Shown here: piece by piece, positions 1 to 64,000 of the stretch
Layout: every line of letters begins with the position of its first letter
Numbering within the stretch: the first letter of the stretch is position 1
Source: a virus
Length of the DNA: 64,000 nt
Direction: 5' to 3' (one strand)
Virus record (IMG/VR): IMGVR_UViG_3300047550_001767
Span: 24,674-88,673 of that record
Translations under genes and position numbers: made by a program
The notes under the pieces: model-generated
The model's input: only the letters and a program-made list of their open reading frames with translations
Databases searched by the model: none
What the model was told of the DNA's origin: nothing

Positions 1-346
1 CACCGCCTCGTATTAGATTTAAGTGTTTTTGAAACTGAAAACTAATACACATTAGTGTACCCGGTATGTATCCGTTCTCTTTCCAATACACTGCTGCGTC
101 AACAATATTAGTGTTGTTTAAATAATAATAATTTTCCCATAGTTCATCAGTCCAAACATAGGGTATTCCTAATTTTGTAAATGTCATAGGTATGCTTGGA
201 TACGTATGGCGAGGACAGCCTGTAGTTTGAGGTTTTATAAGTCTTAAACATAATTCTACCGCATGTGTACAACAATCTGTTGCTACTGCATATGGCGCAT
301 TAAAATATCCTGCAATTAATTTTTCAAAATCATGAACCGGCTTCAT
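1..346 (-). CDS. DegT/DnrJ/EryC1/StrS-family PLP-dependent sugar aminotransferase (5' part; runs off window edge)
   Basis: Not in ORF track. Manual translation from ATG at 346: MKPVHDFEKLIAGYFNAPYAVATDCCTHAVELCL...NIVDAA...CISFQFQKHLNLIRGG. It has the FE...A.Y....AVA..T.A start, the DAA motif and the SF...K PLP-lysine motif. Overlaps the end of the upstream radical SAM gene. Confidence 0.85.
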   Translation of the reverse strand, partial: MKPVHDFEKLIAGYFNAPYAVATDCCTHAVELCLRLIKPQTTGCPRHTYPSIPMTFTKLGIPYVWTDELWENYYYLNNTNIVDAAVYWKENGYIPGTLMCISFQFQKHLNLIRGG

Positions 347-2576
347 TAGGCACCTTTGATTTAAATGATACTACTTGTTCTTTTGGTTTAGAGACTTCTA
401 AAGTTTTTGGTTTTTTCCAAGTTTCGCCGCCGGGTACTTCAATTATATATTTTTCCCAGTCGCTCCAATCTCCTTCACCTTCCCATACGTGGTCAAATGT
501 AAAATTAACACACTGATTCAATATTCTTTCTTCTTCAAGTAACCACATAAATTCTTCGTGGTTTCTCCCTGCATCGCCCCACTTAGGCTTAGCAAATATT
601 CTACTGCGCTTTGCTGTGTTAATATCATAACGGCTATAGTCCTGAGCAAAGAAAGGACTTCTACGTTCAAGTGGATCCGGAGGATTTACATTTGAAGGTG
701 GTTGAATAAATTTGATCCAACTTTTAGCCTTCCATTTACCTTCATCTGTAATTTCAAAGGTATGTTCTGCCCACATAGGACCAGCGTTACGATTGCCCCA
801 TTCTTTCATGTCTAGGTCTTCGTCAAATATCATAACTCCTTTAAAGCCGCCTCTGGTGCGCCATAACATACGCCAAAACGCAAACATTTCATTAAACATA
901 CTATCAGCAAAAGGACTGATATTAGGTTTGGCTATGTTGTAGTCAAACTTTTCATATTCAATTTCTTTAAACAAATGTGGATGATTAAAATCTATTTTAT
1001 AATGAAATTTAGGCAAATTTGATCTATTAGGTATGACTACCGGCTTATCAAATTTTATGTTTTGTAAAAACGCAGCGAACATTTTCATGCGTTTTACAAC
1101 GTGCATTTTACTCAATTTAAAGTCTTTTGTAATCCAATTATCCATGTACATATGATCTAGTACATTAAATCTTTCTAAATTTTGTCCTACAATACTTGTC
1201 GGGCCTAATCCAAAACCAAATCCTGCAGCGATATTTACTATTGATGTATTTCTATTACGCCATAAGAATGTCATTGTATCAGCAAAGTCTTGGTGTTCTT
1301 CGGTAGGAAATCCAATTAACCAATTAGTAAAAGCACCTATATTTGTTGTTGCGCCATCACGTAGATTTTGCTCCATCTCTTTAATAGTAACACCTTTGCT
1401 CATATCGTTGAGAACTTTTTGACTACCTGACTCAATACCGTAATTAAGCATTCTACAGCCACCGGCTGCAAGGTCTTTAAAGTATTCAAGATCCATGCGA
1501 CCATCACAACGAGCATAACCAGTCCAGTTTATTTTAAATCCCTTTGCTGCTACTGCCTTTACAAAGGCACGCAACTCATTTACGTTGCCATTAACTAGAC
1601 TATCAATAAACCAATATACATCGGTACCATAATTGTAGTATAGATGTTCAACTTCGCTTACAGCATCTATTGACTGACGCTGACGATAGCGCCAAAAGTG
1701 TGTTTCTTCACAGAATGTGCATTTGGCTGTACATCCGCGACTTAACTGACTACACACACCATTTGGAAAACGATACTCATTAAAATCAAAGTGACTATAA
1801 TCGGGCAGAGGTAAATTACTAATGTTAATACGTTGTTCTTCTGGTTGGCGACGTATTTGTACCTCATCGTATGTTACACCGTTTTCAATTTCATCTAATA
1901 TATCTAAGAATATTTGTTCCCCTTCACCATTACAAATATAATCATATATTTTAGTTCGTTGGGCTTCTTCAGTTAATCTGCCTATTTGATTATGAGTATT
2001 ACTTCCGCCTATTAATATTTTAACATGCGGTAATCTTTTTCTAATTTCTTTACACATATATTTAATAGGCTCTTCATTGCAATAGTATTGACTGAAGCCT
2101 ATCACATCAGGTGGGTTCTCACAAATTTTGTTAAGATGCTCGTTAAATAAAGGTTCTACGAAAGGATGAATATCAGTGTAATAGTTTGATGCTAGCCATT
2201 TCCATTCTCTAGTCCCGTCCCATGGATCAAAGTCCATTATTCCAGTTTGAACGTGGTGTCGCAAATATCTATAGGCTTTAATGTTTAAATCTAGTGCGGT
2301 AGTCTCATAGCCTGCACGTTTTGCAACAGCAGTTAAAAGTGCTGTGTTGTACGGCGGAAATTCTGGAGCCCATTCGGGCATCAATATCATTAGTATCTTT
2401 GTTTTTCTTGTAGCATAACTTACATCAACATCAGTTACGTTTTTCTGTACACTATTTTTTGCATAGGGAGCAATTGCTTCCATCATTACAAGATGTTTAG
2501 CATCAGCAATATCAGGAGTTGGTTTTTCGTTGGGCTTCCATTCTTTTTTGGCTAATGCCATAAACTCTTGATACAT
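330..2576 (-). CDS. Cobalamin (B12)-binding-domain radical SAM protein (class B methyltransferase-like)
   Basis: SRGCTAKCTFC (CxxxCxxC preceded by SRG). N-terminal Rossmann-like B12 domain (PDVIGFS...ILIGG...ICNGEGE) and GIESGSQKVL..M.KG motif typical of class B enzymes. Confidence 0.88.
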   Translation of the reverse strand: MYQEFMALAKKEWKPNEKPTPDIADAKHLVMMEAIAPYAKNSVQKNVTDVDVSYATRKTKILMILMPEWAPEFPPYNTALLTAVAKRAGYETTALDLNIKAYRYLRHHVQTGIMDFDPWDGTREWKWLASNYYTDIHPFVEPLFNEHLNKICENPPDVIGFSQYYCNEEPIKYMCKEIRKRLPHVKILIGGSNTHNQIGRLTEEAQRTKIYDYICNGEGEQIFLDILDEIENGVTYDEVQIRRQPEEQRINISNLPLPDYSHFDFNEYRFPNGVCSQLSRGCTAKCTFCEETHFWRYRQRQSIDAVSEVEHLYYNYGTDVYWFIDSLVNGNVNELRAFVKAVAAKGFKINWTGYARCDGRMDLEYFKDLAAGGCRMLNYGIESGSQKVLNDMSKGVTIKEMEQNLRDGATTNIGAFTNWLIGFPTEEHQDFADTMTFLWRNRNTSIVNIAAGFGFGLGPTSIVGQNLERFNVLDHMYMDNWITKDFKLSKMHVVKRMKMFAAFLQNIKFDKPVVIPNRSNLPKFHYKIDFNHPHLFKEIEYEKFDYNIAKPNISPFADSMFNEMFAFWRMLWRTRGGFKGVMIFDEDLDMKEWGNRNAGPMWAEHTFEITDEGKWKAKSWIKFIQPPSNVNPPDPLERRSPFFAQDYSRYDINTAKRSRIFAKPKWGDAGRNHEEFMWLLEEERILNQCVNFTFDHVWEGEGDWSDWEKYIIEVPGGETWKKPKTLEVSKPKEQVVSFKSKVPNEAGS

Positions 2577-2578
2577 AA

Positions 2579-3730
2579 TTAATCCTCAAATAGACTATCG
2601 ATGGGAGGTCCTACTCTATGATCTGTAAGACTCAAAAGATATTTATAGTTATATTCCACTATAGGTTTAATATTTTTTTGCCATTCTAACCACTCATTTT
2701 TTGTAAATTTTTCCAAACGTTTAATTTCCTTTACTATCATATCAAATCTTTTATCCGGGTCCTGTTCGTTGTCATAACTTTCGTCTATATATGGGTGAAA
2801 AGTTTTATAGCCTCTTTGTTGTAACACCTTAAGTGTTCCATGCCAGGCTATTGCTATAAAAGGATGTTTAAGTGCTAATGGTTTATAAATCTTTTCACTT
2901 AGGAAAAGTGTGTCCATATAATCAAAAAACGGACTCTTTTTTGAATCGTAAGGTTCATAAAGAGTTTCTGCGACTACGCTGAAATAACTTTCTTGATGGT
3001 AAATTAAATCATCGGGGCAAACATCAACTGGATTATGTCTACTTTCAGTAATGTTTAATCTAAGAGGAAGTTTGTCTTTAATAGACAATATTTGTTTATA
3101 TTCTTCATCTGAAATTAAGGGTAATTTACTGTAGTTTTCGGGTTCCAACCAACCGGGAAATTGTCCTTCAAAACTAAAAAAAGATTTTTTAAGCCAATCA
3201 TTTTTAATGGCTGCTGCTAAAAAGCGTAATCTATGATGTCTGTGAAGTTTATTAAAACATACAAATAATTTTTCTTTTTCTTTTATTTCATATGGTTGAT
3301 TCAAATCAGGTTGATGTAGCGTATGCCAATATATAGTTTGTTCAAAATGATGTGCTCCTATAACGGTAAGTCTGTTATCCCAACCATATTTTTCACAAAT
3401 TTGATCATAAAATTCTTGAGCGTGGGGTACGCCTACTGTAAAAATTAAATCTTTTTTGGGTATTTCTTTACATAGTTCAGCAATAGTTTGAACTTTAAAT
3501 AATACTGAAAACAAAAAAGTTTCGCTACTGTTAAAGAAAATAATTTTCTTTACAGGTTTTTTACTAGGTGTACCATGATATGCATCACGTACTTCCTTAA
3601 CTAACTCTAATGTACTTCTTGAAACTATACTATGGTCTACAAACGTAGAAGCATAGACCATGTAAAATTCGTCTTGCCAATATTTTAATTCAGGAAAACT
3701 ACGTAAAGTGGCTTTAAGAGGACCAGACAT
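2579..3730 (-). CDS. GT10-like/GT-B glycosyltransferase-like protein
   Basis: FVCFNKLHRHHR, then SYFSVVAET...FLSEKIYKP...HPFI...GYKTFHPYIDESYD, resembling the fucosyltransferase-type F.EN...Y.TEK motif. Paralogue of 5862..7100. Confidence 0.55.
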   Translation of the reverse strand: MSGPLKATLRSFPELKYWQDEFYMVYASTFVDHSIVSRSTLELVKEVRDAYHGTPSKKPVKKIIFFNSSETFLFSVLFKVQTIAELCKEIPKKDLIFTVGVPHAQEFYDQICEKYGWDNRLTVIGAHHFEQTIYWHTLHQPDLNQPYEIKEKEKLFVCFNKLHRHHRLRFLAAAIKNDWLKKSFFSFEGQFPGWLEPENYSKLPLISDEEYKQILSIKDKLPLRLNITESRHNPVDVCPDDLIYHQESYFSVVAETLYEPYDSKKSPFFDYMDTLFLSEKIYKPLALKHPFIAIAWHGTLKVLQQRGYKTFHPYIDESYDNEQDPDKRFDMIVKEIKRLEKFTKNEWLEWQKNIKPIVEYNYKYLLSLTDHRVGPPIDSLFED

Positions 3731-3762
3731 AAAATCTGATCCTGCTATAGTAGTATACTTGT

Positions 3763-4971
3763 TTAAGGATTTAATTTTTTTTTTCTGGTGTCGCCGTAAT
3801 GAATAATTTCAGCATTACATTGATCTTTTTCTAGTTTGCGCCAAGGATCAACTACTGTTACATAACTAGGTAGTGAGCCAATAAGTCCCTGAGTCCATTT
3901 ATCCCAGTATCCTATAAGATATACATTTGCCCACTGTGGGTCAAGTTCTAGATCATTTGTATTTTGATCATAATATCTTACTTGTCCGCCGTGTTTTTCA
4001 ATGTAGTGTCCGACAAGCATACTTGCGCTACCATTAGTATAAGGCACTGCAGGCTTATATGCCTTACCAATTATAACAACTCTTGTTCCGTACTTTAAAC
4101 ATGCCAAAGCCATGCGCTCTGCTTGTTTCTCTCTTGCTGTCATAATAGCATCAAATAAATCATAACCTAAATCAAGACGCTCTGCAAGATAGCGCAATGC
4201 TATATTGTCACGTGGATGACAAGCGCCGGCGTCTCCTAAGGCTGCCTTCATGTATGCAGGGCCCATAATTCGATGTGTTGATTTTGCTAATGCATTTGTT
4301 ACAACATCAACATTCATGTTGCCGTTAGTCTCAGCAACATCTTGTATCATATTAACTAATGCTAACTTTGTGCTTATAAATGTATTATAGAAAATCTTAA
4401 TTGCCTCTGCTTCATCCCAGGTACCTACTTCATAACGAGGGTTATTTTCCATAAACGGTTTATAAAACTCTATCAATTCTTGTGCATCACCGGTAAGGCT
4501 ACCATCTTCAGTACCAATAATTACCATTTCAGGATTTACCATATCCCATTTTACAGTACCCATAGCGATCAAATATGGATTATAAATGAATCTAGCATTG
4601 GTTATATGTTGCACTAAATGATTTCTAACTGTGCCAGGTAAAACTGTAGAAATTAGTACTACCAATTTTTCTTTAGTGGCATACTTATTAACTTCTTTCA
4701 ATATTTCTACTACAGTACTATAATCAAAATCTTTATTGGGTAAGTGACTAGTAGGAGTCTCTCCGCCATAAATCGGGTCATGTGGAGTAGGGGCGGCAAT
4801 GAATATAATATCGCCGTGGCCTACTGCTTCTTCTATGCTTTTACACATGCCGAATCTAGGTTCAACTACAGGATTAACATCGTATCCCATAACGATATAA
4901 TGTTCAGACATGACTTGGGCACAATCTTTACCCAACTTACCTACACCAATCATTGTTACTCTTTTAATCAT
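3763..4971 (-). CDS. ugd: UDP-glucose/GDP-mannose 6-dehydrogenase family protein
   Basis: GVGKLG Rossmann motif, FIAAPTP, STVLPGT, EAIKIFYNTF, catalytic GACHPRD, AYKP. Confidence 0.9.
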   Translation of the reverse strand: MIKRVTMIGVGKLGKDCAQVMSEHYIVMGYDVNPVVEPRFGMCKSIEEAVGHGDIIFIAAPTPHDPIYGGETPTSHLPNKDFDYSTVVEILKEVNKYATKEKLVVLISTVLPGTVRNHLVQHITNARFIYNPYLIAMGTVKWDMVNPEMVIIGTEDGSLTGDAQELIEFYKPFMENNPRYEVGTWDEAEAIKIFYNTFISTKLALVNMIQDVAETNGNMNVDVVTNALAKSTHRIMGPAYMKAALGDAGACHPRDNIALRYLAERLDLGYDLFDAIMTAREKQAERMALACLKYGTRVVIIGKAYKPAVPYTNGSASMLVGHYIEKHGGQVRYYDQNTNDLELDPQWANVYLIGYWDKWTQGLIGSLPSYVTVVDPWRKLEKDQCNAEIIHYGDTRKKKLNP

Positions 4972-4991
4972 GAATTCCTCAAATTTAGTTT

Positions 4992-4999
4992 TATTTATT
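4992..4999 (-). promoter_or_regulatory. Possible late-promoter core (AATAAATA) upstream of ugd
   Basis: ATAAATA core in a 45-bp intergenic gap, ~20 nt upstream of the start. AT-rich context makes it weak evidence. Confidence 0.35.
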
Positions 5000-5016
5000 T
5001 GGATAAAATATGTAGG

Positions 5017-5865
5017 TTAAATTAAATGTAAATTATGAAAATAATTACTATTACTTTCTACTATATTATTAAACCATTTTTCAATTACTGTCCTTTCTTT
5101 TAAATCTAAAAGTTCAGTATTATACTGTAGGACTTTCTCTGCGTTTTTGTCTGAAATATTGAATCCTAAATTTTTTAAATATTCCATATACATTTTTGGA
5201 TTAGGATGATAATCTTGGAATGGCGTTTTCCATGAGGAATATGATATAGATGTCCAGTGATATTGATGCCCATTTATCCAACCGCCCTTGCCGTCTTTAA
5301 CAAATTCATATAGACAATTTGGCATGTCAAATATCACATCTCTATATAAATCAACTACATCATCTAATCCTACATCTCCTGTATAATATCTTATGTCATA
5401 TATAGGATCGACTGCTTTTAAAACAACTGCGTGACATGGTAAATATCGTAACGAATTCATCGTGGTAGACATTAAACCTAAATCTCTAATAATATAACCG
5501 CGTACACAAGTATATTTTTTAATAAATTCTTTAGAATAAAAATCTTGTGTCCAAATGTTTCCAGGAGTTTGCCAACCGTTTTCAATATAACGATCTTCTC
5601 TGCTAAACGTGCTCCACATAATCAGTACTAAATCTTTGTCTGTAAATCTATACTTTTGATTAGCACTTGATATACGCTCAGTAATATAGAGATTGCCTGC
5701 CCCCGAACTACCAAAATTGTATATTAATGTATCCTCATTTGTCTCCATAGATAGAATATTTGCCCAAGTAGGCCAAGTATAGTGTGTAAAACTACAACCA
5801 AAAATGAACACGCGGCTATAAGATTTAAAATCTATGTCTTTATAATTCCTAAAGTCTAAAATCAT
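5017..5865 (-). CDS. SGNH/GDSL hydrolase-like protein (putative acyl esterase/transferase)
   Basis: Block I FGCSFT, block II NFGSSGAGN, C-terminal DYHP. Confidence 0.6.
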   Translation of the reverse strand: MILDFRNYKDIDFKSYSRVFIFGCSFTHYTWPTWANILSMETNEDTLIYNFGSSGAGNLYITERISSANQKYRFTDKDLVLIMWSTFSREDRYIENGWQTPGNIWTQDFYSKEFIKKYTCVRGYIIRDLGLMSTTMNSLRYLPCHAVVLKAVDPIYDIRYYTGDVGLDDVVDLYRDVIFDMPNCLYEFVKDGKGGWINGHQYHWTSISYSSWKTPFQDYHPNPKMYMEYLKNLGFNISDKNAEKVLQYNTELLDLKERTVIEKWFNNIVESNSNYFHNLHLI

Positions 5866-7100
5866 AAAAGTTTTCTCACAAAGTTCTTATGGAGTAATTC
5901 GCATTTAGGATCATCTCCCCTTAAAAATGGGGCAGTCTTACTAATAATCATTTTTTGATTGTGTTCACAAATAGGTTTTACATTGTCTATAAAAGTTTGT
6001 ATCTCGTCATTATTGTAATTGCAAATTTTTTCGATCTCTTTAATTATTTTTTTAAGTCTTTCACAATCATCAAATTCATTATCGTAACTTTCATCTATAT
6101 AAGGATGAAACGTTTTATATCCTATTTCTCGTAATAATTCTAAACTTTTCGGTACGGTAACAAATATAAAAGGGTGACCTACGGCGATAGGTTTGAATAT
6201 CTTTTCACTTAGAAATCTTGCCTCATTCATTCCTTCCCCATGATAAAATGTAGTTTCAGTAACTACACTTACTAAACTATTAAGGTATAGATAAAGACTT
6301 TTGCCTTCTAGATGCGGTTTATTTTCTACTAATTCATCAGTATCTAGATAAAGTTCTGGCATATTTAATATGCTTTGCTCATTGTCGGTTAAGAGTTTAG
6401 AAATTTCTGCATCTTTACTATGATGTCCTTTAATCCACCACCAAATATCATTCCATCCTCGACAATCATCACTACGTGCTAAACTTACATATCCTTGTGG
6501 AAGCAAATTTTTAGCATGTAATAATGCGACTAATGTAGGCCTGTGTAGGCGCCATCTACGATTAAAATTCAAGAATCGTTTCGGGTATGGTTGATATGTT
6601 AATACTTTGCTATAATCAACACTTATTTGTTGCGCTTCTATGCTTATTGATTCTTCAAACTCCAATAACCATTCTACGTTCATATACTCAAAATTATTTT
6701 CATCAGCATATTTTTTAACTGCTTTACCTAAATCTGCTGCTTCATTTGCTATGTAAATTTTATGAGCTGGAATACCGGCATCAACAACTAATGATTGATA
6801 AAGGGGTTCAACTATGTCTAAAAAAGCCTCATGTGTATTTGCCAAATACAAATATGTTCTACTATCTGTTTTTATTTTATCCAAAATAACTTCAGGCATT
6901 ACAGAGTCTATAGGAAAGACATCAAATGCGTCACCGTGAAAAAATTCAATATACCAGTAATCTTTATCATCCCAAGTTCTTAACAACCATATTAAACAAC
7001 CGTCGGCCTCATGACGTATCCAGTTATCATTTTCATTACCAGTTCTAGAGGTATGTAAATATTTAAAGCCCAATTTATATTGTTTATTGAGTAAAGCCAT
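5862..7100 (-). CDS. GT10-like/GT-B glycosyltransferase-like protein
   Basis: FLNFNRRWRLHR, SVVTET...FLSEKIFKP...HPFI...GYKTFHPYIDESYDNE (16 aa identical to 2579..3730). Confidence 0.55.
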   Translation of the reverse strand: MALLNKQYKLGFKYLHTSRTGNENDNWIRHEADGCLIWLLRTWDDKDYWYIEFFHGDAFDVFPIDSVMPEVILDKIKTDSRTYLYLANTHEAFLDIVEPLYQSLVVDAGIPAHKIYIANEAADLGKAVKKYADENNFEYMNVEWLLEFEESISIEAQQISVDYSKVLTYQPYPKRFLNFNRRWRLHRPTLVALLHAKNLLPQGYVSLARSDDCRGWNDIWWWIKGHHSKDAEISKLLTDNEQSILNMPELYLDTDELVENKPHLEGKSLYLYLNSLVSVVTETTFYHGEGMNEARFLSEKIFKPIAVGHPFIFVTVPKSLELLREIGYKTFHPYIDESYDNEFDDCERLKKIIKEIEKICNYNNDEIQTFIDNVKPICEHNQKMIISKTAPFLRGDDPKCELLHKNFVRKLL

Positions 7101-7103
7101 ATA

Positions 7104-7814
7104 TTAAAAATTAATTTCTACCATTTTTCCCGGTTTGTAATTGTCTATGCATTCAATTATAGCATTCGCTAATAACTTATGCATTTTAAGTGATAAATGG
7201 CATTCTCTAGTTTCATTTGATAAATTTTGAGGCCACTCGTCCTTTCTGCTCAAAAGCATTAAAGGAGGTCTTACTTCTGCACAATTTTCAAAACGATGAA
7301 AGTATTTAATATCTTTAAAGTTCACTGAATCATAAATTTCCCATTTATTAAGTGGTACCTGCGAGAAAACATGTAAGTTAATAAATTTTACTGATGGAAA
7401 ATCAAGAACCATATGATCATACATGTTCATTAGTGCAGACATTTCAATATCTGGTTTTTCAGTAAGGGCAAAGTGTTTATAATAGTTGATTGCGGCTTTA
7501 TACACAGGGTTGTTAATATCTGTTGTATCGGTAACTTTTCTATTTGCTATGCTCTCATTTAAAACAGGCATAAAATTATTGTATAATCTATTAATATCAG
7601 ACCAAACAAATATAACAACATCTGGCACAGATTCATTTTTCATGTAATCAAGAAAATTAAAAAATGCTGACCACGGACCAGTTCCGCTCACCCCTCTGAA
7701 ATCGACATCAGCATTATACTTTGATCTTAGAATACCTTCATAGACCTGTGGTATTAAAGGATTACCCTGTTGTAATCTTAATATAAAACTATCTCCAAAA
7801 CCTACAATTTTCAT
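7104..7814 (-). CDS. SGNH/GDSL hydrolase-like protein
   Basis: MKIVGFGDSF block I, GVSGTG block II, C-terminal ETRECHL. Tandem paralogue of 7811..8584. Confidence 0.6.
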   Translation of the reverse strand: MKIVGFGDSFILRLQQGNPLIPQVYEGILRSKYNADVDFRGVSGTGPWSAFFNFLDYMKNESVPDVVIFVWSDINRLYNNFMPVLNESIANRKVTDTTDINNPVYKAAINYYKHFALTEKPDIEMSALMNMYDHMVLDFPSVKFINLHVFSQVPLNKWEIYDSVNFKDIKYFHRFENCAEVRPPLMLLSRKDEWPQNLSNETRECHLSLKMHKLLANAIIECIDNYKPGKMVEINF

Positions 7815-8584
7815 TTTGTCACTAATTTGGTTAAATAAGGTTTATCCATCTTATAGGATTCTATTTCTACTAATAAACCAGGTTCATACTTATCTATACA
7901 ATTTATAATTGCTTCGGCTACAATTATATGCATAGCCTCTGTTAAATGGCAAGTCCGCGTTTCTAAATGCATTTTGTTACCGCCGGGCCAACCATCTCTG
8001 CGACTCATCCACATTAATGCTGGTCTAACCTCTGCACAATTTATAAATCTATGATGATAGTCTAATTGTTTTGGTCCTAGTTTATCATAGTGATCCCACC
8101 ATTGAAAACGCTTTAAATAAGAAAAGTTATGTAAATTAATAAATTTTATGTTAGGATAATTAAAGACAAATTTATCAAAATACATCATTAAAGAACGCAA
8201 TTCATAATTTTCTTTTTTATGATCCGCTATATATAATCCATAATCTAAAGCTGCCTGGTAAATTTCTGAATTAATATGGTTTTCTTGTATTTTATTCTTG
8301 CAGGTACCCCGTGTAGTATCAAGGATGTTAGGATGATATAAGGATCTGCACGCCTCACTCCAGCCGAATAAAACAACATCAGGTAGAACCTCTGCTTCTT
8401 TAAGGTAGTTTCTGCACTTTATAAACGCATGCCATGGACCAGAACCAGGATCGCCATAAAATTCTACGTTAGTTTCGTCAGCCTTATAATTTTTTAATAA
8501 TAAGCCCTGATAACATGCAAATTCATAACTCGATAAATTGTGAACATCATGTTGAAAACTATCCCCGAAAGCAACTATTTTCAT
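7811..8584 (-). CDS. SGNH/GDSL hydrolase-like protein
   Basis: MKIVAFGDSF, GDPGSG, C-terminal ETRTCHL. Shares RF.NCAEVRP.LM..SR.D.WP with its neighbour. Confidence 0.6.
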   Translation of the reverse strand: MKIVAFGDSFQHDVHNLSSYEFACYQGLLLKNYKADETNVEFYGDPGSGPWHAFIKCRNYLKEAEVLPDVVLFGWSEACRSLYHPNILDTTRGTCKNKIQENHINSEIYQAALDYGLYIADHKKENYELRSLMMYFDKFVFNYPNIKFINLHNFSYLKRFQWWDHYDKLGPKQLDYHHRFINCAEVRPALMWMSRRDGWPGGNKMHLETRTCHLTEAMHIIVAEAIINCIDKYEPGLLVEIESYKMDKPYLTKLVTK

Positions 8585-9837
8585 TCAAATACCCAAAATT
8601 CTTTCATATATGGTAAATAATCAAATATCTTTCTGTTTCTATATTTATCCAGTGGTTCAACAAAATCACGCATCCTGCGCCAATGAGCGAGACGTATTTT
8701 TTCATCTACCTTAGCCTTTAACACATTTGTTCTAATATTTTCAATAGCAGGTAACCACTTATCTTCAAGGTTAACTGTTTTTAAATAATTTTGTAGATCA
8801 TCCAACATGATTGCTGTTTTATTTTTTAATTCTATTGGAGCATAAGCAGGATTAAAATAACTAGGATTGTTTACGCATTGTACGTGCGGCAACGATTTTA
8901 ATATTCCGCATCCTTCATCAGCAACCTGTGTTTCCCACCATTTAACAATATCACCAAATGTTAATAGATTCAATGATGTTACTGTATGACTTAAATTAAT
9001 ATAATAATCGCCGTTTTGTTTAGCAATATTTTTTATACTATCTAATTGACTAGTTACTTTTTTCCATGTAAAGGGATATCGTATGTATTCGTTTACTTTT
9101 CCTACACCATCAATACTGACTGTTATGTGTTTAGTGCTAAATTGACTCCACAGTTCTAGCATCTCATCACTTATACCTGTTAAATTAGTAACAAATCCCA
9201 ATGTAATATCTTTGCTACGTCCTTGTTCTATTAACCTTTTTAACAGATAGGTAACAGCATCATTGATTGTAGGCTCGCCGCCCGCAAACTGCACTGCTTT
9301 TAAGTTAGTCAACTTATCTAATATTGGTGCAATATTTTCTTCTTTAAACCAATTTAAGTTTGGATGATTCCATACAAACCCTGTAATATCTTCTTGCTCT
9401 TTAGCCCATAGTGAACTGGCTGAACTATTGCACATCAAACATGCACTATTACACTTGTTCCCTGTAGTAACATCTAATAAAAAGATTTTACTAAAGTCTG
9501 TAACTTCAGGATTATCTACACGCCAACTTTGTCCGGTTTTTTCTTCCACACCAGCAAGCGTGTGATTAAAGATTTGTCTTGTGCTTGCTTGTCCAACATC
9601 TTCACGTATCTTACATAAATTACATATAGGATTCCATTTGCCTTCTAACATGTCTTTACGTAATTTAACCATGTTTTCATTGTTAAACCATGTAGGCAAA
9701 TGATTTCTATAATCTGCTAATTGATGGTCTGTTTCACGCCAAAAATATGTATCAACAGCGCAGCAAGGTCTGCTTCCGCCATGTGGGCCAAAACTTACTG
9801 AGTTAAATGCTAATGAGCAATATAAATCTTTAGGCAT
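8581..9837 (-). CDS. Radical SAM protein with N-terminal twitch (SPASM-like) domain
   Basis: N-terminal C...PCC...CNLC, core GNKCNSACLMC, AGGEP, SIDG...YIRY. Confidence 0.88.
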   Translation of the reverse strand: MPKDLYCSLAFNSVSFGPHGGSRPCCAVDTYFWRETDHQLADYRNHLPTWFNNENMVKLRKDMLEGKWNPICNLCKIREDVGQASTRQIFNHTLAGVEEKTGQSWRVDNPEVTDFSKIFLLDVTTGNKCNSACLMCNSSASSLWAKEQEDITGFVWNHPNLNWFKEENIAPILDKLTNLKAVQFAGGEPTINDAVTYLLKRLIEQGRSKDITLGFVTNLTGISDEMLELWSQFSTKHITVSIDGVGKVNEYIRYPFTWKKVTSQLDSIKNIAKQNGDYYINLSHTVTSLNLLTFGDIVKWWETQVADEGCGILKSLPHVQCVNNPSYFNPAYAPIELKNKTAIMLDDLQNYLKTVNLEDKWLPAIENIRTNVLKAKVDEKIRLAHWRRMRDFVEPLDKYRNRKIFDYLPYMKEFWVFE

Positions 9838-10816
9838 TTTGTTTTACCGGTGCACGTTTACTTATTATAATGTCAGTGCCGCAAGTACATTGCATTTTTT
9901 TACAGATGACTGGACGTGACATAAGTTGTATATCTTCATATATATTGCCTAATATGGGGCCCTGTCCACAACTCGCTGCTGTAGTATGTCCGGCACTGTT
10001 AATAAACAACGCTTCATCTACATTACATTCCCAACCAGTAAAGAAGTTTCTGCGTTCTGCGACTATACGGTTTCCGTTTAAGGGTTGTTCTAATCCAGAT
10101 TCATAAACTTCTTTACTAGCGCACTGCCACTTACTGCCTTGTGGTTTGTCTATTGTAGTTTTACTTTCAAAGGTATGAGTTTTGAAAAATTCATGCATCC
10201 AAGGTTCGCTATAGTCCCATGGTGCAACATTAATATCAATATCGCTAAACAATGGTACCCATTCTAGGTTATAGTTTTGTAATGTTGATTTTACTTTTTC
10301 GCCAAATTCCATAACTTCTCTAAATCTATCTTCTTGCATCATCATGCGACTACAGAGATAATTTACTTTATCCTGCAAAAATATTAGATTGTCAAGGTAT
10401 CTGTCACGATTAGCAAAGTCAATATGAAAACTTGCTACTACATCGTGAAACAAATGATAATGCTCTTTCCACCATTGCGTACTACGGCTTAAATTAGTAT
10501 TGATACCAATATGAGGATCATCAATACGTTCTTTCAACCATTTAATTAGAGGTATCAAAAATGGCCAAACAGTTGGTTCGCCACCACTGAAATAAAACTT
10601 ATAACCCTTCGTACCCTTACGTTCAAACTGTGTGATAATTTTATCTAAGTTAAATTTAATTCTATCAAAATCTTCTGGTTTTCCATGTTTAGGGCCTAAT
10701 CCTGCCCAATTACCCGGATTGCAGTACTTACATTTAAAGTTACAAAAATCATTAACCTGCCAAGTGATATTGACATATGGATGATACATTGGTTTAATTT
10801 CAATTAACTTATCCAT
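9830..10816 (-). CDS. Radical SAM protein with C-terminal twitch/SPASM-like Cys cluster
   Basis: CNFKCKYC, SGGEP, NTN, C-terminal WEC...ASC...ICKKMQCTC. Confidence 0.88.
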   Translation of the reverse strand: MDKLIEIKPMYHPYVNITWQVNDFCNFKCKYCNPGNWAGLGPKHGKPEDFDRIKFNLDKIITQFERKGTKGYKFYFSGGEPTVWPFLIPLIKWLKERIDDPHIGINTNLSRSTQWWKEHYHLFHDVVASFHIDFANRDRYLDNLIFLQDKVNYLCSRMMMQEDRFREVMEFGEKVKSTLQNYNLEWVPLFSDIDINVAPWDYSEPWMHEFFKTHTFESKTTIDKPQGSKWQCASKEVYESGLEQPLNGNRIVAERRNFFTGWECNVDEALFINSAGHTTAASCGQGPILGNIYEDIQLMSRPVICKKMQCTCGTDIIISKRAPVKQNA

Positions 10817-12191
10817 GTTTTGCTCTATAACCGTCTAAAAATTTCTTATAATTTTTAAATTGATTACTATAAGTTTCGTTATAAGGAATATTGATAATTG
10901 AATTTTCTAGTGCAGCCATTGTGTCTTTGTTCACAGTAAAATATTTTAAACCACTATCATGCTGTCTTGCCTTTTCTCTAATTCTAGGTATACACTTCAT
11001 ACGATCCTCATTTGGTATTGATGCTAAACCCAAATATAAAGGATATGATAATGTAATAGGCCACCATTCAACACGCTTCTGATATTGCTCTGCTTCTTTT
11101 GCTAGCAAATCCCATATTTCTGTAACATACTGATAATTTAAGGCCTGTAAAACCGTGTAGCAAAGTATACGCCAGTTAGGACGAGTACTCGCCATTTCAA
11201 ATACTTTCTTAATATTTTCACGCACTACGTCCCACTTAGTACCATAGCGTATGTATTCTGCTACACCACCAATACCGTCAATACTCATCTGTATTTCAAC
11301 GTTATCAAAATTACTTAAAGCCTCATAGAATTTTGGATTCCATGTTGTCATATTGGTCGTAAATTCAATCTTACAGTTTCTATTTCCTGCTGCAATTAAT
11401 TCTTCAAACATCTTATAGTTTGCTTTAATAAGTGTTGGCTCGCCTCCCGTCGTGTATAGGCGTCGCAATTTAGGTGCCATACGTCTAAAGTTTTTATAAA
11501 ACATTTCTGTTTCATACCATTCAGTAATTTCGCTTTTTTCTACAAGATCGTAATCATCTTGCCACTTATCCTGTAACCAATCTAGTTTTTGTTCTTTTAG
11601 CACGCCTGATTTTAAAATCTCTTTACGCTCATCTTGAATAAGTGAACTACTCATGCCCCAACATGTTATACATTTTAAATTACATTGATTGCCCAAACGT
11701 AACTCAAGGCTTAAAGGTAGCATGTCTAACACGCTATACATCTTTTTGTTTATACCATCATATTCTGTAATACTGTTTAAATGATTTGATAATTCATTAT
11801 CATTTTCTTGTCTTATCAACCACATTTTATTTTGTCCTTTTCTAGGACTGTGGCCACTTACTTTTTCCATTTTATAACAATCTAAACAATCTCCAGATCC
11901 ATTATTTTGTCTATGTAGATCACGCACGTTTTGCATATGATCTGAATTCCAGATTGTGTCGATATCATCATATCCTAAATTAAAAGGCTTTGCAGGTTTA
12001 CCATAACCTACAAAATAATCCATAGCGATACTACAACATAATTTGACATTACCGTTTGGATTCGTATTAAGATTGAGCCATGGCAGTACACAAAACTTCT
12101 TCATGTTTCCTGCTAGCCAATTAATTTTTTTATCGCTTGGTACGTCTTCAGGAACTTTAGGTACAGCGTGAACTACCCAATTTAAATCCAT
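10809..12191 (-). CDS. Radical SAM protein with N-terminal twitch domain
   Basis: FCVLPW...LCC...CLDC, GNQCNLKCITC, TGGEP, TTN, SIDG...YIRY. Confidence 0.88.
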   Translation of the reverse strand: MDLNWVVHAVPKVPEDVPSDKKINWLAGNMKKFCVLPWLNLNTNPNGNVKLCCSIAMDYFVGYGKPAKPFNLGYDDIDTIWNSDHMQNVRDLHRQNNGSGDCLDCYKMEKVSGHSPRKGQNKMWLIRQENDNELSNHLNSITEYDGINKKMYSVLDMLPLSLELRLGNQCNLKCITCWGMSSSLIQDERKEILKSGVLKEQKLDWLQDKWQDDYDLVEKSEITEWYETEMFYKNFRRMAPKLRRLYTTGGEPTLIKANYKMFEELIAAGNRNCKIEFTTNMTTWNPKFYEALSNFDNVEIQMSIDGIGGVAEYIRYGTKWDVVRENIKKVFEMASTRPNWRILCYTVLQALNYQYVTEIWDLLAKEAEQYQKRVEWWPITLSYPLYLGLASIPNEDRMKCIPRIREKARQHDSGLKYFTVNKDTMAALENSIINIPYNETYSNQFKNYKKFLDGYRAKHG

Positions 12192-13393
12192 AGTGGTTTT
12201 AACTCCGGAAATGTTATTGTTAAATTTTCATTTCTTAAATTGTCGATTGTAGTTATCACTGCCTTAAATTCAGGAATCAATTCTCTATGATCTGCGCTAT
12301 CCATATAATCTAGTATACCCTTTACGGCGTGTATTGTTTGTGGCCAAGCATTATTATCAGTTAACCACTGTATATACTTTTCATATAATTTGTGTACTTC
12401 CTTTTTTTGCTCTGGGGTTAACATTGTAATACTAAAGTAACGCGGATGTGTTAATATGTTAACACGAATGTTATTGATATTCAAGAGTCCTTCTTCGACC
12501 CAAGTTCTGTGAAAATCAAAAAGGCTATATACACTGAATATACTTACTGTGGGGGTTATTTCAAAATAAACATCTGGGCAACTTTCAATCATCTGTCTAC
12601 GATTCTTTACAATACGATCCCAGTCTGTGCCTTTACGACTATATTCTGCACGATCTCCATATGTATCTAAACTTGCTGCGACACGTACATCCTTAAACAT
12701 TTTCCAATAATCTAATATTGACTTCTCTTTTAATTTTAAGGCACTAAAGTTAGTAGTATAACGTAGACGTACATCTGTTCTGCCCTTTTCTAACCAATAG
12801 TCTAATACTTGGTAGTGTTGCGGTGTGATTAATGCTTCGCCACCAGCAAAGTAAACTTCTTCAACATAATCTAAATGCTGTTTTAAATCATCCATAAAAA
12901 ATGGATTATTCTTTAAATCAATAAACTTAGATTTGGACCAAGTGGGGAACATCTTTACTTGATCGTCGTACCAACTGCTACTTAAATCAGGGCCGCACGT
13001 TCTACAGCGCATGTTGCATAAATTACTAAAACGTATATCCATATAATACATTTTGTAATCATTTATACTACCATCGTCATTTGTCTTGTCAAACAAATCC
13101 ATATGATTACTAAAACTTTCTAAACTATTTTTTCTTAATGTCCAACTATCTGCGCTTGTCTCTAATTCGTAACAACGCATACATGCTTTTGGTTTTTCGC
13201 CATTTAGCATTTGTCTGCGCAGTTCTTTAAATTTTTCATTATTGATTAATTTGTTAATATCTTCCTTATAGACATTACCAAATACCTCGCTACTATCGCT
13301 CATACAGCAAGGAAATGTATTTCCATTTGGCCATATATGCATATGCATCCAAGGCATTAAACATACAACATTTTTATCTATTGATTTACTCAT
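12182..13393 (-). CDS. Radical SAM protein with N-terminal twitch domain
   Basis: VCLMPW...PCC...CMRC, SNLCNMRCRTC, AGGE, TTN, SLD. Confidence 0.88.
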   Translation of the reverse strand: MSKSIDKNVVCLMPWMHMHIWPNGNTFPCCMSDSSEVFGNVYKEDINKLINNEKFKELRRQMLNGEKPKACMRCYELETSADSWTLRKNSLESFSNHMDLFDKTNDDGSINDYKMYYMDIRFSNLCNMRCRTCGPDLSSSWYDDQVKMFPTWSKSKFIDLKNNPFFMDDLKQHLDYVEEVYFAGGEALITPQHYQVLDYWLEKGRTDVRLRYTTNFSALKLKEKSILDYWKMFKDVRVAASLDTYGDRAEYSRKGTDWDRIVKNRRQMIESCPDVYFEITPTVSIFSVYSLFDFHRTWVEEGLLNINNIRVNILTHPRYFSITMLTPEQKKEVHKLYEKYIQWLTDNNAWPQTIHAVKGILDYMDSADHRELIPEFKAVITTIDNLRNENLTITFPELKPLWI

Positions 13394-14625
13394 GTTATTA
13401 ATTCTTCTAGTTCCGGAAATACATTTGCAAATTGTTCTTCACGTAAATTATCTAAATGTGATGTTTCCTTCTGAAATTGCTCTTTATGTCTTTCCCAAGT
13501 GTTATCTGCTAAAACCCATTTTTTAGCATCAACTAATGGCTGTACATGATGTGGTTTAAACCCCATCATTTTCATACGTGTAATCACAGTTTCAATACCT
13601 TCTATCCCCTGTATTTTAAGATGTACAGGTAATGCCAATGCTGCTATATGTTCAGGGCTTATCATGTTGTAAATGGTGTTTGATCTATCTTCAGGGGTAT
13701 AAAAATTCTTATTTAAGAGATAATGATAGAAAGTACTAAAGGTAACAAAGTTAAAAATGCTTAATACACTGTTTATTTGTGTAGCAACATAGGGAACACT
13801 TTTTACTTTTTTAAAGTTTTCTTCAATTTGTTTCCAGTCTGTGCCTTTGCGCATGTATTCTGCTCTTGATCCATAATGATCTAGGCTAGCATAAACTTCT
13901 ATCTTTTTAGTAAAGTGACTCCACAAATCTAATAGGTCTTTATTTTTAAATTTTAAATTACTCAAGTTAGTATTATATCTTAATCTAACATCAGTACGTC
14001 CCTGACGTATCATTTCTTCAAGCATAATATAATGTTCTTCTGTAATTAATGGTTCTCCGCCTGCAAAATATGCCATTGTTATATGTGGAATCTGTTGTAG
14101 TACATCATCTACATATTTGCTACGGTTATCTTTATCAATTGTTATAATTGTTCGACCTTGCTTTGCATCTTCATTTTCCCATTGACTACTATAATGACTA
14201 TTACAAGTTCTACATTTCATATTACATATATTGCTTAAACGCAAATCAAAATAGCGCATTTTAAATTTGCCTATTTCTCCTGTAATATCGGTCGATGCTA
14301 ATGCTTCGTCAAAAAATTGACCAAACATCTGTTCTTCGTTCATATTATTTCTAAAACTATAAATGCCTTGTTCTTCATGTCTATGACAGGCTTTACAAAT
14401 AGGATTTTTTATACCTTCTAGCATATCTCTACGCAATTCTTTCATTGCTTCGCTATTCACTAATTCTATTAGTGATTTTTCGTTTGCGTTTCCTACAGGA
14501 TATAATTGATTACCAATGCAACAAGGAGTGCCTACACCAACAGGAGTAACATGCATACTAACCCAGGGAAGCATACAAAAACTTCCGTTTTTAGTTAATA
14601 ACTCTTCTTCTGGTGTATACTTCAT
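13390..14625 (-). CDS. Radical SAM protein with N-terminal twitch domain
   Basis: FCMLPW...PCC...CKAC, SNICNMKCRTC, AGGEP, NTN, SLD. Closest paralogue of 12182..13393 (shared GRTDVRLRY, RKGTDW). Confidence 0.88.
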   Translation of the reverse strand: MKYTPEEELLTKNGSFCMLPWVSMHVTPVGVGTPCCIGNQLYPVGNANEKSLIELVNSEAMKELRRDMLEGIKNPICKACHRHEEQGIYSFRNNMNEEQMFGQFFDEALASTDITGEIGKFKMRYFDLRLSNICNMKCRTCNSHYSSQWENEDAKQGRTIITIDKDNRSKYVDDVLQQIPHITMAYFAGGEPLITEEHYIMLEEMIRQGRTDVRLRYNTNLSNLKFKNKDLLDLWSHFTKKIEVYASLDHYGSRAEYMRKGTDWKQIEENFKKVKSVPYVATQINSVLSIFNFVTFSTFYHYLLNKNFYTPEDRSNTIYNMISPEHIAALALPVHLKIQGIEGIETVITRMKMMGFKPHHVQPLVDAKKWVLADNTWERHKEQFQKETSHLDNLREEQFANVFPELEELIT

Positions 14626-16025
14626 TGCAATGGATTCAATCTATTTGTTTCTTGGCAAATTCTATAAAAATTTAAAAGTTCAGGAAATATTTCAAGCATA
14701 TTTGTGTCTCTGCGCTCATCCAACTCATTGAACCAATTATAGAAATCTCTACGTCCTTCTATTAATTTATCTTCATCATATTGAGTTTCACGCATATAAT
14801 CAACCACACGTTTAAACTTTTCATATTCAATCGTGCTAAATTTTTTGCTTGACTTATCATCTACATTTTCTTTCATAAAATCTAATGCTTCTTCCATAAA
14901 AGGCATAAACTCGCCTTTGGGTAAAATATTCATGTCATACTGGAGTGGCTCACGTAGATAAGGAGTATCAAATCTTACGCGGTGTTGTGGGTTGATGGGG
15001 TCATCATACCAATCATACATATTACGCCACTCCAATATTTTTTGTAGTAATAATTTAAAAGATGTTACACTAAACAAATTAAATGTAATCATAAAGGTTA
15101 CAGGACTGTTTGTGATACTCAAATATGTGTGCAAGTTTTTTTCCCATAATTCTATATCAAGGCCTGTACGATTATATTCTGCTCTTGGGCCCCAAGTATC
15201 GATACTTGAGAAAAGTTTAAATGCTCTAATTTTCCCTTCGTCACTTAACTTTCTAACCGCCTTACTCATTTTTTCTACAAGTGCAGTCTTTGTACCTAAA
15301 TTGCTATTAATGTTAAGTTCAAGCCAGGGCATAGGATCTTTATCAATTTCATCAAGCACTTGATATGTACTTCTATGCATAGTAGGCTCACCACCAGTTA
15401 TACGCATGATGTTTAATGTCTTGCGTAACTCAGGCCACCATTTCCAGAACGCATCAACGTAAGGGTTTTCTTCTTCACGCTGATATAGTTTCATCCAGTC
15501 AATATCACAGCGGTGATTTTTTACGCTTGTGACAGGACCATGTTCTTTGATTTCTTGATAGAAACGTGTTGAATATTTTGGATGACAGTACCCGCATTTG
15601 AAGTTACATTCATTACCGAAATTAATTTCAAGGTATTCTGGATTAATATTTTGTTCGTGACTACCCTTAGCACATTGATTAAAACGTTCATCTGTAAAAA
15701 TACTTGCATTTCTAATGTGGCGGTCGCTTACGTAATCAGGACCCATATCCTCTACGTTCCAACAATATTGACAGCCAGAAGGACGTTTGCCCTCTAACAT
15801 CATTTTTCGTTCTTCTTTTTTCTCTTTAGTATTGTGTAATGCTGACGGATTGTCTACTAATTCCTCTAGTGGAATCTTATGAGGGCGGGGGTGATAGCAA
15901 CTATGTGTCTCACCCGATTGTAAGTACATAGTGACATGATGCCACTTTGCTAAACAAAAAGTTGACGTTGCTTGATTTTCAACTACTACTTTTATTTCTT
16001 TAATTCTGTCAATCTCATAACTCAT
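14622..16025 (-). CDS. Radical SAM protein with N-terminal twitch-like domain
   Basis: FCLAKW...HSCYH...GCQYC, GNECNFKCGYC, TGGEP, NSN, SID. Confidence 0.88.
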   Translation of the reverse strand: MSYEIDRIKEIKVVVENQATSTFCLAKWHHVTMYLQSGETHSCYHPRPHKIPLEELVDNPSALHNTKEKKEERKMMLEGKRPSGCQYCWNVEDMGPDYVSDRHIRNASIFTDERFNQCAKGSHEQNINPEYLEINFGNECNFKCGYCHPKYSTRFYQEIKEHGPVTSVKNHRCDIDWMKLYQREEENPYVDAFWKWWPELRKTLNIMRITGGEPTMHRSTYQVLDEIDKDPMPWLELNINSNLGTKTALVEKMSKAVRKLSDEGKIRAFKLFSSIDTWGPRAEYNRTGLDIELWEKNLHTYLSITNSPVTFMITFNLFSVTSFKLLLQKILEWRNMYDWYDDPINPQHRVRFDTPYLREPLQYDMNILPKGEFMPFMEEALDFMKENVDDKSSKKFSTIEYEKFKRVVDYMRETQYDEDKLIEGRRDFYNWFNELDERRDTNMLEIFPELLNFYRICQETNRLNPLQ

Positions 16026-16981
16026 TACCAGCCCTCTATTTTTCTTATGACATCCATTTCTTTTACTAATGGGCCTAAGTTATGTTTGTCGGAGTTATAG
16101 TGTCGTTTAAAAAACTTACTTTGTTCTGCATCAAGTGTGCATATAGGTAAATCTAATTTATTCTGTAAAATATCGCCCAATCGGTCACTTTCGGTAACCG
16201 GACGCATATGCTTAAAAATACCATCCCACATTTTTTGTAAGTTGTCGAACCACATTACATTTTTATGATCCCAAATTGTCAACATAGTCATGTAAGTACC
16301 AAGACGTGCGCCATATATAGCCCAATCTCCGTTCTCTACATCCATGCCAACATTATGCCATATAGTTAAATTATTGAGGTTACGTGATGCTACTCTTGTT
16401 TTAAATTCGTCAACTGTTGGTCTAGCGCCGGCGTCTAAACACATTTTAACTCCCTCACGAAATCCTGCACGCCATGCTTGAAATGGTGTACCATTGGGGT
16501 AAGTAGTACTATAACAATCGTACATAGCCCAATAAAGATTGTCTGCACTATCCATACAAAAATCTACTTGTGTGGCCGAACTACCGTCTGTATGTTCATG
16601 TGTACGCATGTTAAACACATATTCTTTTGTCCAACTGCTCATGCCACCGTTGCCGTAACGTAATCCATTAATATTATTTGTAGCCTTCCAGCGAAACTGT
16701 GCTTTTTTATAAATTGGATCAAGACCAGTAAAGTCAAGTTGAATATTGAAAAAATCAGGTGTAGGTAAATTGTCGCCGTCAATTAATATAAAACGATCAG
16801 TCTCACTTGCTTCTGCTGCTGCTTTATGTGCGGCATCACTACCCTTTACGCCATCAACACGTTTAGCATATGGGCATAATTCATTTTTTATTTTATGCCA
16901 AAAATGTTCTTTTTGTGGCTCATCATAACTTAGATATATGCAATCTAAGTCAACAACATCTACTATGTCATCCCAACTCAT
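16025..16981 (-). CDS. GT-A fold glycosyltransferase-like protein
   Basis: N-terminal IYLSYDEP, AHKAAA...FILIDGDN (DxD), YGNGG, AWRAGFRE. Confidence 0.65.
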   Translation of the reverse strand: MSWDDIVDVVDLDCIYLSYDEPQKEHFWHKIKNELCPYAKRVDGVKGSDAAHKAAAEASETDRFILIDGDNLPTPDFFNIQLDFTGLDPIYKKAQFRWKATNNINGLRYGNGGMSSWTKEYVFNMRTHEHTDGSSATQVDFCMDSADNLYWAMYDCYSTTYPNGTPFQAWRAGFREGVKMCLDAGARPTVDEFKTRVASRNLNNLTIWHNVGMDVENGDWAIYGARLGTYMTMLTIWDHKNVMWFDNLQKMWDGIFKHMRPVTESDRLGDILQNKLDLPICTLDAEQSKFFKRHYNSDKHNLGPLVKEMDVIRKIEGW

Positions 16982-17321
16982 ATGTTATTAACACCCATTG
17001 GGTAATTTCAATACTACCATCATCAACTATAATACTAATATCTTCTTTAGCACATTTATTGCCTAAAAGACTGTCTGGTTGTAACTTGCTTATAATTGCA
17101 GAAGGATTTACTGTTGATAAGCGACCGTTGATAACTCTAACATCAGGGCGAGCTGTAGCAAAAGTAATAGCATCAATAACTATGTATTTGCCTTCAGGTT
17201 TCTCGCAGGTATAAAATAATACTTTACCGTTTTCTTCTTCGTAATATAAACGAAATTCGGGAGCCTCAATTTTAGGTGCCTCAAACAATAAGACATAATC
17301 TTCTGTTTCATCTTGATTCAT
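16968..17321 (-). CDS. Hypothetical protein (117 aa) in glycosyltransferase operon
   Basis: ORF overlaps both neighbours; no recognisable motif. Confidence 0.75.
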   Translation of the reverse strand: MNQDETEDYVLLFEAPKIEAPEFRLYYEEENGKVLFYTCEKPEGKYIVIDAITFATARPDVRVINGRLSTVNPSAIISKLQPDSLLGNKCAKEDISIIVDDGSIEITQWVLITYELG

Positions 17322-18112
17322 ATAGACTTCTCTATTTCATAGGCAAATTTTTTCACATGATAGTGAAAAGGATACATTTGCGGTACGGTATTTATACGTA
17401 AAGTATGAGGTAATATTTCATAAATTAAAACGTCTGTCCAATCTTCACTAGGCGTGCCATTAATATGTTGCTTCATGTGCACCATAGACATTTCTGGATA
17501 ATTAGGTAATGTTGTATGTTCTATTCCTATGATGTGCGCTGCTATCGCATATGCCCAGTCAGTAGTAACAGGCTCAGTAGGACTGCATTTAAGCATAGCA
17601 CGAAATTCAGGCCAGTTTTCAAAAACCATTCTAACGATTTTAAAAAATGTTTCAGCAACATTACTTTTCTTAAAGTATGTTATAGCGTTATAAACATTAG
17701 GTAGTTTATTATCTTCAATAAACCGACGATAAAATTTCTGTTTACTAATTTCTTGCTTAAAATCTCTTATGTGTGTGCTTACCACTAAATCTTTATGCTT
17801 TAAAATATCCCACCAAGGTTCTATTGATTTTGGCAAATACAAATCTGCTTCAAGTTTAATAGTATATTCATAAGGACTTGCTTCATAAACTTGCCAGTCA
17901 TTGATAAGTTTCCAGTTACCGCCTTTATCCAAATCTCCATATGGCAAGGCTATCACGCTATCAAAATAACTTGCATCATCTACTTCATCACTAATTAAAG
18001 AAACTTTTGCGTCTGGCATATGTTTTTTAATACTATAAGCCAGCATTTCAGCACATTTAACATAGTTAACAAACTCTGTGTTTTGTGCTAAGATTACAAA
18101 TCCTTTATCCAT
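17318..18112 (-). CDS. GT-A (GT8-like) glycosyltransferase
   Basis: KGFVILA...Y...A..LA.SIK, FD.VI, SPYEYTIKLEADL (EAD in place of DxD), TDWAY, HMK. Confidence 0.65.
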   Translation of the reverse strand: MDKGFVILAQNTEFVNYVKCAEMLAYSIKKHMPDAKVSLISDEVDDASYFDSVIALPYGDLDKGGNWKLINDWQVYEASPYEYTIKLEADLYLPKSIEPWWDILKHKDLVVSTHIRDFKQEISKQKFYRRFIEDNKLPNVYNAITYFKKSNVAETFFKIVRMVFENWPEFRAMLKCSPTEPVTTDWAYAIAAHIIGIEHTTLPNYPEMSMVHMKQHINGTPSEDWTDVLIYEILPHTLRINTVPQMYPFHYHVKKFAYEIEKSI

Positions 18113-18932
18113 TTTTAATTAACTCCACATAAATGTCTTTATTCATTACGTGAAAATCCATATCTTTTATAGTAATAAATTCTTTTCTTATTTTACCACG
18201 CTGCCAATTGTCAAACAATACAGTATATTCTGTATTGTAAGGAGAGTTACTTGCTGCGATAACATTAGTATTTTTACCTACGTGCATTAAATTCCATGGT
18301 ATAATATCTTGAGGTGCTATAGTATGACCATTTACTATACGTAATGCTAAAGTTAATGCATAATCATTTCTAAAAATATTTGCTAAAAAGTGATGCATGT
18401 TTGCGTAGTGACCAAAATTATTTTGTATCATTTCAATACAATTGAAGATTTGTTCTGCACGTTCTGTTTTTTTAAAAGCAACTACTGTTGCCCATAATGT
18501 TTTATAACTGTATACACTTAATACTTCTTGCGGTAATCTAGGCTGCATGAAATACTCTGTGTTGTCATGGCAACAAAAATCATCGTACAAATCAAAACAT
18601 TTTAACAACTTGTCGCTATTAACAACATAATCAACATCAAGTAATAAAGTTTCTTTATAAGGACTTAATTTATAGGCTTGATATCTTCCTTTATTAATCC
18701 AAGGCGCGCCGTCTCTATTATTATTTTTATCTGCCGTGACTAATTTTACTTTATCAAATTTATAATCTGAAATGGCGCTATTTAAAGTCTCTTTATCAGT
18801 AACTAATGTAACTGGCAAATTTAAAAAATGATTTATACGCTGGGCAGTATGAACTGCCATGTCATAATAATTATACTTGGTATTGTTAAATGCAAAAAGT
18901 ATCGCACCGCGACTTTTCTTTCCGCGTTTCAT
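18105..18932 (-). CDS. GT-A (GT8-like) glycosyltransferase
   Basis: RGAILFA...Y..MA, FDKV, SPYKETLLLDVDY (DxD), RNDYA, DFHVMNK. Paralogous to 17318..18112. Confidence 0.7.
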   Translation of the reverse strand: MKRGKKSRGAILFAFNNTKYNYYDMAVHTAQRINHFLNLPVTLVTDKETLNSAISDYKFDKVKLVTADKNNNRDGAPWINKGRYQAYKLSPYKETLLLDVDYVVNSDKLLKCFDLYDDFCCHDNTEYFMQPRLPQEVLSVYSYKTLWATVVAFKKTERAEQIFNCIEMIQNNFGHYANMHHFLANIFRNDYALTLALRIVNGHTIAPQDIIPWNLMHVGKNTNVIAASNSPYNTEYTVLFDNWQRGKIRKEFITIKDMDFHVMNKDIYVELIKNG

Positions 18933-19234
18933 CTCTTTGCCTCTAACTCATTCCATTCTTTTAACCACTCAGTCATAGTCTGTTGATAAACAGATTTTAA
19001 TTTATGTAGTAAATCTTCTCTATTAATTTTAACGGGATTATTAAAGGTATCCATAACGACTATTTCATCGTCATCAAAAGAATTTAATAAAGTTATAGTT
19101 TGCTGATCTGCTTTCCATAAGCCACCTTGATCAGCCAAAGTTAGTCTACTATCATATTTTTCTTTTAAGTAGGCTTTCGCTGAATTGTGACTAAATCTAG
19201 CCTTTGATTCGGCTAATAAAGTTTTGACATCCAT
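18929..19234 (-). CDS. Small hypothetical protein, possibly tail-fibre-associated
   Basis: GGAG Shine-Dalgarno upstream. First gene of the coupled operon, directly after fibre-like genes. Function inferred only from position. Confidence 0.6.
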   Translation of the reverse strand: MDVKTLLAESKARFSHNSAKAYLKEKYDSRLTLADQGGLWKADQQTITLLNSFDDDEIVVMDTFNNPVKINREDLLHKLKSVYQQTMTEWLKEWNELEAKR

Positions 19235-19302
19235 TTTATACTCCTTGAAGGCGCTAATGCTCCTTGCGAGTATTTAGATTTAAAAAATGGAACGATTAAA
19301 AA

Positions 19303-20238
19303 TTATGCGCCTGTAACTGAACCAGCAAGTGTAATTGTACCCCAAGTGTTTGACAAATTAGTTGTCTCTGGAGCCTGTGCTGTTAGTGTAGTTGCAGAAC
19401 CAGTTGATACAGAATATCCATCTGGAACTTCGTCCCAAACTGTATATAGTGTTACTACTGAAGGTGAGGCGTTTGAATTTACTGCGCCTATTACACGAAT
19501 AAATGTGCTTTGATATGCTGCTGGACCTGTACTTGCTGTTTGTGTAAATAGGGTAGTATTTGCAGTAGTCAATGCATAGAAACCTGAATTAGTTGAAATA
19601 GTTGGTGTTGATCCACCACCGCCTACTTTAGTTACACCATTGTAAGATACTGATGCAACTGTAATTGATCCTGATACAGGAGCACTCAATACTACTGTGC
19701 CTACGTTACTTGCTAGGTTGTTGAACAATAAGTCTATGTTTACGCCTGCTGGGTGTGAACAAGTAATTTTTAATGAGCCACCTGCATTGAAGAAATAACG
19801 TGCGGCATCTGCGTTAGCAAATGTAGCAGTATGTGTAAATGTTAAAGCGGCACTCCACGCACCTGAACGTGTGGCAGTATTTGCTGTGGTGCTGCCTACT
19901 GTTTGTGCATTTAATCTATTTGTATAGATAGTTTGTAAATTAGTTGGTACTGCCGATACGTATGTTATAAGGCCGCCAGAAACAGGTGCTGAAACAGAAG
20001 TTATGCTTGAACCTTGGTGTGTAGCGGCGTTTGAGGTTCTGTTTACTAGATTAGCCCATGTTGTTGCGCTCACAGTATCGCCCACTGCAACGTTTGCCAA
20101 AGCAGTTTGACCATAACCTGCATTGCCGCTGCCTGTAGCCCAAGTCGCATTTAATGTATTTGCTGTTGTTGAGGTAGGACCGCCTGTAAGATTGTTATAA
20201 TCAGTTGCTTGGACTAATCCAAATTGTGCATAAGTCAT
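19303..20238 (-). CDS. Virion structural protein (tail/fibre-associated, Thr/Ala/Ser/Gly-rich)
   Basis: beta-rich composition with GYGQ and ARYFFNAGG motifs. Preceded by GATAAATA; lies in the tail module. Confidence 0.7.
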   Translation of the reverse strand: MTYAQFGLVQATDYNNLTGGPTSTTANTLNATWATGSGNAGYGQTALANVAVGDTVSATTWANLVNRTSNAATHQGSSITSVSAPVSGGLITYVSAVPTNLQTIYTNRLNAQTVGSTTANTATRSGAWSAALTFTHTATFANADAARYFFNAGGSLKITCSHPAGVNIDLLFNNLASNVGTVVLSAPVSGSITVASVSYNGVTKVGGGGSTPTISTNSGFYALTTANTTLFTQTASTGPAAYQSTFIRVIGAVNSNASPSVVTLYTVWDEVPDGYSVSTGSATTLTAQAPETTNLSNTWGTITLAGSVTGA

Positions 20239-20265
20239 GTTTTTAACCCTATATTACGTATACAG

Positions 20266-20273
20266 TATTTATC
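20266..20273 (-). promoter_or_regulatory. Putative late promoter GATAAATA
   Basis: Variant of T4 late consensus TATAAATA in a short intergenic gap upstream of a structural gene; recurs before other structural genes. Confidence 0.6.
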
Positions 20274-20276
20274 AAA

Positions 20277-21206
20277 TTATCTAATAATTACTATGGCCTC
20301 TAATAGACCCTCGCCCTCAGAGTTTTTATTCTCAAGGGCTCTACCAATAGTATTAAAGGCAGTAGCCTCTCCCTCGTCTGCTCCACGTGCTAATCCGTCT
20401 CCTGCACTTACTAAACGCTGCCCCTTAAGTACCTTTCCTGTAACCTTTACTTTAACACGGCCTGACATAGCAACAGCGGGATGTGTTTTATCTGTACCTG
20501 CTCTAGCATTCATTAGATAGCCAGCAGAGTTAGAAATTACGCCAAATACATCTTCGGACAAATCATATCTGACTTTTCTAATTTCTTTTTGCCCGCCCAA
20601 TTCAACTACGGTTCCAGGGTCTAATTCTGTGTCAGCAGCAAAGCGTTCAGCCAAGTCAGCATAAGTTGAATTTAAACGTGAACCGCCTGTTAATGTCCAA
20701 TTTCCTGTAATAGTTCCTGGATTGCCTGAACTGCCTGTTGATATAACAGCAGTGTTTAAATTTCCTATGTTTGCTGTAGTAATATTAGCATTTCCAGATA
20801 CACTTATGTTTATACAGGCTATATTAGAAGTAGTAATAGAGTTTGTGATAGTGGCATTGTTAGCAGTAAGATTACCTGTAACCGTAACTGCACCGAAAGT
20901 TGTTGTACCCTCACTACTTGTGCTTGCTAATTCTGACCAATTTGCTGCAACTGTTTCCCCATCACTTGGACATACATATAATGTATTATTATTTGTGTTG
21001 TACCATAATTGACCTCTTAGAGGATTTGGGGGAGGGGTACTATCAGCAAAATTTTCAGTTAAATGTGTGAAGTTAGTATCTAAAATTTGACCATAACCAG
21101 CATAGTTACGACCGGGTAATCCCAATGAAGTACTATCTGTATTAACTTGGCCATCAGGAATTGTTGTTAAAACAGTTCCGTCACTTTTTAAAATCGTATA
21201 TGCCAT
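20277..21206 (-). CDS. Tail fibre/spike-like structural protein with C-terminal intramolecular-chaperone (peptidase G2/IMC-like) domain
   Basis: N-terminal GRNYAGYG...ENFA...P.NP..GQLWY, short beta-repeat stalk, then YADLAERF...PGTVV...VFGVIS...GRV.VKV.G...GQRLVS...IGRALE. Confidence 0.7.
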   Translation of the reverse strand: MAYTILKSDGTVLTTIPDGQVNTDSTSLGLPGRNYAGYGQILDTNFTHLTENFADSTPPPNPLRGQLWYNTNNNTLYVCPSDGETVAANWSELASTSSEGTTTFGAVTVTGNLTANNATITNSITTSNIACINISVSGNANITTANIGNLNTAVISTGSSGNPGTITGNWTLTGGSRLNSTYADLAERFAADTELDPGTVVELGGQKEIRKVRYDLSEDVFGVISNSAGYLMNARAGTDKTHPAVAMSGRVKVKVTGKVLKGQRLVSAGDGLARGADEGEATAFNTIGRALENKNSEGEGLLEAIVIIR

Positions 21207-21227
21207 AGAATCATAACTCCGCTAATT

Positions 21228-21235
21228 TATTTATC
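21228..21235 (-). promoter_or_regulatory. Putative late promoter GATAAATA
   Basis: In the 30-bp gap upstream of 21206, followed by a GGAG RBS. Confidence 0.6.
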
Positions 21236-21236
21236 T

Positions 21237-21851
21237 TTAAAGTGTTATCTGATTTGTGAGGCTCTGTATTCTCACAGTATAATCTATCTGTATCTGACGG
21301 TTAAGTGACTTCTGTACGGGGTGGAATATAACATGCGTTAATAGTCTTGTAATTACATTTCCATCATTGTCAGTTCCGTAATTAGCAAGAAGTCCTAATT
21401 CATCAAAAATAAAACTTGAATCTGTTTCTGTACTGTTGTCAAATGCCATTTGACCCGGGGGTTCACCGTAATCTAGTAAACACTGCACTAAAATGTCTGT
21501 ATACAATTTTCCACTAGTATGGTTTACTGTCATTTTGTTACGTGTTGGATCAGTATTTGATACACTTGTATCATCTACAATTTTAGCATAAGTTTCATTA
21601 TACAAAGCAGCGTTGGTGCCTGTAACGTTAGGAGGCAAGTATGTAATAATACCGGTCTCATCAACACTGGCGCCTCCATTACCAAAAGCCATTTGGTAGA
21701 TTTCGCCAATACCACGGTTACTAAGCGTGTCTGCTAGGGCTTCGCTCATGTTTTCGTAATTGATAGCATTCTTTTTATCTACGAATACTTCTAATGTATT
21801 AGGATCGTAAATTTTTAAGAATCCATCAATTTTATATGATAATGTAATCAT
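21237..21851 (-). CDS. Baseplate/virion structural protein (wedge-subunit-like)
   Basis: MAFGNGG, FDELGL, THVIFHPVQKSLNR.I.IDYT.RI; lies directly downstream of the giant baseplate-associated gene. Confidence 0.65.
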   Translation of the reverse strand: MITLSYKIDGFLKIYDPNTLEVFVDKKNAINYENMSEALADTLSNRGIGEIYQMAFGNGGASVDETGIITYLPPNVTGTNAALYNETYAKIVDDTSVSNTDPTRNKMTVNHTSGKLYTDILVQCLLDYGEPPGQMAFDNSTETDSSFIFDELGLLANYGTDNDGNVITRLLTHVIFHPVQKSLNRQIQIDYTVRIQSLTNQITL

Positions 21852-22015
21852 TAATCGTCAGCCCTCTTTTGTAACAACACTTCTTTAGTATTAGGATCAA
21901 AAATTTTTAAATGTGAAGATATATATACCCCATTATTTTCATTGGGTTTTTTACTATTATCTGCGTCCTTTTTTTCTTCAGATTTAACTTCTTTTCCTAT
22001 AAAATTATTTATCAT
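21851..22015 (-). CDS. Small 54-aa protein (missed by ORF track)
   Basis: MINNFIGKEVKSEEKKDADNSKKPNENNGVYISSHLKIFDPNTKEVLLQKRADD. ATG abuts the upstream stop, and its TAA overlaps the downstream ATG (TAATG), so it fills the gap exactly. Confidence 0.7.
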   Translation of the reverse strand: MINNFIGKEVKSEEKKDADNSKKPNENNGVYISSHLKIFDPNTKEVLLQKRADD

Positions 22016-25000
22016 TTAGGTTACATCCATATTTAAGAAATCAGGGGCTATACCTGATGCTATTTGCAAAGGGTCGCCCTTAGTTGTATTATATACACCG
22101 GGAATTGGATTCCAAGTTTGATTATAGTAAGTATTACTCATTTTATTAGCAGTAAGTAATCCATATATCGTTGTATATTTAGGTATTATGCTATTTACAG
22201 GCGATCCTTGTGCTCCGCGCTGAACATTTATAATATGGTTATTTAAGTCAACATTAATAATGTTCATATATTCGCCTTTTACATATAGTGTCTTGCCTTC
22301 TAGGATAATGATAGTCAATTCGTCGCCGGTCTCTATCCAACTTCCAGATTCAATACTGATGTAGGGTCCTATTCCAAAAACTTCTAATTTCAAGTAGTCT
22401 TGGTCAATATACCCTAGTCTTGCAGGATTGTTATTGAAAACACGTACCTGTAATATATCAAAACGTTTTACCAACAAGCCAATACTATGATAACCTAATA
22501 CAGCAGCAGGGGTAGTATTGTTTTGTGTTGTTGTGTCAACAAGTTTTGTTACATCATGTACAACTATATTAGTATCATACTCGCCCACAGTGTCGGCTAA
22601 CCAAGTTCTAGTATCTGTATTTGCTCTGTAGACTTTACCTTGATTATCTTTATCAACTATATTAATATATGTTTGAGCGTTTGGAGTTGCGCTTGGCATC
22701 ATGCTTGTAATTACAACTTCATCCGAACTTGAAATTTCTGTTAATATACCAATTTGGTTACCTTCGTAAATCACTAAGTTATTTGAGTTGACACGTTTGC
22801 CGGCTACTGTTACCCACAATCTGTCAGTATTTGTTTGTTCCCATTGTGTAACACGGATATTAATTAATGCCTGACTTGATAGTGTTAATGCTGCTCCATC
22901 TAATGTTGCACTTATTGTAAACTCATTTGTAAATTCATTTATACCTTTAATATAATACTTTTGTCCTGCTATGACTTGTGGTACAGATGTTGGATCTCCC
23001 AATTCAATATTATCCTCAGTAAAGTATACTGGGGTACCTGCAACTAATCCATCTACCTCAGATACATTTAATGTCCATTGTTCTGTAAGTGCGTTATAAC
23101 CTGATGAAGTTACATACATGTTTTCAATTATGTAAGTGGTATCTATCCATACATAACCACCGCTTATATAAGTATCAATATATTGAATTGGCGCTGACGT
23201 ATTGTAAGTTTGACCTGGGATATACTCGTATAATGCTATAGTTGTATTTGTTAATTTTTGAACTATAAATCTATCATTATTCAATTGAGTTGCCCCAACA
23301 CATCCATCAATGCGTATTACATCATTGTTAACTAAATTATGATTTGTACTTGTAGTGACTACTACAGGGCTTGCAAGTGTATTAATGCTAGTAATGGCAC
23401 TTGTTGTGTTATTTGTAAATGTATTTGTAAACAAATATTGTCTTTCAGTATCATTAAATGTTGTAACAGCAATATTATCTGTTATATTTGGTGATATTGA
23501 AACAAAAGTTATTTCTTGTCCAGCAAAGTTTATTCCGTATTGATCAGGGGTTAAACGTAATCCATTTATTTCTACAATAGCATTTTGTGGGTTATCTCCC
23601 CCAATAAAATTATCTAGTGTGTAGGGTCCCTGTGTTCCGTCACCATTAAATGTTTGAGTTTGTGGCAATGTATATCCATATTGCAACGGTTCTGTTTTGC
23701 CAAAAAATGAATAAGAAATATAATCACCTGCAATATCGTAATCTTTTGCAAATACAATCTTAGCATTAATTTGATTATCTGCTAACATTGCTGCATAATC
23801 ATTAGTAATAAAGATGGCTGTGCCTGAACCGTTTGTCAAAACTACTACGTTGCCATATTGATCTTCAATTGTAAATTCAGTAGCACTTAAAATTTCATGT
23901 ATATAATAAGTTTCTCCATGAGTTATACCACCAAAAATAGTATTTGAGAAAACAATTGGTTGATCAACAATTAGTCCTGATGTTGAGAACGTTACTATAC
24001 TATTATTTGAACTCTTAGTGCTAATGACATAATTAGTTAAACCAGAATTTAGTTTGATGCCATTACAGAAAACTGCAGGTTCAGTATAGAATTGTCCTGA
24101 AGTTTTTTGTATTACTACAATCATAGACCCTGTATCAGTGCTTAAGTCAAATGTTGGACCTGCTACACCCGAAATTAATGTGTCGCTAATAGTAATAGCT
24201 TTTCTGACTTCATTAATTGATTTGACATAATAAGGTACATTTGCTACGACTCCGCCAAATACTGCTCCCACAAATGTAATTTCATCGTTAACTGTAAACT
24301 GAGAAATGTCTGTGCAAATTATATAGTCATTACCGCTGTCTGTTTCGGTCGCCTCAACGCTTATTGGATAAGAGTCAGGTTGAACAATACCGTTACCATT
24401 AAAATCAAGTCTTGTATAGTTGCAATCAAGTGCTATTTCACTAAACCCTGTAACTTCATTTAGTTCAATAGGATCTTCGTCAGTGCTTGATTTTACAAGT
24501 TGATCACCATTGCCAACTTGATATACGTCAATTCTTAATTGTTCTCCTGCTAAAAGAATATCATTCAGAGTTACAGTTTTATTTACCCAGTCTACTGTAT
24601 AATCAAGTGTGTCGTATAGGCTTATGCCTACTCCATCTGTAACTTTAAATACGCTAATATATGCAGGGGTTTGTACAATATTCGCAAAAGTATACTCATT
24701 TTCTGTGTTTAGATCATAAATCGTTGAAACAACATCATAACCTACATGCGCATACTCTACAGCAGGCCAATTAGTACCTGCTCTAGTGTTTACTATTATT
24801 GTCACATTATCATCAACATTGCCTGGAACCATTTCTTCTGGACCATAACCTGCTTGGAAAGGATCTCCTACTACAGTATATTTTGGTTGAGGGCCTGTAA
24901 ATATTTGAGTATTATCCCAAGTAATTGTAGGTGCTGTTATATTTGTAGTTTGTAATACTGTGTTATTATTACCAACTATAGTCCATTCTCCCTTTTCAGA

Positions 25001-28000
25001 GACATATGAAATACCATTTAATGTTTCTGTAGTACCTGTAGTTTTTTGTACGAATGTGTTACCGTCTGTGCTGACTAATAATAGTCCATTCTCGCCTACA
25101 GCAACTAATGTATTATCAGCAAATAGTATATCATTTAATCTACCTGAAGTAGGAGTATTGACTTGAATCCAATTTATTCCATCTGTAGATTTAGCAATTA
25201 TATTAAAGTTGCCTACCACATAAATGTTATTAAAGCCGCTAGTTGCTGCGTACCAAGAGTACACTATACCAGAAGGTGTGGTGTTTTCCCAATTTAAACC
25301 ATCTTCGCTAATTAAAATTAATCCTGCTGCGCCGTTTTTTCCAACTGTAATATATCCATCAAAGTCGGCACTGGTTACATATTGTACGTCAAAAAGTTCT
25401 TGAGTACTTGCTAGTACACCTCTTTCAAACCACAACGTACCATTAGCACTAGTGACAACTTTATTTCCTGCGGCTACATAAAGATTGTTATGATATACAA
25501 CAGAATTTAATTCTAAACCGCTTGCTATTAAACGAACCTTATCAAACTCAATACTGTTTGCAGGAGTACCTAATGGTACTATGTAACCATTAGTGTTCCA
25601 GTTAACCTGATCTGAACTAATAAGTATTGGGGTAGGTTTATTTGTTGATGTTACAACATATAGATTCTGTACTTTTATAATGTCAGTAAAGTCTAAAGTT
25701 TGATTTGCAAGCACAGAAATTGCCCAGTCATCTGTAACTTCAAGGTCTGCAACCATACCTGAATATGCAGGGGTGTTTATAGGACCAATATAATTTGTAC
25801 CGTTGAATACTACCTTAGGAATGTTTATGTGTGTAATATCGAACGGTCTATCAACAAGTTGTGTATCTAACGCAAATTGTTGATCAGGTTCAAACTTATT
25901 TCCTTTATAAGTTGCATTTGGATAAGTCAAACCTGTAAATAATTGAGGCAAGTCTAATCCTGGCATATTCACAGTAGGTCTATACCATCCTACTGCTCTA
26001 TCTAGTGCGTTTAACTTACGATTTCCACTGTTTAATTCTTCCCATTTACCAAACATAAACTCACTGTCATTGTTTGATACTATACACATCCATACACGAT
26101 TATTGTATTTGACGATGCTAGGATTAAAGTAGAAGGGTTCAGATAGTAAAGCAAAACTACCCGCTTTAGCAACTACAGGTCCTTCACCTGGCAAATATGA
26201 ACCTGATACGGGAATGGTCACTGAAGAAATAGATATAACGCTACCTCCAGGATTATCACTTACACGTATTGTATTACCAGATTTATAAACAATATAATAC
26301 TTTGATCCTTCTTCTATAGTGAATCCACTGTCATTTAATTCTGTGAATACTATTGCGTCATTAATATCTAAATTCGTTGCGTCATACAAATTAATATCGT
26401 TTGTAGAAGATACAACGTTAGCGATTGTTGTTTGAGTAATACCCTCGTAAGGTAGTGTTAAGCCGCTTACCGGTATAGTTAATAGTGGATCACTATATAA
26501 TTTAAATGTATTTTCTCCATCAACCTTAACAAAGTAATTAGAAGTTAAACCAATTGGCGTTCCACTTGCAATTACTTTTGTTATAATTCCATTTGATTCT
26601 TCAGGTAATGACCAACTATAAGTCCCTGATACTAATGCATTAATTCTTGAGACTGTCAATATTAAATCATTGTCTGGTGTGAGTCCACCTAACGCAGTGC
26701 CTGGAATAGTTATAGTATTATTTTGAGTAAATCCTAAACCGCCGTCATTTATTATTACATTATAACCACCTAGTACATAACCAACGTCAAATGTAGGACT
26801 TTGAATAATTTCTTGATTTAATTTAACTGTGCTAATATCATCAGTAAGTACTACAGTTGCTTGACCGTTACCTGTTTGTGGGCTTGATGTGCAAGTAAAA
26901 TCTATTTTAAAGGCTGTACCATCTAGAACGCTGCTCATTGTTGATGAAACCTCAGCGTAAATGATGTCATTTTGTGCTACAGTTACATTAGTGCCGGCTA
27001 CAACACTCCAAAATAGATTACTTGTAGTATTAGTGTCATTAATAATGTAGTAATTTCCTGCTACAACTGAAGCAGTTGTGCCAACACCGCCGCCATATAA
27101 TACATATGTGGCACCCAAAGACTGCCAAGTTGCTTCGTCAGTCGTTCCTAAATTTTTAATTTCGTACTGGTCGCCGTCTATTAATGTGCCAACTGGTAAG
27201 TAAACTTTTGCTGAATTGCTACCTGTGCCCAACATATTACCGTTGCCGATAGTTGTGACTGTAGCCCCCTCCATTAAGACTTCACTTACTGTAAATGTAG
27301 TGCTGTTAATAATATATCTTACATAGTATGTAAAGTTAGGTACTAGATTTCCAAACACTACTGCGCCCGAAAATTTAATTGGCATACCTTCATATATCAT
27401 ATCAGTAGTATAATCGTCTGCCAAAGTAAGTACACCTGATTGACTTTCAGCATCAGTGGTCGTTACAGGTACAAAGTAAATTTTGTTGACAGTATATGTA
27501 CCTACTCCACCTGATCCAGTTCCATAACTTACGATGTAAGTATTTTCTTCAACTCCTGTTCCTGTAATTAAACTGCCCGGATATAGTGTGGGTGTTCCGC
27601 CAGTAATACTGGTTACATTCATTTCATCCCCAGTAAAAGTTGCTTCAAAACTTGTAGTTTCAGCAGTTGTAGTTTTAATATAAACTTGAATTTTACTTAC
27701 ATCATATGCGTAATATGTTTTACCTGTCTGTAAAGTAGAAATATTTGCATCTACAGTAAATGGGAAATTAGTATACATGCCCTTTATGCTTTCTACAGAA
27801 ATTATATTAGTTGACGCAAGGGCTGCATTAATGTTAGTTTGAATTAAATTACCGTATACCAAGTTGGCTCCAGTAATATTAGCAAAGTTTTGACTAGTTG
27901 GGTAGAAAGTTAATTGTTGTCCGTTTACTTGTCCTGGACTTACAGGTAGAGATAAAGTTACTGTACCATTAAATGATGAATTGGTTAAAGTTTTTGCTGT

Positions 28001-31000
28001 AGTTTGACTTGTAATATAGCAATAATTACCTGATGATTCTGTTACAACTCCAGTTGTAAATACAGGTCCGCCCTTTGTTTCACTTATTGTAATTTCATTA
28101 ACACCTATAGTTAAAATATAATAAATTTTTTGCTTTTCTATATTTCCAAATGTATTACTTGATGAACCATTAATAGATATGCTATCAAACACAATAGGAT
28201 CATCTATTGCCAAACCATTAGTGTTTTGTACAAACAGTTGGTTAGCAAGATTAGTAGATGTAACTATTACAGTAATAGGAGTGTCATTTTCACTTACACT
28301 AAATGATTCTGATCCTAACAATGATAAGACATAATAAACTCTTCCGTCCTCAAGGCCGCCGCCTAATGTACCACTAAATGTAACTGGTAATTTTTGATAC
28401 ATTCCAGTAGTACCAGCAGAACTTATTTCAGTAAGAGGTATGGTAACAGTATTGTTAGATGCACTAGTGCCTGTAATTTCTCTTATACCATTATATTCAG
28501 TAGTAATTATAGCCGTATCCGTTACTTTTGCTGTGTAGCAAGTTAGTGATACATTAGCATTTGGAGCTAATACTTTTGTTGGGCCTAATTCTGTTTCACT
28601 AATTTTGAATGAATTTAAATCATCTATTTCACTTACATAATAAGTAACTCCTGCAGTAATATTTGTTCCTACATTTCCAGTAAACTTAACTGGCATACCT
28701 ATTGTAAATCCTACAGTAGATCCTGAAGGGTATAAGTCATCAATTGATGAAGTATAAGATAACGTTATATTATTGTTTGCACCTATTGAATTTCCTGTAC
28801 GTTCAAATGACGACCAATCTAATTGTCTGTCATTTGACACATTAAATATTGGGAATACAGTACCTTCAGCACTAGCCTGCAATATGTTAATATCAGGTTG
28901 TACGGAGGCTAAACTTAAACTAGTGCTTGATGAGTTTAAGTAATACCCTACAAATTCACTACCGTAAAATGTATTTGGAGTCCAATCTGTAATTTGACTA
29001 GTGTATGAAGTTCTGTCAAAACGTATAGTTATATTATTTTCTCTGACAGGACTTGATGAAGTTATTGGAATTGCTCTTGCTCCAATATCAAATTTTTGTG
29101 TGCCTGACCCCTGAGATAGTAATTTTACACGATTTGTATCGTTGATACTATCACTATAACTATTATACAAAGCTAAAATAGTTGTTGGGTTAGAATCTAA
29201 AACATTGATGTAGTAATATTCTTTGTTTGACAACCCGCCAATGTTAATATTGCCTTCTATGTATCTTACCAAATCGCCAGTGGCTAATACAGGAGCATAA
29301 ATTTCAATAGTGTTAGTTAAAATGTTTACATTGCTGCTATTAAATTCAAAACTATCGCTAGGATCAATTACAATTTCTGGGGTAATGGCGTAGCCTTGTC
29401 CTGGATCTATAATATTAATACCAATAACACTTCCTGCACTCATTTCTGCTTCTAGTACCGCTTCAACTTTTGGCGCAGGATATTGTCCTAAATCTATTTG
29501 CGCTAAAACTCTAGGAGGATTTGCGTAATTTCTTCCGGTTTCTAGCAATACAACACCCGGTAAATTTATAAAAATTTGTGCTCCGGGTAAGTGATTTGTG
29601 ACTACAGTTTGGTTTACGCCTCTTGTTAGTCCAGTTATATAACCACTTAAACGATCTACTGATGCATAACTTATATTTTCTTCGCCTATAGTAATAGTGC
29701 CGTTGGCTGGGAAACTCTCAATGTTGCTTACAAAAATTACTTCACTTATAGTAGTGACGTAAGTTTTAATTGTAGAGATAGGATAATTATCTTGTCCTGC
29801 TAGTGATAGTCCATAGTTATTATACCATTCGCTATATTCCTGTTCTTGCCATACAGGGCTATCTGGCAAAAACTCATAATCATTATTAACTTGTTGATAG
29901 ACTAATTGAGGGCTTACAAATTTATTTATAGTGCTATCCCAAACAGCAGGCAAGTCAAAGTCTGTTAATGTTCCTGGATAGACGTTTGTTCCTGTATAAT
30001 CAAATAAAAATTCTTTTACGACGACATGGTAAGGTTTAGTTTCGTTTACATAACCTTCTAAAAACTGCTCATTGTCGCTAACAAAGTTTTCAAGTTCTTT
30101 TAACTCACGTACTTTATGAGATACATCTACTAAAGAAGTTTTATTTAACCAAGGCAAATAATTTTGATTTTCAACAGTTTCTTCCTGAATGTACTCAAAT
30201 AATAAGATTAAACTTTTATTTCTAAAAATTAACAATTCGTTTGTATAAATTTGTTCATTAAGGGCTCGCATTATCCAGCGTGTTTCTTCGCTTGGATATA
30301 TATCATAACTGTCTGTGTCGTAGAATGTACCACCAAATCCGTAACCTGCAGCCTGATAGTCGAACAAATCACTATTAAACTGTATGGTTCCGTTTTCTAC
30401 ACCGATTCTTACCCATGATCCTATAACGCCTGTATAAGGTTCCCAATAATTTACATCGGTAGGGAAAACATTAGGTGGAACATCTTTTAATGAGATATAA
30501 TTGGTATAATTATATGTTACAACCTTTTTAGCCAAATACGAACTTCTTGATAGATAATTGCCTTGATAATTTTCAATACTGTCATAACGATAGGTTTCTG
30601 TAGAACCCTTGTTGTTCATAGCAACGTTAACTATAGTGCCGTTGGCTACGTTTAGGGTAGATAAATCGGCATAAATTTGTACCTGTAACACTGGTTTAGT
30701 GCTATCGTCATAGCCAGGAGCCCACCAGTTTACATACTTCCAATAATTAGTTGTATTATAATAAGTTCCTTCTTTATTCAAATAATTGAAAGTTCGCATT
30801 TCAGCGATAGGATAAATTTTCATTATACTATTAGCATACTGCAAATAATTTTGCATTGCTTTAAATCTATTATAGAAGAAACTTTGTCTTGGACGTGCTA
30901 ATATTCCTGATTGTACTGCTTTAGGTAAGAAAGGATTTGGTACAGTAGCACCGCCTTCATCTACGCCTGCCATACTATCAAGCAATCTATCATATAAACT

Positions 31001-34000
31001 TTCAGGTTGTGTTATGTTAAATGATCCCGGTACGCCTGGCAAAAAGTCATCTGCATAGTTTGTTCTAATTAAGTCATATTGTGAATGACCAGGATTATCT
31101 TGCTGCCCAGTTACATATCCAATATGTAACACGCTGTCATTAGCATTAATATATGGTTTACAATTATAAATTGCAAAAGTATCTTGTGCGAGTGGAGCAA
31201 AATAACTTATACCGCTAGATTGCGGATTAGCAATATATCCTGCTATACTTACATCGGCTAAAGTTTTGTTACCAAATATTATTCCTGAGTTACGGACCCA
31301 AAAGAAATATACAGGAGTTACAGTATTACTACTGTTAATTACAGTCTGAACTGTATATGCAGTTACATCTTTTGGTATGCCAGCACCTTGATATTGTAGT
31401 GGGGGGACGGAACTACCTATCCAAGTATATACCGCTACATCACTTCCTGGGAATAATTGGCCCCAATATCTGCTATTATAAACATTATCATTTTGATGAT
31501 AATTCAAATAACGTATGTTAGAAGTGTCAAACCAAATAGTGCCAACCTGCGCTGAACCCCATACTATGCCTCTAATATTAGCAACATTATTATAACTTGC
31601 AGGGTCAGTATTTCCAACAATATCGAGATTTTGTCTTACTGCTCCTAAAATTTTACCTTGCAATGGATCTATATAATCTAAATTTATAAGTGTGTTATTT
31701 GTTTCTGCACTAAAGATTTGTATATTTTCAACTTTATTGATATCAACAATAGGATTACTTTGTCTATGTACCACCCAGTTGTTGGTACCAGTTACGTTTT
31801 TATAAATTATAACTTGACCATCAAACAATGTTTGTGAGAAATAAGGAGAACCAACTATTATTTTGTTGTCGTGCCAGTCAATAGCAAAACCATATTTTGG
31901 TTGACTACCATAAACTAGACTTTGTGAGTTGACACTTTGAGCGAATGTATAAGCACCGATATTGGTTAATGATTCATGGAAGTTACCTAAATAATCAAAT
32001 GTATATACCGCACCTGCATTATTAAATGAATCTAAAAACTGTGTAGAGTTATTATCAAAAATAGTGTCGTTATTATAATTTGCATCATCAGTAAAATCAA
32101 ATGTTGTTAATGCATAGCGTGTAGCGACAGGTGCGCTAACAGCAACACTGTTGTGTTCATTAAATTTTACTGTAGTACCAAATTGGCTTGCTCCAGCCTG
32201 GTTTGGATTTTGTATAATTTGTGTTAATTTATATACTTCTAGTCCTAATTCTGTAAATGTATCTGGGTCAGGGGCACTTAGCAATAACTCTTGATTTACA
32301 TTTGCTATATCTTGATTGGCTAAACCTATCATAAGTTTGCCGTCAACTGCGCTAGCAACTATATTAGTAATTTTGGCTGAATTGATTACAGCGGCTGCTT
32401 GATCTGCATCACCAGCAAGAATTTCAACCAAATAACCGTTAATCAATAATTGTCTTGTTGTTGTAACGTCAACATCAGTATCGCCAACTATGTATCCAAA
32501 ACGTGCGCTACCATAAGTATATCTGAATACTCCGCCCTCAATATTTTGTGAATCTAAGTAGAACGGAGCACCAATTAAGATTTCAGTTCCAAATGTATTT
32601 GTGTCTAAACTATAACCAAATTTGACACCCGTTCTAGGGGTTTGTTGATTAGTGAATGTTTGTATTAATACAAACTCATCGCCGCTTACTGTGATAATAT
32701 CACCGTACTGGAATTCCCCTGAATATTCTAAAATTGATCCTACAAAACTATAATTGGAACTATCTACAACTATTCCGTTTTTAGTAACTGTTGTAAATGT
32801 AGAATTTGGTGTCCATGCTAAGTTGAATGCTGCCGGCTCAAGTGAATTATATGCTTGATTAATTTCTATATTTTGAACCAGTCTATCATAAACATATGCA
32901 TTACCGTAATTTTCTACAATGTCTGTATCTACATGAGGAGCACCAACCACCAAAGTTGTTCCGTAATAATTTGTTGCTATGGATTGACCATACAAATCAG
33001 GTGAAGTTGACCCACTATTAATTGTTTTACAATACTGATAATCGCATTGTGTTGCAATTCCGTCACCAGAACCAACACCTTCAGCAATAAAGTATATTCC
33101 AACTTCATTTGATACTGCCCCGACAGTTGTAAAGTCTGTCGTTCCTATGCTTGTAATCTGGTATGTTGCACCTATTGTGAAACTACCTGCGCTAGTTAAA
33201 GTATTGTTTCTATGGTAAACATGAACTTTATTTCGAGCAGTAGGAGTTGCTTCATTGTAATCACTAATAAACAACCAATTCAAATCCCCAGATAGCGCAG
33301 TGGCACTACCAAAATTAGTTGATCCAGATGTAGCAACATTACTTGCAGCAGTAATTGTTTGATAAGGTATTATATTATCGCTTACTGTAGTATTATTGAC
33401 TGTGTACAAGAATACTGTAGGATTAGTTGTTGGTTGTGAAATGGCGTAAATATTTTGTTCGTGTGTTATTGAACTACCAAAACTTACATCATTTGTTAGT
33501 GTTTGATCTTCTTCATAAGTTTCAGTGAAACTATCATACTGATAGCGTATTACTTTACCCAATGGTGCATCACCAATCAAATAATCACTTAATTTGGTAT
33601 AGGCAACGCTTGTTCCAAATTCTATACTATTTGTTCTTGCAAACTCAACATCAAATTTGTAAGCAATATTTTTACGATAAACTGCCCAATCGCCATCAGT
33701 ATTAGTATCTACCCAAACTGTGTTTTTAACAAATTGACTATTTTGTAATGGTAAATTTTGAATGTCGCTTGGTTGTGCAACTCTTTGTGTAGCAAACTTT
33801 AATCCTATTCCTTGTCCAGTTAGAATTGTGGTTGAATTAGGTAATGTTAGATTTATTAATACTTCTCTAGGATTTATAATTTGAGTAGCAACATAATAAC
33901 CATTAACTGAACTATCAAAATTAATTATTGAAAAAATATCGTACTGAGTCAGGTTGTGATTTTTGTTAAATGTTACTACACAAGTATTATTAATATTACT

Positions 34001-37000
34001 GCGTACCTGAACTACTTGACCTATTGAAGTAGGTGTTAATATCTGCCATGAAGATTGATAATCTGCAAGCCATACATAATCTCCCACATATAAATTACCA
34101 ATTGGGACAATTATATTGTTCTTATTAACTGCTGTTGGTAAATTACTGTAAAAATATGCACTCATTTTTACATCATCTAAATTTACATATCCAGCATTTG
34201 GATAAACTTGATTTGGTGTATCTTTAGGTAGTAAAGGTAATACATATGCGCTATCAAGCGGTCTACCATAATTAAACAATGAATAAAGCGGAGTTAATTG
34301 CTGCGCCCCCTCAACATTATTACCGTCTGTTAATCCTATGATTGCAGGGTTGCCAGTCAATAGATTTTCATATAGTTTTAATTCTAAAAAGTTTGCATTT
34401 AGAACGCCACCAAATGTACCTTGCAAGATAGCCCAATTTTCGTAAACATCGTAATCAATTCCACCTTGTGGTAGATTTGCACCCTTAAATGCTTTCATCG
34501 CATTCAATGTACCTTTTTGTTTAATTAGATTTTTATAAACGTTAACCTGAGTAATATCTGTAAGGTCTGCGCTAGCCATATACTCTCTAGGTCTAAACCC
34601 TATTAAACTAAAACTTAATAAATCGGCGTCATTTTCAAGATTGGCTTCATCAGCATTATAATATAATGTGCTTTCGTAACTTCTTGTACTGCTATTTGGT
34701 AATAAACCTTTTTGTAGTTCATCATAATCAGTTACACGCCATTCGTTCTGTTTAAATTCTTTACCTGGTTGAACGATTGTTAATGCTGTAAAAAATTTAT
34801 TTTTATACTTGACCACAGAGCCCCTGGTGTATTTTACCTCAGGGTTCCATTGTTCCACATTATCCTGATTATATATAAAGCCACTTGCGAACATAGTGCC
34901 GTTCCATTCTGCACTCTTAGTTCCTCGGACGTAAATACGATTCTGTTTTAAACCAGAAACAAGATTATAGATAACATCATTAAACAGAGTTGTATTTTGA
35001 AACACTATGCCATGTTCTATGTTGCTTAAATTAAATTGCCCATAAGATATAGCATCCCCTGCATTTAATGCAGTAACACTAAACTTATTACTATCTCTTA
35101 CTATGTTTAAATCTTTATTTTGAATTGGATATAAATTGTTATTTAAAACAAAATTTGTTTGTGCATATGTTAAAGGCTCAACCACTAAACTTTCTTTGTC
35201 TATGGTTAGTTTACTTGCTGCTGGATTTAGTGTAAGTACGCTTCCTACACTCCAACCAGTCTGACTCCAATACAAGAATTCTGCTACCATTTGTGACCAA
35301 TTTATAACGATATTTTGTACTTGATCGTCAAATACAGCGCCCTTACTTGTTAAGTATGCTCCGTAACTTAGTAAAAATTGACTTACTTCTGTTATAGTAT
35401 AGAAAATAGTTCCATATGGTACTATTTCTTCATCGGTACTATATGTGGTACATACATTTACTACCGCATCTTGAACATCAATTTTTTCTTTTGGTCCATT
35501 TACTATTGGTTTTAAAATTTTAAAATATGCATTAGTTTGGTTATTTCCAAATACAGCATATCCAGTACTTGTTAATTGAACTATTACTCCACTATAAACT
35601 ATACGAGCTTCAGGTACATTTTGATATAATAATACTTGATAACTCTCATCAGGAATCATTAATGAACTGTTTCTACTATCTGGTGTACTCTTTTCAACAA
35701 AGAATTTTAACAATGTTTTATCGCTAAATCCTGCAAGGCGGAATACAAGTCTTACGTCAAGATTAGAAAGTAGTTTTGTGATGTTTGCTGTAGCATCAAC
35801 TCCTAATTGCTTTTCATAATCTACGATCCAGTTTATATAAGATGTTTTGGCAACTCCGTTACCATAAATTTGTATTTGATCGGGTATAAGGTGTGTTCTA
35901 CCATTAACTAAAAATTGATCAAACTCAACATTATATTTGTAATTGTCTAAATCAGCGCCTAAGTTATAGAATTCTGCTGGCTTTAATAAAGATTGAAGTC
36001 TTATTAAATCAAACGGATATGTTGAACTCTTACGATAAGAATATTCAACTGGCGCATCATCGCCAACTCTCCAACTTCTTTGAAATGTTAAATTATTGTA
36101 ATTTGATATTACAGCGTCAAGTGGCTGACGTAAGTTGCCGTCGCTATCTACAGGTATTACGCCTGGCCAACTTGTTTCTGGGTTAGGCATTAAGCCTGGC
36201 TGACCATCACGTTTTCTCTTGTAAAGAGTTCTGATAACTGGAACCCCATTATTGTAATCGTAGCCATCTTCCATATCTTGCCATAACAATAGGTTGTCGC
36301 TTGTATATGGTGCTGGGCCATAACGATCTTCCCACCAATCTGGTTTATTGGAATAGCCAATCATAGCCCATGGTGTTAAGTTAGGTGTTGATGTGTCATA
36401 TAGATAAGTGTAAATACCGCGCCAATTACCTTGAAGTACTAAAGAATTTTCTAACTTTAATGTACTTTCTCTATAATTGTAAGTGTAGGGATCATTTGAT
36501 TTATAAAGTTGCACTTTATAATCTAGTCTATTTTGTCCAACCCAATCTAAGAAATTTTTACTGTATATAGATGTCCACTCTGCATAGTCTAATGCTGTGT
36601 CTCTAAAGTATCCAGGAATAGTCTCTGCTAAATTAAACGGCAACGTTCTACTTAACTTAAGGTTGTTATAAATTCTAGTTTCAAACTCTAATAGAATCTG
36701 ATCTCTAAAATCAATTAACATACCTAATGTTTCATTGTAATCACCATAAAGTTTATTATATGAACCGTCATGCCCTTGTATAAAATATGTTGGCTGGCTA
36801 TAAGTGGTATCTAATACTACTGATGGGACATATGCAGGATACAACCCAAGTTTAGTAGGAGTGTTTGGAACATATGATCCATATGTTTGATTATATTCTT
36901 TGATTATAACTTTATCGCCACGCAATAAATCTTTTGTGATAGTTAAACTTGGACTATCAGTGCTTACGTTATAATCAATATCTATAATAAGTTGTTTTAC

Positions 37001-40000
37001 AGTTACAACTCCTTGTATTGTTCTTTGAATATAAACTAATAAGCCATAATAATTAGCACTTGTAAAATCATAAACTCTACTTAATGGGAAAATACTAGTA
37101 TCCGAATCATTAGCAAAAGTGTAAACGTTGCTTATATATGCGGCTTTATTAGGCAACATGTCGGACCAAAAGAATGGTTGCTCTTGATTTTTTGTTGCGG
37201 TGATGTCAGCGATTGCCTCATCTAATAGTAGCGATGGATCAAACTTTTGATCATTAGCAATTCTGTTAATAGCATCAACTAGTAGAGTTTTATATTTTAT
37301 ATACTCTCTACTATTAAACAATAATGAGTCTGATAAATTAAATCTAGGCTCACGTAAAAACGCTCCAGGCAATACTAAACTTGCACTATTTTGTATTATC
37401 TTAGTCCCCCATGGAACTAAATTACCTAAATCTCTATAATTGTTTGAACCAAAAACTTGTCCAGTAGTATCTGGGTTATTATCAAAAATACTTTGGTATT
37501 GGCCACGTATGTCTCCAATATCAACACTAACTGGATCTTCATTAAAAGGATTGTTAGATAAGTTAATTGGAATAGTGTAGTAAGCGTTAGAACTTGTTTT
37601 ATCGCTTAAAATTAAAACTTGTATAGGGGTATCAACATCCTTGTTTAATTTTACCGTTATGATTGTAGAACTGCTAGTATTTTCAACTGTATAGTCAACA
37701 CCTTCAGTTAAAATTTCATTATTATTGTATACTAGTAAACTTGGCCATATTGTTTTATCTACATTTAATTGGGGTATGTCTACCGTAAATGTATAGTCAA
37801 AAGTTTCGTCTGGTGTTAATACAAGAGGCGTAATATTTGCAGTATAATTAAACAAAAATGCTTGATATTGTGTGCTTGGCGCAACTGCTGTTTGCCATCC
37901 TGTTAATCTTACAAACTCATTTGATGTGAGGTAATTGTGTACAAATCCATTTTTAACAGTTGATGTAATTGAATTACCATTATCGATATAGTCAAATGTT
38001 TCTGTATTCAAATACACTTGGAAACTAATGTCTCCGACATTGTTAATTGAACTATAACTTATAGGAAAACCTAATATAGTATCGTCTACGCCAACTCCCA
38101 ATTTATAATTAAAGAGTTTGTTGCCTTTAAATGTTGTTGATTGGTAGACTGCTTTATTACCATAACTACGTCCATTTTCATCAAATAAATCAAACAATGG
38201 AGCCTGATTAACTATTTGTTTTTGTTGTGCTTGAATGTATTCTGTACCGTCGTAGTAGAAACTAAAACCTTTATAATTAAATCCACGAGAAACATAAAAT
38301 TGATCGTTTTCTACAATAGGACTATCAAATGCTTCTGTTAAATTAATAACTGGGAAAGGTTCACTTCCAGTATTGTTAAAATTGACAACAAATATTTTAT
38401 TACGTGTTTGGCTATCTGTATCACCAGCAAAAACTATTCTTGCCCCTGCAAATACTTGTAAATCTGTATTATCTTTAGTGCTGGATACAAAACTTGCATT
38501 ACTTATTGTAGCAAGTACGTCTGTAGGTATAGGCCAATATACTGTTAATACATAATAAGAATAATAATTGTTGTCGATAGACAGAATTCTTGTACCAGTT
38601 GGTAATCTGCTTTGTTCATTTATTATTAGGTCGTTAATCCAAGCACCTTGACTAAATGTTCCGGTTACAATATCATCAGCCGGAATAGAAATTGTTGTTA
38701 CTGTTTTTGATTTTGCTGTACCATCACCTTGAATTGCTGTGCCGGTGCCGAAAGCACTACCTGTCGCTGTAAATATTTCACCTACAGTAGGAGTTGCGCT
38801 GGCTCCTATATTTTGCCATTGTGTAGTTCCTAAAGTAATGATAGTATATTGATTACCTGCAACCAATGATTGCGATTCTGTAATTCCAGTTCCAGTAGAC
38901 TTAAATAAAGTTTTAAGTGCTGTACCACCACCGCCGCCTGCTCCCGGATAAGCACAAGTAAAGATGCTCTCAACATTGTACGTTACTGCTGTGGTACCTG
39001 CGATTGCATTCCATTCTGCTTGTGTTAATGTACCTAAGTCGGTAATAATATACTCAACTCCCACTTCAAATCCGCCATCGCTATCCTGTTCACTACCTAA
39101 TGCAATCCATGTGTTTGGAGTTGTTAAACCTAAACTTAAAATTTGGTAATATTGATTTGATAGTATGCCTTCTAATGTAACATTAGGAGGAGTATAAATG
39201 GTTCCTGTATATTTGGTATAAGTTTCTACGTCTGGATAATAATTTTGCTGACCTTCTACTAGATTGAAGGCATCTGTTGTTCTATAATCAATAAAGTCTA
39301 TACCTTGTTTACCTACAGAACCACTATTGAATAATTTTAAGTTAGGGTAAAATTCAATAATAGGACGTTTGGCTTTATTATCAGGAGTTGCAAATTCATC
39401 TAATATAGATGGGTTACTATTATATTGCGCAGTCGCTTGTATGACCTGTATGTGGAACCAACGGTTACTGCGTGACCATGCGTTTTGATTAATACTATTT
39501 CTAGCAATCGTTATATAATCTTGTACGCTTGGAATATTAAGTCCTGCGTCATATGGGCCTATATCATATCCAGTACTATCATATGGAATAGAACTTAATG
39601 TTGTAAACGGTTCAGGTACGATTAATAAATTAGTATTGATTAATTCTATTCCACGTTCTGTACCAACACCTTGAACATAATATTGTCCTTCTAGGTAACT
39701 TCTTGGTACAACGTCGCCATTAAATTGAACTTTTAATCCATTGGTAAATACAACACCGTTTTTCGCAGTGTAATTTTGTTTACCTAAAATATCAACATCA
39801 ACGTTGATTGTATTTGTTTCATTATTTTCAATTAACTTTATAGTACCGACTCTACTAGATACTGAACTGTCTTGATAGTACAAAGTATCTAATGGTGCAC
39901 TGATATATGGTAGCAATTGAATTACGCCTGTAACATTTTTTACAAAATGTAATCCTACATACTCGCTACCGTATAGTGGGGTAATCTTTTCGCCAATTGG

Positions 40001-41725
40001 TATAATGCTTGTAGGTGTTAGGCGCAATATAGGATTGTCAGCATCACCAACATACTCAATAGTATAAAAATTATCATCAACGTTAGTGTAATAACCTTCT
40101 TCGTATAGTCCTTGATTAATATAAACTGTCATAGTTCCACTATCTGAAACTACTGGCGTATATGTATCGCCACCTAATGTTTTACTAATTGTAATCTCAT
40201 TAGTAGCAGGATTGATTCCATTTATATAATAAATTACAGGACTAAATGGTGCAGCAGTTCCGCCACCTGAAGATGGAACATTTGCACAAGTAAAAATTTT
40301 TCCTGGCTGAATGTCATATGCATTAATTGATGTGGTACTTACAGTTTGACTATTGTTAACAATATATGTTTCGACACCAGTAGTTAAACTTGCTAGTTTA
40401 TCGTAACCAATAATTGTTGTTCCGCTTGCAACACCCGCGCCAGTGATTATTTGACCAATACTAAATGCACCAGATATGACACTATGAACAATTAATTGTG
40501 TTCCTGATATTTCTGCATTTAATACAGCATTGTTAGTTACGCCGGCGTCTATCCAGTCAGTATTACCAAGTGAGTTGATGTAGTAAACTTCGCCAACTGT
40601 TAAACTAGTATCAGATATAGCATTAGCAGTATTGGCAAGGTAAGGCTCTATACCACCAAAACTTGTGCCTGTAAATGTAACGCTGTCACCTATAGTAAGG
40701 TTGGCTACGTCACTTACTGTTAAAAGCCCTGTATTTGTTATTGACGTAGCAGTGATTGTTTCTGTGCTAACTAATCCATCGTTAACATCAAATGGAGTGC
40801 TACCGTAGAATGCGCTTACATAACCTATTTCATTAACTTGACCAGTGTTATAGAATAATACTGTTCTTCCATTTAACGCAGTAACACCATCAATACTTTG
40901 TAAATCAGAAAGTCTTGCACCGTTAACCTGACTAAATGGCAAGGTTGAAATAACACCTACTGAGTTATCTCCCGGAAAGTTATATTCATTCTGTGCATCT
41001 TTCTGAGGCACATTGAAAGTTACTACGCCAGATTTTGCACCATTATTATTAACGCCATATACATCTCTCGTATATTGATTTGGTTGTGTTGGATCATATC
41101 CTGTAATTCCGGGCGCTCCTTGAATCCAAAATTCACTACTTTGATCAACAATAAAATTATATGTGCCGCCGCGCAATAATACAAGAGTCGGATTATTTGT
41201 TCCTGCTCCTGAACCAATTGCCTTAATGTTATATGCAGCAGGTAATGCAGTTACTTGATAATCGTTAACAGTATAAACCGTAGATGCTGATACAGTAACA
41301 GCCGGAGGTCCGTCTGGCAACCAATAATATTGGTTGTAGTTAATCATCATATCTAGATTTGTAAAACTATCAAAACTATAAAATTGGCTTTCAAATAAAC
41401 TAGTGTTATCCTTAGTTTGACTGCCTTGTAATGCTAATGCATCAAGTATGCCTGGGTAACTTATAAAATCTTTTGCTGTAGTTTCATTTTCTTTTAAAAA
41501 TGTTACGCCTGGCTCAAGTTGATAGTTTCTACGATTTTTTGTAGGTTCAGTTACATAATAGTCTTTAGCGTTTATACCATAACCAAATTTACTTCCTACG
41601 TAACCTTGAATTTTTTTAGTGACTGGTGGGTTTACCAACTGATCTAATGTTGCCGCCAAAAACTGACTGTTAGTTTCAGTTTGAAAAATAGGCGGTAAAA
41701 ATTCTAGTGTTCTTATTCTTGTCAT
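22016..41725 (-). CDS. Giant (6569 aa) baseplate-associated virion protein with repeated beta modules, two beta-propeller regions and CBM-like motifs
   Basis: Uninterrupted 19.7-kb ORF immediately after gp6-like wedge gene (gp7-like position). At least 12 copies of a G..G.P(I/V).F...GG...G..YY(I/V)...F.(I/V)S module, FG-GAP-like blades, SxDGxxW Asp-box repeats. Confidence 0.8.
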   Translation of the reverse strand: MTRIRTLEFLPPIFQTETNSQFLAATLDQLVNPPVTKKIQGYVGSKFGYGINAKDYYVTEPTKNRRNYQLEPGVTFLKENETTAKDFISYPGILDALALQGSQTKDNTSLFESQFYSFDSFTNLDMMINYNQYYWLPDGPPAVTVSASTVYTVNDYQVTALPAAYNIKAIGSGAGTNNPTLVLLRGGTYNFIVDQSSEFWIQGAPGITGYDPTQPNQYTRDVYGVNNNGAKSGVVTFNVPQKDAQNEYNFPGDNSVGVISTLPFSQVNGARLSDLQSIDGVTALNGRTVLFYNTGQVNEIGYVSAFYGSTPFDVNDGLVSTETITATSITNTGLLTVSDVANLTIGDSVTFTGTSFGGIEPYLANTANAISDTSLTVGEVYYINSLGNTDWIDAGVTNNAVLNAEISGTQLIVHSVISGAFSIGQIITGAGVASGTTIIGYDKLASLTTGVETYIVNNSQTVSTTSINAYDIQPGKIFTCANVPSSGGGTAAPFSPVIYYINGINPATNEITISKTLGGDTYTPVVSDSGTMTVYINQGLYEEGYYTNVDDNFYTIEYVGDADNPILRLTPTSIIPIGEKITPLYGSEYVGLHFVKNVTGVIQLLPYISAPLDTLYYQDSSVSSRVGTIKLIENNETNTINVDVDILGKQNYTAKNGVVFTNGLKVQFNGDVVPRSYLEGQYYVQGVGTERGIELINTNLLIVPEPFTTLSSIPYDSTGYDIGPYDAGLNIPSVQDYITIARNSINQNAWSRSNRWFHIQVIQATAQYNSNPSILDEFATPDNKAKRPIIEFYPNLKLFNSGSVGKQGIDFIDYRTTDAFNLVEGQQNYYPDVETYTKYTGTIYTPPNVTLEGILSNQYYQILSLGLTTPNTWIALGSEQDSDGGFEVGVEYIITDLGTLTQAEWNAIAGTTAVTYNVESIFTCAYPGAGGGGGTALKTLFKSTGTGITESQSLVAGNQYTIITLGTTQWQNIGASATPTVGEIFTATGSAFGTGTAIQGDGTAKSKTVTTISIPADDIVTGTFSQGAWINDLIINEQSRLPTGTRILSIDNNYYSYYVLTVYWPIPTDVLATISNASFVSSTKDNTDLQVFAGARIVFAGDTDSQTRNKIFVVNFNNTGSEPFPVINLTEAFDSPIVENDQFYVSRGFNYKGFSFYYDGTEYIQAQQKQIVNQAPLFDLFDENGRSYGNKAVYQSTTFKGNKLFNYKLGVGVDDTILGFPISYSSINNVGDISFQVYLNTETFDYIDNGNSITSTVKNGFVHNYLTSNEFVRLTGWQTAVAPSTQYQAFLFNYTANITPLVLTPDETFDYTFTVDIPQLNVDKTIWPSLLVYNNNEILTEGVDYTVENTSSSTIITVKLNKDVDTPIQVLILSDKTSSNAYYTIPINLSNNPFNEDPVSVDIGDIRGQYQSIFDNNPDTTGQVFGSNNYRDLGNLVPWGTKIIQNSASLVLPGAFLREPRFNLSDSLLFNSREYIKYKTLLVDAINRIANDQKFDPSLLLDEAIADITATKNQEQPFFWSDMLPNKAAYISNVYTFANDSDTSIFPLSRVYDFTSANYYGLLVYIQRTIQGVVTVKQLIIDIDYNVSTDSPSLTITKDLLRGDKVIIKEYNQTYGSYVPNTPTKLGLYPAYVPSVVLDTTYSQPTYFIQGHDGSYNKLYGDYNETLGMLIDFRDQILLEFETRIYNNLKLSRTLPFNLAETIPGYFRDTALDYAEWTSIYSKNFLDWVGQNRLDYKVQLYKSNDPYTYNYRESTLKLENSLVLQGNWRGIYTYLYDTSTPNLTPWAMIGYSNKPDWWEDRYGPAPYTSDNLLLWQDMEDGYDYNNGVPVIRTLYKRKRDGQPGLMPNPETSWPGVIPVDSDGNLRQPLDAVISNYNNLTFQRSWRVGDDAPVEYSYRKSSTYPFDLIRLQSLLKPAEFYNLGADLDNYKYNVEFDQFLVNGRTHLIPDQIQIYGNGVAKTSYINWIVDYEKQLGVDATANITKLLSNLDVRLVFRLAGFSDKTLLKFFVEKSTPDSRNSSLMIPDESYQVLLYQNVPEARIVYSGVIVQLTSTGYAVFGNNQTNAYFKILKPIVNGPKEKIDVQDAVVNVCTTYSTDEEIVPYGTIFYTITEVSQFLLSYGAYLTSKGAVFDDQVQNIVINWSQMVAEFLYWSQTGWSVGSVLTLNPAASKLTIDKESLVVEPLTYAQTNFVLNNNLYPIQNKDLNIVRDSNKFSVTALNAGDAISYGQFNLSNIEHGIVFQNTTLFNDVIYNLVSGLKQNRIYVRGTKSAEWNGTMFASGFIYNQDNVEQWNPEVKYTRGSVVKYKNKFFTALTIVQPGKEFKQNEWRVTDYDELQKGLLPNSSTRSYESTLYYNADEANLENDADLLSFSLIGFRPREYMASADLTDITQVNVYKNLIKQKGTLNAMKAFKGANLPQGGIDYDVYENWAILQGTFGGVLNANFLELKLYENLLTGNPAIIGLTDGNNVEGAQQLTPLYSLFNYGRPLDSAYVLPLLPKDTPNQVYPNAGYVNLDDVKMSAYFYSNLPTAVNKNNIIVPIGNLYVGDYVWLADYQSSWQILTPTSIGQVVQVRSNINNTCVVTFNKNHNLTQYDIFSIINFDSSVNGYYVATQIINPREVLINLTLPNSTTILTGQGIGLKFATQRVAQPSDIQNLPLQNSQFVKNTVWVDTNTDGDWAVYRKNIAYKFDVEFARTNSIEFGTSVAYTKLSDYLIGDAPLGKVIRYQYDSFTETYEEDQTLTNDVSFGSSITHEQNIYAISQPTTNPTVFLYTVNNTTVSDNIIPYQTITAASNVATSGSTNFGSATALSGDLNWLFISDYNEATPTARNKVHVYHRNNTLTSAGSFTIGATYQITSIGTTDFTTVGAVSNEVGIYFIAEGVGSGDGIATQCDYQYCKTINSGSTSPDLYGQSIATNYYGTTLVVGAPHVDTDIVENYGNAYVYDRLVQNIEINQAYNSLEPAAFNLAWTPNSTFTTVTKNGIVVDSSNYSFVGSILEYSGEFQYGDIITVSGDEFVLIQTFTNQQTPRTGVKFGYSLDTNTFGTEILIGAPFYLDSQNIEGGVFRYTYGSARFGYIVGDTDVDVTTTRQLLINGYLVEILAGDADQAAAVINSAKITNIVASAVDGKLMIGLANQDIANVNQELLLSAPDPDTFTELGLEVYKLTQIIQNPNQAGASQFGTTVKFNEHNSVAVSAPVATRYALTTFDFTDDANYNNDTIFDNNSTQFLDSFNNAGAVYTFDYLGNFHESLTNIGAYTFAQSVNSQSLVYGSQPKYGFAIDWHDNKIIVGSPYFSQTLFDGQVIIYKNVTGTNNWVVHRQSNPIVDINKVENIQIFSAETNNTLINLDYIDPLQGKILGAVRQNLDIVGNTDPASYNNVANIRGIVWGSAQVGTIWFDTSNIRYLNYHQNDNVYNSRYWGQLFPGSDVAVYTWIGSSVPPLQYQGAGIPKDVTAYTVQTVINSSNTVTPVYFFWVRNSGIIFGNKTLADVSIAGYIANPQSSGISYFAPLAQDTFAIYNCKPYINANDSVLHIGYVTGQQDNPGHSQYDLIRTNYADDFLPGVPGSFNITQPESLYDRLLDSMAGVDEGGATVPNPFLPKAVQSGILARPRQSFFYNRFKAMQNYLQYANSIMKIYPIAEMRTFNYLNKEGTYYNTTNYWKYVNWWAPGYDDSTKPVLQVQIYADLSTLNVANGTIVNVAMNNKGSTETYRYDSIENYQGNYLSRSSYLAKKVVTYNYTNYISLKDVPPNVFPTDVNYWEPYTGVIGSWVRIGVENGTIQFNSDLFDYQAAGYGFGGTFYDTDSYDIYPSEETRWIMRALNEQIYTNELLIFRNKSLILLFEYIQEETVENQNYLPWLNKTSLVDVSHKVRELKELENFVSDNEQFLEGYVNETKPYHVVVKEFLFDYTGTNVYPGTLTDFDLPAVWDSTINKFVSPQLVYQQVNNDYEFLPDSPVWQEQEYSEWYNNYGLSLAGQDNYPISTIKTYVTTISEVIFVSNIESFPANGTITIGEENISYASVDRLSGYITGLTRGVNQTVVTNHLPGAQIFINLPGVVLLETGRNYANPPRVLAQIDLGQYPAPKVEAVLEAEMSAGSVIGINIIDPGQGYAITPEIVIDPSDSFEFNSSNVNILTNTIEIYAPVLATGDLVRYIEGNINIGGLSNKEYYYINVLDSNPTTILALYNSYSDSINDTNRVKLLSQGSGTQKFDIGARAIPITSSSPVRENNITIRFDRTSYTSQITDWTPNTFYGSEFVGYYLNSSSTSLSLASVQPDINILQASAEGTVFPIFNVSNDRQLDWSSFERTGNSIGANNNITLSYTSSIDDLYPSGSTVGFTIGMPVKFTGNVGTNITAGVTYYVSEIDDLNSFKISETELGPTKVLAPNANVSLTCYTAKVTDTAIITTEYNGIREITGTSASNNTVTIPLTEISSAGTTGMYQKLPVTFSGTLGGGLEDGRVYYVLSLLGSESFSVSENDTPITVIVTSTNLANQLFVQNTNGLAIDDPIVFDSISINGSSSNTFGNIEKQKIYYILTIGVNEITISETKGGPVFTTGVVTESSGNYCYITSQTTAKTLTNSSFNGTVTLSLPVSPGQVNGQQLTFYPTSQNFANITGANLVYGNLIQTNINAALASTNIISVESIKGMYTNFPFTVDANISTLQTGKTYYAYDVSKIQVYIKTTTAETTSFEATFTGDEMNVTSITGGTPTLYPGSLITGTGVEENTYIVSYGTGSGGVGTYTVNKIYFVPVTTTDAESQSGVLTLADDYTTDMIYEGMPIKFSGAVVFGNLVPNFTYYVRYIINSTTFTVSEVLMEGATVTTIGNGNMLGTGSNSAKVYLPVGTLIDGDQYEIKNLGTTDEATWQSLGATYVLYGGGVGTTASVVAGNYYIINDTNTTSNLFWSVVAGTNVTVAQNDIIYAEVSSTMSSVLDGTAFKIDFTCTSSPQTGNGQATVVLTDDISTVKLNQEIIQSPTFDVGYVLGGYNVIINDGGLGFTQNNTITIPGTALGGLTPDNDLILTVSRINALVSGTYSWSLPEESNGIITKVIASGTPIGLTSNYFVKVDGENTFKLYSDPLLTIPVSGLTLPYEGITQTTIANVVSSTNDINLYDATNLDINDAIVFTELNDSGFTIEEGSKYYIVYKSGNTIRVSDNPGGSVISISSVTIPVSGSYLPGEGPVVAKAGSFALLSEPFYFNPSIVKYNNRVWMCIVSNNDSEFMFGKWEELNSGNRKLNALDRAVGWYRPTVNMPGLDLPQLFTGLTYPNATYKGNKFEPDQQFALDTQLVDRPFDITHINIPKVVFNGTNYIGPINTPAYSGMVADLEVTDDWAISVLANQTLDFTDIIKVQNLYVVTSTNKPTPILISSDQVNWNTNGYIVPLGTPANSIEFDKVRLIASGLELNSVVYHNNLYVAAGNKVVTSANGTLWFERGVLASTQELFDVQYVTSADFDGYITVGKNGAAGLILISEDGLNWENTTPSGIVYSWYAATSGFNNIYVVGNFNIIAKSTDGINWIQVNTPTSGRLNDILFADNTLVAVGENGLLLVSTDGNTFVQKTTGTTETLNGISYVSEKGEWTIVGNNNTVLQTTNITAPTITWDNTQIFTGPQPKYTVVGDPFQAGYGPEEMVPGNVDDNVTIIVNTRAGTNWPAVEYAHVGYDVVSTIYDLNTENEYTFANIVQTPAYISVFKVTDGVGISLYDTLDYTVDWVNKTVTLNDILLAGEQLRIDVYQVGNGDQLVKSSTDEDPIELNEVTGFSEIALDCNYTRLDFNGNGIVQPDSYPISVEATETDSGNDYIICTDISQFTVNDEITFVGAVFGGVVANVPYYVKSINEVRKAITISDTLISGVAGPTFDLSTDTGSMIVVIQKTSGQFYTEPAVFCNGIKLNSGLTNYVISTKSSNNSIVTFSTSGLIVDQPIVFSNTIFGGITHGETYYIHEILSATEFTIEDQYGNVVVLTNGSGTAIFITNDYAAMLADNQINAKIVFAKDYDIAGDYISYSFFGKTEPLQYGYTLPQTQTFNGDGTQGPYTLDNFIGGDNPQNAIVEINGLRLTPDQYGINFAGQEITFVSISPNITDNIAVTTFNDTERQYLFTNTFTNNTTSAITSINTLASPVVVTTSTNHNLVNNDVIRIDGCVGATQLNNDRFIVQKLTNTTIALYEYIPGQTYNTSAPIQYIDTYISGGYVWIDTTYIIENMYVTSSGYNALTEQWTLNVSEVDGLVAGTPVYFTEDNIELGDPTSVPQVIAGQKYYIKGINEFTNEFTISATLDGAALTLSSQALINIRVTQWEQTNTDRLWVTVAGKRVNSNNLVIYEGNQIGILTEISSSDEVVITSMMPSATPNAQTYINIVDKDNQGKVYRANTDTRTWLADTVGEYDTNIVVHDVTKLVDTTTQNNTTPAAVLGYHSIGLLVKRFDILQVRVFNNNPARLGYIDQDYLKLEVFGIGPYISIESGSWIETGDELTIIILEGKTLYVKGEYMNIINVDLNNHIINVQRGAQGSPVNSIIPKYTTIYGLLTANKMSNTYYNQTWNPIPGVYNTTKGDPLQIASGIAPDFLNMDVT

Positions 41726-41726
41726 T

Positions 41727-44700
41727 TTATGCTACTTGTAATTCATCTGGTGTAAGTGCTGCTATCACACGAATATCACTTGCTGTGGCTGCATTAACGA
41801 AAATTTCATAAGGTCTACATTTAATTTCATAAAGAGTACCAAAAGTTTCAGTTGGATCATTTGGTACTAATACTGCTGAACTTATAAGTGTCCCTAATTC
41901 ATTATGTAGATATGCGCTCAATTCGCTGAAATAAAATGTGTCACCGAAATTCCAATTATTAATATTAAAATAATCATTCATAGACGATAGCACCGCACTT
42001 CTAATTTCACTGTCGCTTGCTGTTGTATCACTATTTTTAATAACTTTAATTGTTGCTCTTAATGCACTTGATGCTTTAGGACCAAATAAAGGTTTAAATA
42101 AAACACTATTTAAGACTACGCTATCACTTAACATTTTATAATCTTGAACTTTTCCATAAGATGCTTGTAATTCAGTAATTGTTGGTCTTGATGGTTCTGG
42201 CACAGTATTAGTCGTGTCCTGAATATAATTTTGATAGGCAGTGTAATATGCTTGCGTTACAACATACAGATCAATAATATTTGTTGTTGCCGGATCAATT
42301 CTTGTAGTATTATTACTATTATGGCGATACTGATATTGTAGTCCTTGACGTCCTGATTGTACAGAATAATCAGATAACTCAACTAGATTGTATACAGTTT
42401 CGGTAGTTGAAATGTCTTGTACAGTTTGAAAAAATTTGTTATCTGTATAGGCATAAAAAATTTGACCTACTGGATAATCATATTTGATAACTTCAATTTG
42501 ATTTTTTATAGCAAATGTATAAACTATATCAGTAGAAGGAATTAACTGCAATCTTGTTAAATTAATAGCATCTTGTACCAATCTAAAAAATACATATTTT
42601 CCTATATTACTACTATTAGGTACTACGCCTGTAATTTCTGTAAAGAAATCTGGATTTACAACTAGTAAATTATTGTTTACGTCAGTACTTGCTACTTCTA
42701 CTTCAAAATCATTTACATACCCATCGCTTTGTACTGTTTGTCCTATAATATTAATTTTTTGATTTTTGCCTAACGCAGCAGTAGAATTGGGTTGACTGTT
42801 TACGGATAATACATTGATAAAGTCTTGTAAGATTTTTCCGCTAAAAGGGTCATACACTAATTCATTTAGTGCATATGTAAATCTTGTTTCATCTACGCTA
42901 CCAAAATAATAACGCAATGAACGGTATGAAACTGTGTAAGTATTGTCTGCAATATTATCAAAAATTACAAACCAATCACTTGGTATAGTTGTTGTATAAG
43001 GAGTTATGCTCCAACGTCCAGGCACTATTGAGTTATCATAACTCAATACAAAATCTTGTTGTAATTCTATTCTTAAAATTGCTTCTTGTATAATGCTAAT
43101 AGGAAGCACATTGTTCCAGGCTGGAATAACAGTTGTTAATATTGCGCCATTAGGCACATATCCATTTAATGTTACAGGTCCAGTTCCATTGCTGAAATTG
43201 CCTTGTCCAGTATTGCTTCCGTCACCCACTACATTAAGCACAGTAGTCCAAATAAATGTACTGTCACTTGCGCCAGGAATACCGCTTACCAATCTATTAT
43301 TTTGATCAAAGTAACTGCCCGGGGGTGCAATAAATTTTAACAATGCTCCTTTAGTAATGTATTTGGCATTATTACTACTAAATTCTCCTAAAAAGATTGG
43401 AGTTACTATAGTATTATCTAAAATATAGAAATAACCATTTACATCATTTCCATTAACATTACTTGTGTTATAGTAAGTGCTATCAACACCTGTAGAGAAA
43501 GTATAACGTTGATATAAATTTCCTGCGGCAGTTTGGTTTATATAATATTGAACAACTCTATTTGTTAATAAAATGGTTGCTAGATCATCACTAAAGAATG
43601 AAATTACGCTACTTGTATTTGTAACATTAAGTGTGGCATAACCTAAATTATTATTGTTCCATAAACCACCATCGCTACCGATACTGTTAATGCTACTATA
43701 CTTGCCTGTAGGATCAAGTAAGTCTAAATTTTTACTGACACCGATACTGCTGCGATTGATTGCTTTTGATTTAATAATTGAACTGTATAATGTATATGGA
43801 AAATTGTTATAATCTTCACCATTAACCATACGATTTTGTGTATAGTAACGGGTTGGTGCACGTTGTTTAATACTTGGAATGCTTTCACGTGCCTGTGCAT
43901 TTGAAACAGGTACAGTTAATTCAAGTCCTAATGTTAAAGTTTCCACTGTGCCTAAACGTGTAATATATGTAAATGCAACACTTATGCCTTGCATTTCATT
44001 TTGATCTATAGTATATGTTAATCCGTTACTTGCACGAACATAAGCACGGAAAGTTCCTACTGGTATATTACTAAACACGCCGTCGCCAAACACATAAGTT
44101 ACTTGGTCATTAAAACGTGAATTTACACTAAAAATATTTTTCTTGCTGCTTTCAGTTTGTAGGTATGCGTTAGAATATACGTTGTCTACTTTTTCCCATA
44201 AAATGCGTGTGTTATTATTTGTATTAAGTTGGTATAACCATGTGTCTGTATTATTAATACCTTGAACATCAATATTAACTGTTTGATTAGAAATTTCTTG
44301 TTCTAACACAAAATCGTAATTAGTTAAATTACCCTGTTTAAAGTAAAAGAAATATCCTGTATTAGAACTTGCAAATCCTAATTTATCATTTCTATACAAC
44401 ATGTTAAACGTGCCTGTTGGCGCAGGTGGTAACTCATAAAGATAATCTTCATCTACACTTGTTACAGACACTAATTCAAATTGCATTGCTGTGCCATTAA
44501 TTGTACTTGTAAAAGGCACTATAGGCAAACTTGTTTGAGGTAATTGTAAACTATATTCAGCAGTAGTAACTCCTAATATATCGCTTATATTACCTGGCTT
44601 ACCTATTTTCTGTGATGATATTAATGCGGAATTAATAATTGTATTATATTGTTCAAACCAAAACGGATTTGCTGGATCATTCCATAAAATAGGTACGTTA

Positions 44701-45113
44701 CTTAAATTTACACCATTTAAATCAGTAATACTCTGACTTGTTTGTATACTTGTTACCTTAAGTAATCCTTCTGCGCATAGGTTACGTTTTGGCGTATAAC
44801 TTACTAAGTTTGCTAACTTTACAACGCTGTCACGGCGTTCAGCGGTATCTAAAAAGTTTTCACGGGCATTCAAGTCATTTCTAAACGCTAGACCTTGACC
44901 CATGAATGCCATGACATCAAGTAGTGCTATGAACTCACTAGACTCAATGTAATCATTATATGTTTCAGGATAATATACACGCAGGTAATCTATAAAACTC
45001 TTACGTAATGTTTCGTAATCGTAACTGCGGAAATCAGCCTCACGAAAGGTTTGGTAGATAGCCTTCCAATCGTTTATGCCAAATAAAGCCGCTTGTCTGG
45101 AACTTTTAGCCAT
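41727..45113 (-). CDS. gp6: Baseplate wedge subunit (T4 gp6-like, extended)
   Basis: DF.SYD...LR...YLR..YPE.YND..ESS...LLD.MA...NARENFLDTAERRDSV..LA, then ES..SIK.RAP..Y.TQNRMV..EDY. Follows gp25. Confidence 0.85.
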   Translation of the reverse strand: MAKSSRQAALFGINDWKAIYQTFREADFRSYDYETLRKSFIDYLRVYYPETYNDYIESSEFIALLDVMAFMGQGLAFRNDLNARENFLDTAERRDSVVKLANLVSYTPKRNLCAEGLLKVTSIQTSQSITDLNGVNLSNVPILWNDPANPFWFEQYNTIINSALISSQKIGKPGNISDILGVTTAEYSLQLPQTSLPIVPFTSTINGTAMQFELVSVTSVDEDYLYELPPAPTGTFNMLYRNDKLGFASSNTGYFFYFKQGNLTNYDFVLEQEISNQTVNIDVQGINNTDTWLYQLNTNNNTRILWEKVDNVYSNAYLQTESSKKNIFSVNSRFNDQVTYVFGDGVFSNIPVGTFRAYVRASNGLTYTIDQNEMQGISVAFTYITRLGTVETLTLGLELTVPVSNAQARESIPSIKQRAPTRYYTQNRMVNGEDYNNFPYTLYSSIIKSKAINRSSIGVSKNLDLLDPTGKYSSINSIGSDGGLWNNNNLGYATLNVTNTSSVISFFSDDLATILLTNRVVQYYINQTAAGNLYQRYTFSTGVDSTYYNTSNVNGNDVNGYFYILDNTIVTPIFLGEFSSNNAKYITKGALLKFIAPPGSYFDQNNRLVSGIPGASDSTFIWTTVLNVVGDGSNTGQGNFSNGTGPVTLNGYVPNGAILTTVIPAWNNVLPISIIQEAILRIELQQDFVLSYDNSIVPGRWSITPYTTTIPSDWFVIFDNIADNTYTVSYRSLRYYFGSVDETRFTYALNELVYDPFSGKILQDFINVLSVNSQPNSTAALGKNQKINIIGQTVQSDGYVNDFEVEVASTDVNNNLLVVNPDFFTEITGVVPNSSNIGKYVFFRLVQDAINLTRLQLIPSTDIVYTFAIKNQIEVIKYDYPVGQIFYAYTDNKFFQTVQDISTTETVYNLVELSDYSVQSGRQGLQYQYRHNSNNTTRIDPATTNIIDLYVVTQAYYTAYQNYIQDTTNTVPEPSRPTITELQASYGKVQDYKMLSDSVVLNSVLFKPLFGPKASSALRATIKVIKNSDTTASDSEIRSAVLSSMNDYFNINNWNFGDTFYFSELSAYLHNELGTLISSAVLVPNDPTETFGTLYEIKCRPYEIFVNAATASDIRVIAALTPDELQVA

Positions 45114-45131
45114 AAATTATCTCTGAAACAT

Positions 45132-45139
45132 TATTTATC
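45132..45139 (-). promoter_or_regulatory. Putative late promoter GATAAATA
   Basis: Upstream of gp6-like start (45113). Confidence 0.6.
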
Positions 45140-45143
45140 AATA

Positions 45144-45164
45144 CTTAAAAACCGAGTTTTTAAG
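45144..45164. other. Perfect 9-bp inverted repeat CTTAAAAAC-CGA-GTTTTTAAG
   Basis: Seen directly between the gp25 stop and the GATAAATA of gp6; function unknown (terminator, processing site or promoter element). Confidence 0.5.
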
Positions 45165-45165
45165 A

Positions 45166-45615
45166 TTATTGGACACTAGCAGTATTAGTTAATGCATCAA
45201 AAAACACATTAAGAATAAGTGCTTGATTAAATGGGGCTATGGCCAACTGAACTTCTAATAGTATGCCGTGTTCTTTAGGATATCCTTTAACATAATCTAA
45301 TATTATTCTAGGATCCAAACTTGCTACCCTTCTTATTTCACGTTCAATAGCAAACTGAGTGTCAGGGGTATTAGGTTCGAACACAAAATCCCATAATGTA
45401 GTTCCGTATTGAGGTTGTCCTACTTTTTGTCCTTGCTCTATATTAAGTGCATTAATAAAATCCTGTACAACCAACGGGGCATCATTTAAACTATATTTTT
45501 TTCCTGTACGTACAGGATTAACTATGCTACCGACCCCTCCATCTATGCCGCCCATAGCGTTGGTTGTTTTAGGTTTATTCGCATTAATTGTACTAAATCC
45601 AATATATTGTGGCAT
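45166..45615 (-). CDS. gp25: Baseplate wedge protein gp25-like (GPW/gp25 family)
   Basis: QD..N.L.I.QG.K...P.YGT.LWD.VFEP...I..V...DPR pattern. Confidence 0.88.
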   Translation of the reverse strand: MPQYIGFSTINANKPKTTNAMGGIDGGVGSIVNPVRTGKKYSLNDAPLVVQDFINALNIEQGQKVGQPQYGTTLWDFVFEPNTPDTQFAIEREIRRVASLDPRIILDYVKGYPKEHGILLEVQLAIAPFNQALILNVFFDALTNTASVQ

Positions 45616-45630
45616 AATTTTATTTATGTA

Positions 45631-48600
45631 TTAAGCAGAACCTTTAATTACGGTACGTTTTATTACGGTCACGTTTGTATTATTATTAGAAACAGCATCA
45701 CTTTCTTGAGTAGAATTTCCATATTCAGCAAGTGCGATAGAAGGATATTTTTCATCTAATTTCTTAAGGGCATCCAAGGCTTTTTGTACCTTAGCGATAG
45801 ATGCGTCCCATGCTGTTTTGAGACTAATAATTTCAGGATCACCAGGAGGATAATTGTTTTGTGCATCTAGGTATTCGCTTTCTGCAAAACTTGCTTCATC
45901 CTCAGCGTCATTTAATTCTTCAGTTAACATATCCTGTTCATCGATATAGGCATTTCTTTCTTCTGTGGCACTATCAACTTCACTAGCCGCTGCCTCATCT
46001 ATTTCGCCAAACTTAGGAGGAGGAATATCAGGGTCATCCAATGTGCTTGCTACAGAATCGGTCAACTCTGATCTATCTACAGTGTTTAATGCTACAGAAG
46101 GCATTTTAACACCTGATCCAGGACTTGCTACTGATCCTAATGCATTTTGCAACTCTGACGCTGCGCCTGCAGGAAGTCCCGAACTTACCAAACTTGACAA
46201 TCCGCCTGCCTGAGCTTTTGCTTTTGAGAGTAAATCTCCTGCCTTGCCTAATAATTCACCAGCCAATCCTGTTAATGCTCCTGCTTGTGATCCTGTTATT
46301 GCACTCTTTAAGTCTCCAATGCCAGGCATATTCGGCATGCCTCCTTTTGCTAAATTTGTAATACTGCCTGCTGCTGCTGCGCCTCCTGGCAAATTACTTA
46401 ATCCGCTAGCCAAAGAAGATACTGTACCTGAAACTAATCCTGTTGCTTTTGCCTTAGCAGCATCAATTAAACCGTTAGTAGCAGTTGGATTATTTAATAA
46501 TGAAGTCGGGCTTGCAAAGGCTCCCGGTGACATTGTAGGGCTATTTGCAAATTTTGACAATTGTCCAGTAGCATTACTTAACACACTTGAACCAACTGAT
46601 GCTAGTCCTTTTGAAGCGTTTACAAGTGAGTCTGCTATGGTACCTGAATTAGGTAAAATGTTTGAACCTAAACCTACATTAGCACCTGTTTGCTGTAACG
46701 TTGACTGCGCAGCCTGTGATAAAGAGTTAGTTGTATCAGAAACAGATGCTAAGGCATTGTCTGCTGCTGCTTGTTTTGCAATGGCTGTTAAGTTTTGTGG
46801 CTTGCCTGCTTCCATTGGTTTAAAACTTGCTGCTATGGCACTAAATGCGCCTGCTGAAACACCTTTTGCTGTATCAATAACATCTGATAACGACGGAGAC
46901 TTTGCTAAGGCCTGCACACTATCTAAACCCTCGCCTATGCCCGCTCCAAAATTGCCTGCACCAATATCGTCCATTACATTGTCTAGACCAGAAAATGAAG
47001 AACTTACACCCAACTTACTTAGTGCGCCGGCATTTACAGCATCTAACGTTTTGGATAAGCCGTTTTTACTAGTTGATAGAACCATGCCTCCTAATTGTGT
47101 TGATACCTCTTTGCCTGATATTACACCTGCTGCTTGTAATTGTGTTTGTGCTTGTTGAAAATTATTTGTCATTAATTGTGTTTGTGCCTGCGTATTTGAT
47201 ACAAGCGAAGGTAAATTTTGTGCGCCGCTATAGCCTGTAAACAAATTTTGTCCCATACTTACCTTAACGTTGCCGCTTTGACCTGCTAGTGAGGTTATTA
47301 AAGGACCCGACCCAGGTTTTAATGCTCCTGCTACCTGCAACTGGTCTGCTGTTAAGGCGTATTTTCCTACTGCTATTGTTGGGCTATTGCCAGGCACATC
47401 GGCAATTGCTGCGCCCTTTTTTACAGCATCTTTTAATGGGCCTTTTCCAGCCTTTTGACTTTGCGCGCCTGCTATTGCTGAAGATACTTTAGAATTAATT
47501 GATGTGCTAGTGCCTTTACTTGATGGTACTGTATTTGTAACCGCTGAGCTAGGTTTACCAGACAATGCACTCGCCGCTTTGTTGTTCGTATTTTTGACGC
47601 TGTTTGCTGGTGCAGAAGGCAATGCGCTACTAGCACTAATAGTGGTTTTTACATCTACGCCTTGACCTGCATTAGCCCATGGTGTATGCGCAGGCGCTCT
47701 GCTAGTGATACTAACCAATTTTGCAGGCGCTGCCAAAAATCCTTTTTGTTTATCAAACAGTGTATCTGTATGTAATGTTTTTTCTATAGCAGGAACTTCT
47801 TGTGGTTTAGTGCTTGTTTGCCCACTGTTTAGGTTAACTTTACTTCCATTTACAAACGCTTCAGCAGACGATGCCATACTTGCTTGACCACCTGACTCAA
47901 CACTATATGCGCCGCCTACCTTAGTAGTATGTTTTCCAGAAGTGAAATTACTATAATTACTACCAACTCTTTGTTTATATTCTTTTTCACTGTTAAGGTG
48001 AATATTTTCACCTTGTAAATTTAAATTTTTAGTAGCATGAATATTAACATCATTATCAGCGTGTAAGTTTAAATCTCCTTGAGTACGAATGTTTACTGAG
48101 TTTGTAGAGTACAAATCAATAGTACCCTCTTTACCTAACTCTATATAACTTTGACCGTTACTATGTAGTAACATTAATGTTTGACCATCGTCACTCATTA
48201 ATATTTGATGTCCTAAACTAGTGCGTATTCTTATAAGTTGGTCACGACCAATAATATCACCGTCATCCATTACAATTGTATGACCGCCTCTACGTGCAAC
48301 AACACGTAATTGTTTAGCGTTATCTGCCTTTAAATTACTAGCAATACTTGTATCGTCGAAACCGCCTTCATATATTGGGCGTCCTGGAGTACTCACACCC
48401 CATCCTACTCTACTTGGACTTTCACGTTGACTGCTTGAACCTATAGGTCCTCTTACAGGATCACGTAATATTCCTTGTTGAAACATGATAGCACTGCTGT
48501 AACTGTGTACAGGTTTTGGTGCTGTTAAGTATTGGCTACTATCGGCAACATCTTTATTATTTGTGTTAATATTAGTTACAGGTAATCGTTTAGCACCACC

Positions 48601-49062
48601 ATAACTATCTGCTTCACCTTTATTAGGTATAATATTATCTACTGCTCCTATAGCAGGAACCATTTGTAGTGCTTCTGGTTCAGGTACACAACCTATATAA
48701 AATCCATAGTTCATGTCACCGTCGACAAATAAACACAATACTGTAGTGCCGATGTCTGGAGGACTCATCCACATACCATAACTGCTGGGATTAGTTTTGT
48801 AAGTACCTAAATCTGTATCTCCTGCATCTGGTCTTGTAAATCCAAAAAATGGACTTAAGAATTTTACCGGGCGCCAGTTATCTTTGTTGTCGGGATCTAT
48901 ACCACTGTTATCCACAATATAAACCATTAAGCGGCCAGAACGTGTAGGATCAACATTATCTTTGACTATACCTAGAGCAGGCGTCATGCGTGGATTGGTG
49001 CCACCGGCATCTGCCTTACTTCTTTTTAATGCGCCTTTTGGTTTAATTACGTCTTGTGCCAT
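45631..49062 (-). CDS. Baseplate central spike (gp5/VgrG-like) with long C-terminal extension
   Basis: N-terminal OB-fold (GIVKDNVDP.RSGRL.V, SYGMW..PPDIG..VL), beta-helix repeats (GH..VMDD, IRIRT..GHQI.M.D, VNLNSG), then Ala/Gly/Ser-rich and acidic helical regions. Confidence 0.8.
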   Translation of the reverse strand: MAQDVIKPKGALKRSKADAGGTNPRMTPALGIVKDNVDPTRSGRLMVYIVDNSGIDPDNKDNWRPVKFLSPFFGFTRPDAGDTDLGTYKTNPSSYGMWMSPPDIGTTVLCLFVDGDMNYGFYIGCVPEPEALQMVPAIGAVDNIIPNKGEADSYGGAKRLPVTNINTNNKDVADSSQYLTAPKPVHSYSSAIMFQQGILRDPVRGPIGSSSQRESPSRVGWGVSTPGRPIYEGGFDDTSIASNLKADNAKQLRVVARRGGHTIVMDDGDIIGRDQLIRIRTSLGHQILMSDDGQTLMLLHSNGQSYIELGKEGTIDLYSTNSVNIRTQGDLNLHADNDVNIHATKNLNLQGENIHLNSEKEYKQRVGSNYSNFTSGKHTTKVGGAYSVESGGQASMASSAEAFVNGSKVNLNSGQTSTKPQEVPAIEKTLHTDTLFDKQKGFLAAPAKLVSITSRAPAHTPWANAGQGVDVKTTISASSALPSAPANSVKNTNNKAASALSGKPSSAVTNTVPSSKGTSTSINSKVSSAIAGAQSQKAGKGPLKDAVKKGAAIADVPGNSPTIAVGKYALTADQLQVAGALKPGSGPLITSLAGQSGNVKVSMGQNLFTGYSGAQNLPSLVSNTQAQTQLMTNNFQQAQTQLQAAGVISGKEVSTQLGGMVLSTSKNGLSKTLDAVNAGALSKLGVSSSFSGLDNVMDDIGAGNFGAGIGEGLDSVQALAKSPSLSDVIDTAKGVSAGAFSAIAASFKPMEAGKPQNLTAIAKQAAADNALASVSDTTNSLSQAAQSTLQQTGANVGLGSNILPNSGTIADSLVNASKGLASVGSSVLSNATGQLSKFANSPTMSPGAFASPTSLLNNPTATNGLIDAAKAKATGLVSGTVSSLASGLSNLPGGAAAAGSITNLAKGGMPNMPGIGDLKSAITGSQAGALTGLAGELLGKAGDLLSKAKAQAGGLSSLVSSGLPAGAASELQNALGSVASPGSGVKMPSVALNTVDRSELTDSVASTLDDPDIPPPKFGEIDEAAASEVDSATEERNAYIDEQDMLTEELNDAEDEASFAESEYLDAQNNYPPGDPEIISLKTAWDASIAKVQKALDALKKLDEKYPSIALAEYGNSTQESDAVSNNNTNVTVIKRTVIKGSA

Positions 49063-49065
49063 TTA

Positions 49066-51444
49066 TTATCCTCTTCTATCAGGATCATCCTCAGCGAACG
49101 GATCATCACTTAACTTATCTTCACCAACATCTGTTTCAAGGTCATCGTCATTACTACCTTGTTTCTCTTGAGTTTGTTTAGCCGTACTATCATCTGAACC
49201 TGGTTCACCCATATCAAATGTAGGGCCTACTAATGTTAGTGTTTGTTCAAATTTACCTTGTGAGAATGTACTTTCAACTTCTGTTAGCATCCAAATTACA
49301 GCACCCTGTGCCATATCTTTGATATATTGGGGGTAGTTTAAAAACAAAATGGATTCGTTTATATCCATTACACCTGTTTCATTATTATAATCAACTGCTT
49401 CTTTAAATGCCACTTCAATATAAACTTGACCACCGCTTGCACTAATAGTATATCCGTCAGTGCCATAAAATTTACTATAGAATTGTGTTAGGGATGTTTG
49501 TGCATCTCTCATTAAAAAGTCAGGATCTCCTAAAATTCTTATACGACCATTGCAATAAGCACCGTCATCCTGCAAACTTGTAACCACACTATTTTGTGCT
49601 TCTAAACTTATACCTAATCCACCCATCTTACTTGTATTATTTGTTGCACCTGTTCTTACACTTGCGCCGCCGGCTACTGCTGTGCCGGCACTTGTGTCTT
49701 TACTTCCGGGCGGTGGTGGATCACTTTTTGTTCCGCTATTACCGGCTGTTGCTTTAGAATTTCCTGTTGCTGAGCCTGATGTGCCTTGTGCGTTAGCATC
49801 ACTTCCTTGACCTTCTCTTTCTGCACCGGGATTTTCTGTAGTGCCTATAGGTTTAAATTCTTCTTGGGTCATGCCTAAAACAGTGTTAAAATACAAATTA
49901 TCAAATGTTAATGTATAATCTAGTACTTCACTATTTTGACCTGTAAAATAATAATCATATCTTTTATGTGGACCATAATATTTGGTAGTATCTGGCGCAA
50001 ATGGAGTTGCTACGCTAGGTATATCATATACAGTAATAACAAATGTTTGTTCATATGCCCAATCTTTAATTTTGTCGTCCCAATAACATGCAGTAATATC
50101 GCTATTGATACTAAACCACGCTAGTGGAAAAGGATCTTCTACTGAAGATTGAACATAACCCTTTTTAGTAGGGTCAGGTTGTTTTGCATTAGAATAAACT
50201 GTTTGCAAAGATTGTTCCATGTACTGACTTTTTTTAATAATTGTTTCTATCATCTGCACGATAGATTCATCATTGTTAAAAGTAAACATTCTTTCATTTG
50301 GGTCAGGTGGTTTATTACTTTTAGCATCAGTAGATTCTGATGTAGTTTTTGCTCCGCTACCTGGCCAGCGCCATTTATCTAAATCTGATTGTGTAACTAT
50401 ACTTGCTAAACCAATTCTTTCATAAGCATCGCCTTGATACATAATGCTGTAAATATTCGGTACTTTAGCATCAGGTGGTTTTTTATTGACTTTATCTTGT
50501 TCAAGTTTGTTTAATTTTGTAATTAATCCTTCTGGACCTTGAAGTACATCATCTACTGTTCTTCCCTGAACTTTTACTCCAGTAGGCACACGACCGCGCT
50601 TTACACCTAATAAAGATTGAGCATTAATGCCTGTTGCTTCAATATTATAAACTGTGGCTTTGCCGTCTAATTTAAATCTTACATTAGTAAATTGTATATC
50701 GTAAAATTGCTCAAACAACGCACCACTGCCTAAAGGATCAATTGGTTCACCGTATAAACTATCTCCAGATTGTACTATTCTACCATCAATATCATAGCCA
50801 TAAAATCGTATGCCTAAAATATAAATTTGTTTAAATTGGTCACTTAATTCTTTATATGCAGTATTATCGGTATATGCTTTTAAAGCATCTGCTGCTCTTT
50901 TTAATTTTGTAAGAAAGCTAAAACCATATGGCTCTGTAATTTGAAAACTTAAAGAGGGTATACAACTAACATCTGTACCAGTGCCTGCACTGCCAATTAC
51001 AGTATTATATTTGAGATTATCAATATAATAGTCAACTTCAAATCCTGGTGCTCGTCTATCAGTGCTGTTGTTAATGCCACCACTTTGCGCTATAATATAT
51101 GCGCCGGCGCCTGATCCATCTTCATTAATAGTTTGTAATGCTTTAATATTTTGTCTGCCGCTTGCTACGAATTCACTATATGCATCTGGCGTAATCATAT
51201 ACAATGTAAGATTATACGTGTAACTTGCTAACTTACTTAAAGGATTATATAATCTTCTACCCGGTCTATCTGCTCCGCCAAACCCTGCTTTTCCTGGACT
51301 AGCAACTGTTCCTGTGGCATTTCCGCGACTTGATACTGAAGTTGCAACTCCGCTGCCTGAAGGTATTACATTTTGATTTTGATTTAATGATGATTTTGCC
51401 AGACTATTTAAATCATCGTCTGCAAGGTTAGCGTTCAAAGCCAT
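49066..51444 (-). CDS. Baseplate hub protein (gp27-like position)
   Basis: Lies between gp53-like and gp5-like genes. NPL...ASYTY, I.EPYG..F, KRYDY.FTGQN, I.GDP.F, F..G.F.QTL motifs typical of jumbo-myovirus hubs. Confidence 0.65.
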   Translation of the reverse strand: MALNANLADDDLNSLAKSSLNQNQNVIPSGSGVATSVSSRGNATGTVASPGKAGFGGADRPGRRLYNPLSKLASYTYNLTLYMITPDAYSEFVASGRQNIKALQTINEDGSGAGAYIIAQSGGINNSTDRRAPGFEVDYYIDNLKYNTVIGSAGTGTDVSCIPSLSFQITEPYGFSFLTKLKRAADALKAYTDNTAYKELSDQFKQIYILGIRFYGYDIDGRIVQSGDSLYGEPIDPLGSGALFEQFYDIQFTNVRFKLDGKATVYNIEATGINAQSLLGVKRGRVPTGVKVQGRTVDDVLQGPEGLITKLNKLEQDKVNKKPPDAKVPNIYSIMYQGDAYERIGLASIVTQSDLDKWRWPGSGAKTTSESTDAKSNKPPDPNERMFTFNNDESIVQMIETIIKKSQYMEQSLQTVYSNAKQPDPTKKGYVQSSVEDPFPLAWFSINSDITACYWDDKIKDWAYEQTFVITVYDIPSVATPFAPDTTKYYGPHKRYDYYFTGQNSEVLDYTLTFDNLYFNTVLGMTQEEFKPIGTTENPGAEREGQGSDANAQGTSGSATGNSKATAGNSGTKSDPPPPGSKDTSAGTAVAGGASVRTGATNNTSKMGGLGISLEAQNSVVTSLQDDGAYCNGRIRILGDPDFLMRDAQTSLTQFYSKFYGTDGYTISASGGQVYIEVAFKEAVDYNNETGVMDINESILFLNYPQYIKDMAQGAVIWMLTEVESTFSQGKFEQTLTLVGPTFDMGEPGSDDSTAKQTQEKQGSNDDDLETDVGEDKLSDDPFAEDDPDRRG

Positions 51445-51446
51445 TG

Positions 51447-51761
51447 TTAAATACCTAATACTTGTTTAAGTGTATCCAATTTAGGCACATAAAATTCTAC
51501 GCCAGTCTTAAAATCAAAATAAGGATCAGGCCCTAAACGATTGGGATTTCGTGCAGCAAATACCCACCAAAGCCTACTATCATTGTATAAGTGGAAGGCT
51601 AACAAATCTGGACGATATTGATATACTGCCGGTAATACATAAAGTACATCGCTAGGCTGACTTGGTATAGGTCTGTTTACCATAAAGTCTAAAAACTTTT
51701 TGTTAAACACTCCCGTATCCTTATAGGGACTAGTTTTTGGATATAAGTTATTTGTAGCCAT
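51447..51761 (-). CDS. gp53: Baseplate wedge protein gp53-like (LysM-like)
   Basis: YRPDLLA..LY.D..LWWVF...N signature. Confidence 0.82.
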   Translation of the reverse strand: MATNNLYPKTSPYKDTGVFNKKFLDFMVNRPIPSQPSDVLYVLPAVYQYRPDLLAFHLYNDSRLWWVFAARNPNRLGPDPYFDFKTGVEFYVPKLDTLKQVLGI

Positions 51762-52693
51762 TACCAGAATCCTGCCGTGCCATTATTTGAACCATTTAAG
51801 ATAGCGCCATTACCATATTCAGTAACACTAAATCTGTTGCTTACGTCATATCTACTTACTATTGGTATGGCTGAAAAACTAATATTAATTTTAGTTGGTA
51901 CATACGTTGGATCTTTTGTTCCAGGTGGAACTCTTGAATTAAAGCCTGAGTTTGTAAATGCTGGTTTAGGCAAAACGCCGCCGGGCATTAATCCAGTTGC
52001 TTGTATGAGTCCTTGTGCTGTGCTGCCTAAAGATTTCACTGCTCCTTGTGCTAATGTTTGTACTACTTTATCAAACAAACCCAACGTCTTTTTAGGTTTT
52101 TGTATATCAGCGGTTTCTGCTCTACTTACACCGGAAGGTAAAGTTATTGCTCCTGCTCTAATATAATCTACGTCTGTAGGTAAATTATATGTAAAATTTG
52201 AGATTGCTAAAGGATGTTCGTTAAATTGATACTCACCTAAACCGGTTAGATAACACAATGGTGGAGGAGTACCTGGTTTAGGATACTCATCTTGACCATA
52301 AAACATTTTAGTTACTGATCTTAAAAAATGTATGACTGCCAATAGGTAATTTGCCTCTGCCGTATCTTGGGCAGTAAAATCACATGTTATACTAATACTA
52401 TCAACATTGCTGCTTTCGTATTGAAATATTTTATAGTTAGTATGTACCGGAGCCACACTTTGATAATTTGCAGCGTATGTAACTGTGATATTTGGAGTAT
52501 ATGGGAAAATTATACCGTCTGTTGCAGCCAATGGCGACAACAAAATATTATTAGGATCGTTATAAAGATAGGTTGCACCACGTGCTAATCTAAGGCGAAC
52601 ACGCCAGTCTTTTTGCTGTTCGTAGTTTGTACTATCTTGTAGGGTAGCCTGTTCTCTGGCTTGCTCTGTTGCTGATGGTATTCCCTGTGCCAT
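51761..52693 (-). CDS. Baseplate/tail-tube initiator-like structural protein
   Basis: GIIFPYTP.I...Y.A.Y....HTNY, HFLRS.TKMFYG, PPP.C.L.G.G, LP.DVDY, VPT motifs; first gene of the baseplate operon. Confidence 0.6.
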   Translation of the reverse strand: MAQGIPSATEQAREQATLQDSTNYEQQKDWRVRLRLARGATYLYNDPNNILLSPLAATDGIIFPYTPNITVTYAANYQSVAPVHTNYKIFQYESSNVDSISITCDFTAQDTAEANYLLAVIHFLRSVTKMFYGQDEYPKPGTPPPLCYLTGLGEYQFNEHPLAISNFTYNLPTDVDYIRAGAITLPSGVSRAETADIQKPKKTLGLFDKVVQTLAQGAVKSLGSTAQGLIQATGLMPGGVLPKPAFTNSGFNSRVPPGTKDPTYVPTKINISFSAIPIVSRYDVSNRFSVTEYGNGAILNGSNNGTAGFW

Positions 52694-52717
52694 ATAATTC
52701 CTTTACAGTTCTATATG

Positions 52718-52725
52718 TATAAATA
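52718..52725 (+). promoter_or_regulatory. T4-type late promoter consensus TATAAATA
   Basis: Exact T4 late consensus facing the sigma-factor gene. Confidence 0.45.
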
Positions 52726-52740
52726 GACTGTCTTGTGTAT

Positions 52741-52748
52741 TATTTATC
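52741..52748 (-). promoter_or_regulatory. Putative late promoter GATAAATA for the baseplate operon
   Basis: ~50 nt upstream of 52693 start, which has an AAGGA RBS. Confidence 0.6.
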
Positions 52749-52780
52749 GCCCTAAAAATCACCGTTTTTCTATTGCAGGC

Positions 52781-52809
52781 TTGACATAATCTGTCAGGTC
52801 ATGTATCAT
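52781..52809 (+). promoter_or_regulatory. Sigma70-type promoter TTGACA-N17-TATCAT
   Basis: Perfect -35, 17-nt spacer, 5/6 -10; upstream of the RBS (AGAGGA) and ATG at 52837. Confidence 0.75.
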
Positions 52810-52836
52810 TTTTACAACACAATAACAAGAGGAACT

Positions 52837-53733
52837 ATGTCTACTGCTAAGAAACCTGTTAACTATCTAAACAATAAAGATATTCTAAAAGAGATACATG
52901 CCAGCAAAACTACATATTGCTGCTATAGCCGTCAAGAATATCATCAATATGATCTAATCATTGACATGCCACAGAGCCCATTGGAAAAGTCATTAGATCA
53001 ACTAATAAGACCCAAAAACATCAAGGCTGCTAGAGAAGCAAGAGCAGCAAGAATTTTAAATCAAACTGGACAAGAAGTTAAATTAAAGGATATACCCGTA
53101 ACCGATCTTGTATTTCGTGTTATGACTTGGGATCATATTCCAGTAAGCCCAAAGCAACCACGCAAGGTTGTTAAAAAGAAAACAGCAAAAGACATATTAG
53201 AATTCGATGACCAAGAAGAAGAAAGTCTATTTGAAGATTTAGAACTTGAAGATACTAAGGACGATGTTGATGACATGGTTCATGTCAAGGTCAACTTCCC
53301 ACCATTCCAACACTACAAATTAGATGAAAACAATAGTGCAATTTGTGTTGGCAAAAGTCATTGGAAGGGCGGTGTAAAGACTGGTGAGTTTAGTAAGGAT
53401 CATGGAAAGATTACTGACAAACTAGCCCGCATGTTCATTATGTTGTGTGAAAAGTATGCCATGAAGTTCAACTGGCGTGGTTATACTTACAATGATGAAA
53501 TGCGTAATAGCGCAATTTTACAGCTAACTTATGTTGGATTACGATTCAATGAAGCCAAGAGTGCTAACCCATTCGCATACTACACAGCCGCTATTACAAA
53601 TAGTTTCTGCCGCGTGTTGAATACTGAAAAGCGTAATCAAAATATCCGTGACGATATTTTAGAAATGAATGGATTGAACCCGAGTTACACACGCCAAATG
53701 CGTGATATGAAATTTGATAGTTATGAAGAATAA
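52837..53733 (+). CDS. gp55: Late-transcription sigma factor (T4 gp55-like)
   Basis: NYLNNKDIL...NWRGYTYNDEM...F...KS.NPFAYYT....NSF.R....EK. Start moved from 52801 to 52837 because of the RBS and promoter position. Sits upstream of gp47/46 as in T4. Confidence 0.88.
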   Translation: MSTAKKPVNYLNNKDILKEIHASKTTYCCYSRQEYHQYDLIIDMPQSPLEKSLDQLIRPKNIKAAREARAARILNQTGQEVKLKDIPVTDLVFRVMTWDHIPVSPKQPRKVVKKKTAKDILEFDDQEEESLFEDLELEDTKDDVDDMVHVKVNFPPFQHYKLDENNSAICVGKSHWKGGVKTGEFSKDHGKITDKLARMFIMLCEKYAMKFNWRGYTYNDEMRNSAILQLTYVGLRFNEAKSANPFAYYTAAITNSFCRVLNTEKRNQNIRDDILEMNGLNPSYTRQMRDMKFDSYEE

Positions 53734-53777
53734 CCAAAAAACTTTAATAAAATCAATAACTTAGATAAACTATATAG

Positions 53778-54797
53778 ATGTCCAACTTATTTAAGAAGGC
53801 AGCGGTCTTTACAGATATACACTTTGGCTTAAAATCAAACAGTCTTGAACACAATCAAGATTGTGCCGATTTCGTTGATTGGTTTATAGAGACTGCTAAG
53901 GCAGAAGGTTGCGAGACTTGCTTTTTCTTGGGTGATTACAATCACCATCGTGCAAGTATCAACATACACACTATGCAGTATGGTCTACGTGCTTTAGAAA
54001 AACTAAACGACAATTTTGATGTGGTATACTTTATTCCAGGTAACCACGACTTATATTATCGTGACCGTAGAGATATACATAGTGTTGAATGGGCAAAACA
54101 TCTAAAAAATGTAGTGATTGTAAATGATTGGTTCAGTCAAGATGACGTAACAATTGCGCCATGGTTAGTAGGAGATGAATACAAGAAACTGCTCAAGATC
54201 AAATCAACGAAATATTTGTTTTCGCATCTTGAGTTGCCACGCTTCTACATGAACGCAATGGTAGAGATGCCAGATCACGGTGAAATTAATGATGAGCATG
54301 TTAAAGGATTTGAACAAGTATACAGCGGGCATTTTCATAAACGTCAAGCAAGAAAGAATATTTGGTATATGGGCAATGCTTTCCCACATAACTATGCAGA
54401 TGCAGGTGATGACGCACGTGGTATGATGATACTTGAATGGGGAGTTGATCCTATATTCAAATCATGGCCTAAACAACCTGTATTTCGTGTCTATAAACTT
54501 AGTGATGTGCTTGAAAATCCAGATGGATTATTATTGCCAAGAAGTAGCGTAAGAGTTCATCTCAATATAGAAATAAGTTATGAAGAGGCAAACTTTATTA
54601 AAGAGCAACTTATTCCAAAACATCAACTACGTGAAATGGCATTAATACCTATAAAATTAGATCAACATCAACTTGATCTTGCGCCGGGCGAGTTGAAATT
54701 TGAAAGTGTTGATCAAATAATAACAGATCAAATAAGCAACATAGAGAGTCAATTTTACGACCACAAATTACTATTAGAAATATATAGGAATTTGTAA
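53778..54797 (+). CDS. gp47: Recombination endonuclease subunit (gp47/Mre11/SbcD-like)
   Basis: Phosphoesterase motifs DIHFG, GD, GNHD, HLE, GHFH. Confidence 0.93.
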   Translation: MSNLFKKAAVFTDIHFGLKSNSLEHNQDCADFVDWFIETAKAEGCETCFFLGDYNHHRASINIHTMQYGLRALEKLNDNFDVVYFIPGNHDLYYRDRRDIHSVEWAKHLKNVVIVNDWFSQDDVTIAPWLVGDEYKKLLKIKSTKYLFSHLELPRFYMNAMVEMPDHGEINDEHVKGFEQVYSGHFHKRQARKNIWYMGNAFPHNYADAGDDARGMMILEWGVDPIFKSWPKQPVFRVYKLSDVLENPDGLLLPRSSVRVHLNIEISYEEANFIKEQLIPKHQLREMALIPIKLDQHQLDLAPGELKFESVDQIITDQISNIESQFYDHKLLLEIYRNL

Positions 54798-55844
54798 ATG
54801 CTAACCGACGATAAAAATATAGATTACAATCAATTTATATTTGAAACTAAAGAATATGTATCTGTAGAAATTCCTTGGATAACATGGAATGCATTACACT
54901 TAGAAAATAAAAATCAAAGGCACGAACGGTTAGCATATGAAATTAATGCTGTAAAGTTGGGTCAAAGAACTTTAGTTTTAAACTGTTCAAATGAGGTTTG
55001 GTCTATAGGTGCATTGTTAAAAAAATTTTTACCTTACATTAGATTTCCTAAAAATCAAATAAAATTAGTATTTGGTACCACTTTAATAGATCCGGTGTTT
55101 AAAAATTATATGTGTGAGGTGACTCATACTGGAGCAGCAGATTGGTTAGGATTTTATACAAAACTTAGAAAGCAAGGTATTGCATGGAAAAATGTAGAGA
55201 TTAATTCACATTTAATCGCTCTCTGTAGAAGACCAAACAGTTTACGTGCTGATATTATAAAAAGTCTTTTGGACTTATATGGAGAAAAAGTAAAAGTAAG
55301 TTTTCATACTATTGATGCCAGCCAACAAGAAATTGAAGATTACCAAAAGATGTTTTATCCTAAAAGTATTCCTATTGAATTAGACGACATGAGTTCACAT
55401 ACTTCTGTAATACAATTATCAAATACTTCAAGTGTGATGTACAAAAGTCTAATTCATTTGGTACTAGAGACAGAGCCGCCTGATAATTGGTACGGCATTT
55501 TACTTACTGAAAAAAGTTTTAAACCTTTTGCTTATCATCAATTACCTCTATTTTTGGCACCCGCAGGACAGATTAAAAAATTGCGAGACTTAGGGTTTGA
55601 TATGTTTGATGACATATTTGATGGACATCCCTATGATACTGAAACTTATTATAATTTATATAAACTTAAATTACTAAAAGTTTTAAAAAAATTTATGGAT
55701 AGTTATCCAACAGTTGATCATGTGCGTTCGTTACGTGGGAGTCTTTTCCCCAGACTAGAGTATAATAACAATTTATTAGAGTCAATTATTATTAAAAATC
55801 CGCCTTATCTAAAACATCACTATTTTAGCAGGGATCCATTATAA
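54798..55844 (+). CDS. GT10-like glycosyltransferase-like protein inserted between gp47 and gp46
   Basis: SLIHLVLET...LTEKSFKPF..HQLP...G....LRDLGFD.FDD; same C-terminal motif family as 2579 and 5862. Confidence 0.5.
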   Translation: MLTDDKNIDYNQFIFETKEYVSVEIPWITWNALHLENKNQRHERLAYEINAVKLGQRTLVLNCSNEVWSIGALLKKFLPYIRFPKNQIKLVFGTTLIDPVFKNYMCEVTHTGAADWLGFYTKLRKQGIAWKNVEINSHLIALCRRPNSLRADIIKSLLDLYGEKVKVSFHTIDASQQEIEDYQKMFYPKSIPIELDDMSSHTSVIQLSNTSSVMYKSLIHLVLETEPPDNWYGILLTEKSFKPFAYHQLPLFLAPAGQIKKLRDLGFDMFDDIFDGHPYDTETYYNLYKLKLLKVLKKFMDSYPTVDHVRSLRGSLFPRLEYNNNLLESIIIKNPPYLKHHYFSRDPL

Positions 55845-56848
55845 TGAAGTTTTTAGATTTTATAACCGAAAATGATAGTGAGATTGCTTTTAATTTAATG
55901 TACTTTTCATTTAACCTTACCGAACAGTTAAAAACAAATGATTTTAATGTCAAAGCAAAGTATATAGTAGATTTTATTTCAAATTACAATATGAACGATA
56001 GGACTTTAATATTAAATGGGTCTATGGAACATTCGGCAATAGAAGTTTTGATAAGTTACATTTTAGATAAAGTAGCATATCCGAAAAATAAAATTAAAAT
56101 TGTACTAAGTGTACCCACTAACAATCCAAAAATTTTAAACTATGACCATGAAATTATTCCGTCAGCAAGTGCAAATATGTTTGATTACTACGGCAAACTT
56201 AAAAAAGAGCAGGTTGATTGGGTAAACATACCTATGAGTTCGCACTTAATTGTTTTGGCAAACAACCCTACTACTGAACGTGCTGAAATAATTAAAATGA
56301 TTTTAAGTATAGCCAAAAATCAAACTAGAGCAAGTTTTGGTATAGATAGAATTACCAATATGAGTTTACAATATTGGAAAAAAATAATGGATCCTTATCC
56401 TGTACCTATGGTTATAGACAAAGAAAGTTTTACTGATTATCACGATATAAATTCTTTTTCAATAAAACTATATCAATCATTGGTAAATGTAATACTTGAA
56501 AGCCTGCCCCCAAGTAATACATATACAGATTTGAGTGAAAAGTCATATAAACCATTTGCATGGCATCAAATGCCATTGTGGTTTGCTCCGCACAACCAAG
56601 TAGATAAGGTGCGTGAGTTGGGCTTTGATACATTTGATGATCTTTTTGATGGGCATACTTATAATAAAGAACCAAATAATCAATTTTACAAATTAAAACT
56701 TTTAAAAACTATAAAAAATTTTATTAATGCATATCCTACATTAGATAGTATTACAGAATTGAGACATAAAATGTGGAATAGGTTAGATGCAAATGAAAAA
56801 CATCTAGCCAAAATAATTGCAAATAATCCTTATTATTTGCAGAGTTAA
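55844..56848 (+). CDS. GT10-like glycosyltransferase-like protein (tandem paralogue of 54798..55844)
   Basis: SLVNVILES...LSEKSYKPF..HQMP...RELGFD.FDD; colinear similarity to the preceding gene over its whole length. Confidence 0.5.
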   Translation: MKFLDFITENDSEIAFNLMYFSFNLTEQLKTNDFNVKAKYIVDFISNYNMNDRTLILNGSMEHSAIEVLISYILDKVAYPKNKIKIVLSVPTNNPKILNYDHEIIPSASANMFDYYGKLKKEQVDWVNIPMSSHLIVLANNPTTERAEIIKMILSIAKNQTRASFGIDRITNMSLQYWKKIMDPYPVPMVIDKESFTDYHDINSFSIKLYQSLVNVILESLPPSNTYTDLSEKSYKPFAWHQMPLWFAPHNQVDKVRELGFDTFDDLFDGHTYNKEPNNQFYKLKLLKTIKNFINAYPTLDSITELRHKMWNRLDANEKHLAKIIANNPYYLQS

Positions 56849-56873
56849 AATTTATATAATATAATAATCAACT

Positions 56874-58637
56874 ATGATATCTTTAAAGAACATAACACTA
56901 AGAAACTTTCTATCGATTGGCGCAGTCACACAGGCTGTGAACTTTGATAGCAAGGAACTCACATTGATTCTTGGTGAGAACCTCGATCTTGGTGGTGACG
57001 GTGCTAGAAACGGTACTGGTAAGACTACATTAATACAGGGTTTATCATATGTACTATTTGGTACGCCAATCAATCAAATTCGTAAAGATAATCTAATCAA
57101 TCGTACCAATGCTAAGGGTATGATGGTTACATTAGAGTTTAGTTGTAACGGTGTTGATTATAAGATTGAACGCGGTCGTAAACCAAATGTATTAAAATTT
57201 TATATAAATAATCAGGAAGAAGAATGTGTAAACGATGCTCAAGGTGAAAATAAAGAAACACAAGAGCATATAGAACGTGCAATAGGTATGACACCCGATA
57301 TGTTTAAACATATTGTGGCACTAAATACTTATAGCGAACCATTTTTAGCCATGAAGGCTAATGATCAGCGTAACATTATTGAACAGTTGCTTGGCATCAC
57401 ATTGTTGAGTGAAAAAGCAGAACTTATAAAAGAGCAAATAAAGAGTACAAAAGACAAAATAACCGAAGAAGAATATAAAAACAAAGCAATAGAAGAAGCA
57501 AATAAACGAATACAAGAACAAATTGAAAACTTAAAAAGACGAGCGAAACTTTGGGATGCCAAGCACGATGAAGATTTATTGAAACTCAAAGATGACCTTG
57601 AAGAACTACAAAAGTTAGATATTGATAGTGAACTTCAGGGTCATAAAGATTTGGCTTTATATAATCAAAAGAAAAAAGATTTAGCCGACCTAGATAAAGC
57701 AATCAATAGAACAGAGAGTGATATAGATCGTGAAGAAAAAGGTCTAAAGAAAGCCGAAAAAGAATTAAAATCATTACAAGATCATAAGTGTCATACTTGT
57801 GGTCAAGATATACACGATGATAAACATAATAAACTTTTAAAGGAAAGAGAAAAATTTGTAAAAGCCACCACAGACACACTCGCTACATTGAAAGCAGAGT
57901 TGTTAGAACTAACTACGGCAAAAACAGAACTAGGTACTATCGGTAAACAACCAAAATTATACTATGATACAGAGCAAGAAGCCTTTCAACATCGTAGTTT
58001 AGTTGATTCATTGATTGTAAAAATTGACGAAAAAGAAAAAGATGAAAATCCATACACCGATCAAATTGGTGAAATGGAAAGTCAAGCACTACAACCAATA
58101 AGTTTTGATAAAATAAATGAGTACACAAGATTATCAGACCATCAAAAGTTTTTGTTAGAGTTATTAACAAGTAAAGATAGTTTCGTCCGCAAGAAGATTA
58201 TCGATCAAAATCTAAGTTATCTCAATGCAAGGCTCACACACTACCTTGATAGAATAGGCTTGCCTCATCAAGTTGTATTCCAAAACGATCTTAATGTTGA
58301 GATTACCGAATTAGGTCGTGAACTTGATTTCGATAATCTTTCTCGCGGCGAACGCAATAGATTGATATTAGGTCTATCATTTGCGTTCCGTGATGTATGG
58401 GAAAGTCTATATAGCCCAATCAATACATTGTTTATTGATGAATTGATTGACAGCGGTATGGATAGTATCGGTGTTGAAAACAGCATGGCTATTCTCAAAG
58501 ACATGTCACGTAATAGGAACAAGTCAGTATGGCTTGTAAGTCATCGTGAAGAACTTGCAGGTCGTGTACCTAGCGTACTGAAGGTTGTCAAAGAAAACGG
58601 ATTCACTACATATAACACTACACATGATTTTGTATGA
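56874..58637 (+). CDS. gp46: Recombination ATPase subunit (gp46/Rad50/SbcC-like)
   Basis: Walker A NGTGKTT, coiled coil with CHTC zinc hook, LSRGE signature, LFIDE Walker B, VSH. Confidence 0.94.
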   Translation: MISLKNITLRNFLSIGAVTQAVNFDSKELTLILGENLDLGGDGARNGTGKTTLIQGLSYVLFGTPINQIRKDNLINRTNAKGMMVTLEFSCNGVDYKIERGRKPNVLKFYINNQEEECVNDAQGENKETQEHIERAIGMTPDMFKHIVALNTYSEPFLAMKANDQRNIIEQLLGITLLSEKAELIKEQIKSTKDKITEEEYKNKAIEEANKRIQEQIENLKRRAKLWDAKHDEDLLKLKDDLEELQKLDIDSELQGHKDLALYNQKKKDLADLDKAINRTESDIDREEKGLKKAEKELKSLQDHKCHTCGQDIHDDKHNKLLKEREKFVKATTDTLATLKAELLELTTAKTELGTIGKQPKLYYDTEQEAFQHRSLVDSLIVKIDEKEKDENPYTDQIGEMESQALQPISFDKINEYTRLSDHQKFLLELLTSKDSFVRKKIIDQNLSYLNARLTHYLDRIGLPHQVVFQNDLNVEITELGRELDFDNLSRGERNRLILGLSFAFRDVWESLYSPINTLFIDELIDSGMDSIGVENSMAILKDMSRNRNKSVWLVSHREELAGRVPSVLKVVKENGFTTYNTTHDFV

Positions 58638-59647
58638 GTTTAGCATTATGGCATTGGCATATAGAGGTAAGTAGTAAATGTACATTACGCTGTCCGCGAT
58701 GCGCACGTAGTGAAGTGCCAAAAACTTTAACCAATACAGAATTAAATTTAGATTTTTTTAAAAAGAATTTTACACCAGAGTTTGTAAGTAGGCATGTTGA
58801 AAAAATTACCTTTTGCGGCGATGACGGTGATCCTATCTACGCACATGATCTAGTACCCATTATTAGATATCTAAAATCATTTAAAGATATAGCCATAGTA
58901 ATAGTAACTAACGGCAGTTATAAAAAACAAGATTGGTGGACTAATTTGGCAAAAATATTAACGGAAGTCGATCACGTTCATTTTAGTTTGGATGGCTATG
59001 ATCAAGCAAGTAATGAGCAGTACCGTATCAATAGTGATTGGGACAGTATTATGCTGGGTATTAATACTTTGAGAAGCAATAGTAGATGCTATATGACTTG
59101 GGATGCTATAGGATTTAAGTTTAATGAAAATCACATAGATCGTATGATGAGCATGGCTAAAAATTTAGGTTTTGACCAATTTCAATTAACACGAAGCACA
59201 AAATTTGGTAGCAAGTATGATCATTATGGAACCAATGATGCACTTGAGCCTACACGTAAAGATTTAATAAGTAGTACTCACCGTTTTGAAAGACGTATTT
59301 GGAATTTATCTAATCGTACTTTACGTGAGCGTTATACAGAAACAAATTTACAATTGTTTAATGATGTTAAAGTTATAGGTGATATTAAACCTATATGCCA
59401 TATAGGCAATAAAGGATTGTTTATTAATAGCAAAGGTGAATTTTACCCATGTTGTTGGGTAGCAAATAGATATAGCCATAACACTCATTGGTCTGAGTTA
59501 GGAAAAAAATATAACTTAAATCTTACAACACTTACAGATGTTGTAAGTGATAAATTTTGGAATAAAAATTTTGTTGAAAATAGTTACGAATGTAGTACAA
59601 AATGTTCAGCAAAATACGTAGATAAAAATTACGCCACTGAGTGGTAA
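58634..59647 (+). CDS. Radical SAM protein with C-terminal twitch/SPASM domain
   Basis: SSKCTLRCPRC, CGDDGDP, TNG, FSLDG, C-terminal PIC...YPCCW...ECSTKC. Overlaps the gp46 stop (ATGA). Confidence 0.88.
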   Translation: MSLALWHWHIEVSSKCTLRCPRCARSEVPKTLTNTELNLDFFKKNFTPEFVSRHVEKITFCGDDGDPIYAHDLVPIIRYLKSFKDIAIVIVTNGSYKKQDWWTNLAKILTEVDHVHFSLDGYDQASNEQYRINSDWDSIMLGINTLRSNSRCYMTWDAIGFKFNENHIDRMMSMAKNLGFDQFQLTRSTKFGSKYDHYGTNDALEPTRKDLISSTHRFERRIWNLSNRTLRERYTETNLQLFNDVKVIGDIKPICHIGNKGLFINSKGEFYPCCWVANRYSHNTHWSELGKKYNLNLTTLTDVVSDKFWNKNFVENSYECSTKCSAKYVDKNYATEW

Positions 59648-59663
59648 TCGTATACATATAGTC

Positions 59664-60236
59664 ATGCCTAATCCACAAAAACAAAAGGGAAACAGTTTTG
59701 AGCGTGAAGTCGCTATACATCTTAGCAAACTCTACAATGAGAGTTTTATTCGTGCTCCTGGATCCGGTGCGTATGTAGGTGGTAAAAATCAAGTACGCAC
59801 ACAAATACTGCACGAAGGGCAGATTCGTAGTTTTAAAGGTGATATAGTGCCCGGGCAGAGTTTCAGCAAAATGAATGCTGAGTGTAAAAGTTATGCTGAT
59901 TTTCCATTTCATCAAGTTTTAACTGGAGAATGTAAAATTCTAGAAAGTTGGTTAGATCAAATGATGGATGTAAGCGAGTCAGATGATGTTAATATATTGT
60001 TTATGAAATTTAACCGTAAAGGAAAGTTTGTAGCAGTACAAACGTCTATGACTTGGGTTACAGATAATTTTTTATATTTTACTTCTAAAAAACACAAAGA
60101 CTGGGTTATTATAGAATTTGACCATTTTTTTAAACTCAACAAAGACCTTCTTAAATCATATTGTTCAGGCAAATCAGAGAACAACTCAATTCATACCATT
60201 ACTACTGAAATAGTTCCTACATTTACAAAATTATAA
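59664..60236 (+). CDS. Holliday junction resolvase-like PD-(D/E)XK nuclease
   Basis: KG..FERE, R.P.SGA, GDI, ECK (Hjc-type motifs); follows gp46. Confidence 0.8.
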   Translation: MPNPQKQKGNSFEREVAIHLSKLYNESFIRAPGSGAYVGGKNQVRTQILHEGQIRSFKGDIVPGQSFSKMNAECKSYADFPFHQVLTGECKILESWLDQMMDVSESDDVNILFMKFNRKGKFVAVQTSMTWVTDNFLYFTSKKHKDWVIIEFDHFFKLNKDLLKSYCSGKSENNSIHTITTEIVPTFTKL

Positions 60237-60261
60237 AATTAGTTGATAGTTTATCTATCCT

Positions 60262-60570
60262 CCTTGAGCAAGTCTAGTTTACTAGTCACCTGCGGATCTG
60301 GAGTAAAGATACTTTTATAGTATCGTATACCGAGAGGGCAATCGACAGGTTTGCGAACCCTCAATGAGCCTATATCTTATTTCGTTTTGCGGATATAGGA
60401 CATGCGTTATAGTAGATGAGAGTCTACAACTACAGTCCATAAACTTTACAGTATAACCGGTAGCGTATAACATCACAACAGGGTAGTTATACGGGAACAA
60501 ACGACATGGCTGATGGGCAGGCAAGTCCACAGTTTGGTAGTGCTGAGATAGCACTACCATGGCTTCAAAG
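60262..60570 (+). ncRNA. Candidate structured non-coding RNA (~310 nt), family unassigned
   Basis: Only long intergenic region in the window, visibly more GC-rich than flanking genes. At least 8 helices incl. a perfect 10-bp stem (60535-44/60550-59), two 8-bp stems, a GNRA-capped stem and long-range closing stems. Confidence 0.6.
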
Positions 60571-60593
60571 CGGCAAATCATTCATATACCAAA

Positions 60594-60644
60594 TAAAAAA
60601 ATAAGTCCGAGCGAAGCGAGGACTTAGACAAACGAAGTTTGTCT
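60594..60644 (-). terminator. Tandem hairpins plus U-tract; probable intrinsic terminator of the gp26/gp51 transcript
   Basis: Immediately after the 60645 stop on the minus strand: AGACAAAC-TTC-GTTTGTCT, then TAAGTCC...GGACTTA followed by TTTTTTT. Confidence 0.55.
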
Positions 60645-60874
60645 TTAAAAGAATGGCAACTGAGTTTTCTTAGTAATGTCCATATGCTCATCTACTAATT
60701 CTGCTAAATGTTTTCTTTCTTGATAAGACATGTTAAGGACATCTTCATAGGTCGCACTGCCTCTCATATACCAAGCCATGGATAATGCGTTCTTTTTTAT
60801 ACCCTGAACCTCAAGTTCCATATTTTCAACTAACTTCTTTATATCTTCAGGGTTAGCCGTCAGAAGTCTTAGCC
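60645..60874 (-). CDS. gp51-like baseplate-hub/tail assembly chaperone segment, probably translated as a -1 frameshift extension of the upstream gene (alternative start ATG 60821)
   Basis: WYMRG...Y..V.NMS..ER...FF motif. Frame is open across the upstream gene's stop, and T TTT TTC lies at 60875-60881. Confidence 0.7.
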
Positions 60875-61693
60875 GAAAAAATCTGATGCGTTGAGAGTAT
60901 ATGGTTGTTGATATTCGTTGCTGCAATTAGTACATTTAATTTCTAAAGGTTTTAATTCAGTACTATTTTTAAGATTTGCATTATGGTCACGAATTGCAAT
61001 ATAAATGCTACCATCGCAGTTATGTAAGAAATCATCAATAAATTCTTTTTCGGTAACTGTGGTGGTTGGAGTTTCTATATAATCTATTGTGTTACTGATT
61101 ATTTTCATGGTTGCTTCAGTAATATCACGTACAGCGTTTTGTGTTACTTTTGCCTTTTCATCAACATTTTCAATAGTTTCAATATTGGCATATACTTTTT
61201 GAATATTAAATTGATCAGTAGCAGCCTGATTCATTTCTTTATAAGTCAGTGGTCTAAACTTTATTTTAAGATCATTGACTGCTAACGGGGTATCATAATC
61301 ACCCTGCTTCATTTGTGCTAATACATTTAATAAGTTTAACCCAAATCTTTCACTATTTTCGCACTTAGGACAAGTTGTATCAATTTCTAATGTCTCTTGG
61401 CCACCTGCTGCTCTAATAGCAATTAATACAGCATCTAGATCGTTAGCATTTAAACGCCATGGGTCTTTAATTGCCGGTACGCAACTTTTAATAAGATCAG
61501 TTATTGCTGACCCGTTAAACAATGCGTCAGGAGTCCTTACAGTAATTTCATCTATTGCAGTCATGGGATATACTGGTAATTCCCCTGATTCAGGCATTTC
61601 TAATACGCCTGGCTGATATCCTTTACCTGCGCTCGGTAATTTAAAATGAACTGCTGGTCTACGAAAAAACTGCTTTAGTGGATTATTCTCCAT
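60869..61693 (-). CDS. Baseplate hub/tail assembly chaperone (T4 gp26-like)
   Basis: NPL..FFR.P....LPS.G..Y, PMTA.DE, D.DA.LIAIR.A, two CxxC pairs (CPKC, CTNC), terminal DFF; AGAGGA RBS. Confidence 0.8.
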   Translation of the reverse strand: MENNPLKQFFRRPAVHFKLPSAGKGYQPGVLEMPESGELPVYPMTAIDEITVRTPDALFNGSAITDLIKSCVPAIKDPWRLNANDLDAVLIAIRAAGGQETLEIDTTCPKCENSERFGLNLLNVLAQMKQGDYDTPLAVNDLKIKFRPLTYKEMNQAATDQFNIQKVYANIETIENVDEKAKVTQNAVRDITEATMKIISNTIDYIETPTTTVTEKEFIDDFLHNCDGSIYIAIRDHNANLKNSTELKPLEIKCTNCSNEYQQPYTLNASDFFG

Positions 61694-61728
61694 ATTAATT
61701 CCTCTTTAAATATTGGGTATTTTGTAAC

Positions 61729-61736
61729 TATAAATA
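61729..61736 (+). promoter_or_regulatory. T4-type late promoter TATAAATA for the tape-measure gene
   Basis: Exact consensus ~47 nt upstream of ATG 61783. Confidence 0.65.
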
Positions 61737-61742
61737 GTGTTG

Positions 61743-61750
61743 TATTTATA
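61743..61750 (-). promoter_or_regulatory. T4-type late promoter TATAAATA for the gp26-like gene
   Basis: Exact consensus on the minus strand ~50 nt upstream of ATG 61693. Confidence 0.65.
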
Positions 61751-61782
61751 AAATCCAAAAACCCTGTAAAAAAAGGTAGGTT

Positions 61783-64000
61783 ATGGCAGAACTTGATGTT
61801 GATGAATTAAATGATTCGTTAAGACTTTTAACACAAACAGTTAGAGACTTATCTAGCCAATTAGGTGCCTCAACCGCTGCAAGTTTGGGCGCTACAAAAG
61901 CCTATAAAGCAAATTATGATGCTACCGGAAGAGCCAATCAAAATATAGATGGATTGGCACGCAGTACCAAGAACCTTACAGAAGCAGAATTAGCAAGATT
62001 AGAGGCACAGAAAAAGATTAGACAAGCAGAAATGCACTTGTCTGATGCAACAGACAAAGCAAAAGATTCTCTTGGTAGTTTCGGTAAAGCAATATTAGAT
62101 ACAAATGTTAAGTTAGACAATTACGGCGAAGCGTTAAGCCAAGCAGGTGACGCTGCTTTTGCATTTGGTAAAGCATTTGGACCACTGGGAGCATTGATAG
62201 GTGGTGTTGTTAAGGGCTTTACTATGCTCATGGAAGCCAATTTAAAGATAACACAGGGTTATCTTGACGGCAAAGATGCACTTAACAAAATGGGCGGCGC
62301 TGGAAGCCATACAGTCGCTTCACTACAAAAAATGGCATTGGAAGCGGACCTTAATGCTGAAACATTAAACAGAATGATTAAACCTATGCAGGGCATGGGT
62401 TCAAGCATAATGGCATTAGGTTCTACAGCAGGTGATAGTCAAAAAGAATTTGCAAAATTAATTCAAGCGACAGCAGAAGAACGTAAGCAAATGCAACGTC
62501 TTGGTATTAACCAAGAGCAAATGATGCAAGGTACAGCGGACTACTTGCAGTTACAATCAATGTCTGGTCGCAGTCTAAAAGCAGAAAATATTGATAGAGA
62601 AAAACTAAGAAAGGCAAGTCAAGAATATCAAGTTAACTTAATGGATTTGGCTGCTTTAACGGGCAAAGATGTTAATGAATTAAAAGAAAAACAAAAAGCA
62701 ATGATGATGGATCGACAGGTCCAATTGAAAACAATTGCTGATACACTTAAAGAAAAACAACTTAGAGAAGCGGCAGCAAAAGAAACTGACGCAGGAAGAA
62801 AAGCAGAGTTACTAGCAAAGGCAGATGCTTTAAAAGCAGAAATAGAAAATAGAAATAAGGCATTCGCAAGTTTAGCAGGCGCACCAGAAGCATTACGTAA
62901 AGGTATTCAACAATTAACAACTGGAACAATATCGGGCGCAGACGCACAAAAATTAGCACGTTTGGGTTTACAAAAAGATATTGATGAATTTAACAAAACA
63001 ATTAAAAATGGTGGCGATCAAGCAAAGGCTGCTGCTAAACTACAAGACGCATATCAAAGAGCGCAAGAAAAAGCAATCACAACAGTAGGCAGATCAGCAG
63101 CGATTAATGAAGAAGTTGCCAAAAACTATGCCTTAAACAGTGAAAAAGATTTAGAAACTGCTGGACAAAGAGTTGGGCAAAGTTACGAAAAAGACCTTGA
63201 ACTACAAAGAAAAAAGAGAGCAGACGCTCAAAAAGAAGGCAAAGACGCTGCTGCTGACGCCGCAGCAAACGCTCAAGAATTAAACATTCAGGCTACAAAA
63301 GGATTAGAAAAATTAATATCTGCCTTTAACCCACTAACAGGTGGAATGATTGCCTTAACTGCTGCTGTAGCAGCAGCAACGTTAGCATTATCTGTAATTG
63401 CTAAAAAAGGATTATTAGGTGGCGCAGGCGGCGGTTTAGAAGGCGGTATAAAGGGAGTAGCAGGAAAAATATTTGGTGGTGGCGGTGCAGGCCCATCCGT
63501 TGCAGGAGCGGGAGCAAAAGCAGCAGGGGCAGGGGCAGGCGGCGCCGGCGCAGTTGTTGAACAGTTAGGTGGTAAGGGCGGTGGAATGTTGGAGGGGGCA
63601 GCAAAGGGCCTCACAGCATTTGCTAACCCGCAAGTTGTATTAGGTGCAGCAGGATTAGGAGCAGCAATTACAGCAATTGGCGCCGGCATTGCTGGCGCAA
63701 CATGGATAATGGGCAAAGCCTTACCTTCACTAGCAGGCGGATTAAAAGCCTTTGAAGAATTGGATGGCAATAAACTTATTGCTACAGGTAAAGGTATATT
63801 AGCGTTAGGAGGAGGACTTGCTGTATTTGGTGCTGGAGGCGCAGCAGCAGGCATCGGCGGCATTATTGGCGGATTAGGAGAAAAATTCGGTAAGGCACTT
63901 GGAATGGACGGTCCATTCAAGAAACTTCAAGAATTTAGTAAATTAGATATTGATGCGCCAAAAGTAAAAGCAAATGCAGAAGCATTTATGGCCTTTAATA
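61783..64000 (+). CDS. Tail tape-measure-like protein (5' part, runs off window)
   Basis: Not in ORF track because no stop was reached. Manual translation MAELDVDELNDSLRLL..., open in all segments checked. Ala/Gly/Leu/Lys-rich helical composition with LAALTG and hydrophobic Gly/Ala stretches; adjacent to the chaperone pair; AGGTAGG RBS. Confidence 0.75.
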   Translation, partial: MAELDVDELNDSLRLLTQTVRDLSSQLGASTAASLGATKAYKANYDATGRANQNIDGLARSTKNLTEAELARLEAQKKIRQAEMHLSDATDKAKDSLGSFGKAILDTNVKLDNYGEALSQAGDAAFAFGKAFGPLGALIGGVVKGFTMLMEANLKITQGYLDGKDALNKMGGAGSHTVASLQKMALEADLNAETLNRMIKPMQGMGSSIMALGSTAGDSQKEFAKLIQATAEERKQMQRLGINQEQMMQGTADYLQLQSMSGRSLKAENIDREKLRKASQEYQVNLMDLAALTGKDVNELKEKQKAMMMDRQVQLKTIADTLKEKQLREAAAKETDAGRKAELLAKADALKAEIENRNKAFASLAGAPEALRKGIQQLTTGTISGADAQKLARLGLQKDIDEFNKTIKNGGDQAKAAAKLQDAYQRAQEKAITTVGRSAAINEEVAKNYALNSEKDLETAGQRVGQSYEKDLELQRKKRADAQKEGKDAAADAAANAQELNIQATKGLEKLISAFNPLTGGMIALTAAVAAATLALSVIAKKGLLGGAGGGLEGGIKGVAGKIFGGGGAGPSVAGAGAKAAGAGAGGAGAVVEQLGGKGGGMLEGAAKGLTAFANPQVVLGAAGLGAAITAIGAGIAGATWIMGKALPSLAGGLKAFEELDGNKLIATGKGILALGGGLAVFGAGGAAAGIGGIIGGLGEKFGKALGMDGPFKKLQEFSKLDIDAPKVKANAEAFMAFN

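Follow-up and report, generated by a model that had tools for sequence, protein, structure and literature searches.

BtrN (PDB 4m7s/4m7t), the 2-deoxy-scyllo-inosamine dehydrogenase of butirosin biosynthesis, is the founding twitch enzyme. Its substrate is of the carbohydrate type, and its auxiliary cluster accepts an electron. BlsE is a glucuronic-acid-nucleoside decarboxylase. Most of the SPASM/twitch enzymes characterized so far have peptide or protein substrates. In mycobacteriophages, Freeman and colleagues reportedly found in 2023 that glycosyltransferase genes beside the structural genes decorate virion proteins; we know of no radical SAM enzymes involved in that glycosylation. The host-recognition clusters of pelagimyophages and cyanomyophages contain tail fibers, GT8 glycosyltransferases, UDP-glucose dehydrogenase, and "radical SAM cassettes" (Zaragoza-Solas et al. 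2020, PMC7029224). That paper gives the cassettes one sentence, without their family, copy number, order, or selection, and it assigns the transferases to modification of the host O-chain.

We analyzed a 64,000-nt stretch of DNA (the window) from an uncultured, freshwater, T4-like jumbo phage. A tandem array of six radical SAM genes, which we call R1 to R6, occupies 8581..16025 on the minus strand (Table 1). The six open reading frames match exactly those reported in an earlier, sequence-only reading of this DNA. Neighboring genes within the array share 4-10 nt, and its two ends overlap the flanking genes by 1 and 4 nt; the array is thus unbroken. The array and its neighbors form an operon-like block with no intergenic gap from 19234 to 5862. 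In an alignment of all six proteins, the CxxxCxxC motif (C126/C130/C133 in R4 numbering) and the GGE motif (184-186) are invariant, which agrees with the earlier statement that both motifs are intact in each gene. All six proteins match PF04055 from Pfam, although R6 is under the gathering score (23 bits).

Table 1. The radical SAM array and other genes of the window
Feature	Coordinates	Strand	Description
R1	8581..9837	-	N-terminal-twitch radical SAM, 418 aa; last gene of the array; NF033640 278 bits
R2	9830..10816	-	Short radical SAM, 328 aa, without N-terminal twitch; NF033640 48 bits, core only
R3	10809..12191	-	N-terminal-twitch radical SAM, 460 aa; NF033640 266 bits
R4	12182..13393	-	N-terminal-twitch radical SAM, 403 aa; NF033640 398 bits
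R5	13390..14625	-	N-terminal-twitch radical SAM, 411 aa; NF033640 349 bits
R6	14622..16025	-	N-terminal-twitch radical SAM, 467 aa; first gene of the array; NF033640 312 bits
Fiber-like protein	20277..21206	-	C-terminal intramolecular-chaperone (Peptidase_G2/IMC) domain; Pfam PF11962, E 2e-7
Thr/Ser-rich protein	19303..20238	-	311 aa; rich in Thr/Ala/Ser/Gly/Asn by composition (18% Thr)
101-aa protein	18929..19234	-	Conserved, Cys-free
GT8 pair	17318..18112 and 18105..18932	-	Paralogous GT8-type (glycogenin-like) glycosyltransferases
Upstream partner	16025..16981	-	318 aa; immediately upstream of the array
Downstream pair	7104..7814 and 7811..8584	-	Paralogous phage-only proteins immediately downstream of the array; both start MKIV.FGDSF
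"GT10-like" protein	5862..7100	-	Non-radical-SAM family most tightly tied to the array; second copy at 2579..3730
Sugar dehydrogenase	3763..4971	-	UDP-glucose/GDP-mannose dehydrogenase family; Pfam PF00984 (E 5e-15) and PF03721 (E 2e-14), both over cutoffs
Class B radical SAM	330..2576	-	Cobalamin-dependent, 748 aa; Pfam B12-binding and Radical_SAM
Other radical SAM	58634..59647		Radical_SAM and weak C-terminal SPASM

R1, R3, R4, R5, and R6 belong to the N_Twi_rSAM family of NCBIfam (NF033640). They match the model from end to end (positions ~2-398), and their full-length HMM scores of 266-398 bits are well above the curated cutoff for membership (170 bits). Of the six proteins, R4 most resembles the family consensus. 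R2 lies outside the family because its match (48 bits) covers the core only. The five members share the same domain order: an N-terminal twitch with four cysteines, the CxxxCxxC core, and a helical C-terminal region. In all five, the alignment shows the pattern C-x16-17-C(C/Y)-x40-47-CxxC upstream of the core, and in three of them Pfam's SPASM domain (PF13186) is found near the N-terminus (residues 11-75 of R4, 17-81 of R5, and 34-106 of R3).

When we compared the family profile to proteins of solved structure, BtrN was the only one matched by sequence, and the match was through its twitch segment. This segment is C-terminal in BtrN (residues 163-239), and it aligns to residues 6-79 of the N-terminal region, cysteine on cysteine, with E = 4.5e-6. 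Together with the end-to-end matches to NF033640, this places the twitch at the N-terminus of five proteins, as the sequence-only reading had proposed. In BtrN, in contrast, the twitch follows the core, and the cores have only a remote likeness. Also, BtrN has ~250 amino acids and acts alone, outside of any array of paralogs. The same reading described radical SAM enzymes with N-terminal twitches as essentially uncharacterized. This holds: the family has a name in NCBIfam, where it is a catalog entry only, and our literature search found no paper that names it or gives it a function.

R2 is probably of the more usual architecture. R2 has five invariant C-terminal cysteines, and its structural model aligns colinearly, from residue 12 to residue ~318-327, with BlsE (Z = 12.4), SkfB, anSME, and BtrN. 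Both results agree with the earlier description of a C-terminal cysteine cluster. Pfam did not identify a SPASM domain in R2, and a profile comparison to the N-terminal twitch gave E = 0.076. We view R2 as a conserved companion of the N-twitch family, with a putative conventional auxiliary-cluster domain at its C-terminus. R2-type genes occur in 31/81 phage loci, and orthologs that are 41-43% identical to R2 directly adjoin R4-like genes in 11 bacterial loci.

The array is under purifying selection. Strain variants across the array comprise 38 synonymous and 2 non-synonymous changes (population pN/pS ~0.012), and the only indel is in-frame (6 nt at 14604, in R5, relative to four environmental strains). 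Between orthologs, pN is 0.09-0.27 while pS is saturated (0.74-0.90). Even in these relatives, all six genes are intact and syntenic; for instance, orthologs of R1 and R5 are intact in loci L003 and L005. R3 evolves the fastest: it is 58-65% identical to its orthologs, with pN of 0.23-0.27 and pS of ~0.8, and its strain variants include 15 synonymous changes and 1 non-synonymous change. The earlier view that the genes are maintained is confirmed by this dN/dS check; they are not decaying copies.

The six paralogs are 17-35% identical to one another, versus 40-47% identity to bacterial orthologs for R4, R6, and R2. R4 is 47% identical to proteins from metagenome-assembled genomes of Bacteriovoracaceae, and the orthologs of R6 in Bdellovibrionota are 40% identical. 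R6, the best-defined subfamily, falls inside a clade with bacterial sequences (100% support), and R1 is on a long separate branch. A single phage clade was rejected (AU test, delta lnL = 364, p-AU = 3e-53). From the tree and the identities, the paralogs are ancient subfamilies that are common to phages and bacteria, and the array is not an invention or a peculiarity of this virus. Multi-copy clusters are a habit of the N-twitch family: one Bdellovibrionia genome has ~24 copies. The low identity of the paralogs to each other compared to their bacterial orthologs, the rejection of monophyly, and the conserved order of subfamilies all argue for distinct roles rather than redundancy. Based on these sequence comparisons, the six genes are probably a set of non-redundant tailoring enzymes, five with an N-terminal twitch and one short companion.

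The core trio that is shared by phages and bacteria comprises the R4, R2, and R6 types. In Bdellovibrionota, the radical SAM loci have none of the partners that surround the phage arrays, even in searches with profile HMMs. Instead, the neighbors include PrkA, pseudouridine synthase, HAD hydrolase, ABC transporters, and genes resembling 2OG/Asp-Asn hydroxylases. Because the bacterial modules adjoin unrelated genes, the link between these radical SAM proteins and sugar genes is not universal.

In phages, we counted the neighbors across the 81 loci. The most common array size is five copies, the order of subfamilies within the array is kept, and 66 of the loci have an R6-type gene, which is usually first. 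The cassette runs from the fiber-like protein through the Thr/Ser-rich protein, the GT8 pair, and the family of the upstream partner to the radical SAM array and then to further enzyme families. The fiber-like, Thr/Ser-rich, and GT8-like families and two enzyme families are each found in 39-65 of 81 loci, in fixed order. This synteny suggests that the array is the catalytic block of a cassette in the tail-fiber ("host recognition") region of many aquatic T4-like and jumbo phages.

The fiber-like family, which heads the cassette, is found in 39/81 loci. The Thr/Ser-rich family (49/81 loci, in a fixed position) has no match in Pfam; we regard it as a possible carrier of the modification. The 101-aa protein (52/81 loci) has a fixed place, with the Thr-rich protein on one side and the GT8 pair on the other. 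This small protein, another of 117 amino acids, and the Thr/Ser-rich protein are co-conserved with the array, with the transferase genes lying between. The GT8 family (59/81 loci) directly follows the fiber-like genes in a fixed order, and its profile matches glycogenin-1/2 across 115 N-terminal residues (E = 2e-5).

Among the neighbors that had been labeled as glycosyltransferases, a profile supports this identity for the GT8 pair only. The upstream partner's family is immediately ahead of the array in each of the 62-64 (of 81) loci that have it. Even with a 29-member profile, we found no match for it in Pfam or PDB. Its neighbors in the Atlas are phage clusters, one of which is automatically named "Glycosyltransferase 2-like," so we treat "GT2-like" as a lead only. 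The "GT10-like" family (65/81 loci) had no significant match in PDB or Pfam, and none of the 1,363 relatives that its profile found has a Pfam domain or a name. The downstream pair has no match in Pfam, PHROG, or PDB, and its Atlas neighbors are all hypothetical proteins from phages.

The sugar dehydrogenase family is near the arrays in 12/81 loci, and a fragment of a DegT-type aminotransferase is in the array's gene block. A neighboring "amidinotransferase" has no match in Pfam. The class B radical SAM family is found in 24/81 loci, and a homolog (27% identity) is beside the bacterial array in locus L007. From their domains, the class B protein at 330..2576 and the protein at 58634..59647 are indeed the two further Fe-S radical enzymes that the sequence-only reading had listed.

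Sugar and peptide enzymes could not be told apart by fold searches. The AlphaFold 2 model of R4 (pLDDT 85) matched known structures in the core only: BlsE (Z = 11.7), anSME (11.5), and CteB (11.2). The R4 and R2 models both have BlsE as their best structural match, but BlsE, anSME, CteB, SkfB, and MoaA are within ~1 Z of each other, and the peptide enzymes SuiB and EpeE are also tied with the sugar enzymes. BlsE, DesII, and AprD4, which are all among the fold matches, perform single-position radical edits of sugars, as we propose below for the array. However, they are 11-17% identical to the array proteins, they lack the N-terminal twitch, and they tie with peptide enzymes to within ~1 Z.

We tentatively favor the view that the array performs radical tailoring of a glycan on the virion fibers. 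Because the cassette adjoins genes for tail fibers and for sugar handling, a sugar coat on the host-recognition fibers is the likeliest substrate. Our inferred chemistry, substrate (a sugar), and target (the virion) are as follows. The CxxxCxxC cluster of each enzyme would cleave SAM, and one specific hydrogen would be abstracted. The [4Fe-4S] cluster of the twitch would then accept or relay an electron, as in BtrN. The net outcome would be that a defined position is oxidized, epimerized, deoxygenated, or decarboxylated. The co-conserved transferases of the GT8 type and the nucleotide-sugar enzymes would build the substrate, a sugar or oligosaccharide, and its carrier would be a virion fiber protein, namely the Thr/Ser-rich protein and/or the chaperone-domain fiber. 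This would yield a virion glycan tailored by radical chemistry.

The GT8-glycogenin match, the UDP-glucose/GDP-mannose dehydrogenase, the DegT fragment, and the kinship to BtrN and BlsE are consistent with this proposal. So are the gap-free gene block and the published host-recognition clusters. As in the mycobacteriophages, glycosyltransferases (the GT8 pair) are encoded beside fiber-like genes. Several points count against the proposal: characterized SPASM/twitch enzymes mostly use peptides or proteins, the Bdellovibrionota modules lack the phage partners, the fold searches are equivocal between sugar and peptide, and the families most tightly linked to the array (the upstream partner and the "GT10-like" family) are not supported as glycosyltransferases. 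The sequence-only reading had suggested stepwise or position-specific oxidation or epimerization of a glycan or of virion residues. The setting it proposed is strengthened by the presence of the cassette, with its fiber-like genes and GT8 pair, in most of the 81 loci.

We consider one rival unlikely: the enzymes might modify the fiber proteins directly, as in RiPPs, by epimerizing residues, forming cross-links, or oxidizing side chains, with a paralog for each set of sites. The prevalence of peptide substrates among characterized SPASM/twitch enzymes fits with this, as do the ties in the fold searches with CteB, SkfB, anSME, SuiB, and EpeE. The potential substrates are the Thr/Ser-rich protein, the fiber with the chaperone domain, and a 6,569-aa protein, and the co-conservation of the Thr/Ser-rich, 101-aa, and 117-aa proteins with the array is suggestive. 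CrpC, which acts on the whole protein CrpA, is a precedent for a protein substrate (PMC13692751). anSME, CteB, SkfB, and SuiB have structural scores equivalent to those of the sugar enzymes and are a precedent for several clusters per enzyme. But these enzymes and CrpC have their own C-terminal SPASM or twitch and usually an N-terminal RRE, while searches of Pfam and NCBIfam found no RRE or PqqD-type domain in the six array proteins, and the N-termini of five of them are occupied by the twitch itself. Also, the bacterial arrays lack a conserved short precursor ORF (small ORFs that are conserved there are all antisense shadows of radical SAM genes), and the candidate substrates are missing from the bacterial loci. 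The co-conserved nucleotide-sugar dehydrogenase and GT8 genes also argue against modification of the protein itself.

Rather unlikely, too, is that the same enzymes and sugar chemistry edit the host's cell envelope (the LPS O-chain or capsule) during infection, either to block superinfection or to prevent progeny from re-adsorbing to lysed cells. This is how the glycosyltransferases in the pelagimyophage clusters were interpreted (PMC7029224). GT8 is typically an LPS family, and in Vibrio phage K566 a gene annotated as PagP (lipid A acylation) is near the radical SAM cluster. If the target were cellular, the retention of the radical SAM module by bacteria that lack the phage partners would be explained as well. 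However, the cassette comes directly after the fiber-like genes, in a fixed order and in the same gap-free block, which fits a virion product better than early conversion of the host. We did not detect a flippase, polymerase, or exporter in the 64-kb window, and glycogenin-type GT8 enzymes prime proteins.

We think it improbable that the array makes or edits a small, diffusible compound (for example, a modified nucleotide-sugar, an aminocyclitol, or a relative of the aminoglycosides) whose action is within the infected cell or against competitors and which is not bound to the virion. The twitch is nearest to that of BtrN, from butirosin biosynthesis; a DegT-type fragment and a B12 radical SAM share the gene block; and the bacterial arrays are solitary or adjoin ABC transporters. 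A similar trio from cyanophages (aminotransferase, radical SAM, and inosamine amidinotransferase) was termed "antibiotic synthesis genes" (PMC12801897). But the "amidinotransferase" in our locus lacks a Pfam match, we found no cyclitol synthase or kinase, and a small molecule would leave the strict synteny with fiber genes across phages unexplained. Finally, the array might consist of tandem duplicates of recent phage origin that are redundant or decaying. The tandem arrangement and common family are all that speak for this, and it is refuted by the ratio of synonymous to non-synonymous variants, the intact and syntenic genes in relatives with saturated synonymous sites, and the rejection of phage monophyly.

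Returning to tailored fibers, a broader interpretation is possible, if doubtful. The N-twitch array could be the catalytic core of a widespread and undescribed phage system in which a glycan on the host-recognition fibers is heavily edited by radicals (or residues of the fibers are modified directly), with one defined C-H edit per ancient subfamily. This would be a new class of post-translational modification of virions, and it would tune adsorption or shield the fibers from the defenses of the host; in the predatory Bdellovibrionota, the same set would serve the envelope or a secreted product. Radical SAM enzymes perform chemistry beyond the reach of ordinary enzymes, and this family with inverted domain order spans many uncultured phages, with dozens of copies in predatory bacteria. 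If fiber glycans or proteins are indeed edited, this would add a new layer to phage-host specificity, offer new chemistry of sugars or proteins, and account for the cost of eight Fe-S enzymes in 64 kb.

These ideas can be tested with the defined cassette and its candidate carriers, with the core trio that is shared with bacteria, and with cultured phages: members of the family are encoded by the Vibrio phages K566 and K567 and by the Ralstonia phage RsoM2USA.

The virus record that the window comes from (bases 24674-88673 of 88.7 kb) is estimated to be ~26% complete. Because the window contains T4-type baseplate genes (gp25, gp53, and a T4 baseplate protein) along with SbcCD-like genes, we consider it to be part of the genome of a T4-like jumbo phage. 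DNA that is nearly identical occurs in 20 runs from 10 studies of freshwater, sediment, or reservoirs, and megablast against a phage collection found no close DNA relatives. Upstream of the window, the same virus record contains a 2709-aa ORF in the same orientation (L001:11241-19370).

The array (8581..16025) comprises six minus-strand ORFs, R6 to R1 in order of transcription. Neighboring ORFs overlap by 4-10 nt, and the flanking genes are overlapped at both ends. All six proteins match Radical_SAM in Pfam, and the CxxxCxxC and GGE motifs are invariant in their alignment. All but R2 have full-length matches to NCBIfam's NF033640 ("N_Twi_rSAM, twitch domain-containing radical SAM protein"), scoring 266-398 bits (the cutoff is 170). 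In these five N-twitch proteins, C-x16-17-C(C/Y)-x40-47-CxxC lies ahead of the core, and Pfam's SPASM model has an N-terminal hit in three of them. A profile of R4-type proteins matched exactly one solved protein by sequence, which was BtrN (E = 4.5e-6). In this alignment, BtrN residues 163-239, its C-terminal twitch segment, pair with N-terminal residues 6-79 and all four cysteines are superposed, so the sequence-only reading was correct that the twitch domain has moved to the N-terminus. From their sequences, we can confidently predict that these N-twitch proteins are two-cluster radical SAM enzymes, with a BtrN-like auxiliary domain that precedes the core instead of following it. This architecture is already catalogued as NF033640, and literature searches by family name found no papers that name or test the family.

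The sequence-only reading also counted two Fe-S radical enzymes outside the array, and both are real. One is the B12 radical SAM protein in the table. The other (58634-59647) is an unrelated radical SAM protein with a weak C-terminal match to SPASM. It is encoded between an SbcC-like ATPase and a PDDEXK endonuclease, a setting of DNA metabolism rather than of the fiber cassette.

R2 (328 aa) lacks the N-terminal twitch domain, and five C-terminal cysteines are invariant across its orthologs. The AlphaFold model of R2 (pLDDT 81) aligns colinearly, from residue 12 to ~318-327, with BlsE (Z = 12.4), SkfB, anSME, and BtrN. All four of these proteins have a twitch or SPASM domain after the core. 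The model suggests that the C-terminal region of R2 is homologous to these domains, which we grade as probable because sequence comparison alone gives no proof (hhalign of the R2 C-terminus against N-twitch was not significant, E = 0.076). A predicted complex of R4 and R2 scored 0.00, which counts neither for nor against binding. At L020:14295-15397, in a Bdellovibrionia MAG (G005:C1), one R2-type gene occupies two abutting ORFs: the first (250 aa) encodes the core, and the second (118 aa) has just the Cys-rich C-terminal domain. The 118-aa ORF could be a free-standing twitch domain, and hence a plausible intermediate for domain permutation, or the split could be due to a frameshift or an assembly error.

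Scanning viral contigs with the R4-type alignment gave at least 565 matching stretches that encode relatives. We examined 80 of these loci, which with close relatives made up a set of 81 phage loci, and we counted N-twitch genes within ±10 kb. Five copies is the commonest number (30/81), followed by four (25/81), and 31/81 loci have an R2-type gene. Five N-twitch genes accompanied by an R2-type gene is a configuration typical of phages, which is new. When we clustered the other proteins from the 81 loci, the neighbors of the array in the window proved to be conserved partners (see table).

Genes of the array and families of partner proteins, with the number of phage loci (of 81) that contain each family
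Feature	Coordinates in window	Strand	Transcription order within array	Phage loci
B12 radical SAM	330..2576			24
5862..7100 / 2579..3730 family	2579..3730; 5862..7100			65
UDP-glucose/GDP-mannose dehydrogenase	3763..4971			12
R1	8581..9837	-	last	
R2	9830..10816	-	fifth	
R6	14622..16025	-	first	
16025..16981 family	16025..16981			62-64
17318 / 18105 pair family	17318; 18105			59
101-aa protein	18929..19234			52
311-aa Thr/Ser/Ala/Gly-rich protein	19303..20238			49
Fiber-like protein, Peptidase_G2 intramolecular-chaperone domain	20277..21206			39

The cassette has a fixed order across distant phages: the fiber-like gene, the Thr-rich protein, the 101-aa protein, two GT8-like genes, a 117-aa protein, the 16025-type gene, the radical SAM array, and then further enzymes. 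Within the phage arrays, an R6-type gene is usually first. The window's array order, or subsets of it, recur in other phages, and there is also a second type of composition. "Radical SAM cassettes" in such regions of phage genomes are mentioned in one sentence of one paper (PMC7029224); the fixed order, with candidate carrier proteins, is new. Immediately upstream of the cassette is a 6569-aa ORF (22016-41725), a possible counterpart of the giant VrlC-type structural gene, the marker of host-recognition clusters in related phages.

Among the partners, GT8 is the only transferase label that we verified: the profile of the 17318/18105 family matches glycogenin-1/2 (E = 2e-5), and this sequence-based assignment is new. 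For the families of 16025..16981, 7811..8584, and 5862..7100, we obtained no answer from Pfam, PHROGs, per-member Pfam scans, sequence searches of the PDB (with single sequences and with profiles), or a profile search of 5.8 billion proteins. "GT2-like," "SGNH-like," and "GT10-like" therefore stay putative labels. One Atlas cluster for the 16025 family is named "Glycosyltransferase 2-like," which is only a lead. In the window (1-2576) and at L002:3458-4800, the B12 radical SAM gene adjoins genes for a short DegT-type aminotransferase (25 bits in Pfam) and a 323-aa protein with no match in Pfam.

Three related viral contigs have these genes in an unchanged order, with 0.09-0.27 non-synonymous differences per site and 0.74-0.90 synonymous differences per site, which is saturated. 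Because of this saturation between orthologs, we used raw pN/pS and strain variants instead of dN/dS from Nei-Gojobori or YN00. We mapped contigs from four freshwater runs, from different studies, onto the array. Among the best-supported 40 of 186 variant positions, 38 are synonymous and two are non-synonymous; given 4.3 non-synonymous sites per synonymous site, pN/pS is ~0.012. The sole indel among the strain variants is in-frame (6 nt); relative to the window, all four environmental strains have six extra bases (two codons) at 14604, near the start of R5. With a ratio this far below 1, the genes of the array are clearly maintained, as the sequence-only reading had suspected from the lack of frameshifts. 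This population-level evidence of selection is new.

Scans for sigma-70 promoters and for terminators gave signals at chance level. TATAAATA, the T4 late-promoter box, is rarer in the window than expected by chance (7 found versus 16 expected), and none of the seven is directly before the array. Three of them (52718, 61729, and 61743) fall between divergent genes, in the two intergenic regions of this kind, where real late promoters would be expected. Two of the matching runs are labelled as RNA-Seq but are probably DNA.

The six array proteins are only 17-35% identical to each other, and orthologs from Bdellovibrionota MAGs are 47% (R4), 41-43% (R2), or 40% (R6) identical. These bacterial matches were found with the alignment-based scan of contigs; a single-protein query found none. 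We built a tree from 65 members of the family: R6 falls within a clade that also contains bacterial sequences and has full support, R4 clusters with R4-like proteins from bacteria, and R1 and R3 are on separate long branches. Constraining the 15 phage sequences to be a single clade lowers the log-likelihood by 364 units (p-AU = 3e-53; this test used a quick tree, and the constrained group was named after the tree was seen). The identities, the tree, and the AU test together imply that the array is a collection of ancient subfamilies rather than the outcome of recent duplication within the phage. Both this formal rejection of a phage-specific origin and the R4/R2/R6 core that is common to phages and Bdellovibrionota are new.

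Multi-copy clusters are habitual in the NF033640 family. One Bdellovibrionia genome has ~24 copies above the cutoff, with ~14 of them within 30 kb, and the family is represented in 31 of the 151 Bdellovibrionota genomes that we sampled. R2-type genes directly adjoin R4-type genes in 11 bacterial loci. We found nothing specific in the literature about expansions of this family in Bdellovibrio or about its arrays in jumbo phages. The flanks of the bacterial arrays are heterogeneous, and profile HMMs for the phage cassette partners had no hits beside them; as a positive control, the same HMMs recover 59-65 phage loci. We also considered precursor peptides beside the bacterial arrays, and the small ORFs that are conserved there are antisense shadows of the radical SAM genes. 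An Oligoflexia MAG (G006) has two separate N-twitch arrays (L024 on contig C21 and L025 on contig C10), each adjoining its own set of ABC-2 transporter, ABC_transp_aux (GldG-like), and DUF4340 genes, an arrangement suggestive of an exported product in bacteria. In the G005 island, two Asp/Asn beta-hydroxylase-like genes (PF05118; L021:4370-5173 and L021:7215-7958) are interleaved with ~14 N-twitch genes, and also with several proteins lacking a match to any family.

The array enzymes are position-specific orthologous subfamilies, under strong constraint, within a cassette of fiber and sugar-enzyme genes. By analogy to BtrN, and to BlsE, DesII, and AprD4, which act on sugars, each enzyme would abstract one hydrogen from a defined carbon, leading to oxidation, epimerization, deoxygenation, or decarboxylation. 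As in BtrN and other twitch enzymes, the twitch cluster would handle the electron. We tentatively favor a glycan on the virion fiber as the substrate, given the co-conserved GT8 pair, the nucleotide-sugar dehydrogenase, the DegT fragment, the Thr/Ser-rich protein, and the gap-free join to the fiber genes. Twitch-type radical SAM tailoring enzymes and phage modification of virion or host glycans are both of known kinds.

The matches from Foldseek and VIA-align were to generic radical SAM cores only, and none was a discriminating relative. Since BlsE, anSME, CteB, SkfB, and MoaA all score within ~1 Z, these searches do not separate sugar chemistry from peptide chemistry. Direct modification of the fiber proteins has a precedent for a whole-protein substrate in CrpC (PMC13692751), which belongs to a different family than NF033640, but we found neither an RRE domain in the array proteins nor a conserved precursor, and we consider this unlikely. 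Remodelling of host-envelope glycans, which is the published interpretation of host-recognition clusters in pelagimyophages (PMC7029224), seems rather unlikely here. A diffusible small molecule is a decidedly improbable product, even though a similar trio of aminotransferase, radical SAM, and amidinotransferase genes in a cyanophage was listed as "antibiotic synthesis genes" (PMC12801897). Decaying duplicates are refuted by both the evidence of selection and the phylogeny, and we give this explanation almost no credence. A hetero-oligomer of the array enzymes is compatible with any of these substrates.

Members of the family are also found in cultured phages: Ralstonia phage RsoM2USA and, as clusters, Vibrio phages K566/K567. 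K566 (L026, record positions 161548-170335) has a cluster of about seven genes, of 350-420 aa, that are annotated as radical SAM or "hypothetical"; two are above the cutoff for NF033640 and three are just below it. PagP and nicotinamide phosphoribosyltransferase are annotated a few genes away from this cluster.

Follow-up and report, generated by a model that had tools for sequence, protein, structure and literature searches.

An RNA of ~335 nucleotides with two pseudoknots behind a small nuclease gene of uncultured jumbo phages, an apparent divergent form of the Polynucleobacter-1 RNA

Behind a small resolvase-like nuclease gene of an uncultured jumbo phage lies a noncoding RNA gene of ~335 nt, at positions 60245-60578 on the plus strand of the window, as we call the whole 64-kb stretch of DNA that was analyzed. 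The RNA probably extends through two tail hairpins to position ~60644. The analysis yields its full secondary structure with two pseudoknots and links it to an orphan motif of 2010, Polynucleobacter-1 (RF01718), which was described by Weinberg et al. (PMC2864571). We lean toward the reading that it is a divergent Polynucleobacter-1 form that is co-transcribed with the nuclease gene and acts as a stable folded RNA; we rate a coding region, a signal at the DNA level, and a simple untranslated region as less likely. The hosts of this RNA are uncultured giant phages of freshwater and sediment, in which it occupies the junction between recombination and baseplate genes.

The source contig, an IMG/VR record of 88.7 kb with an estimated completeness of 26%, derives from an uncultured T4-like jumbo phage, and its gp46 shares ~49% identity with the counterparts in Pseudomonas phage PA5oct and related phages. 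On the plus strand, the RNA is preceded by a gp46-like SbcC gene (56874-58637), a radical-SAM/SPASM protein gene (58634-59647), and the gene of a 190-residue PD-(D/E)XK nuclease of resolvase-like character (59664-60236). This nuclease matches Pfam PDDEXK_15 (E 2.6e-24) as well as PHROG 244, "RusA-like Holliday junction resolvase" (E 6.4e-18), and a PDB sequence search with it gave no match. Convergent with the RNA, the minus strand carries a 93-residue ORF, orf93 (60645-60926), without Pfam or PHROG match, followed by the gene of a gp51-like baseplate hub protein (60869-61693; Pfam T4_baseplate, E 5.3e-17; PHROG 150, baseplate hub); the two overlap by 58 nt. When ORFs of at least 100 residues are counted, 60237-60868 is the sole gap of at least 200 nt in the window; the original prediction of a large structured RNA had called the site the only ~400-bp gap of a tightly packed segment. 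The GC content of the gap is ~40%, compared with ~34% in the surroundings.

Using the nuclease protein as the query, 80 viral loci were fetched, and in 79 the sequence of the gap is present with 68-92% nucleotide identity. The RNA is often better conserved at the nucleotide level than the nuclease is at the protein level. When our structure, pseudoknots included, was scored on 121 distinct relatives, 89.8% of the pair cells were paired, compared with 33-44% after the partners had been slid, and 67 of the 93 pairs showed two-sided changes. Not one of 500 shuffles attained any of the structure measures. With RNAalifold, compensatory changes were found in 44 of 67 pairs among 52 distinct sequences, and the pseudoknots emerged from a mutual-information scan of 122 distinct sequences. 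Within the helices, G-U pairs outnumber A-C combinations by 644 to 190, which assigns the RNA to the plus strand. The fold of the single sequence is only mildly unusual (z-score of -2.8 for the plus strand and -2.4 for the minus strand); the proof lies in the comparison of relatives and not in the folding energy.

The region failed as a protein-coding gene: from one relative to the next, the longest frame free of stop codons varies between 42 and 126 codons and changes strand, and the gap runs of the alignment, sorted by length modulo three, number 2651 and 1148 against 243 in frame. The original prediction, in which the sequence was quoted correctly, had claimed a plus-strand, ribozyme-sized structured noncoding RNA, and both the G-U excess and the covariation uphold this. 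Among the checks that it had proposed, conservation with covariation in relatives (67 of 93 pairs) and the search of Rfam (no match at the gathering threshold and only chance matches at a permissive E-value) came out in its favor, and the folding z-score was only mildly unusual.

The 5' domain comprises P1 to P3 and, like all elements of the RNA described below, lies on the plus strand. P1 is a hairpin (GAUAG/CUAUC; 60245-60259) with arms that are wholly different yet complementary across relatives; its covariation counts are low because P1 is misaligned in the alignment used for counting. In P2 (60260-60303), CCUC (60260-63) pairs with GGAG (60300-03); the helix is 99.6% paired and shows three double changes from C-G to U-A. 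It encloses the hairpin P2a (60268-60293), whose pairs covary, and an internal loop with the conserved strands UUGAG and GGAUCU. In many relatives, the window excepted, the P2a loop (aligned to 60274-60285) repeats the 5' strand of P12 (60536-60544; GUAGUGCUG), and such a copy could compete for the 3' strand of P12, permitting an alternative fold. P3 (60308-60324), which had been predicted as a hairpin of 60308-13 with 60319-24, shows changes on both sides in all six pairs. Five relatives (L094, L104, L111, L139, and L162) carry insertions of 40-60 nt in P3, and an extra hairpin follows the GGAG of P2 in two more (L188 and L199), indicating that these peripheral elements tolerate expansion.

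The core domain (60328-60462) is closed by P4, formed by UACCG (60328-32) and CGGUA (60458-62). Inside it are P5 (60334-60362), P6, where AUG (60364-66) pairs with CAU (60401-03), P7 (60369-60399), P8, where GUUAUA (60406-11) pairs with UAUAAC (60452-57), and the hairpin P9 (60412-60427), which is followed by a near-invariant junction, ACUACAGUCC..AAACUUUACAG (60428-60451). These core helices (the P4 domain, 9-14 of the count) are 97-99.7% paired, and most of their pairs covary. For P6 and P7 together, all 11 pairs covary and 98.7% of the cells are paired, in agreement with the predicted hairpin of 60369-76 and 60392-99. Of the predicted hairpin with a GNRA tetraloop at 60412-27, the stem is real and covaries at its base, but the loop is not conserved and the length of P9 is variable.

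The core is tied to the strand behind it by two pseudoknots. Pseudoknot 1 joins UCGUU in the P7 loop (60382-86) to AACGA (60500-04); it is 97.2% paired, all five pairs have changed on both sides, and these are the top pairs in mutual information. Pseudoknot 2 joins UCC in the P9/P8 junction (60436-38) to GGA (60494-96) and is 98.6% paired, with covariation in all three pairs. In most relatives, it consists of UCCC with GGGG(A), so that the change in length by one base is joint on both strands. P10 (60464-60493) stands between the core and these 3' strands; it is a hairpin with a bulged A, 91.7% paired, with 10 of 11 pairs changed on both sides, and matches the predicted hairpin of 60464-71 and 60486-93. 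Directly behind P10, the 3' strands of both pseudoknots, GGA and then AACGA, are separated by a conserved A-rich spacer (60494-60504). The closing helix P4 (60328-32/60458-62) and pseudoknot 2 (60436-38/60494-96) were absent from the original prediction, and two long-range stems that it contained did not hold up. One of these, ACCTG/CAGGT (60288-92/60346-50), includes 60346-50, which form the P5 loop and are exchanged for CAAA in most relatives; for the other, CATGCGTT with AACG-A-CATG (AACGACATG), the true partners are those of P6, P8, and pseudoknot 1.

The 3' part begins with P11 (60510-60532), an irregular hairpin with a GCAA-type loop and a 5' strand, GGAUGACGGGCAUGGCAA, that is conserved in most relatives. 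An equivalent bulged hairpin recurs in the per-sequence folds of 35 diverse relatives, including a change from AUG/CAU to GUG/CAC, in line with the hairpin predicted for 60510-32. P12 (60535-60559), likewise predicted (60535-44/60550-59), is a hairpin of 10 bp with an almost invariant sequence. Its stem is identical in 51 of the 52 distinct sequences fetched by the nuclease, for which the motif itself was not used, and the remaining one has a G-U pair. The conserved 3' tail, UGGCUUCAAAGCGGCAA (60560-60578), consists of columns that are at least 90% conserved. The proposed joining of the ends, UUGAG (60264-68) with the 3' tail (TTGAGC/GCTTCAA), is 88% paired, shows no change on both sides, and leaves U-to-C variants uncompensated.

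Beyond the tail and an A-rich variable linker follow two adjoining hairpins with C-GAA-G loops: T1 (60603-60625), with an inner GA-NC-GAA-GN-GA in which tandem G.A pairs surround a mini-stem, and T2 (60626-60644), of 8 bp with a GAA loop. The two are conserved as a module across the family and have covarying stems; they often share ACGAAGU or GCGAAGC, with many exceptions. On the minus strand, a T run follows T1, which makes T1 look like a terminator of the gp51 operon, and a weak alignment to the SorY family of Rfam includes a terminator-like part. Judged from these sequence features, T1 and T2 are probably the terminators of both converging transcripts. A scan for the terminator consensus found no canonical terminator.

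A transcript shared by the nuclease gene and the RNA is plausible, because P1 starts 8 nt past the nuclease stop codon on the same strand and without a separate promoter signal. Six promoter-like sites were found in a sigma-70 scan, compared with 3.0 +/- 2.1 in shuffles, which is no excess. An A-rich 5' flank (60232-60244, plus strand) overlaps the nuclease stop codon and reads T-A-A/C-A-A-A/T-T followed by nnGTT; among 93 relatives, A reaches a frequency of 0.93-0.94 at three positions and T 0.94 at one. A leader, a processing site, and a -10-like element are all candidates for its role. As a general promoter, the motif was rejected, with 35 sites against 26 expected and no placement before genes. 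Close relatives of 60237-60517 occur in contigs of three metatranscriptome studies; being contigs only, with DNA carry-over possible, they give a weak hint of expression. One of them spans the 3' end of the nuclease gene and continues into the RNA.

The RNA is widespread among related phages. A scan with the P12 motif found at least 119 further contigs, some of them 259-525 kb long, and the family is kept in ~200 fetched contigs. The window's record holds a single copy, and so does each of five genomes with sizes of 259-525 kb. Without exception, the order in these relatives is gp46, an optional radical-SAM gene, a small nuclease gene, the RNA, and the convergent pair of orf93 and gp51, which is syntenic. 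The radical-SAM/SPASM gene occurs in only some relatives; elsewhere the nuclease gene adjoins gp46 directly or another small gene intervenes, such as an Hc1-like ORF in the contig L291. A PDDEXK_15 nuclease gene stands immediately 5' of the RNA in nearly all relatives. In the contig L139, its position before a window-type RNA is occupied by a SegE-like GIY-YIG gene (6718-7161, plus strand; E 9e-36), and the locus is a hot spot of gene insertion or replacement. Genes found between the RNA and orf93 in relatives are a 165-residue ORF, which has a GIY-YIG-like N terminus without Pfam match, a 203-residue ORF, or a DUF6071 gene; the inserted-gene loci are L124:6024-6521 (plus), L171:3162-3773 (plus), and L182:1998-2741 (minus).

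Outside this group of phages, blastn of the region against 50,697 GenBank phages gave no match, and the P12 motif is absent from ~185,000 prokaryote genomes. A covariance model of the core domain (P4) and P10, termed R1, found nothing below E 0.1 in five cultured jumbo phages that are relatives: Pseudomonas Paride, Sinorhizobium Phosso, Agrobacterium Atu_ph07, Salicola SCTP-2, and Vibrio 2.275.O. Beside the resolvase genes of Phosso (L202:8411-9424) and Paride (L002:9018-11206), ~1-2 kb are unannotated or hold tiny ORFs only, and R1 gave no match in these gaps. With Rfam 15 at the gathering threshold, there were no matches in the whole window and 20 related loci. At E-values up to 10, the window RNA, its relatives L052 and L046, and six other loci gave only scattered chance matches; those to SorY (the terminator part), U6, RMST, and snoRNAs were dismissed. 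ARAGORN found no tRNA or tmRNA in the window. The view that the RNA matches no known class is therefore borne out by Rfam, ARAGORN, and the GenBank phages. Its description as a novel RNA is correct insofar as no catalogued family matches it, but its core and its genomic slot are akin to those of Polynucleobacter-1.

Polynucleobacter-1 was described in 2010 as an orphan RNA from freshwater samples that lies downstream of a gene (PMC2864571, supplement). The window RNA is likewise an orphan, derived from freshwater and located behind a gene. The RF01718 model covers 141 positions, which are the 5' part only, and has a gathering score of 37 bits. Positive controls score 86-95 bits with it, and Polynucleobacter-type loci that were fetched with a word from the 2010 alignment contain RF01718 at 86-93 bits. 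The model itself gave no match in the window's 88.7-kb record at E-values up to 10, nor in the five related genomes of 259-525 kb at E-values up to 1.

A connection was revealed by R1. Its best matches adjoin RF01718 on the 3' side, with the same orientation, and score 22.6, 18.6, and 12.8 bits in the bacterial loci L209, L210, and L211; it also matches directly behind RF01718 in the phage contigs L291 (22.2 bits) and L267 (10.3 bits). In all five, the match is R1's best and lies 14-50 nt 3' of RF01718, and the background does not exceed 9.3 bits; the E-values of R1 are rough owing to a short calibration, and the three bacterial loci are closely related to each other. In the alignments, P4, P5, P6, P7, and P8 are kept with different but complementary stems, and the junctions share the words CGAGA, AAC, CAA, UGCGUU, and ACCG with the window RNA. 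When 20 RF01718-type phage loci were scored without filters, 19 had no R1 match and L291 was the exception; with filters, L291 was again the only match among 80 such loci. Accordingly, the relation is distant or patchy.

The slot in the genome is also shared with T4-like phages that carry the RF01718 type. At least 120 viral contigs were retrieved with words of the RF01718 consensus, and 106 of 120 have the order gp46, SegE-like GIY-YIG gene, RNA, and convergent orf93/gp51. The usual 5' gene of these loci is thus a SegE-like GIY-YIG gene, in contrast to PDDEXK_15 in the window. Exchanges occur in both directions, with an RF01718-type RNA behind a PDDEXK gene in L267 and a window-type RNA behind SegE in L139. 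Because the RF01718 model misses the window RNA, the case for homology is built on the core, which is not catalogued, and on synteny. The core matches 3' of RF01718 and the common slot lead us to conclude that the window RNA represents a divergent version, in jumbo phages, of full-length Polynucleobacter-1, with distant homology in the core. The 5' domain of the window RNA (P1-P3) is shorter and resembles RF01718 only in outline. Of that full-length RNA, Rfam has catalogued no more than the 5' third, and its RF01718 entry should be extended and split.

The bacterial RNA is flanked by a DUF6641 gene and, on its downstream side, by the gene of a 189-residue tyrosine recombinase. In the literature searched, Polynucleobacter-1 is mentioned by Weinberg et al. 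(2010) alone, and DUF6641 in no paper. A comparison of L209:2300-2760 with the 2010 alignment (PMC2864571, supplement 101) showed that two downstream words of the bacterial RNA change together from strain to strain, with AGCGAAAG present twice in NC_009379 and AUCAAAAG twice in L209. Tests of column identity and of repeated words in the window family revealed no strictly co-varying identical words.

In the model that we favor, the RNA would be made from the nuclease transcript. It folds into a 5' domain of P1, P2/P2a, and P3, followed by a core in which P4 closes P5, P6-P7, and P8-P9, with P10 next. The strand after P10 is tied first to the P9/P8 junction through pseudoknot 2 and after that to the P7 loop through pseudoknot 1, leaving P11, the almost invariant P12, and the conserved tail as the 3' end. 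Such an RNA may act in trans as a protein-binding scaffold or a catalyst tied to the machinery with which the phage cuts and joins DNA. A bolder proposal, which we consider quite unlikely, is that the RNA is a working partner that guides, licenses, or restrains the adjoining DNA-cutting or -joining enzyme. It would mean, with the same low probability, that a single superfamily of pseudoknotted RNAs travels with PD-(D/E)XK nucleases, SegE-like GIY-YIG nucleases, or mini tyrosine recombinases, and if true it would define a new RNA-dependent DNA-processing module of giant phages and bacterial islands. The phage RNA invariably follows a small nuclease gene of swappable fold. The synteny of the nuclease gene is as strict as that of every other gene of the block, so synteny alone shows no functional tie, and the variation of the nuclease fold between PD-(D/E)XK and GIY-YIG argues against a specific RNA-protein pair. 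With such varied neighbors, the RNA may serve DNA-processing enzymes generally, or such genes may settle beside it. A concrete question follows, namely whether a phage nuclease or recombinase depends on, or is controlled by, a 335-nt RNA.

The same location invites the reading that the structure works in cis, as a 3' untranslated part of the nuclease mRNA, which would block 3' exonucleases as a cap or control the level or timing of the message and would have no role beyond it. In every relative, P1 indeed starts 8 nt past the nuclease stop codon in the same orientation, a dedicated promoter is not apparent, and the metatranscriptome contig that runs from the nuclease 3' end into the RNA fits as well. 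However, a size of ~335 nt, two pseudoknots, and near-invariant bases that number well over 100 in junctions or unpaired stretches go far beyond the known 3' stabilizers, the nucleotides of the RNA are often better conserved than the nuclease protein, the same type of RNA occurs behind unrelated nuclease genes, and in the bacterial relatives it lies 5' of the recombinase gene and not behind it. We therefore regard a cis-acting element as unlikely. A DNA-level signal, such as an origin, a packaging site, a cruciform for the resolvase, or the target of a homing endonuclease, would account for P12 as an invariant perfect inverted repeat beside a resolvase-like gene, and free-standing nuclease genes do occur at or beside the locus in some relatives. 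Against this stand the G-U excess (644 versus 190 A-C), the G-U variant of P12, which breaks the DNA palindrome, and the covariation of the pseudoknots. Nor does the replication-origin transcript that had been considered in the original prediction agree with the genome, where the cumulative GC skew turns near 52 kb and not at 60.3 kb and the genes converge on the locus; a DNA signal is very improbable.

Large, highly conserved, pseudoknotted orphan RNAs are rare, and earlier examples proved to be ribozymes, riboswitches, or RNA machines. A ribozyme, in which the double-pseudoknot core would catalyze self-cleavage or process another RNA, such as the nuclease transcript during its maturation, would suit the size, the compact and doubly knotted core, and the concentration of conserved bases in the junctions. 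By analogy, the order of the 5' strand of P4, the 5' strand of pseudoknot 2, P8'/P4', P10, and the 3' strand of pseudoknot 2 may also recall group I cores. No ribozyme family of Rfam matches at E-values up to 10, no gene is interrupted, and no conserved cleavage-site signature was recognized, which leaves a ribozyme doubtful and in our estimate quite improbable. An RNA-only assembly, a multimeric cage or ring, is suggested by GOLLD and ROOL, which are also phage-borne, large, and ornate (PMC12286853). The window RNA is about half their size and has no Rfam match, and by eye the alignments contain no self-complementary conserved kissing loop; such an assembly is highly unlikely. We thus return to a stable folded RNA of the Polynucleobacter-1 type as the favored reading, and compare it with known systems below.

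GOLLD and ROOL are 1.5-2.5 times longer than the window RNA, are usually located close to tRNA genes, and assemble into RNA-only multimers. Like the window RNA, GOLLD (RF01998) and ROOL (RF03087) are large and intricate, have a function that is unexplained, and are often carried by phages or prophages (PMC12286853). Neither model matches the window RNA or the related loci, and, unlike in GOLLD and ROOL, nothing in the window RNA points to multimerization. In the group I core (RF00028), the strand order P3-P7-P3'-P8-P7' may find a parallel in the order P4-pseudoknot 2-P10, and homing-type nuclease genes neighbor the RNA in relatives. Pseudoknot 2 has only 3-4 pairs, unlike the group I core, and RF00028 gives no match at E-values up to 10. 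The RNA is flanked by a complete nuclease ORF and by convergent genes, with no gene interrupted. Unlike a group I intron, it has no exons to join, because it lies between convergent genes.

The bridge RNA of IS110 and the omega RNA of TnpB/IscB (HEARO) have no homology to the window RNA, and their neighboring enzyme families differ. Alignment- and word-based searches revealed neither strictly linked paired boxes nor a guide-like segment that covaries with a DNA target. The likeness is one of arrangement: in each of these systems, a structured RNA stands beside a nuclease or recombinase gene, and the bacterial relative of the window RNA, which adjoins the 189-residue tyrosine recombinase, is comparable to the bridge and omega RNAs in this respect.

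What the first reader, a model, noticed from the sequence alone, without database searches (positions are those of the whole stretch)
60645..61693. Predicted -1 programmed frameshift fusing gp26-like and gp51-like chaperones (lambda G/GT logic in a T4-type phage)
Seen (minus strand): ...TCA GAT TTT TTC GGC TAA. The heptamer T TTT TTC (60881-60875) is a canonical X XXY YYZ slippery site in the correct phase, one codon before the stop. The -1 frame is open for 76 more codons (RLRLLTANPEDIKKLVENMELEV...WYMRG...LPFF), and its internal ATG (60821) lacks an evident SD. Predicted products are 274 aa and ~349 aa. Known: lambda G/GT and P2 E/E+E' tail chaperones use such -1 shifts next to the tape-measure gene, while T4 gp26 and gp51 are treated as separate genes. 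Here the tape-measure-like gene is adjacent but divergent. Inference: the gp26/gp51-like pair is the G/GT equivalent.
Basis: partly seen in the sequence, partly recalled or inferred. Interest (0 to 1): 0.72.

Follow-up and report, generated by a model that had tools for sequence, protein, structure and literature searches.

The report
Frameshift in giant-phage tail-chaperone gene
One tail-assembly gene of this uncultured freshwater giant T4-related phage very probably makes a short and a long protein because some ribosomes slip back one base on a strictly conserved TTTTTTC, a real but already described kind of signal that phage T4 replaces with two separate genes (26 and 51).

Summary
The minus-strand gp26-like gene (61693-60869, 274 aa, PF12322) ends GAT TTT TTC GGC TAA, and the -1 frame stays open for 76 more codons.

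A programmed -1 frameshift giving 274-aa and 349-aa products is strongly supported by comparison.
- The in-phase heptamer is present in 82 of 82 giant-phage relatives, 11 of 11 further isolates, 81 of 81 cyanophage loci and 74 of 74 further split loci.
- The -1 peptide is conserved from the slip site onward.
- 7 of 55 distinct relatives have no start codon before the conserved core.
- A hairpin usually follows 6-7 nt downstream.
- Natural in-frame fused proteins exist.
- There is a clean split: genomes with the slip site have one gene, while T4 and 6 fused-form loci have a short gene plus a long gene.
- T4 gp51 is gp26 plus this extension.

This is not new in kind. [quoted passage not shown] I could not read that paper, only two papers citing it. 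This scan has also noted the same signal in other genomes. None of the 14 GenBank records inspected annotates the slip. No protein-level evidence exists here.

The parts
61743..61750 (-). TATAAATA, a match to the T4-type late promoter, about 50 nt upstream of the gp26-like start
   Evidence: The window holds 7 matches against 16.5 expected by chance, and 2 of the 7 lie back to back in this 89-nt divergent spacer. That TATAAATA is the T4 late promoter consensus is recalled knowledge, not tested here.
61700..61706 (-). Shine-Dalgarno-like AAGAGGA, 6 nt before the ATG at 61693
   Evidence: Read directly from the sequence.
60869..61693 (-). gp26-like gene, the short product (274 aa, stop included); candidate short tail assembly chaperone form (TAC-N)
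   Evidence: ORF. PF12322 T4_baseplate at 5.3e-17 (62.7 bits, cut-off 24.5). phrog_150 'baseplate hub' at 2.8e-22, covering profile positions 3-232 of 282.
60875..60881 (-). Slippery heptamer T TTT TTC in X XXY YYZ phase; the proposed site of the -1 ribosomal slip
   Evidence: The heptamer is conserved in phase in 82 of 82, 11 of 11 (one as T TTT TTT), 81 of 81 and 74 of 74 loci.
60832..60868 (-). Weak hairpin at the conserved stimulator position: a 7-bp stem starting 6 nt after the heptamer, with a 23-nt loop
   Evidence: -5.6 kcal/mol for the stem alone and -7.5 for the 50-nt segment. The window ranks only 25th of 47 against control windows of the same gene, whereas relatives average -14.8 against -7.75.
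60645..60881 (-). -1 frame extension (Phe-Phe plus 76 codons plus stop); the gp51-type C-terminal domain of the long product (349 aa, TAC-NC)
   Evidence: P0001. The family alignment A2 has invariant F1, F2, R3, L7, W37, R40 and T70. The profile finds 474 proteins at E of 1e-3 or better, including 20 in-frame fused forms of 319-351 aa among the 150 listed.
60595..60644 (-). Two tandem hairpins followed by U7, directly after the extension's stop; terminator-like end of the transcription unit
   Evidence: -15.7 kcal/mol, z = -4.78, 0 of 200 shuffles fold as well. The consensus scan did not call it, because its loop limit is exceeded.
61729..61736 (+). TATAAATA, a late-promoter-like match for the divergent tape-measure-like gene
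61783..63999 (+). Divergent neighbour: a large Gly/Ala-rich tape-measure-like virion protein gene, cut by the end of the contig
   Evidence: ORF. The window end is the contig end. No Pfam or PHROG match. Language-model look-alikes include TMP_3 and PhageMin_Tail clusters at 0.92, which are leads only. The RaK2 counterpart carries the depositor's note 'similar to ... tail tape measure protein'.

Best explanation
The gp26-like gene is the tail/baseplate-hub assembly chaperone gene of a giant T4-related phage, and it is decoded in two ways.

- Most ribosomes read frame 0 and stop one codon after the heptamer, giving the 274-aa short form.
- A fraction slip back one base on U UUU UUC, with tRNA-Phe in both the P and A sites, and continue in the -1 frame for 76 more codons. 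This gives a 349-aa long form that carries a gp51-type C-terminal domain.
- In most relatives a hairpin 6-7 nt downstream probably stimulates the slip. In this window that hairpin is weak.
- The pair is the functional counterpart of T4 gp26 (short) and gp51 (long), and of lambda G/GT. The gene is transcribed late, back to back with the tape-measure-like gene.

Shown here: the anatomy, its conservation, the existence of natural fused forms, and the one-gene versus two-gene split. Inferred: the slip itself, its efficiency, the chaperone role and any binding to the tape measure.
For: (a) Slip site.
- The in-phase heptamer is present in every locus with an intact 3' end: 82 of 82 (window, 78 IMG/VR loci and 3 isolates; 2 further loci are cut by contig ends), 11 of 11 further isolates from PA5oct to a cyanophage, 81 of 81 cyanophage loci and 74 of 74 split loci of a fourth set. 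Together these are 179 nucleotide-distinct cassettes.
- Codon choice exceeds what the protein requires. Elsewhere in the same genes Phe is TTT 351 times and TTC 121 times, and none of 10 other Phe-Phe pairs is TTT-TTC. T4 gp26 keeps Phe-Phe but writes it TTC TTT.

(b) The 0-frame stop wanders (1, 2, 3, 4, 6 or 11 codons after the heptamer), while the -1 peptide is conserved from the first codon after the slip. Arg is invariant there.

(c) Start codons. 7 of 55 distinct relatives have no ATG, GTG or TTG between the heptamer and the conserved core. Only 9 of 55 have an ATG beside the stop. Gene callers give ragged starts for the small ORF.

(d) Hairpin.
- The 60 nt after the site fold to -14.8 against -7.75 kcal/mol in control windows (n = 55, p = 3e-10).
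- Cyanophages give -15.0 against -8.95 (n = 64), and the fourth set -14.0 against -8.1.
- The named helix has 68% of cells paired against 32-50% when slid, and 54 double-change cells against 26.5 +/- 3.9 in shuffles.

(e) Fused forms. 20 of the 150 listed profile hits are single ORFs of 319-351 aa with the extension at the C-terminus. All 10 of those tested carry PF12322 at the N-terminus.

(f) Gene number.
- PF12322 copies per genome: T4 has 2; S-RSM4, 121Q, Atu_ph07, RaK2, PA5oct and two 100%-complete IMG/VR genomes have 1 each.
- Of 80 further loci, 74 are split with one N-domain gene, and 6 are fused with two N-domain genes, one short and one long.
- A tandem duplicate in one genome keeps the slip site and extension in both copies.

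(g) Link to gp51. T4 gp51 is PF12322 (3.9e-52) plus a tail. The S-RSM4 extension hits phrog_634 at 1e-28 and phrog_150 positions 231-280. The profile-profile comparison gives P = 1.2e-4.
Against: - There is no protein, ribosome-profiling or reporter evidence for any member in what I could read.
- The window's own downstream hairpin is weak (-6.8 kcal/mol, rank 25 of 47).
- RNAalifold finds no single consensus structure, because the 3' arm sits in different registers in different lineages.
- I derived the helix tested from the same sequences, within a coding region.
- The many loci are related, so the counts are not independent events.
- The extension-to-gp51 homology is distant for this clade: there is no direct phrog_634 match in the window's contig or in 5 giant-phage genomes.
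- A run of six T could also support some transcriptional slippage.
- The tape-measure-like gene is divergent, not downstream as in lambda.
- The contig is only about 26% of a genome, so a separate long-form gene elsewhere in this phage cannot be excluded.
Confidence: 0.88

Rival explanations
1. The downstream frame is a separate small gene, translated on its own by re-initiation or coupling at the stop codon or from an internal ATG (60821 in the window). The heptamer is conserved only because the protein ends in Phe-Phe.
For: 9 of 55 distinct relatives have an ATG overlapping or next to the stop, as in 121Q, Atu_ph07 and Phosso. All 14 GenBank records inspected annotate two separate genes or nothing downstream, never a join. 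T4 gp26 also ends with Phe-Phe, so part of the conservation is at the protein level.
Against: 7 of 55 relatives have no start codon at all before the conserved core. In the window the first ATG would drop 20 conserved residues and has no Shine-Dalgarno match. The invariant Arg codon directly after the slip and the strict NNT TTT TTC codon choice are not explained. Natural in-frame fusions exist, and two-gene genomes lack the free small ORF.
Confidence: 0.04
2. The long form is made by transcriptional slippage: RNA polymerase adds one U in the T6 run, giving a minority of mRNAs with the two frames fused. Ribosomal slippage is not involved.
For: The site is a homopolymer run, and a one-base insertion would give the same frame change. 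No RNA data could be examined: no listed holder is on record as RNA, and the one 'RNA?' run that was laid is probably DNA and does not cover the site.
Against: The run is held at exactly six T followed by C G in 74 of 74, 81 of 81 and 82 of 82 loci, rather than drifting longer. From recalled literature, functional polymerase slippage sites are usually longer runs. A hairpin 6-7 nt downstream is the classical ribosomal stimulator geometry. The heptamer is always in X XXY YYZ phase, which matters to a ribosome but not to a polymerase.
Confidence: 0.06
3. The apparent frameshift is an artefact: a homopolymer sequencing or assembly error in a single long gene, or a decaying pseudogene.
For: Homopolymer runs are error-prone. 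The window comes from a metagenome assembly.
Against: The same arrangement, with a 0-frame stop, occurs in 179 distinct cassettes, including finished isolate genomes. Contigs from three other studies show no indel at the site. Genuine single-ORF forms look different at the junction, with one Phe and no T-run phase.
Confidence: 0.01

Closest known systems
[quoted passage not shown] The paper is not held. I saw only its title and what two citing papers say: PMC10274946 and PMC12846349, passages.
   Same: The same protein family (PF12322) forms the shared N-terminal part, and the long form carries the extra C-terminal domain. The citing papers state that some T4-like phages carry a short gene plus a long fused gene instead of frameshifting, and that poly-T runs are the -1 signals in the short-form (TAC-N) genes of T4-like phages. 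Both points match what I find.
   Different: T4 itself has two divergent genes and no slip site (its gp26 writes Phe-Phe as TTC TTT). This phage has one gene with the slip site. Whether the paper covers the giant RaK2/121Q/PA5oct/Atu_ph07-like phages and this freshwater clade, I could not check.
Lambda gpG / gpGT, and the conserved -1 frameshift in tail assembly chaperone genes of long-tailed phages (Xu, Hendrix, Duda, Mol Cell 2004; recalled, and seen only in reference lists)
   Same: Two products share an N-terminus. [quoted passage not shown] The extension has no start codon of its own. The gene is adjacent to the tape-measure(-like) gene.
   Different: No sequence similarity was detected. 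The shared part is much larger (274 aa) and has two CxxC pairs. The tape-measure-like gene is divergent, not immediately downstream. In T4 the family is linked to hub assembly (Leiman et al. 2010, PMC3004832, Table 2; passages).
Cyanophage g26 and the small ORF annotated 'g51 baseplate hub assembly catalyst' (for example S-RSM4, NC_013085)
   Same: The same cassette: AAT TTT TTC GGA TAG, a -1 extension of 63-65 aa, a hairpin 7 nt downstream, and one PF12322 gene per genome.
   Different: The cyanophage extension is shorter and matches gp51 models directly (1e-28). The window's extension has about 14 extra residues and matches only at the profile-profile level. In S-RSM4 only the last 44 codons are annotated as a gene.
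Natural fused long forms with a separate short gene in uncultured relatives (A4 family; loci L177-L183)
   Same: The same two domains in the same order, with the extension profile matching at E values from 6.4e-23 to 5.7e-14 among the listed hits.
   Different: They are single ORFs with one Phe at the junction and no slip site. Each has a second, extension-less PF12322-like gene in tandem, in the order long-short in L177 and short-long in L179-L183.

Membership tests
T4 gp26/gp51 family (Pfam PF12322 T4_baseplate; phrog_150) | The N-terminal part matches the family model above its curated cut-off | tested here: met
   PF12322 at 5.3e-17, 62.7 bits against a cut-off of 24.5. phrog_150 at 2.8e-22 and 1.7e-23 in the six-frame search.
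T4 gp26/gp51 family (Pfam PF12322 T4_baseplate; phrog_150) | Conserved Cys pairs (CxxC) in the shared domain | tested here: met
   C108, P109, C111, C254 and C257 are nearly invariant in A3. The fused-form family A4 has four invariant Cys.
T4 gp26/gp51 family (Pfam PF12322 T4_baseplate; phrog_150) | The long form carries the gp51-type C-terminal domain (phrog_634; phrog_150 positions about 231-280) | tested here: inconclusive
   There is no direct model hit for the window's extension or in 5 giant-phage genomes. Profile-profile comparison gives P = 1.2e-4, Prob 55%, collinear, with controls at 0.014 or more. The position is the same, right after the Phe-Phe that ends the PF12322 domain. The feature is met outright for cyanophage S-RSM4.
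Tail assembly chaperone genes with programmed -1 frameshift (lambda G/GT type; TAC-N / TAC-NC) | [quoted passage not shown] | tested here: met
   82 of 82, 11 of 11, 81 of 81 and 74 of 74.
Tail assembly chaperone genes with programmed -1 frameshift (lambda G/GT type; TAC-N / TAC-NC) | The -1 frame is open, conserved as protein, and lacks its own initiation signal | tested here: met
   7 of 55 distinct relatives have no start codon before the core.
Tail assembly chaperone genes with programmed -1 frameshift (lambda G/GT type; TAC-N / TAC-NC) | The gene lies immediately upstream of, and co-oriented with, the tape measure gene | tested here: not met
   The tape-measure-like gene is adjacent but divergent. 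T4 has the same divergent layout for gene 26 against genes 51-27-28-29.
Tail assembly chaperone genes with programmed -1 frameshift (lambda G/GT type; TAC-N / TAC-NC) | Both products are actually made, with the long form in the minority | not testable with these tools
   No proteomic or ribosome-profiling data were reachable, and no RNA holder is listed.
Tail assembly chaperone genes with programmed -1 frameshift (lambda G/GT type; TAC-N / TAC-NC) | Tail-assembly-chaperone fold of the shared part and binding to the tape measure protein | not testable with these tools
PDB profile searches gave nothing below E = 0.07.

The most novel reading that the evidence does not exclude
The slip-site solution and the two-gene solution have replaced each other several times within one protein family, and the RNA stimulator has been rebuilt in different registers.

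- At least three two-gene layouts occur: divergent in T4, long-short tandem in L177, and short-long tandem in L179-L183. One genome duplicated the whole frameshifting cassette.
- In one lineage GCUUCU pairs with AGAAGC. In another, GGAUCU pairs with AGAUCC two codons closer, with matching amino-acid changes on both arms.
- The window's own lineage has nearly lost the hairpin.

If the 2022 paper does not cover the giant phages, this clade (RaK2, 121Q, PA5oct, Atu_ph07 and their freshwater relatives) is an undescribed and wholly unannotated extension of the rule. It would also be a natural experiment on how the short-to-long ratio is set.
Probability: 0.4. Interest if true: 0.45.

Novelty: new member of a known kind. 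Interest (0 to 1): 0.33.

Why it matters
It shows that T4-type and giant myoviruses follow the same rule as lambda-like phages: a short and a long chaperone from one start. [quoted passage not shown]

The practical value lies in annotation.
- None of the 14 isolate records I inspected joins the two frames.
- Cyanophage 'g51' is annotated as a 44-codon fragment.
- Some records give the gp26-like gene unrelated names such as 'portal protein' or a metal-transporting ATPase.

The strict TTTTTTC-G signature makes the site easy to find automatically. The one-gene versus two-gene split offers cultured systems (121Q, RaK2, PA5oct, cyanophages against T4) for testing why the product ratio matters.

Tried and rejected
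- RNAalifold on the 51-sequence alignment A1 gave no consensus structure. I replaced it with per-sequence folding against control windows and with pair counts on a helix that I named.
- Single-sequence hhalign of A2, A3 and A4 against T4 gp51 and gp26 was uninformative. Even the known gp26 relation scored only Prob 21%. I replaced it with family models and a profile-profile run with controls.
- phrog_634 found nothing in the window's contig. In 5 giant-phage genomes it gave only one hit, E = 0.028 at an unrelated place in Atu_ph07 with stops inside, which I treat as chance.
- Pfam, PHROGs and PDB searches of the extension gave only chance-level hits. 16 of 48 A2 members match phrog_18291, the unnamed RaK2-type small-ORF family.
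- The search for related loci with the single fused protein P0021 found no relative. The alignment A4 did.
- The consensus terminator scan called nothing. The tandem hairpins were folded separately.
- No RNA holder is listed for the stretch, and the laid 'RNA?' run is probably DNA and has no cover at the site. This says nothing about expression.
- Literature. Searches found no held paper that itself describes a gp26/gp51 frameshift. One search found 9 papers (8 listed) citing Vladimirov et al. 2022. That paper itself is not held, so what it covers is known to me only from passages in PMC12846349 and PMC10274946. Supplementary files were not consulted.
- I considered and rejected that the extension is unrelated to gp51, that the site is an assembly error, and that the small ORF is an independent gene (see the rival explanations).
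Full report
WHAT IS THERE

On the minus strand a 274-aa ORF (61693-60869) ends ...TCA GAT TTT TTC GGC TAA. The heptamer T TTT TTC (60881-60875) is in X XXY YYZ phase, one codon before the stop. From the heptamer the -1 frame reads Phe-Phe-Arg and stays open for 78 residues in all, to the stop at 60647-60645.

The surrounding features fit a compact late transcription unit whose last coding sequence is the extension.
- The ORF has a Shine-Dalgarno-like AAGAGGA 6 nt before its ATG.
- About 50 nt upstream lies TATAAATA. A second TATAAATA on the other strand faces the divergent large gene. These are 2 of only 7 copies in the window, against 16.5 expected by chance.
- Directly after the extension's stop come two tandem hairpins and a U7 run (-15.7 kcal/mol, z = -4.8).
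- The window is the 3' part of an 88.7-kb uncultured virus contig, estimated about 26% complete. It recurs in freshwater, reservoir and sediment metagenomes of 10 studies.

IS IT MORE THAN CHANCE?

Within the window, 5 in-phase TTTTTTY heptamers occur in 20,423 codons of long ORFs. Only this one opens a long -1 frame: 78 codons, against 2-6 for the others. Contigs from three other studies bridge the site with no indel listed. One variant contig changes bases at 60868, 60884 and 60893 but not the heptamer.

WHAT THE PROTEINS ARE

The 274-aa protein belongs to PF12322 T4_baseplate (5.3e-17) and to phrog_150 'baseplate hub'. It covers phrog_150 profile positions 3-232 of 282, so it stops where the profile still has about 50 positions left. 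The extension alone matches nothing named.

The nearest isolates, at about 30% identity, are giant myoviruses: 121Q/PBECO4, RaK2, Munch, CBB/GAP32, PA5oct, Atu_ph07, Phosso and SCTP-2. In 50 records the extension's homologue lies immediately after the gp26-like gene, overlapping it by a few bases.

CONSERVATION OF THE SIGNAL

I fetched four sets of loci.
1. 80 IMG/VR relatives of the window protein (37-78% identity) plus 121Q, Atu_ph07 and Phosso. All 82 sequences with an intact 3' end, window included, have the in-phase heptamer; 2 loci are cut by contig ends. There are 55 distinct sequences.
2. 11 further isolates chosen for diversity: PA5oct, RaK2, CBB, GAP32, fHe-Yen9-04, SCTP-2, Serratia BF, RAS14, Munch, Vibrio 2.275.O and cyanophage S-RSM4. 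All 11 have the heptamer, RAS14 as T TTT TTT.
3. S-RSM4 plus 80 cyanophage loci: 81 of 81, with 64 distinct.
4. 80 loci found with the fused-form alignment A4: 74 split forms, all with TTTTTTC followed by G, and 6 fused forms.

Together these give 179 nucleotide-distinct cassettes.

- The preceding codon always ends in T (GAT, AAT, AGT, ACT, CAT, TCT or GGT).
- The Phe-Phe is always TTT TTC. In the rest of the same genes Phe is TTT 351 times and TTC 121 times, and none of 10 other Phe-Phe pairs is TTT-TTC.
- T4 gp26 also ends with Phe-Phe near its C-terminus but writes it TTC TTT, and it has no such site.
- The 0-frame stop lies 1, 2, 3, 4, 6 or 11 codons after the heptamer in different lineages.
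- The -1 peptide is nevertheless conserved from its very first codon. Arg is invariant, and a hydrophobic x-[RK]-L-L stretch follows.

This is the pattern expected if decoding changes frame exactly at the heptamer.

NO INDEPENDENT START

- In 7 of 55 distinct relatives there is no ATG, GTG or TTG between the heptamer and the conserved W-x-M-R-G core, 37 codons in.
- Only 9 of 55 have an ATG beside the stop (the ATGA or TAATG overlaps seen in 121Q, Atu_ph07 and Phosso). These sit behind the T-run with no Shine-Dalgarno match.
- In the window the first ATG is codon 20, and using it would drop 20 conserved residues.
- In the 1.8-billion-protein library the small ORF appears with ragged starts at profile positions 1, 4, 6, 7, 8, 10, 21, 35 and 39. 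This is what gene callers produce when there is no real start.

RNA STIMULATOR

- The 60 nt beginning 3 nt after the heptamer fold far better than same-length windows of the same gene. The means are -14.8 against -7.75 kcal/mol (n = 55, Wilcoxon p = 3e-10), and 67% rank in the best 5%.
- For cyanophages the means are -15.0 against -8.95 (n = 64, p = 3.5e-12). For the 62 cassettes seen only in the fourth set they are -14.0 against -8.1.
- The stem starts 6-7 nt after the heptamer.
- RNAalifold gives no consensus. The 3' arm lies in different registers: GCUUCU with AGAAGC in the main lineage, and GGAUCU with AGAUCC two codons closer in another.
- For the main-lineage helix, 68% of cells pair, against 32-50% with slid partners. 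There are 54 double-change cells against 26.5 +/- 3.9 in shuffles (0 of 500 reach the observed value). The inner pairs show four or five pair types.
- Caveats: I read the helix off these sequences, it lies in coding sequence, and the sequences are related.
- The window itself keeps only a 7-bp outer stem with a 23-nt loop (-5.6 kcal/mol for the stem alone, -7.5 for the 50-nt segment; rank 25 of 47). Here the slip would rest mainly on the heptamer.

THE LONG FORM IS REAL ELSEWHERE

A profile of the extension (A2) finds 474 proteins at E of 1e-3 or better. Among the 150 listed, 20 are single ORFs of 319-351 aa with the extension at their C-terminal end. All 10 that I tested carry PF12322 in front (26-54 bits, cut-off 24.5). 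Their junction has one Phe followed mostly by Arg.

ONE GENE OR TWO

- PF12322 genes per genome: T4 has 2 (genes 26 and 51). S-RSM4, 121Q, Atu_ph07, RaK2, PA5oct and two 100%-complete uncultured giant-phage genomes have 1 each. SCTP-2 has none by this Pfam model, although it has the cassette.
- One 91%-complete genome has 2. They are a tandem duplicate in which both copies keep the heptamer and the extension.
- In the fourth set, each of the 74 split loci has one N-domain gene within +/- 4 kb. Each of the 6 fused loci has two: an extension-less short gene and a long fused gene. The order is long-short in L177/L178 and short-long in L179-L183.
- So a genome has either the slip site or a second gene. 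This is hard to explain unless the slip makes the long form.

LINK TO gp51

- T4 gp51 (249 aa) matches PF12322 over residues 1-201 (3.9e-52) and phrog_150 over positions 13-280. T4 gp26 (208 aa) stops at position 235. gp51 is therefore gp26 plus a tail.
- The S-RSM4 -1 extension matches phrog_634 'baseplate hub assembly catalyst' at 1e-28 and phrog_150 positions 231-280 at 8e-8. GenBank annotates only its last 44 codons as 'g51'.
- The giant-phage extension does not hit these models directly.
- Its profile does align collinearly with a profile of T4-type gp51 C-termini plus cyanophage extensions: P = 1.2e-4, Prob 55%. The reversed template gives 0.24, and 40 column shuffles give a minimum of 0.014.
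- The shared motifs are N-P-[DE]-[DE]-I just after the junction and Y-x(6,7)-M-x(3)-E-R-x(5)-L-[IV]-[DE] near the end.

I regard the 'gp51-like' label as supported, distantly, for this clade.

PRIOR ART AND NOVELTY

My searches for gp26/gp51 with 'frameshift' found no held paper that describes the slip. [quoted passage not shown]

- PMC12846349 cites it for poly-T -1 signals 'in ... TAC-N genes of T4-like phages'.
- PMC10274946 summarises it as: some T4-like phages carry one short gene and one longer fused gene instead of frameshifting.
- The paper itself is not held. I cannot say which clades it covers or whether anything was tested.
- Leiman et al. 2010 list gp26 and gp51 as 'hub assembly chaperones' (PMC3004832, passages).
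- This scan has noted the same signal in 180 earlier findings from at least 173 genomes. Some of those notes said that no paper reports it, a statement that the 2022 paper contradicts.

I therefore class the finding as a new member of a known kind. It is real and well supported, and it is unannotated in every record I inspected. It is not a new mechanism.

WHAT REMAINS INFERRED

- The slip itself and its efficiency.
- The choice between ribosomal and transcriptional slippage.
- The tape-measure identity of the divergent neighbour, which rests only on leads.
- Whether the unsequenced three quarters of this phage genome hold a separate long-form gene. Complete relatives do not.

Noticed in passing
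L083:1471-3620 (IMG/VR contig of 318 kb, 91% complete): The whole cassette is duplicated in tandem. There are two diverged gp26-like genes (38% and 34% identical to the window protein), and each keeps the in-phase TTTTTTC and its own 77-81-codon -1 extension.
   Followed up: partly
L177-L183 (IMG/VR loci): Six loci have an in-frame fused long gene (329-357 codons) plus a separate extension-less short gene in tandem. The order is long-short in L177/L178 and short-long in L179-L183. Together with T4's divergent genes 26 and 51, this makes three different two-gene layouts.
   Followed up: partly
L093:1941-2075 (Synechococcus phage S-RSM4, NC_013085): The ORF annotated 'g51 baseplate hub assembly catalyst' is only the last 44 codons of the 65-codon -1 extension of g26. 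The conserved first 20 residues are left unannotated.
   Followed up: yes
L089 (Yersinia phage fHe-Yen9-04 g243c); hit H33/H97 (Escherichia phage WPEC5): In public records the gp26-like gene carries unrelated product names: 'Lead, cadmium, zinc and mercury transporting ATPase; Copper-translocating P-type ATPase', and 'portal protein'.
   Followed up: no
L092:1941-1947 (Stenotrophomonas phage RAS14): This is the only variant of the slip site seen: T TTT TTT followed by A, instead of T TTT TTC followed by G. The 0-frame stop lies 11 codons later and the -1 extension has 82 codons. The first residue after Phe-Phe is then Tyr, not Arg.
   Followed up: no
L084:7803-7805 (phage T4, junction of genes 26 and 25): In T4 the start of gene 25 overlaps the stop of gene 26 by one base (TAATG). 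Gene 25 therefore lies in the -1 frame relative to gene 26, the same frame relation as the extension in the other phages. T4 also annotates an internal product 26' (the last 95 codons of gene 26).
   Followed up: no
window, whole (7 sites; 61729-61736 + and 61743-61750 -): TATAAATA is depleted in the window, with 7 copies against 16.5 +/- 4.3 expected; all 100 shuffles have at least 7. Two of the 7 copies lie back to back in the 89-nt spacer between the gp26-like gene and the tape-measure-like gene.
   Followed up: partly
window 60595-60644 (-): Two tandem hairpins plus U7 lie right after the extension's stop. As RNA on the minus strand they fold at -15.7 kcal/mol (z = -4.8) and look like the terminator of the late transcript. 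Another first-stage note reads the same stretch as a single-stranded-DNA signal.
   Followed up: partly
window 60600-61800: Near-identical DNA is held by runs from 10 studies of freshwater, reservoir, sediment and aquaculture metagenomes, so this phage lineage is widespread in fresh water.
   Followed up: no
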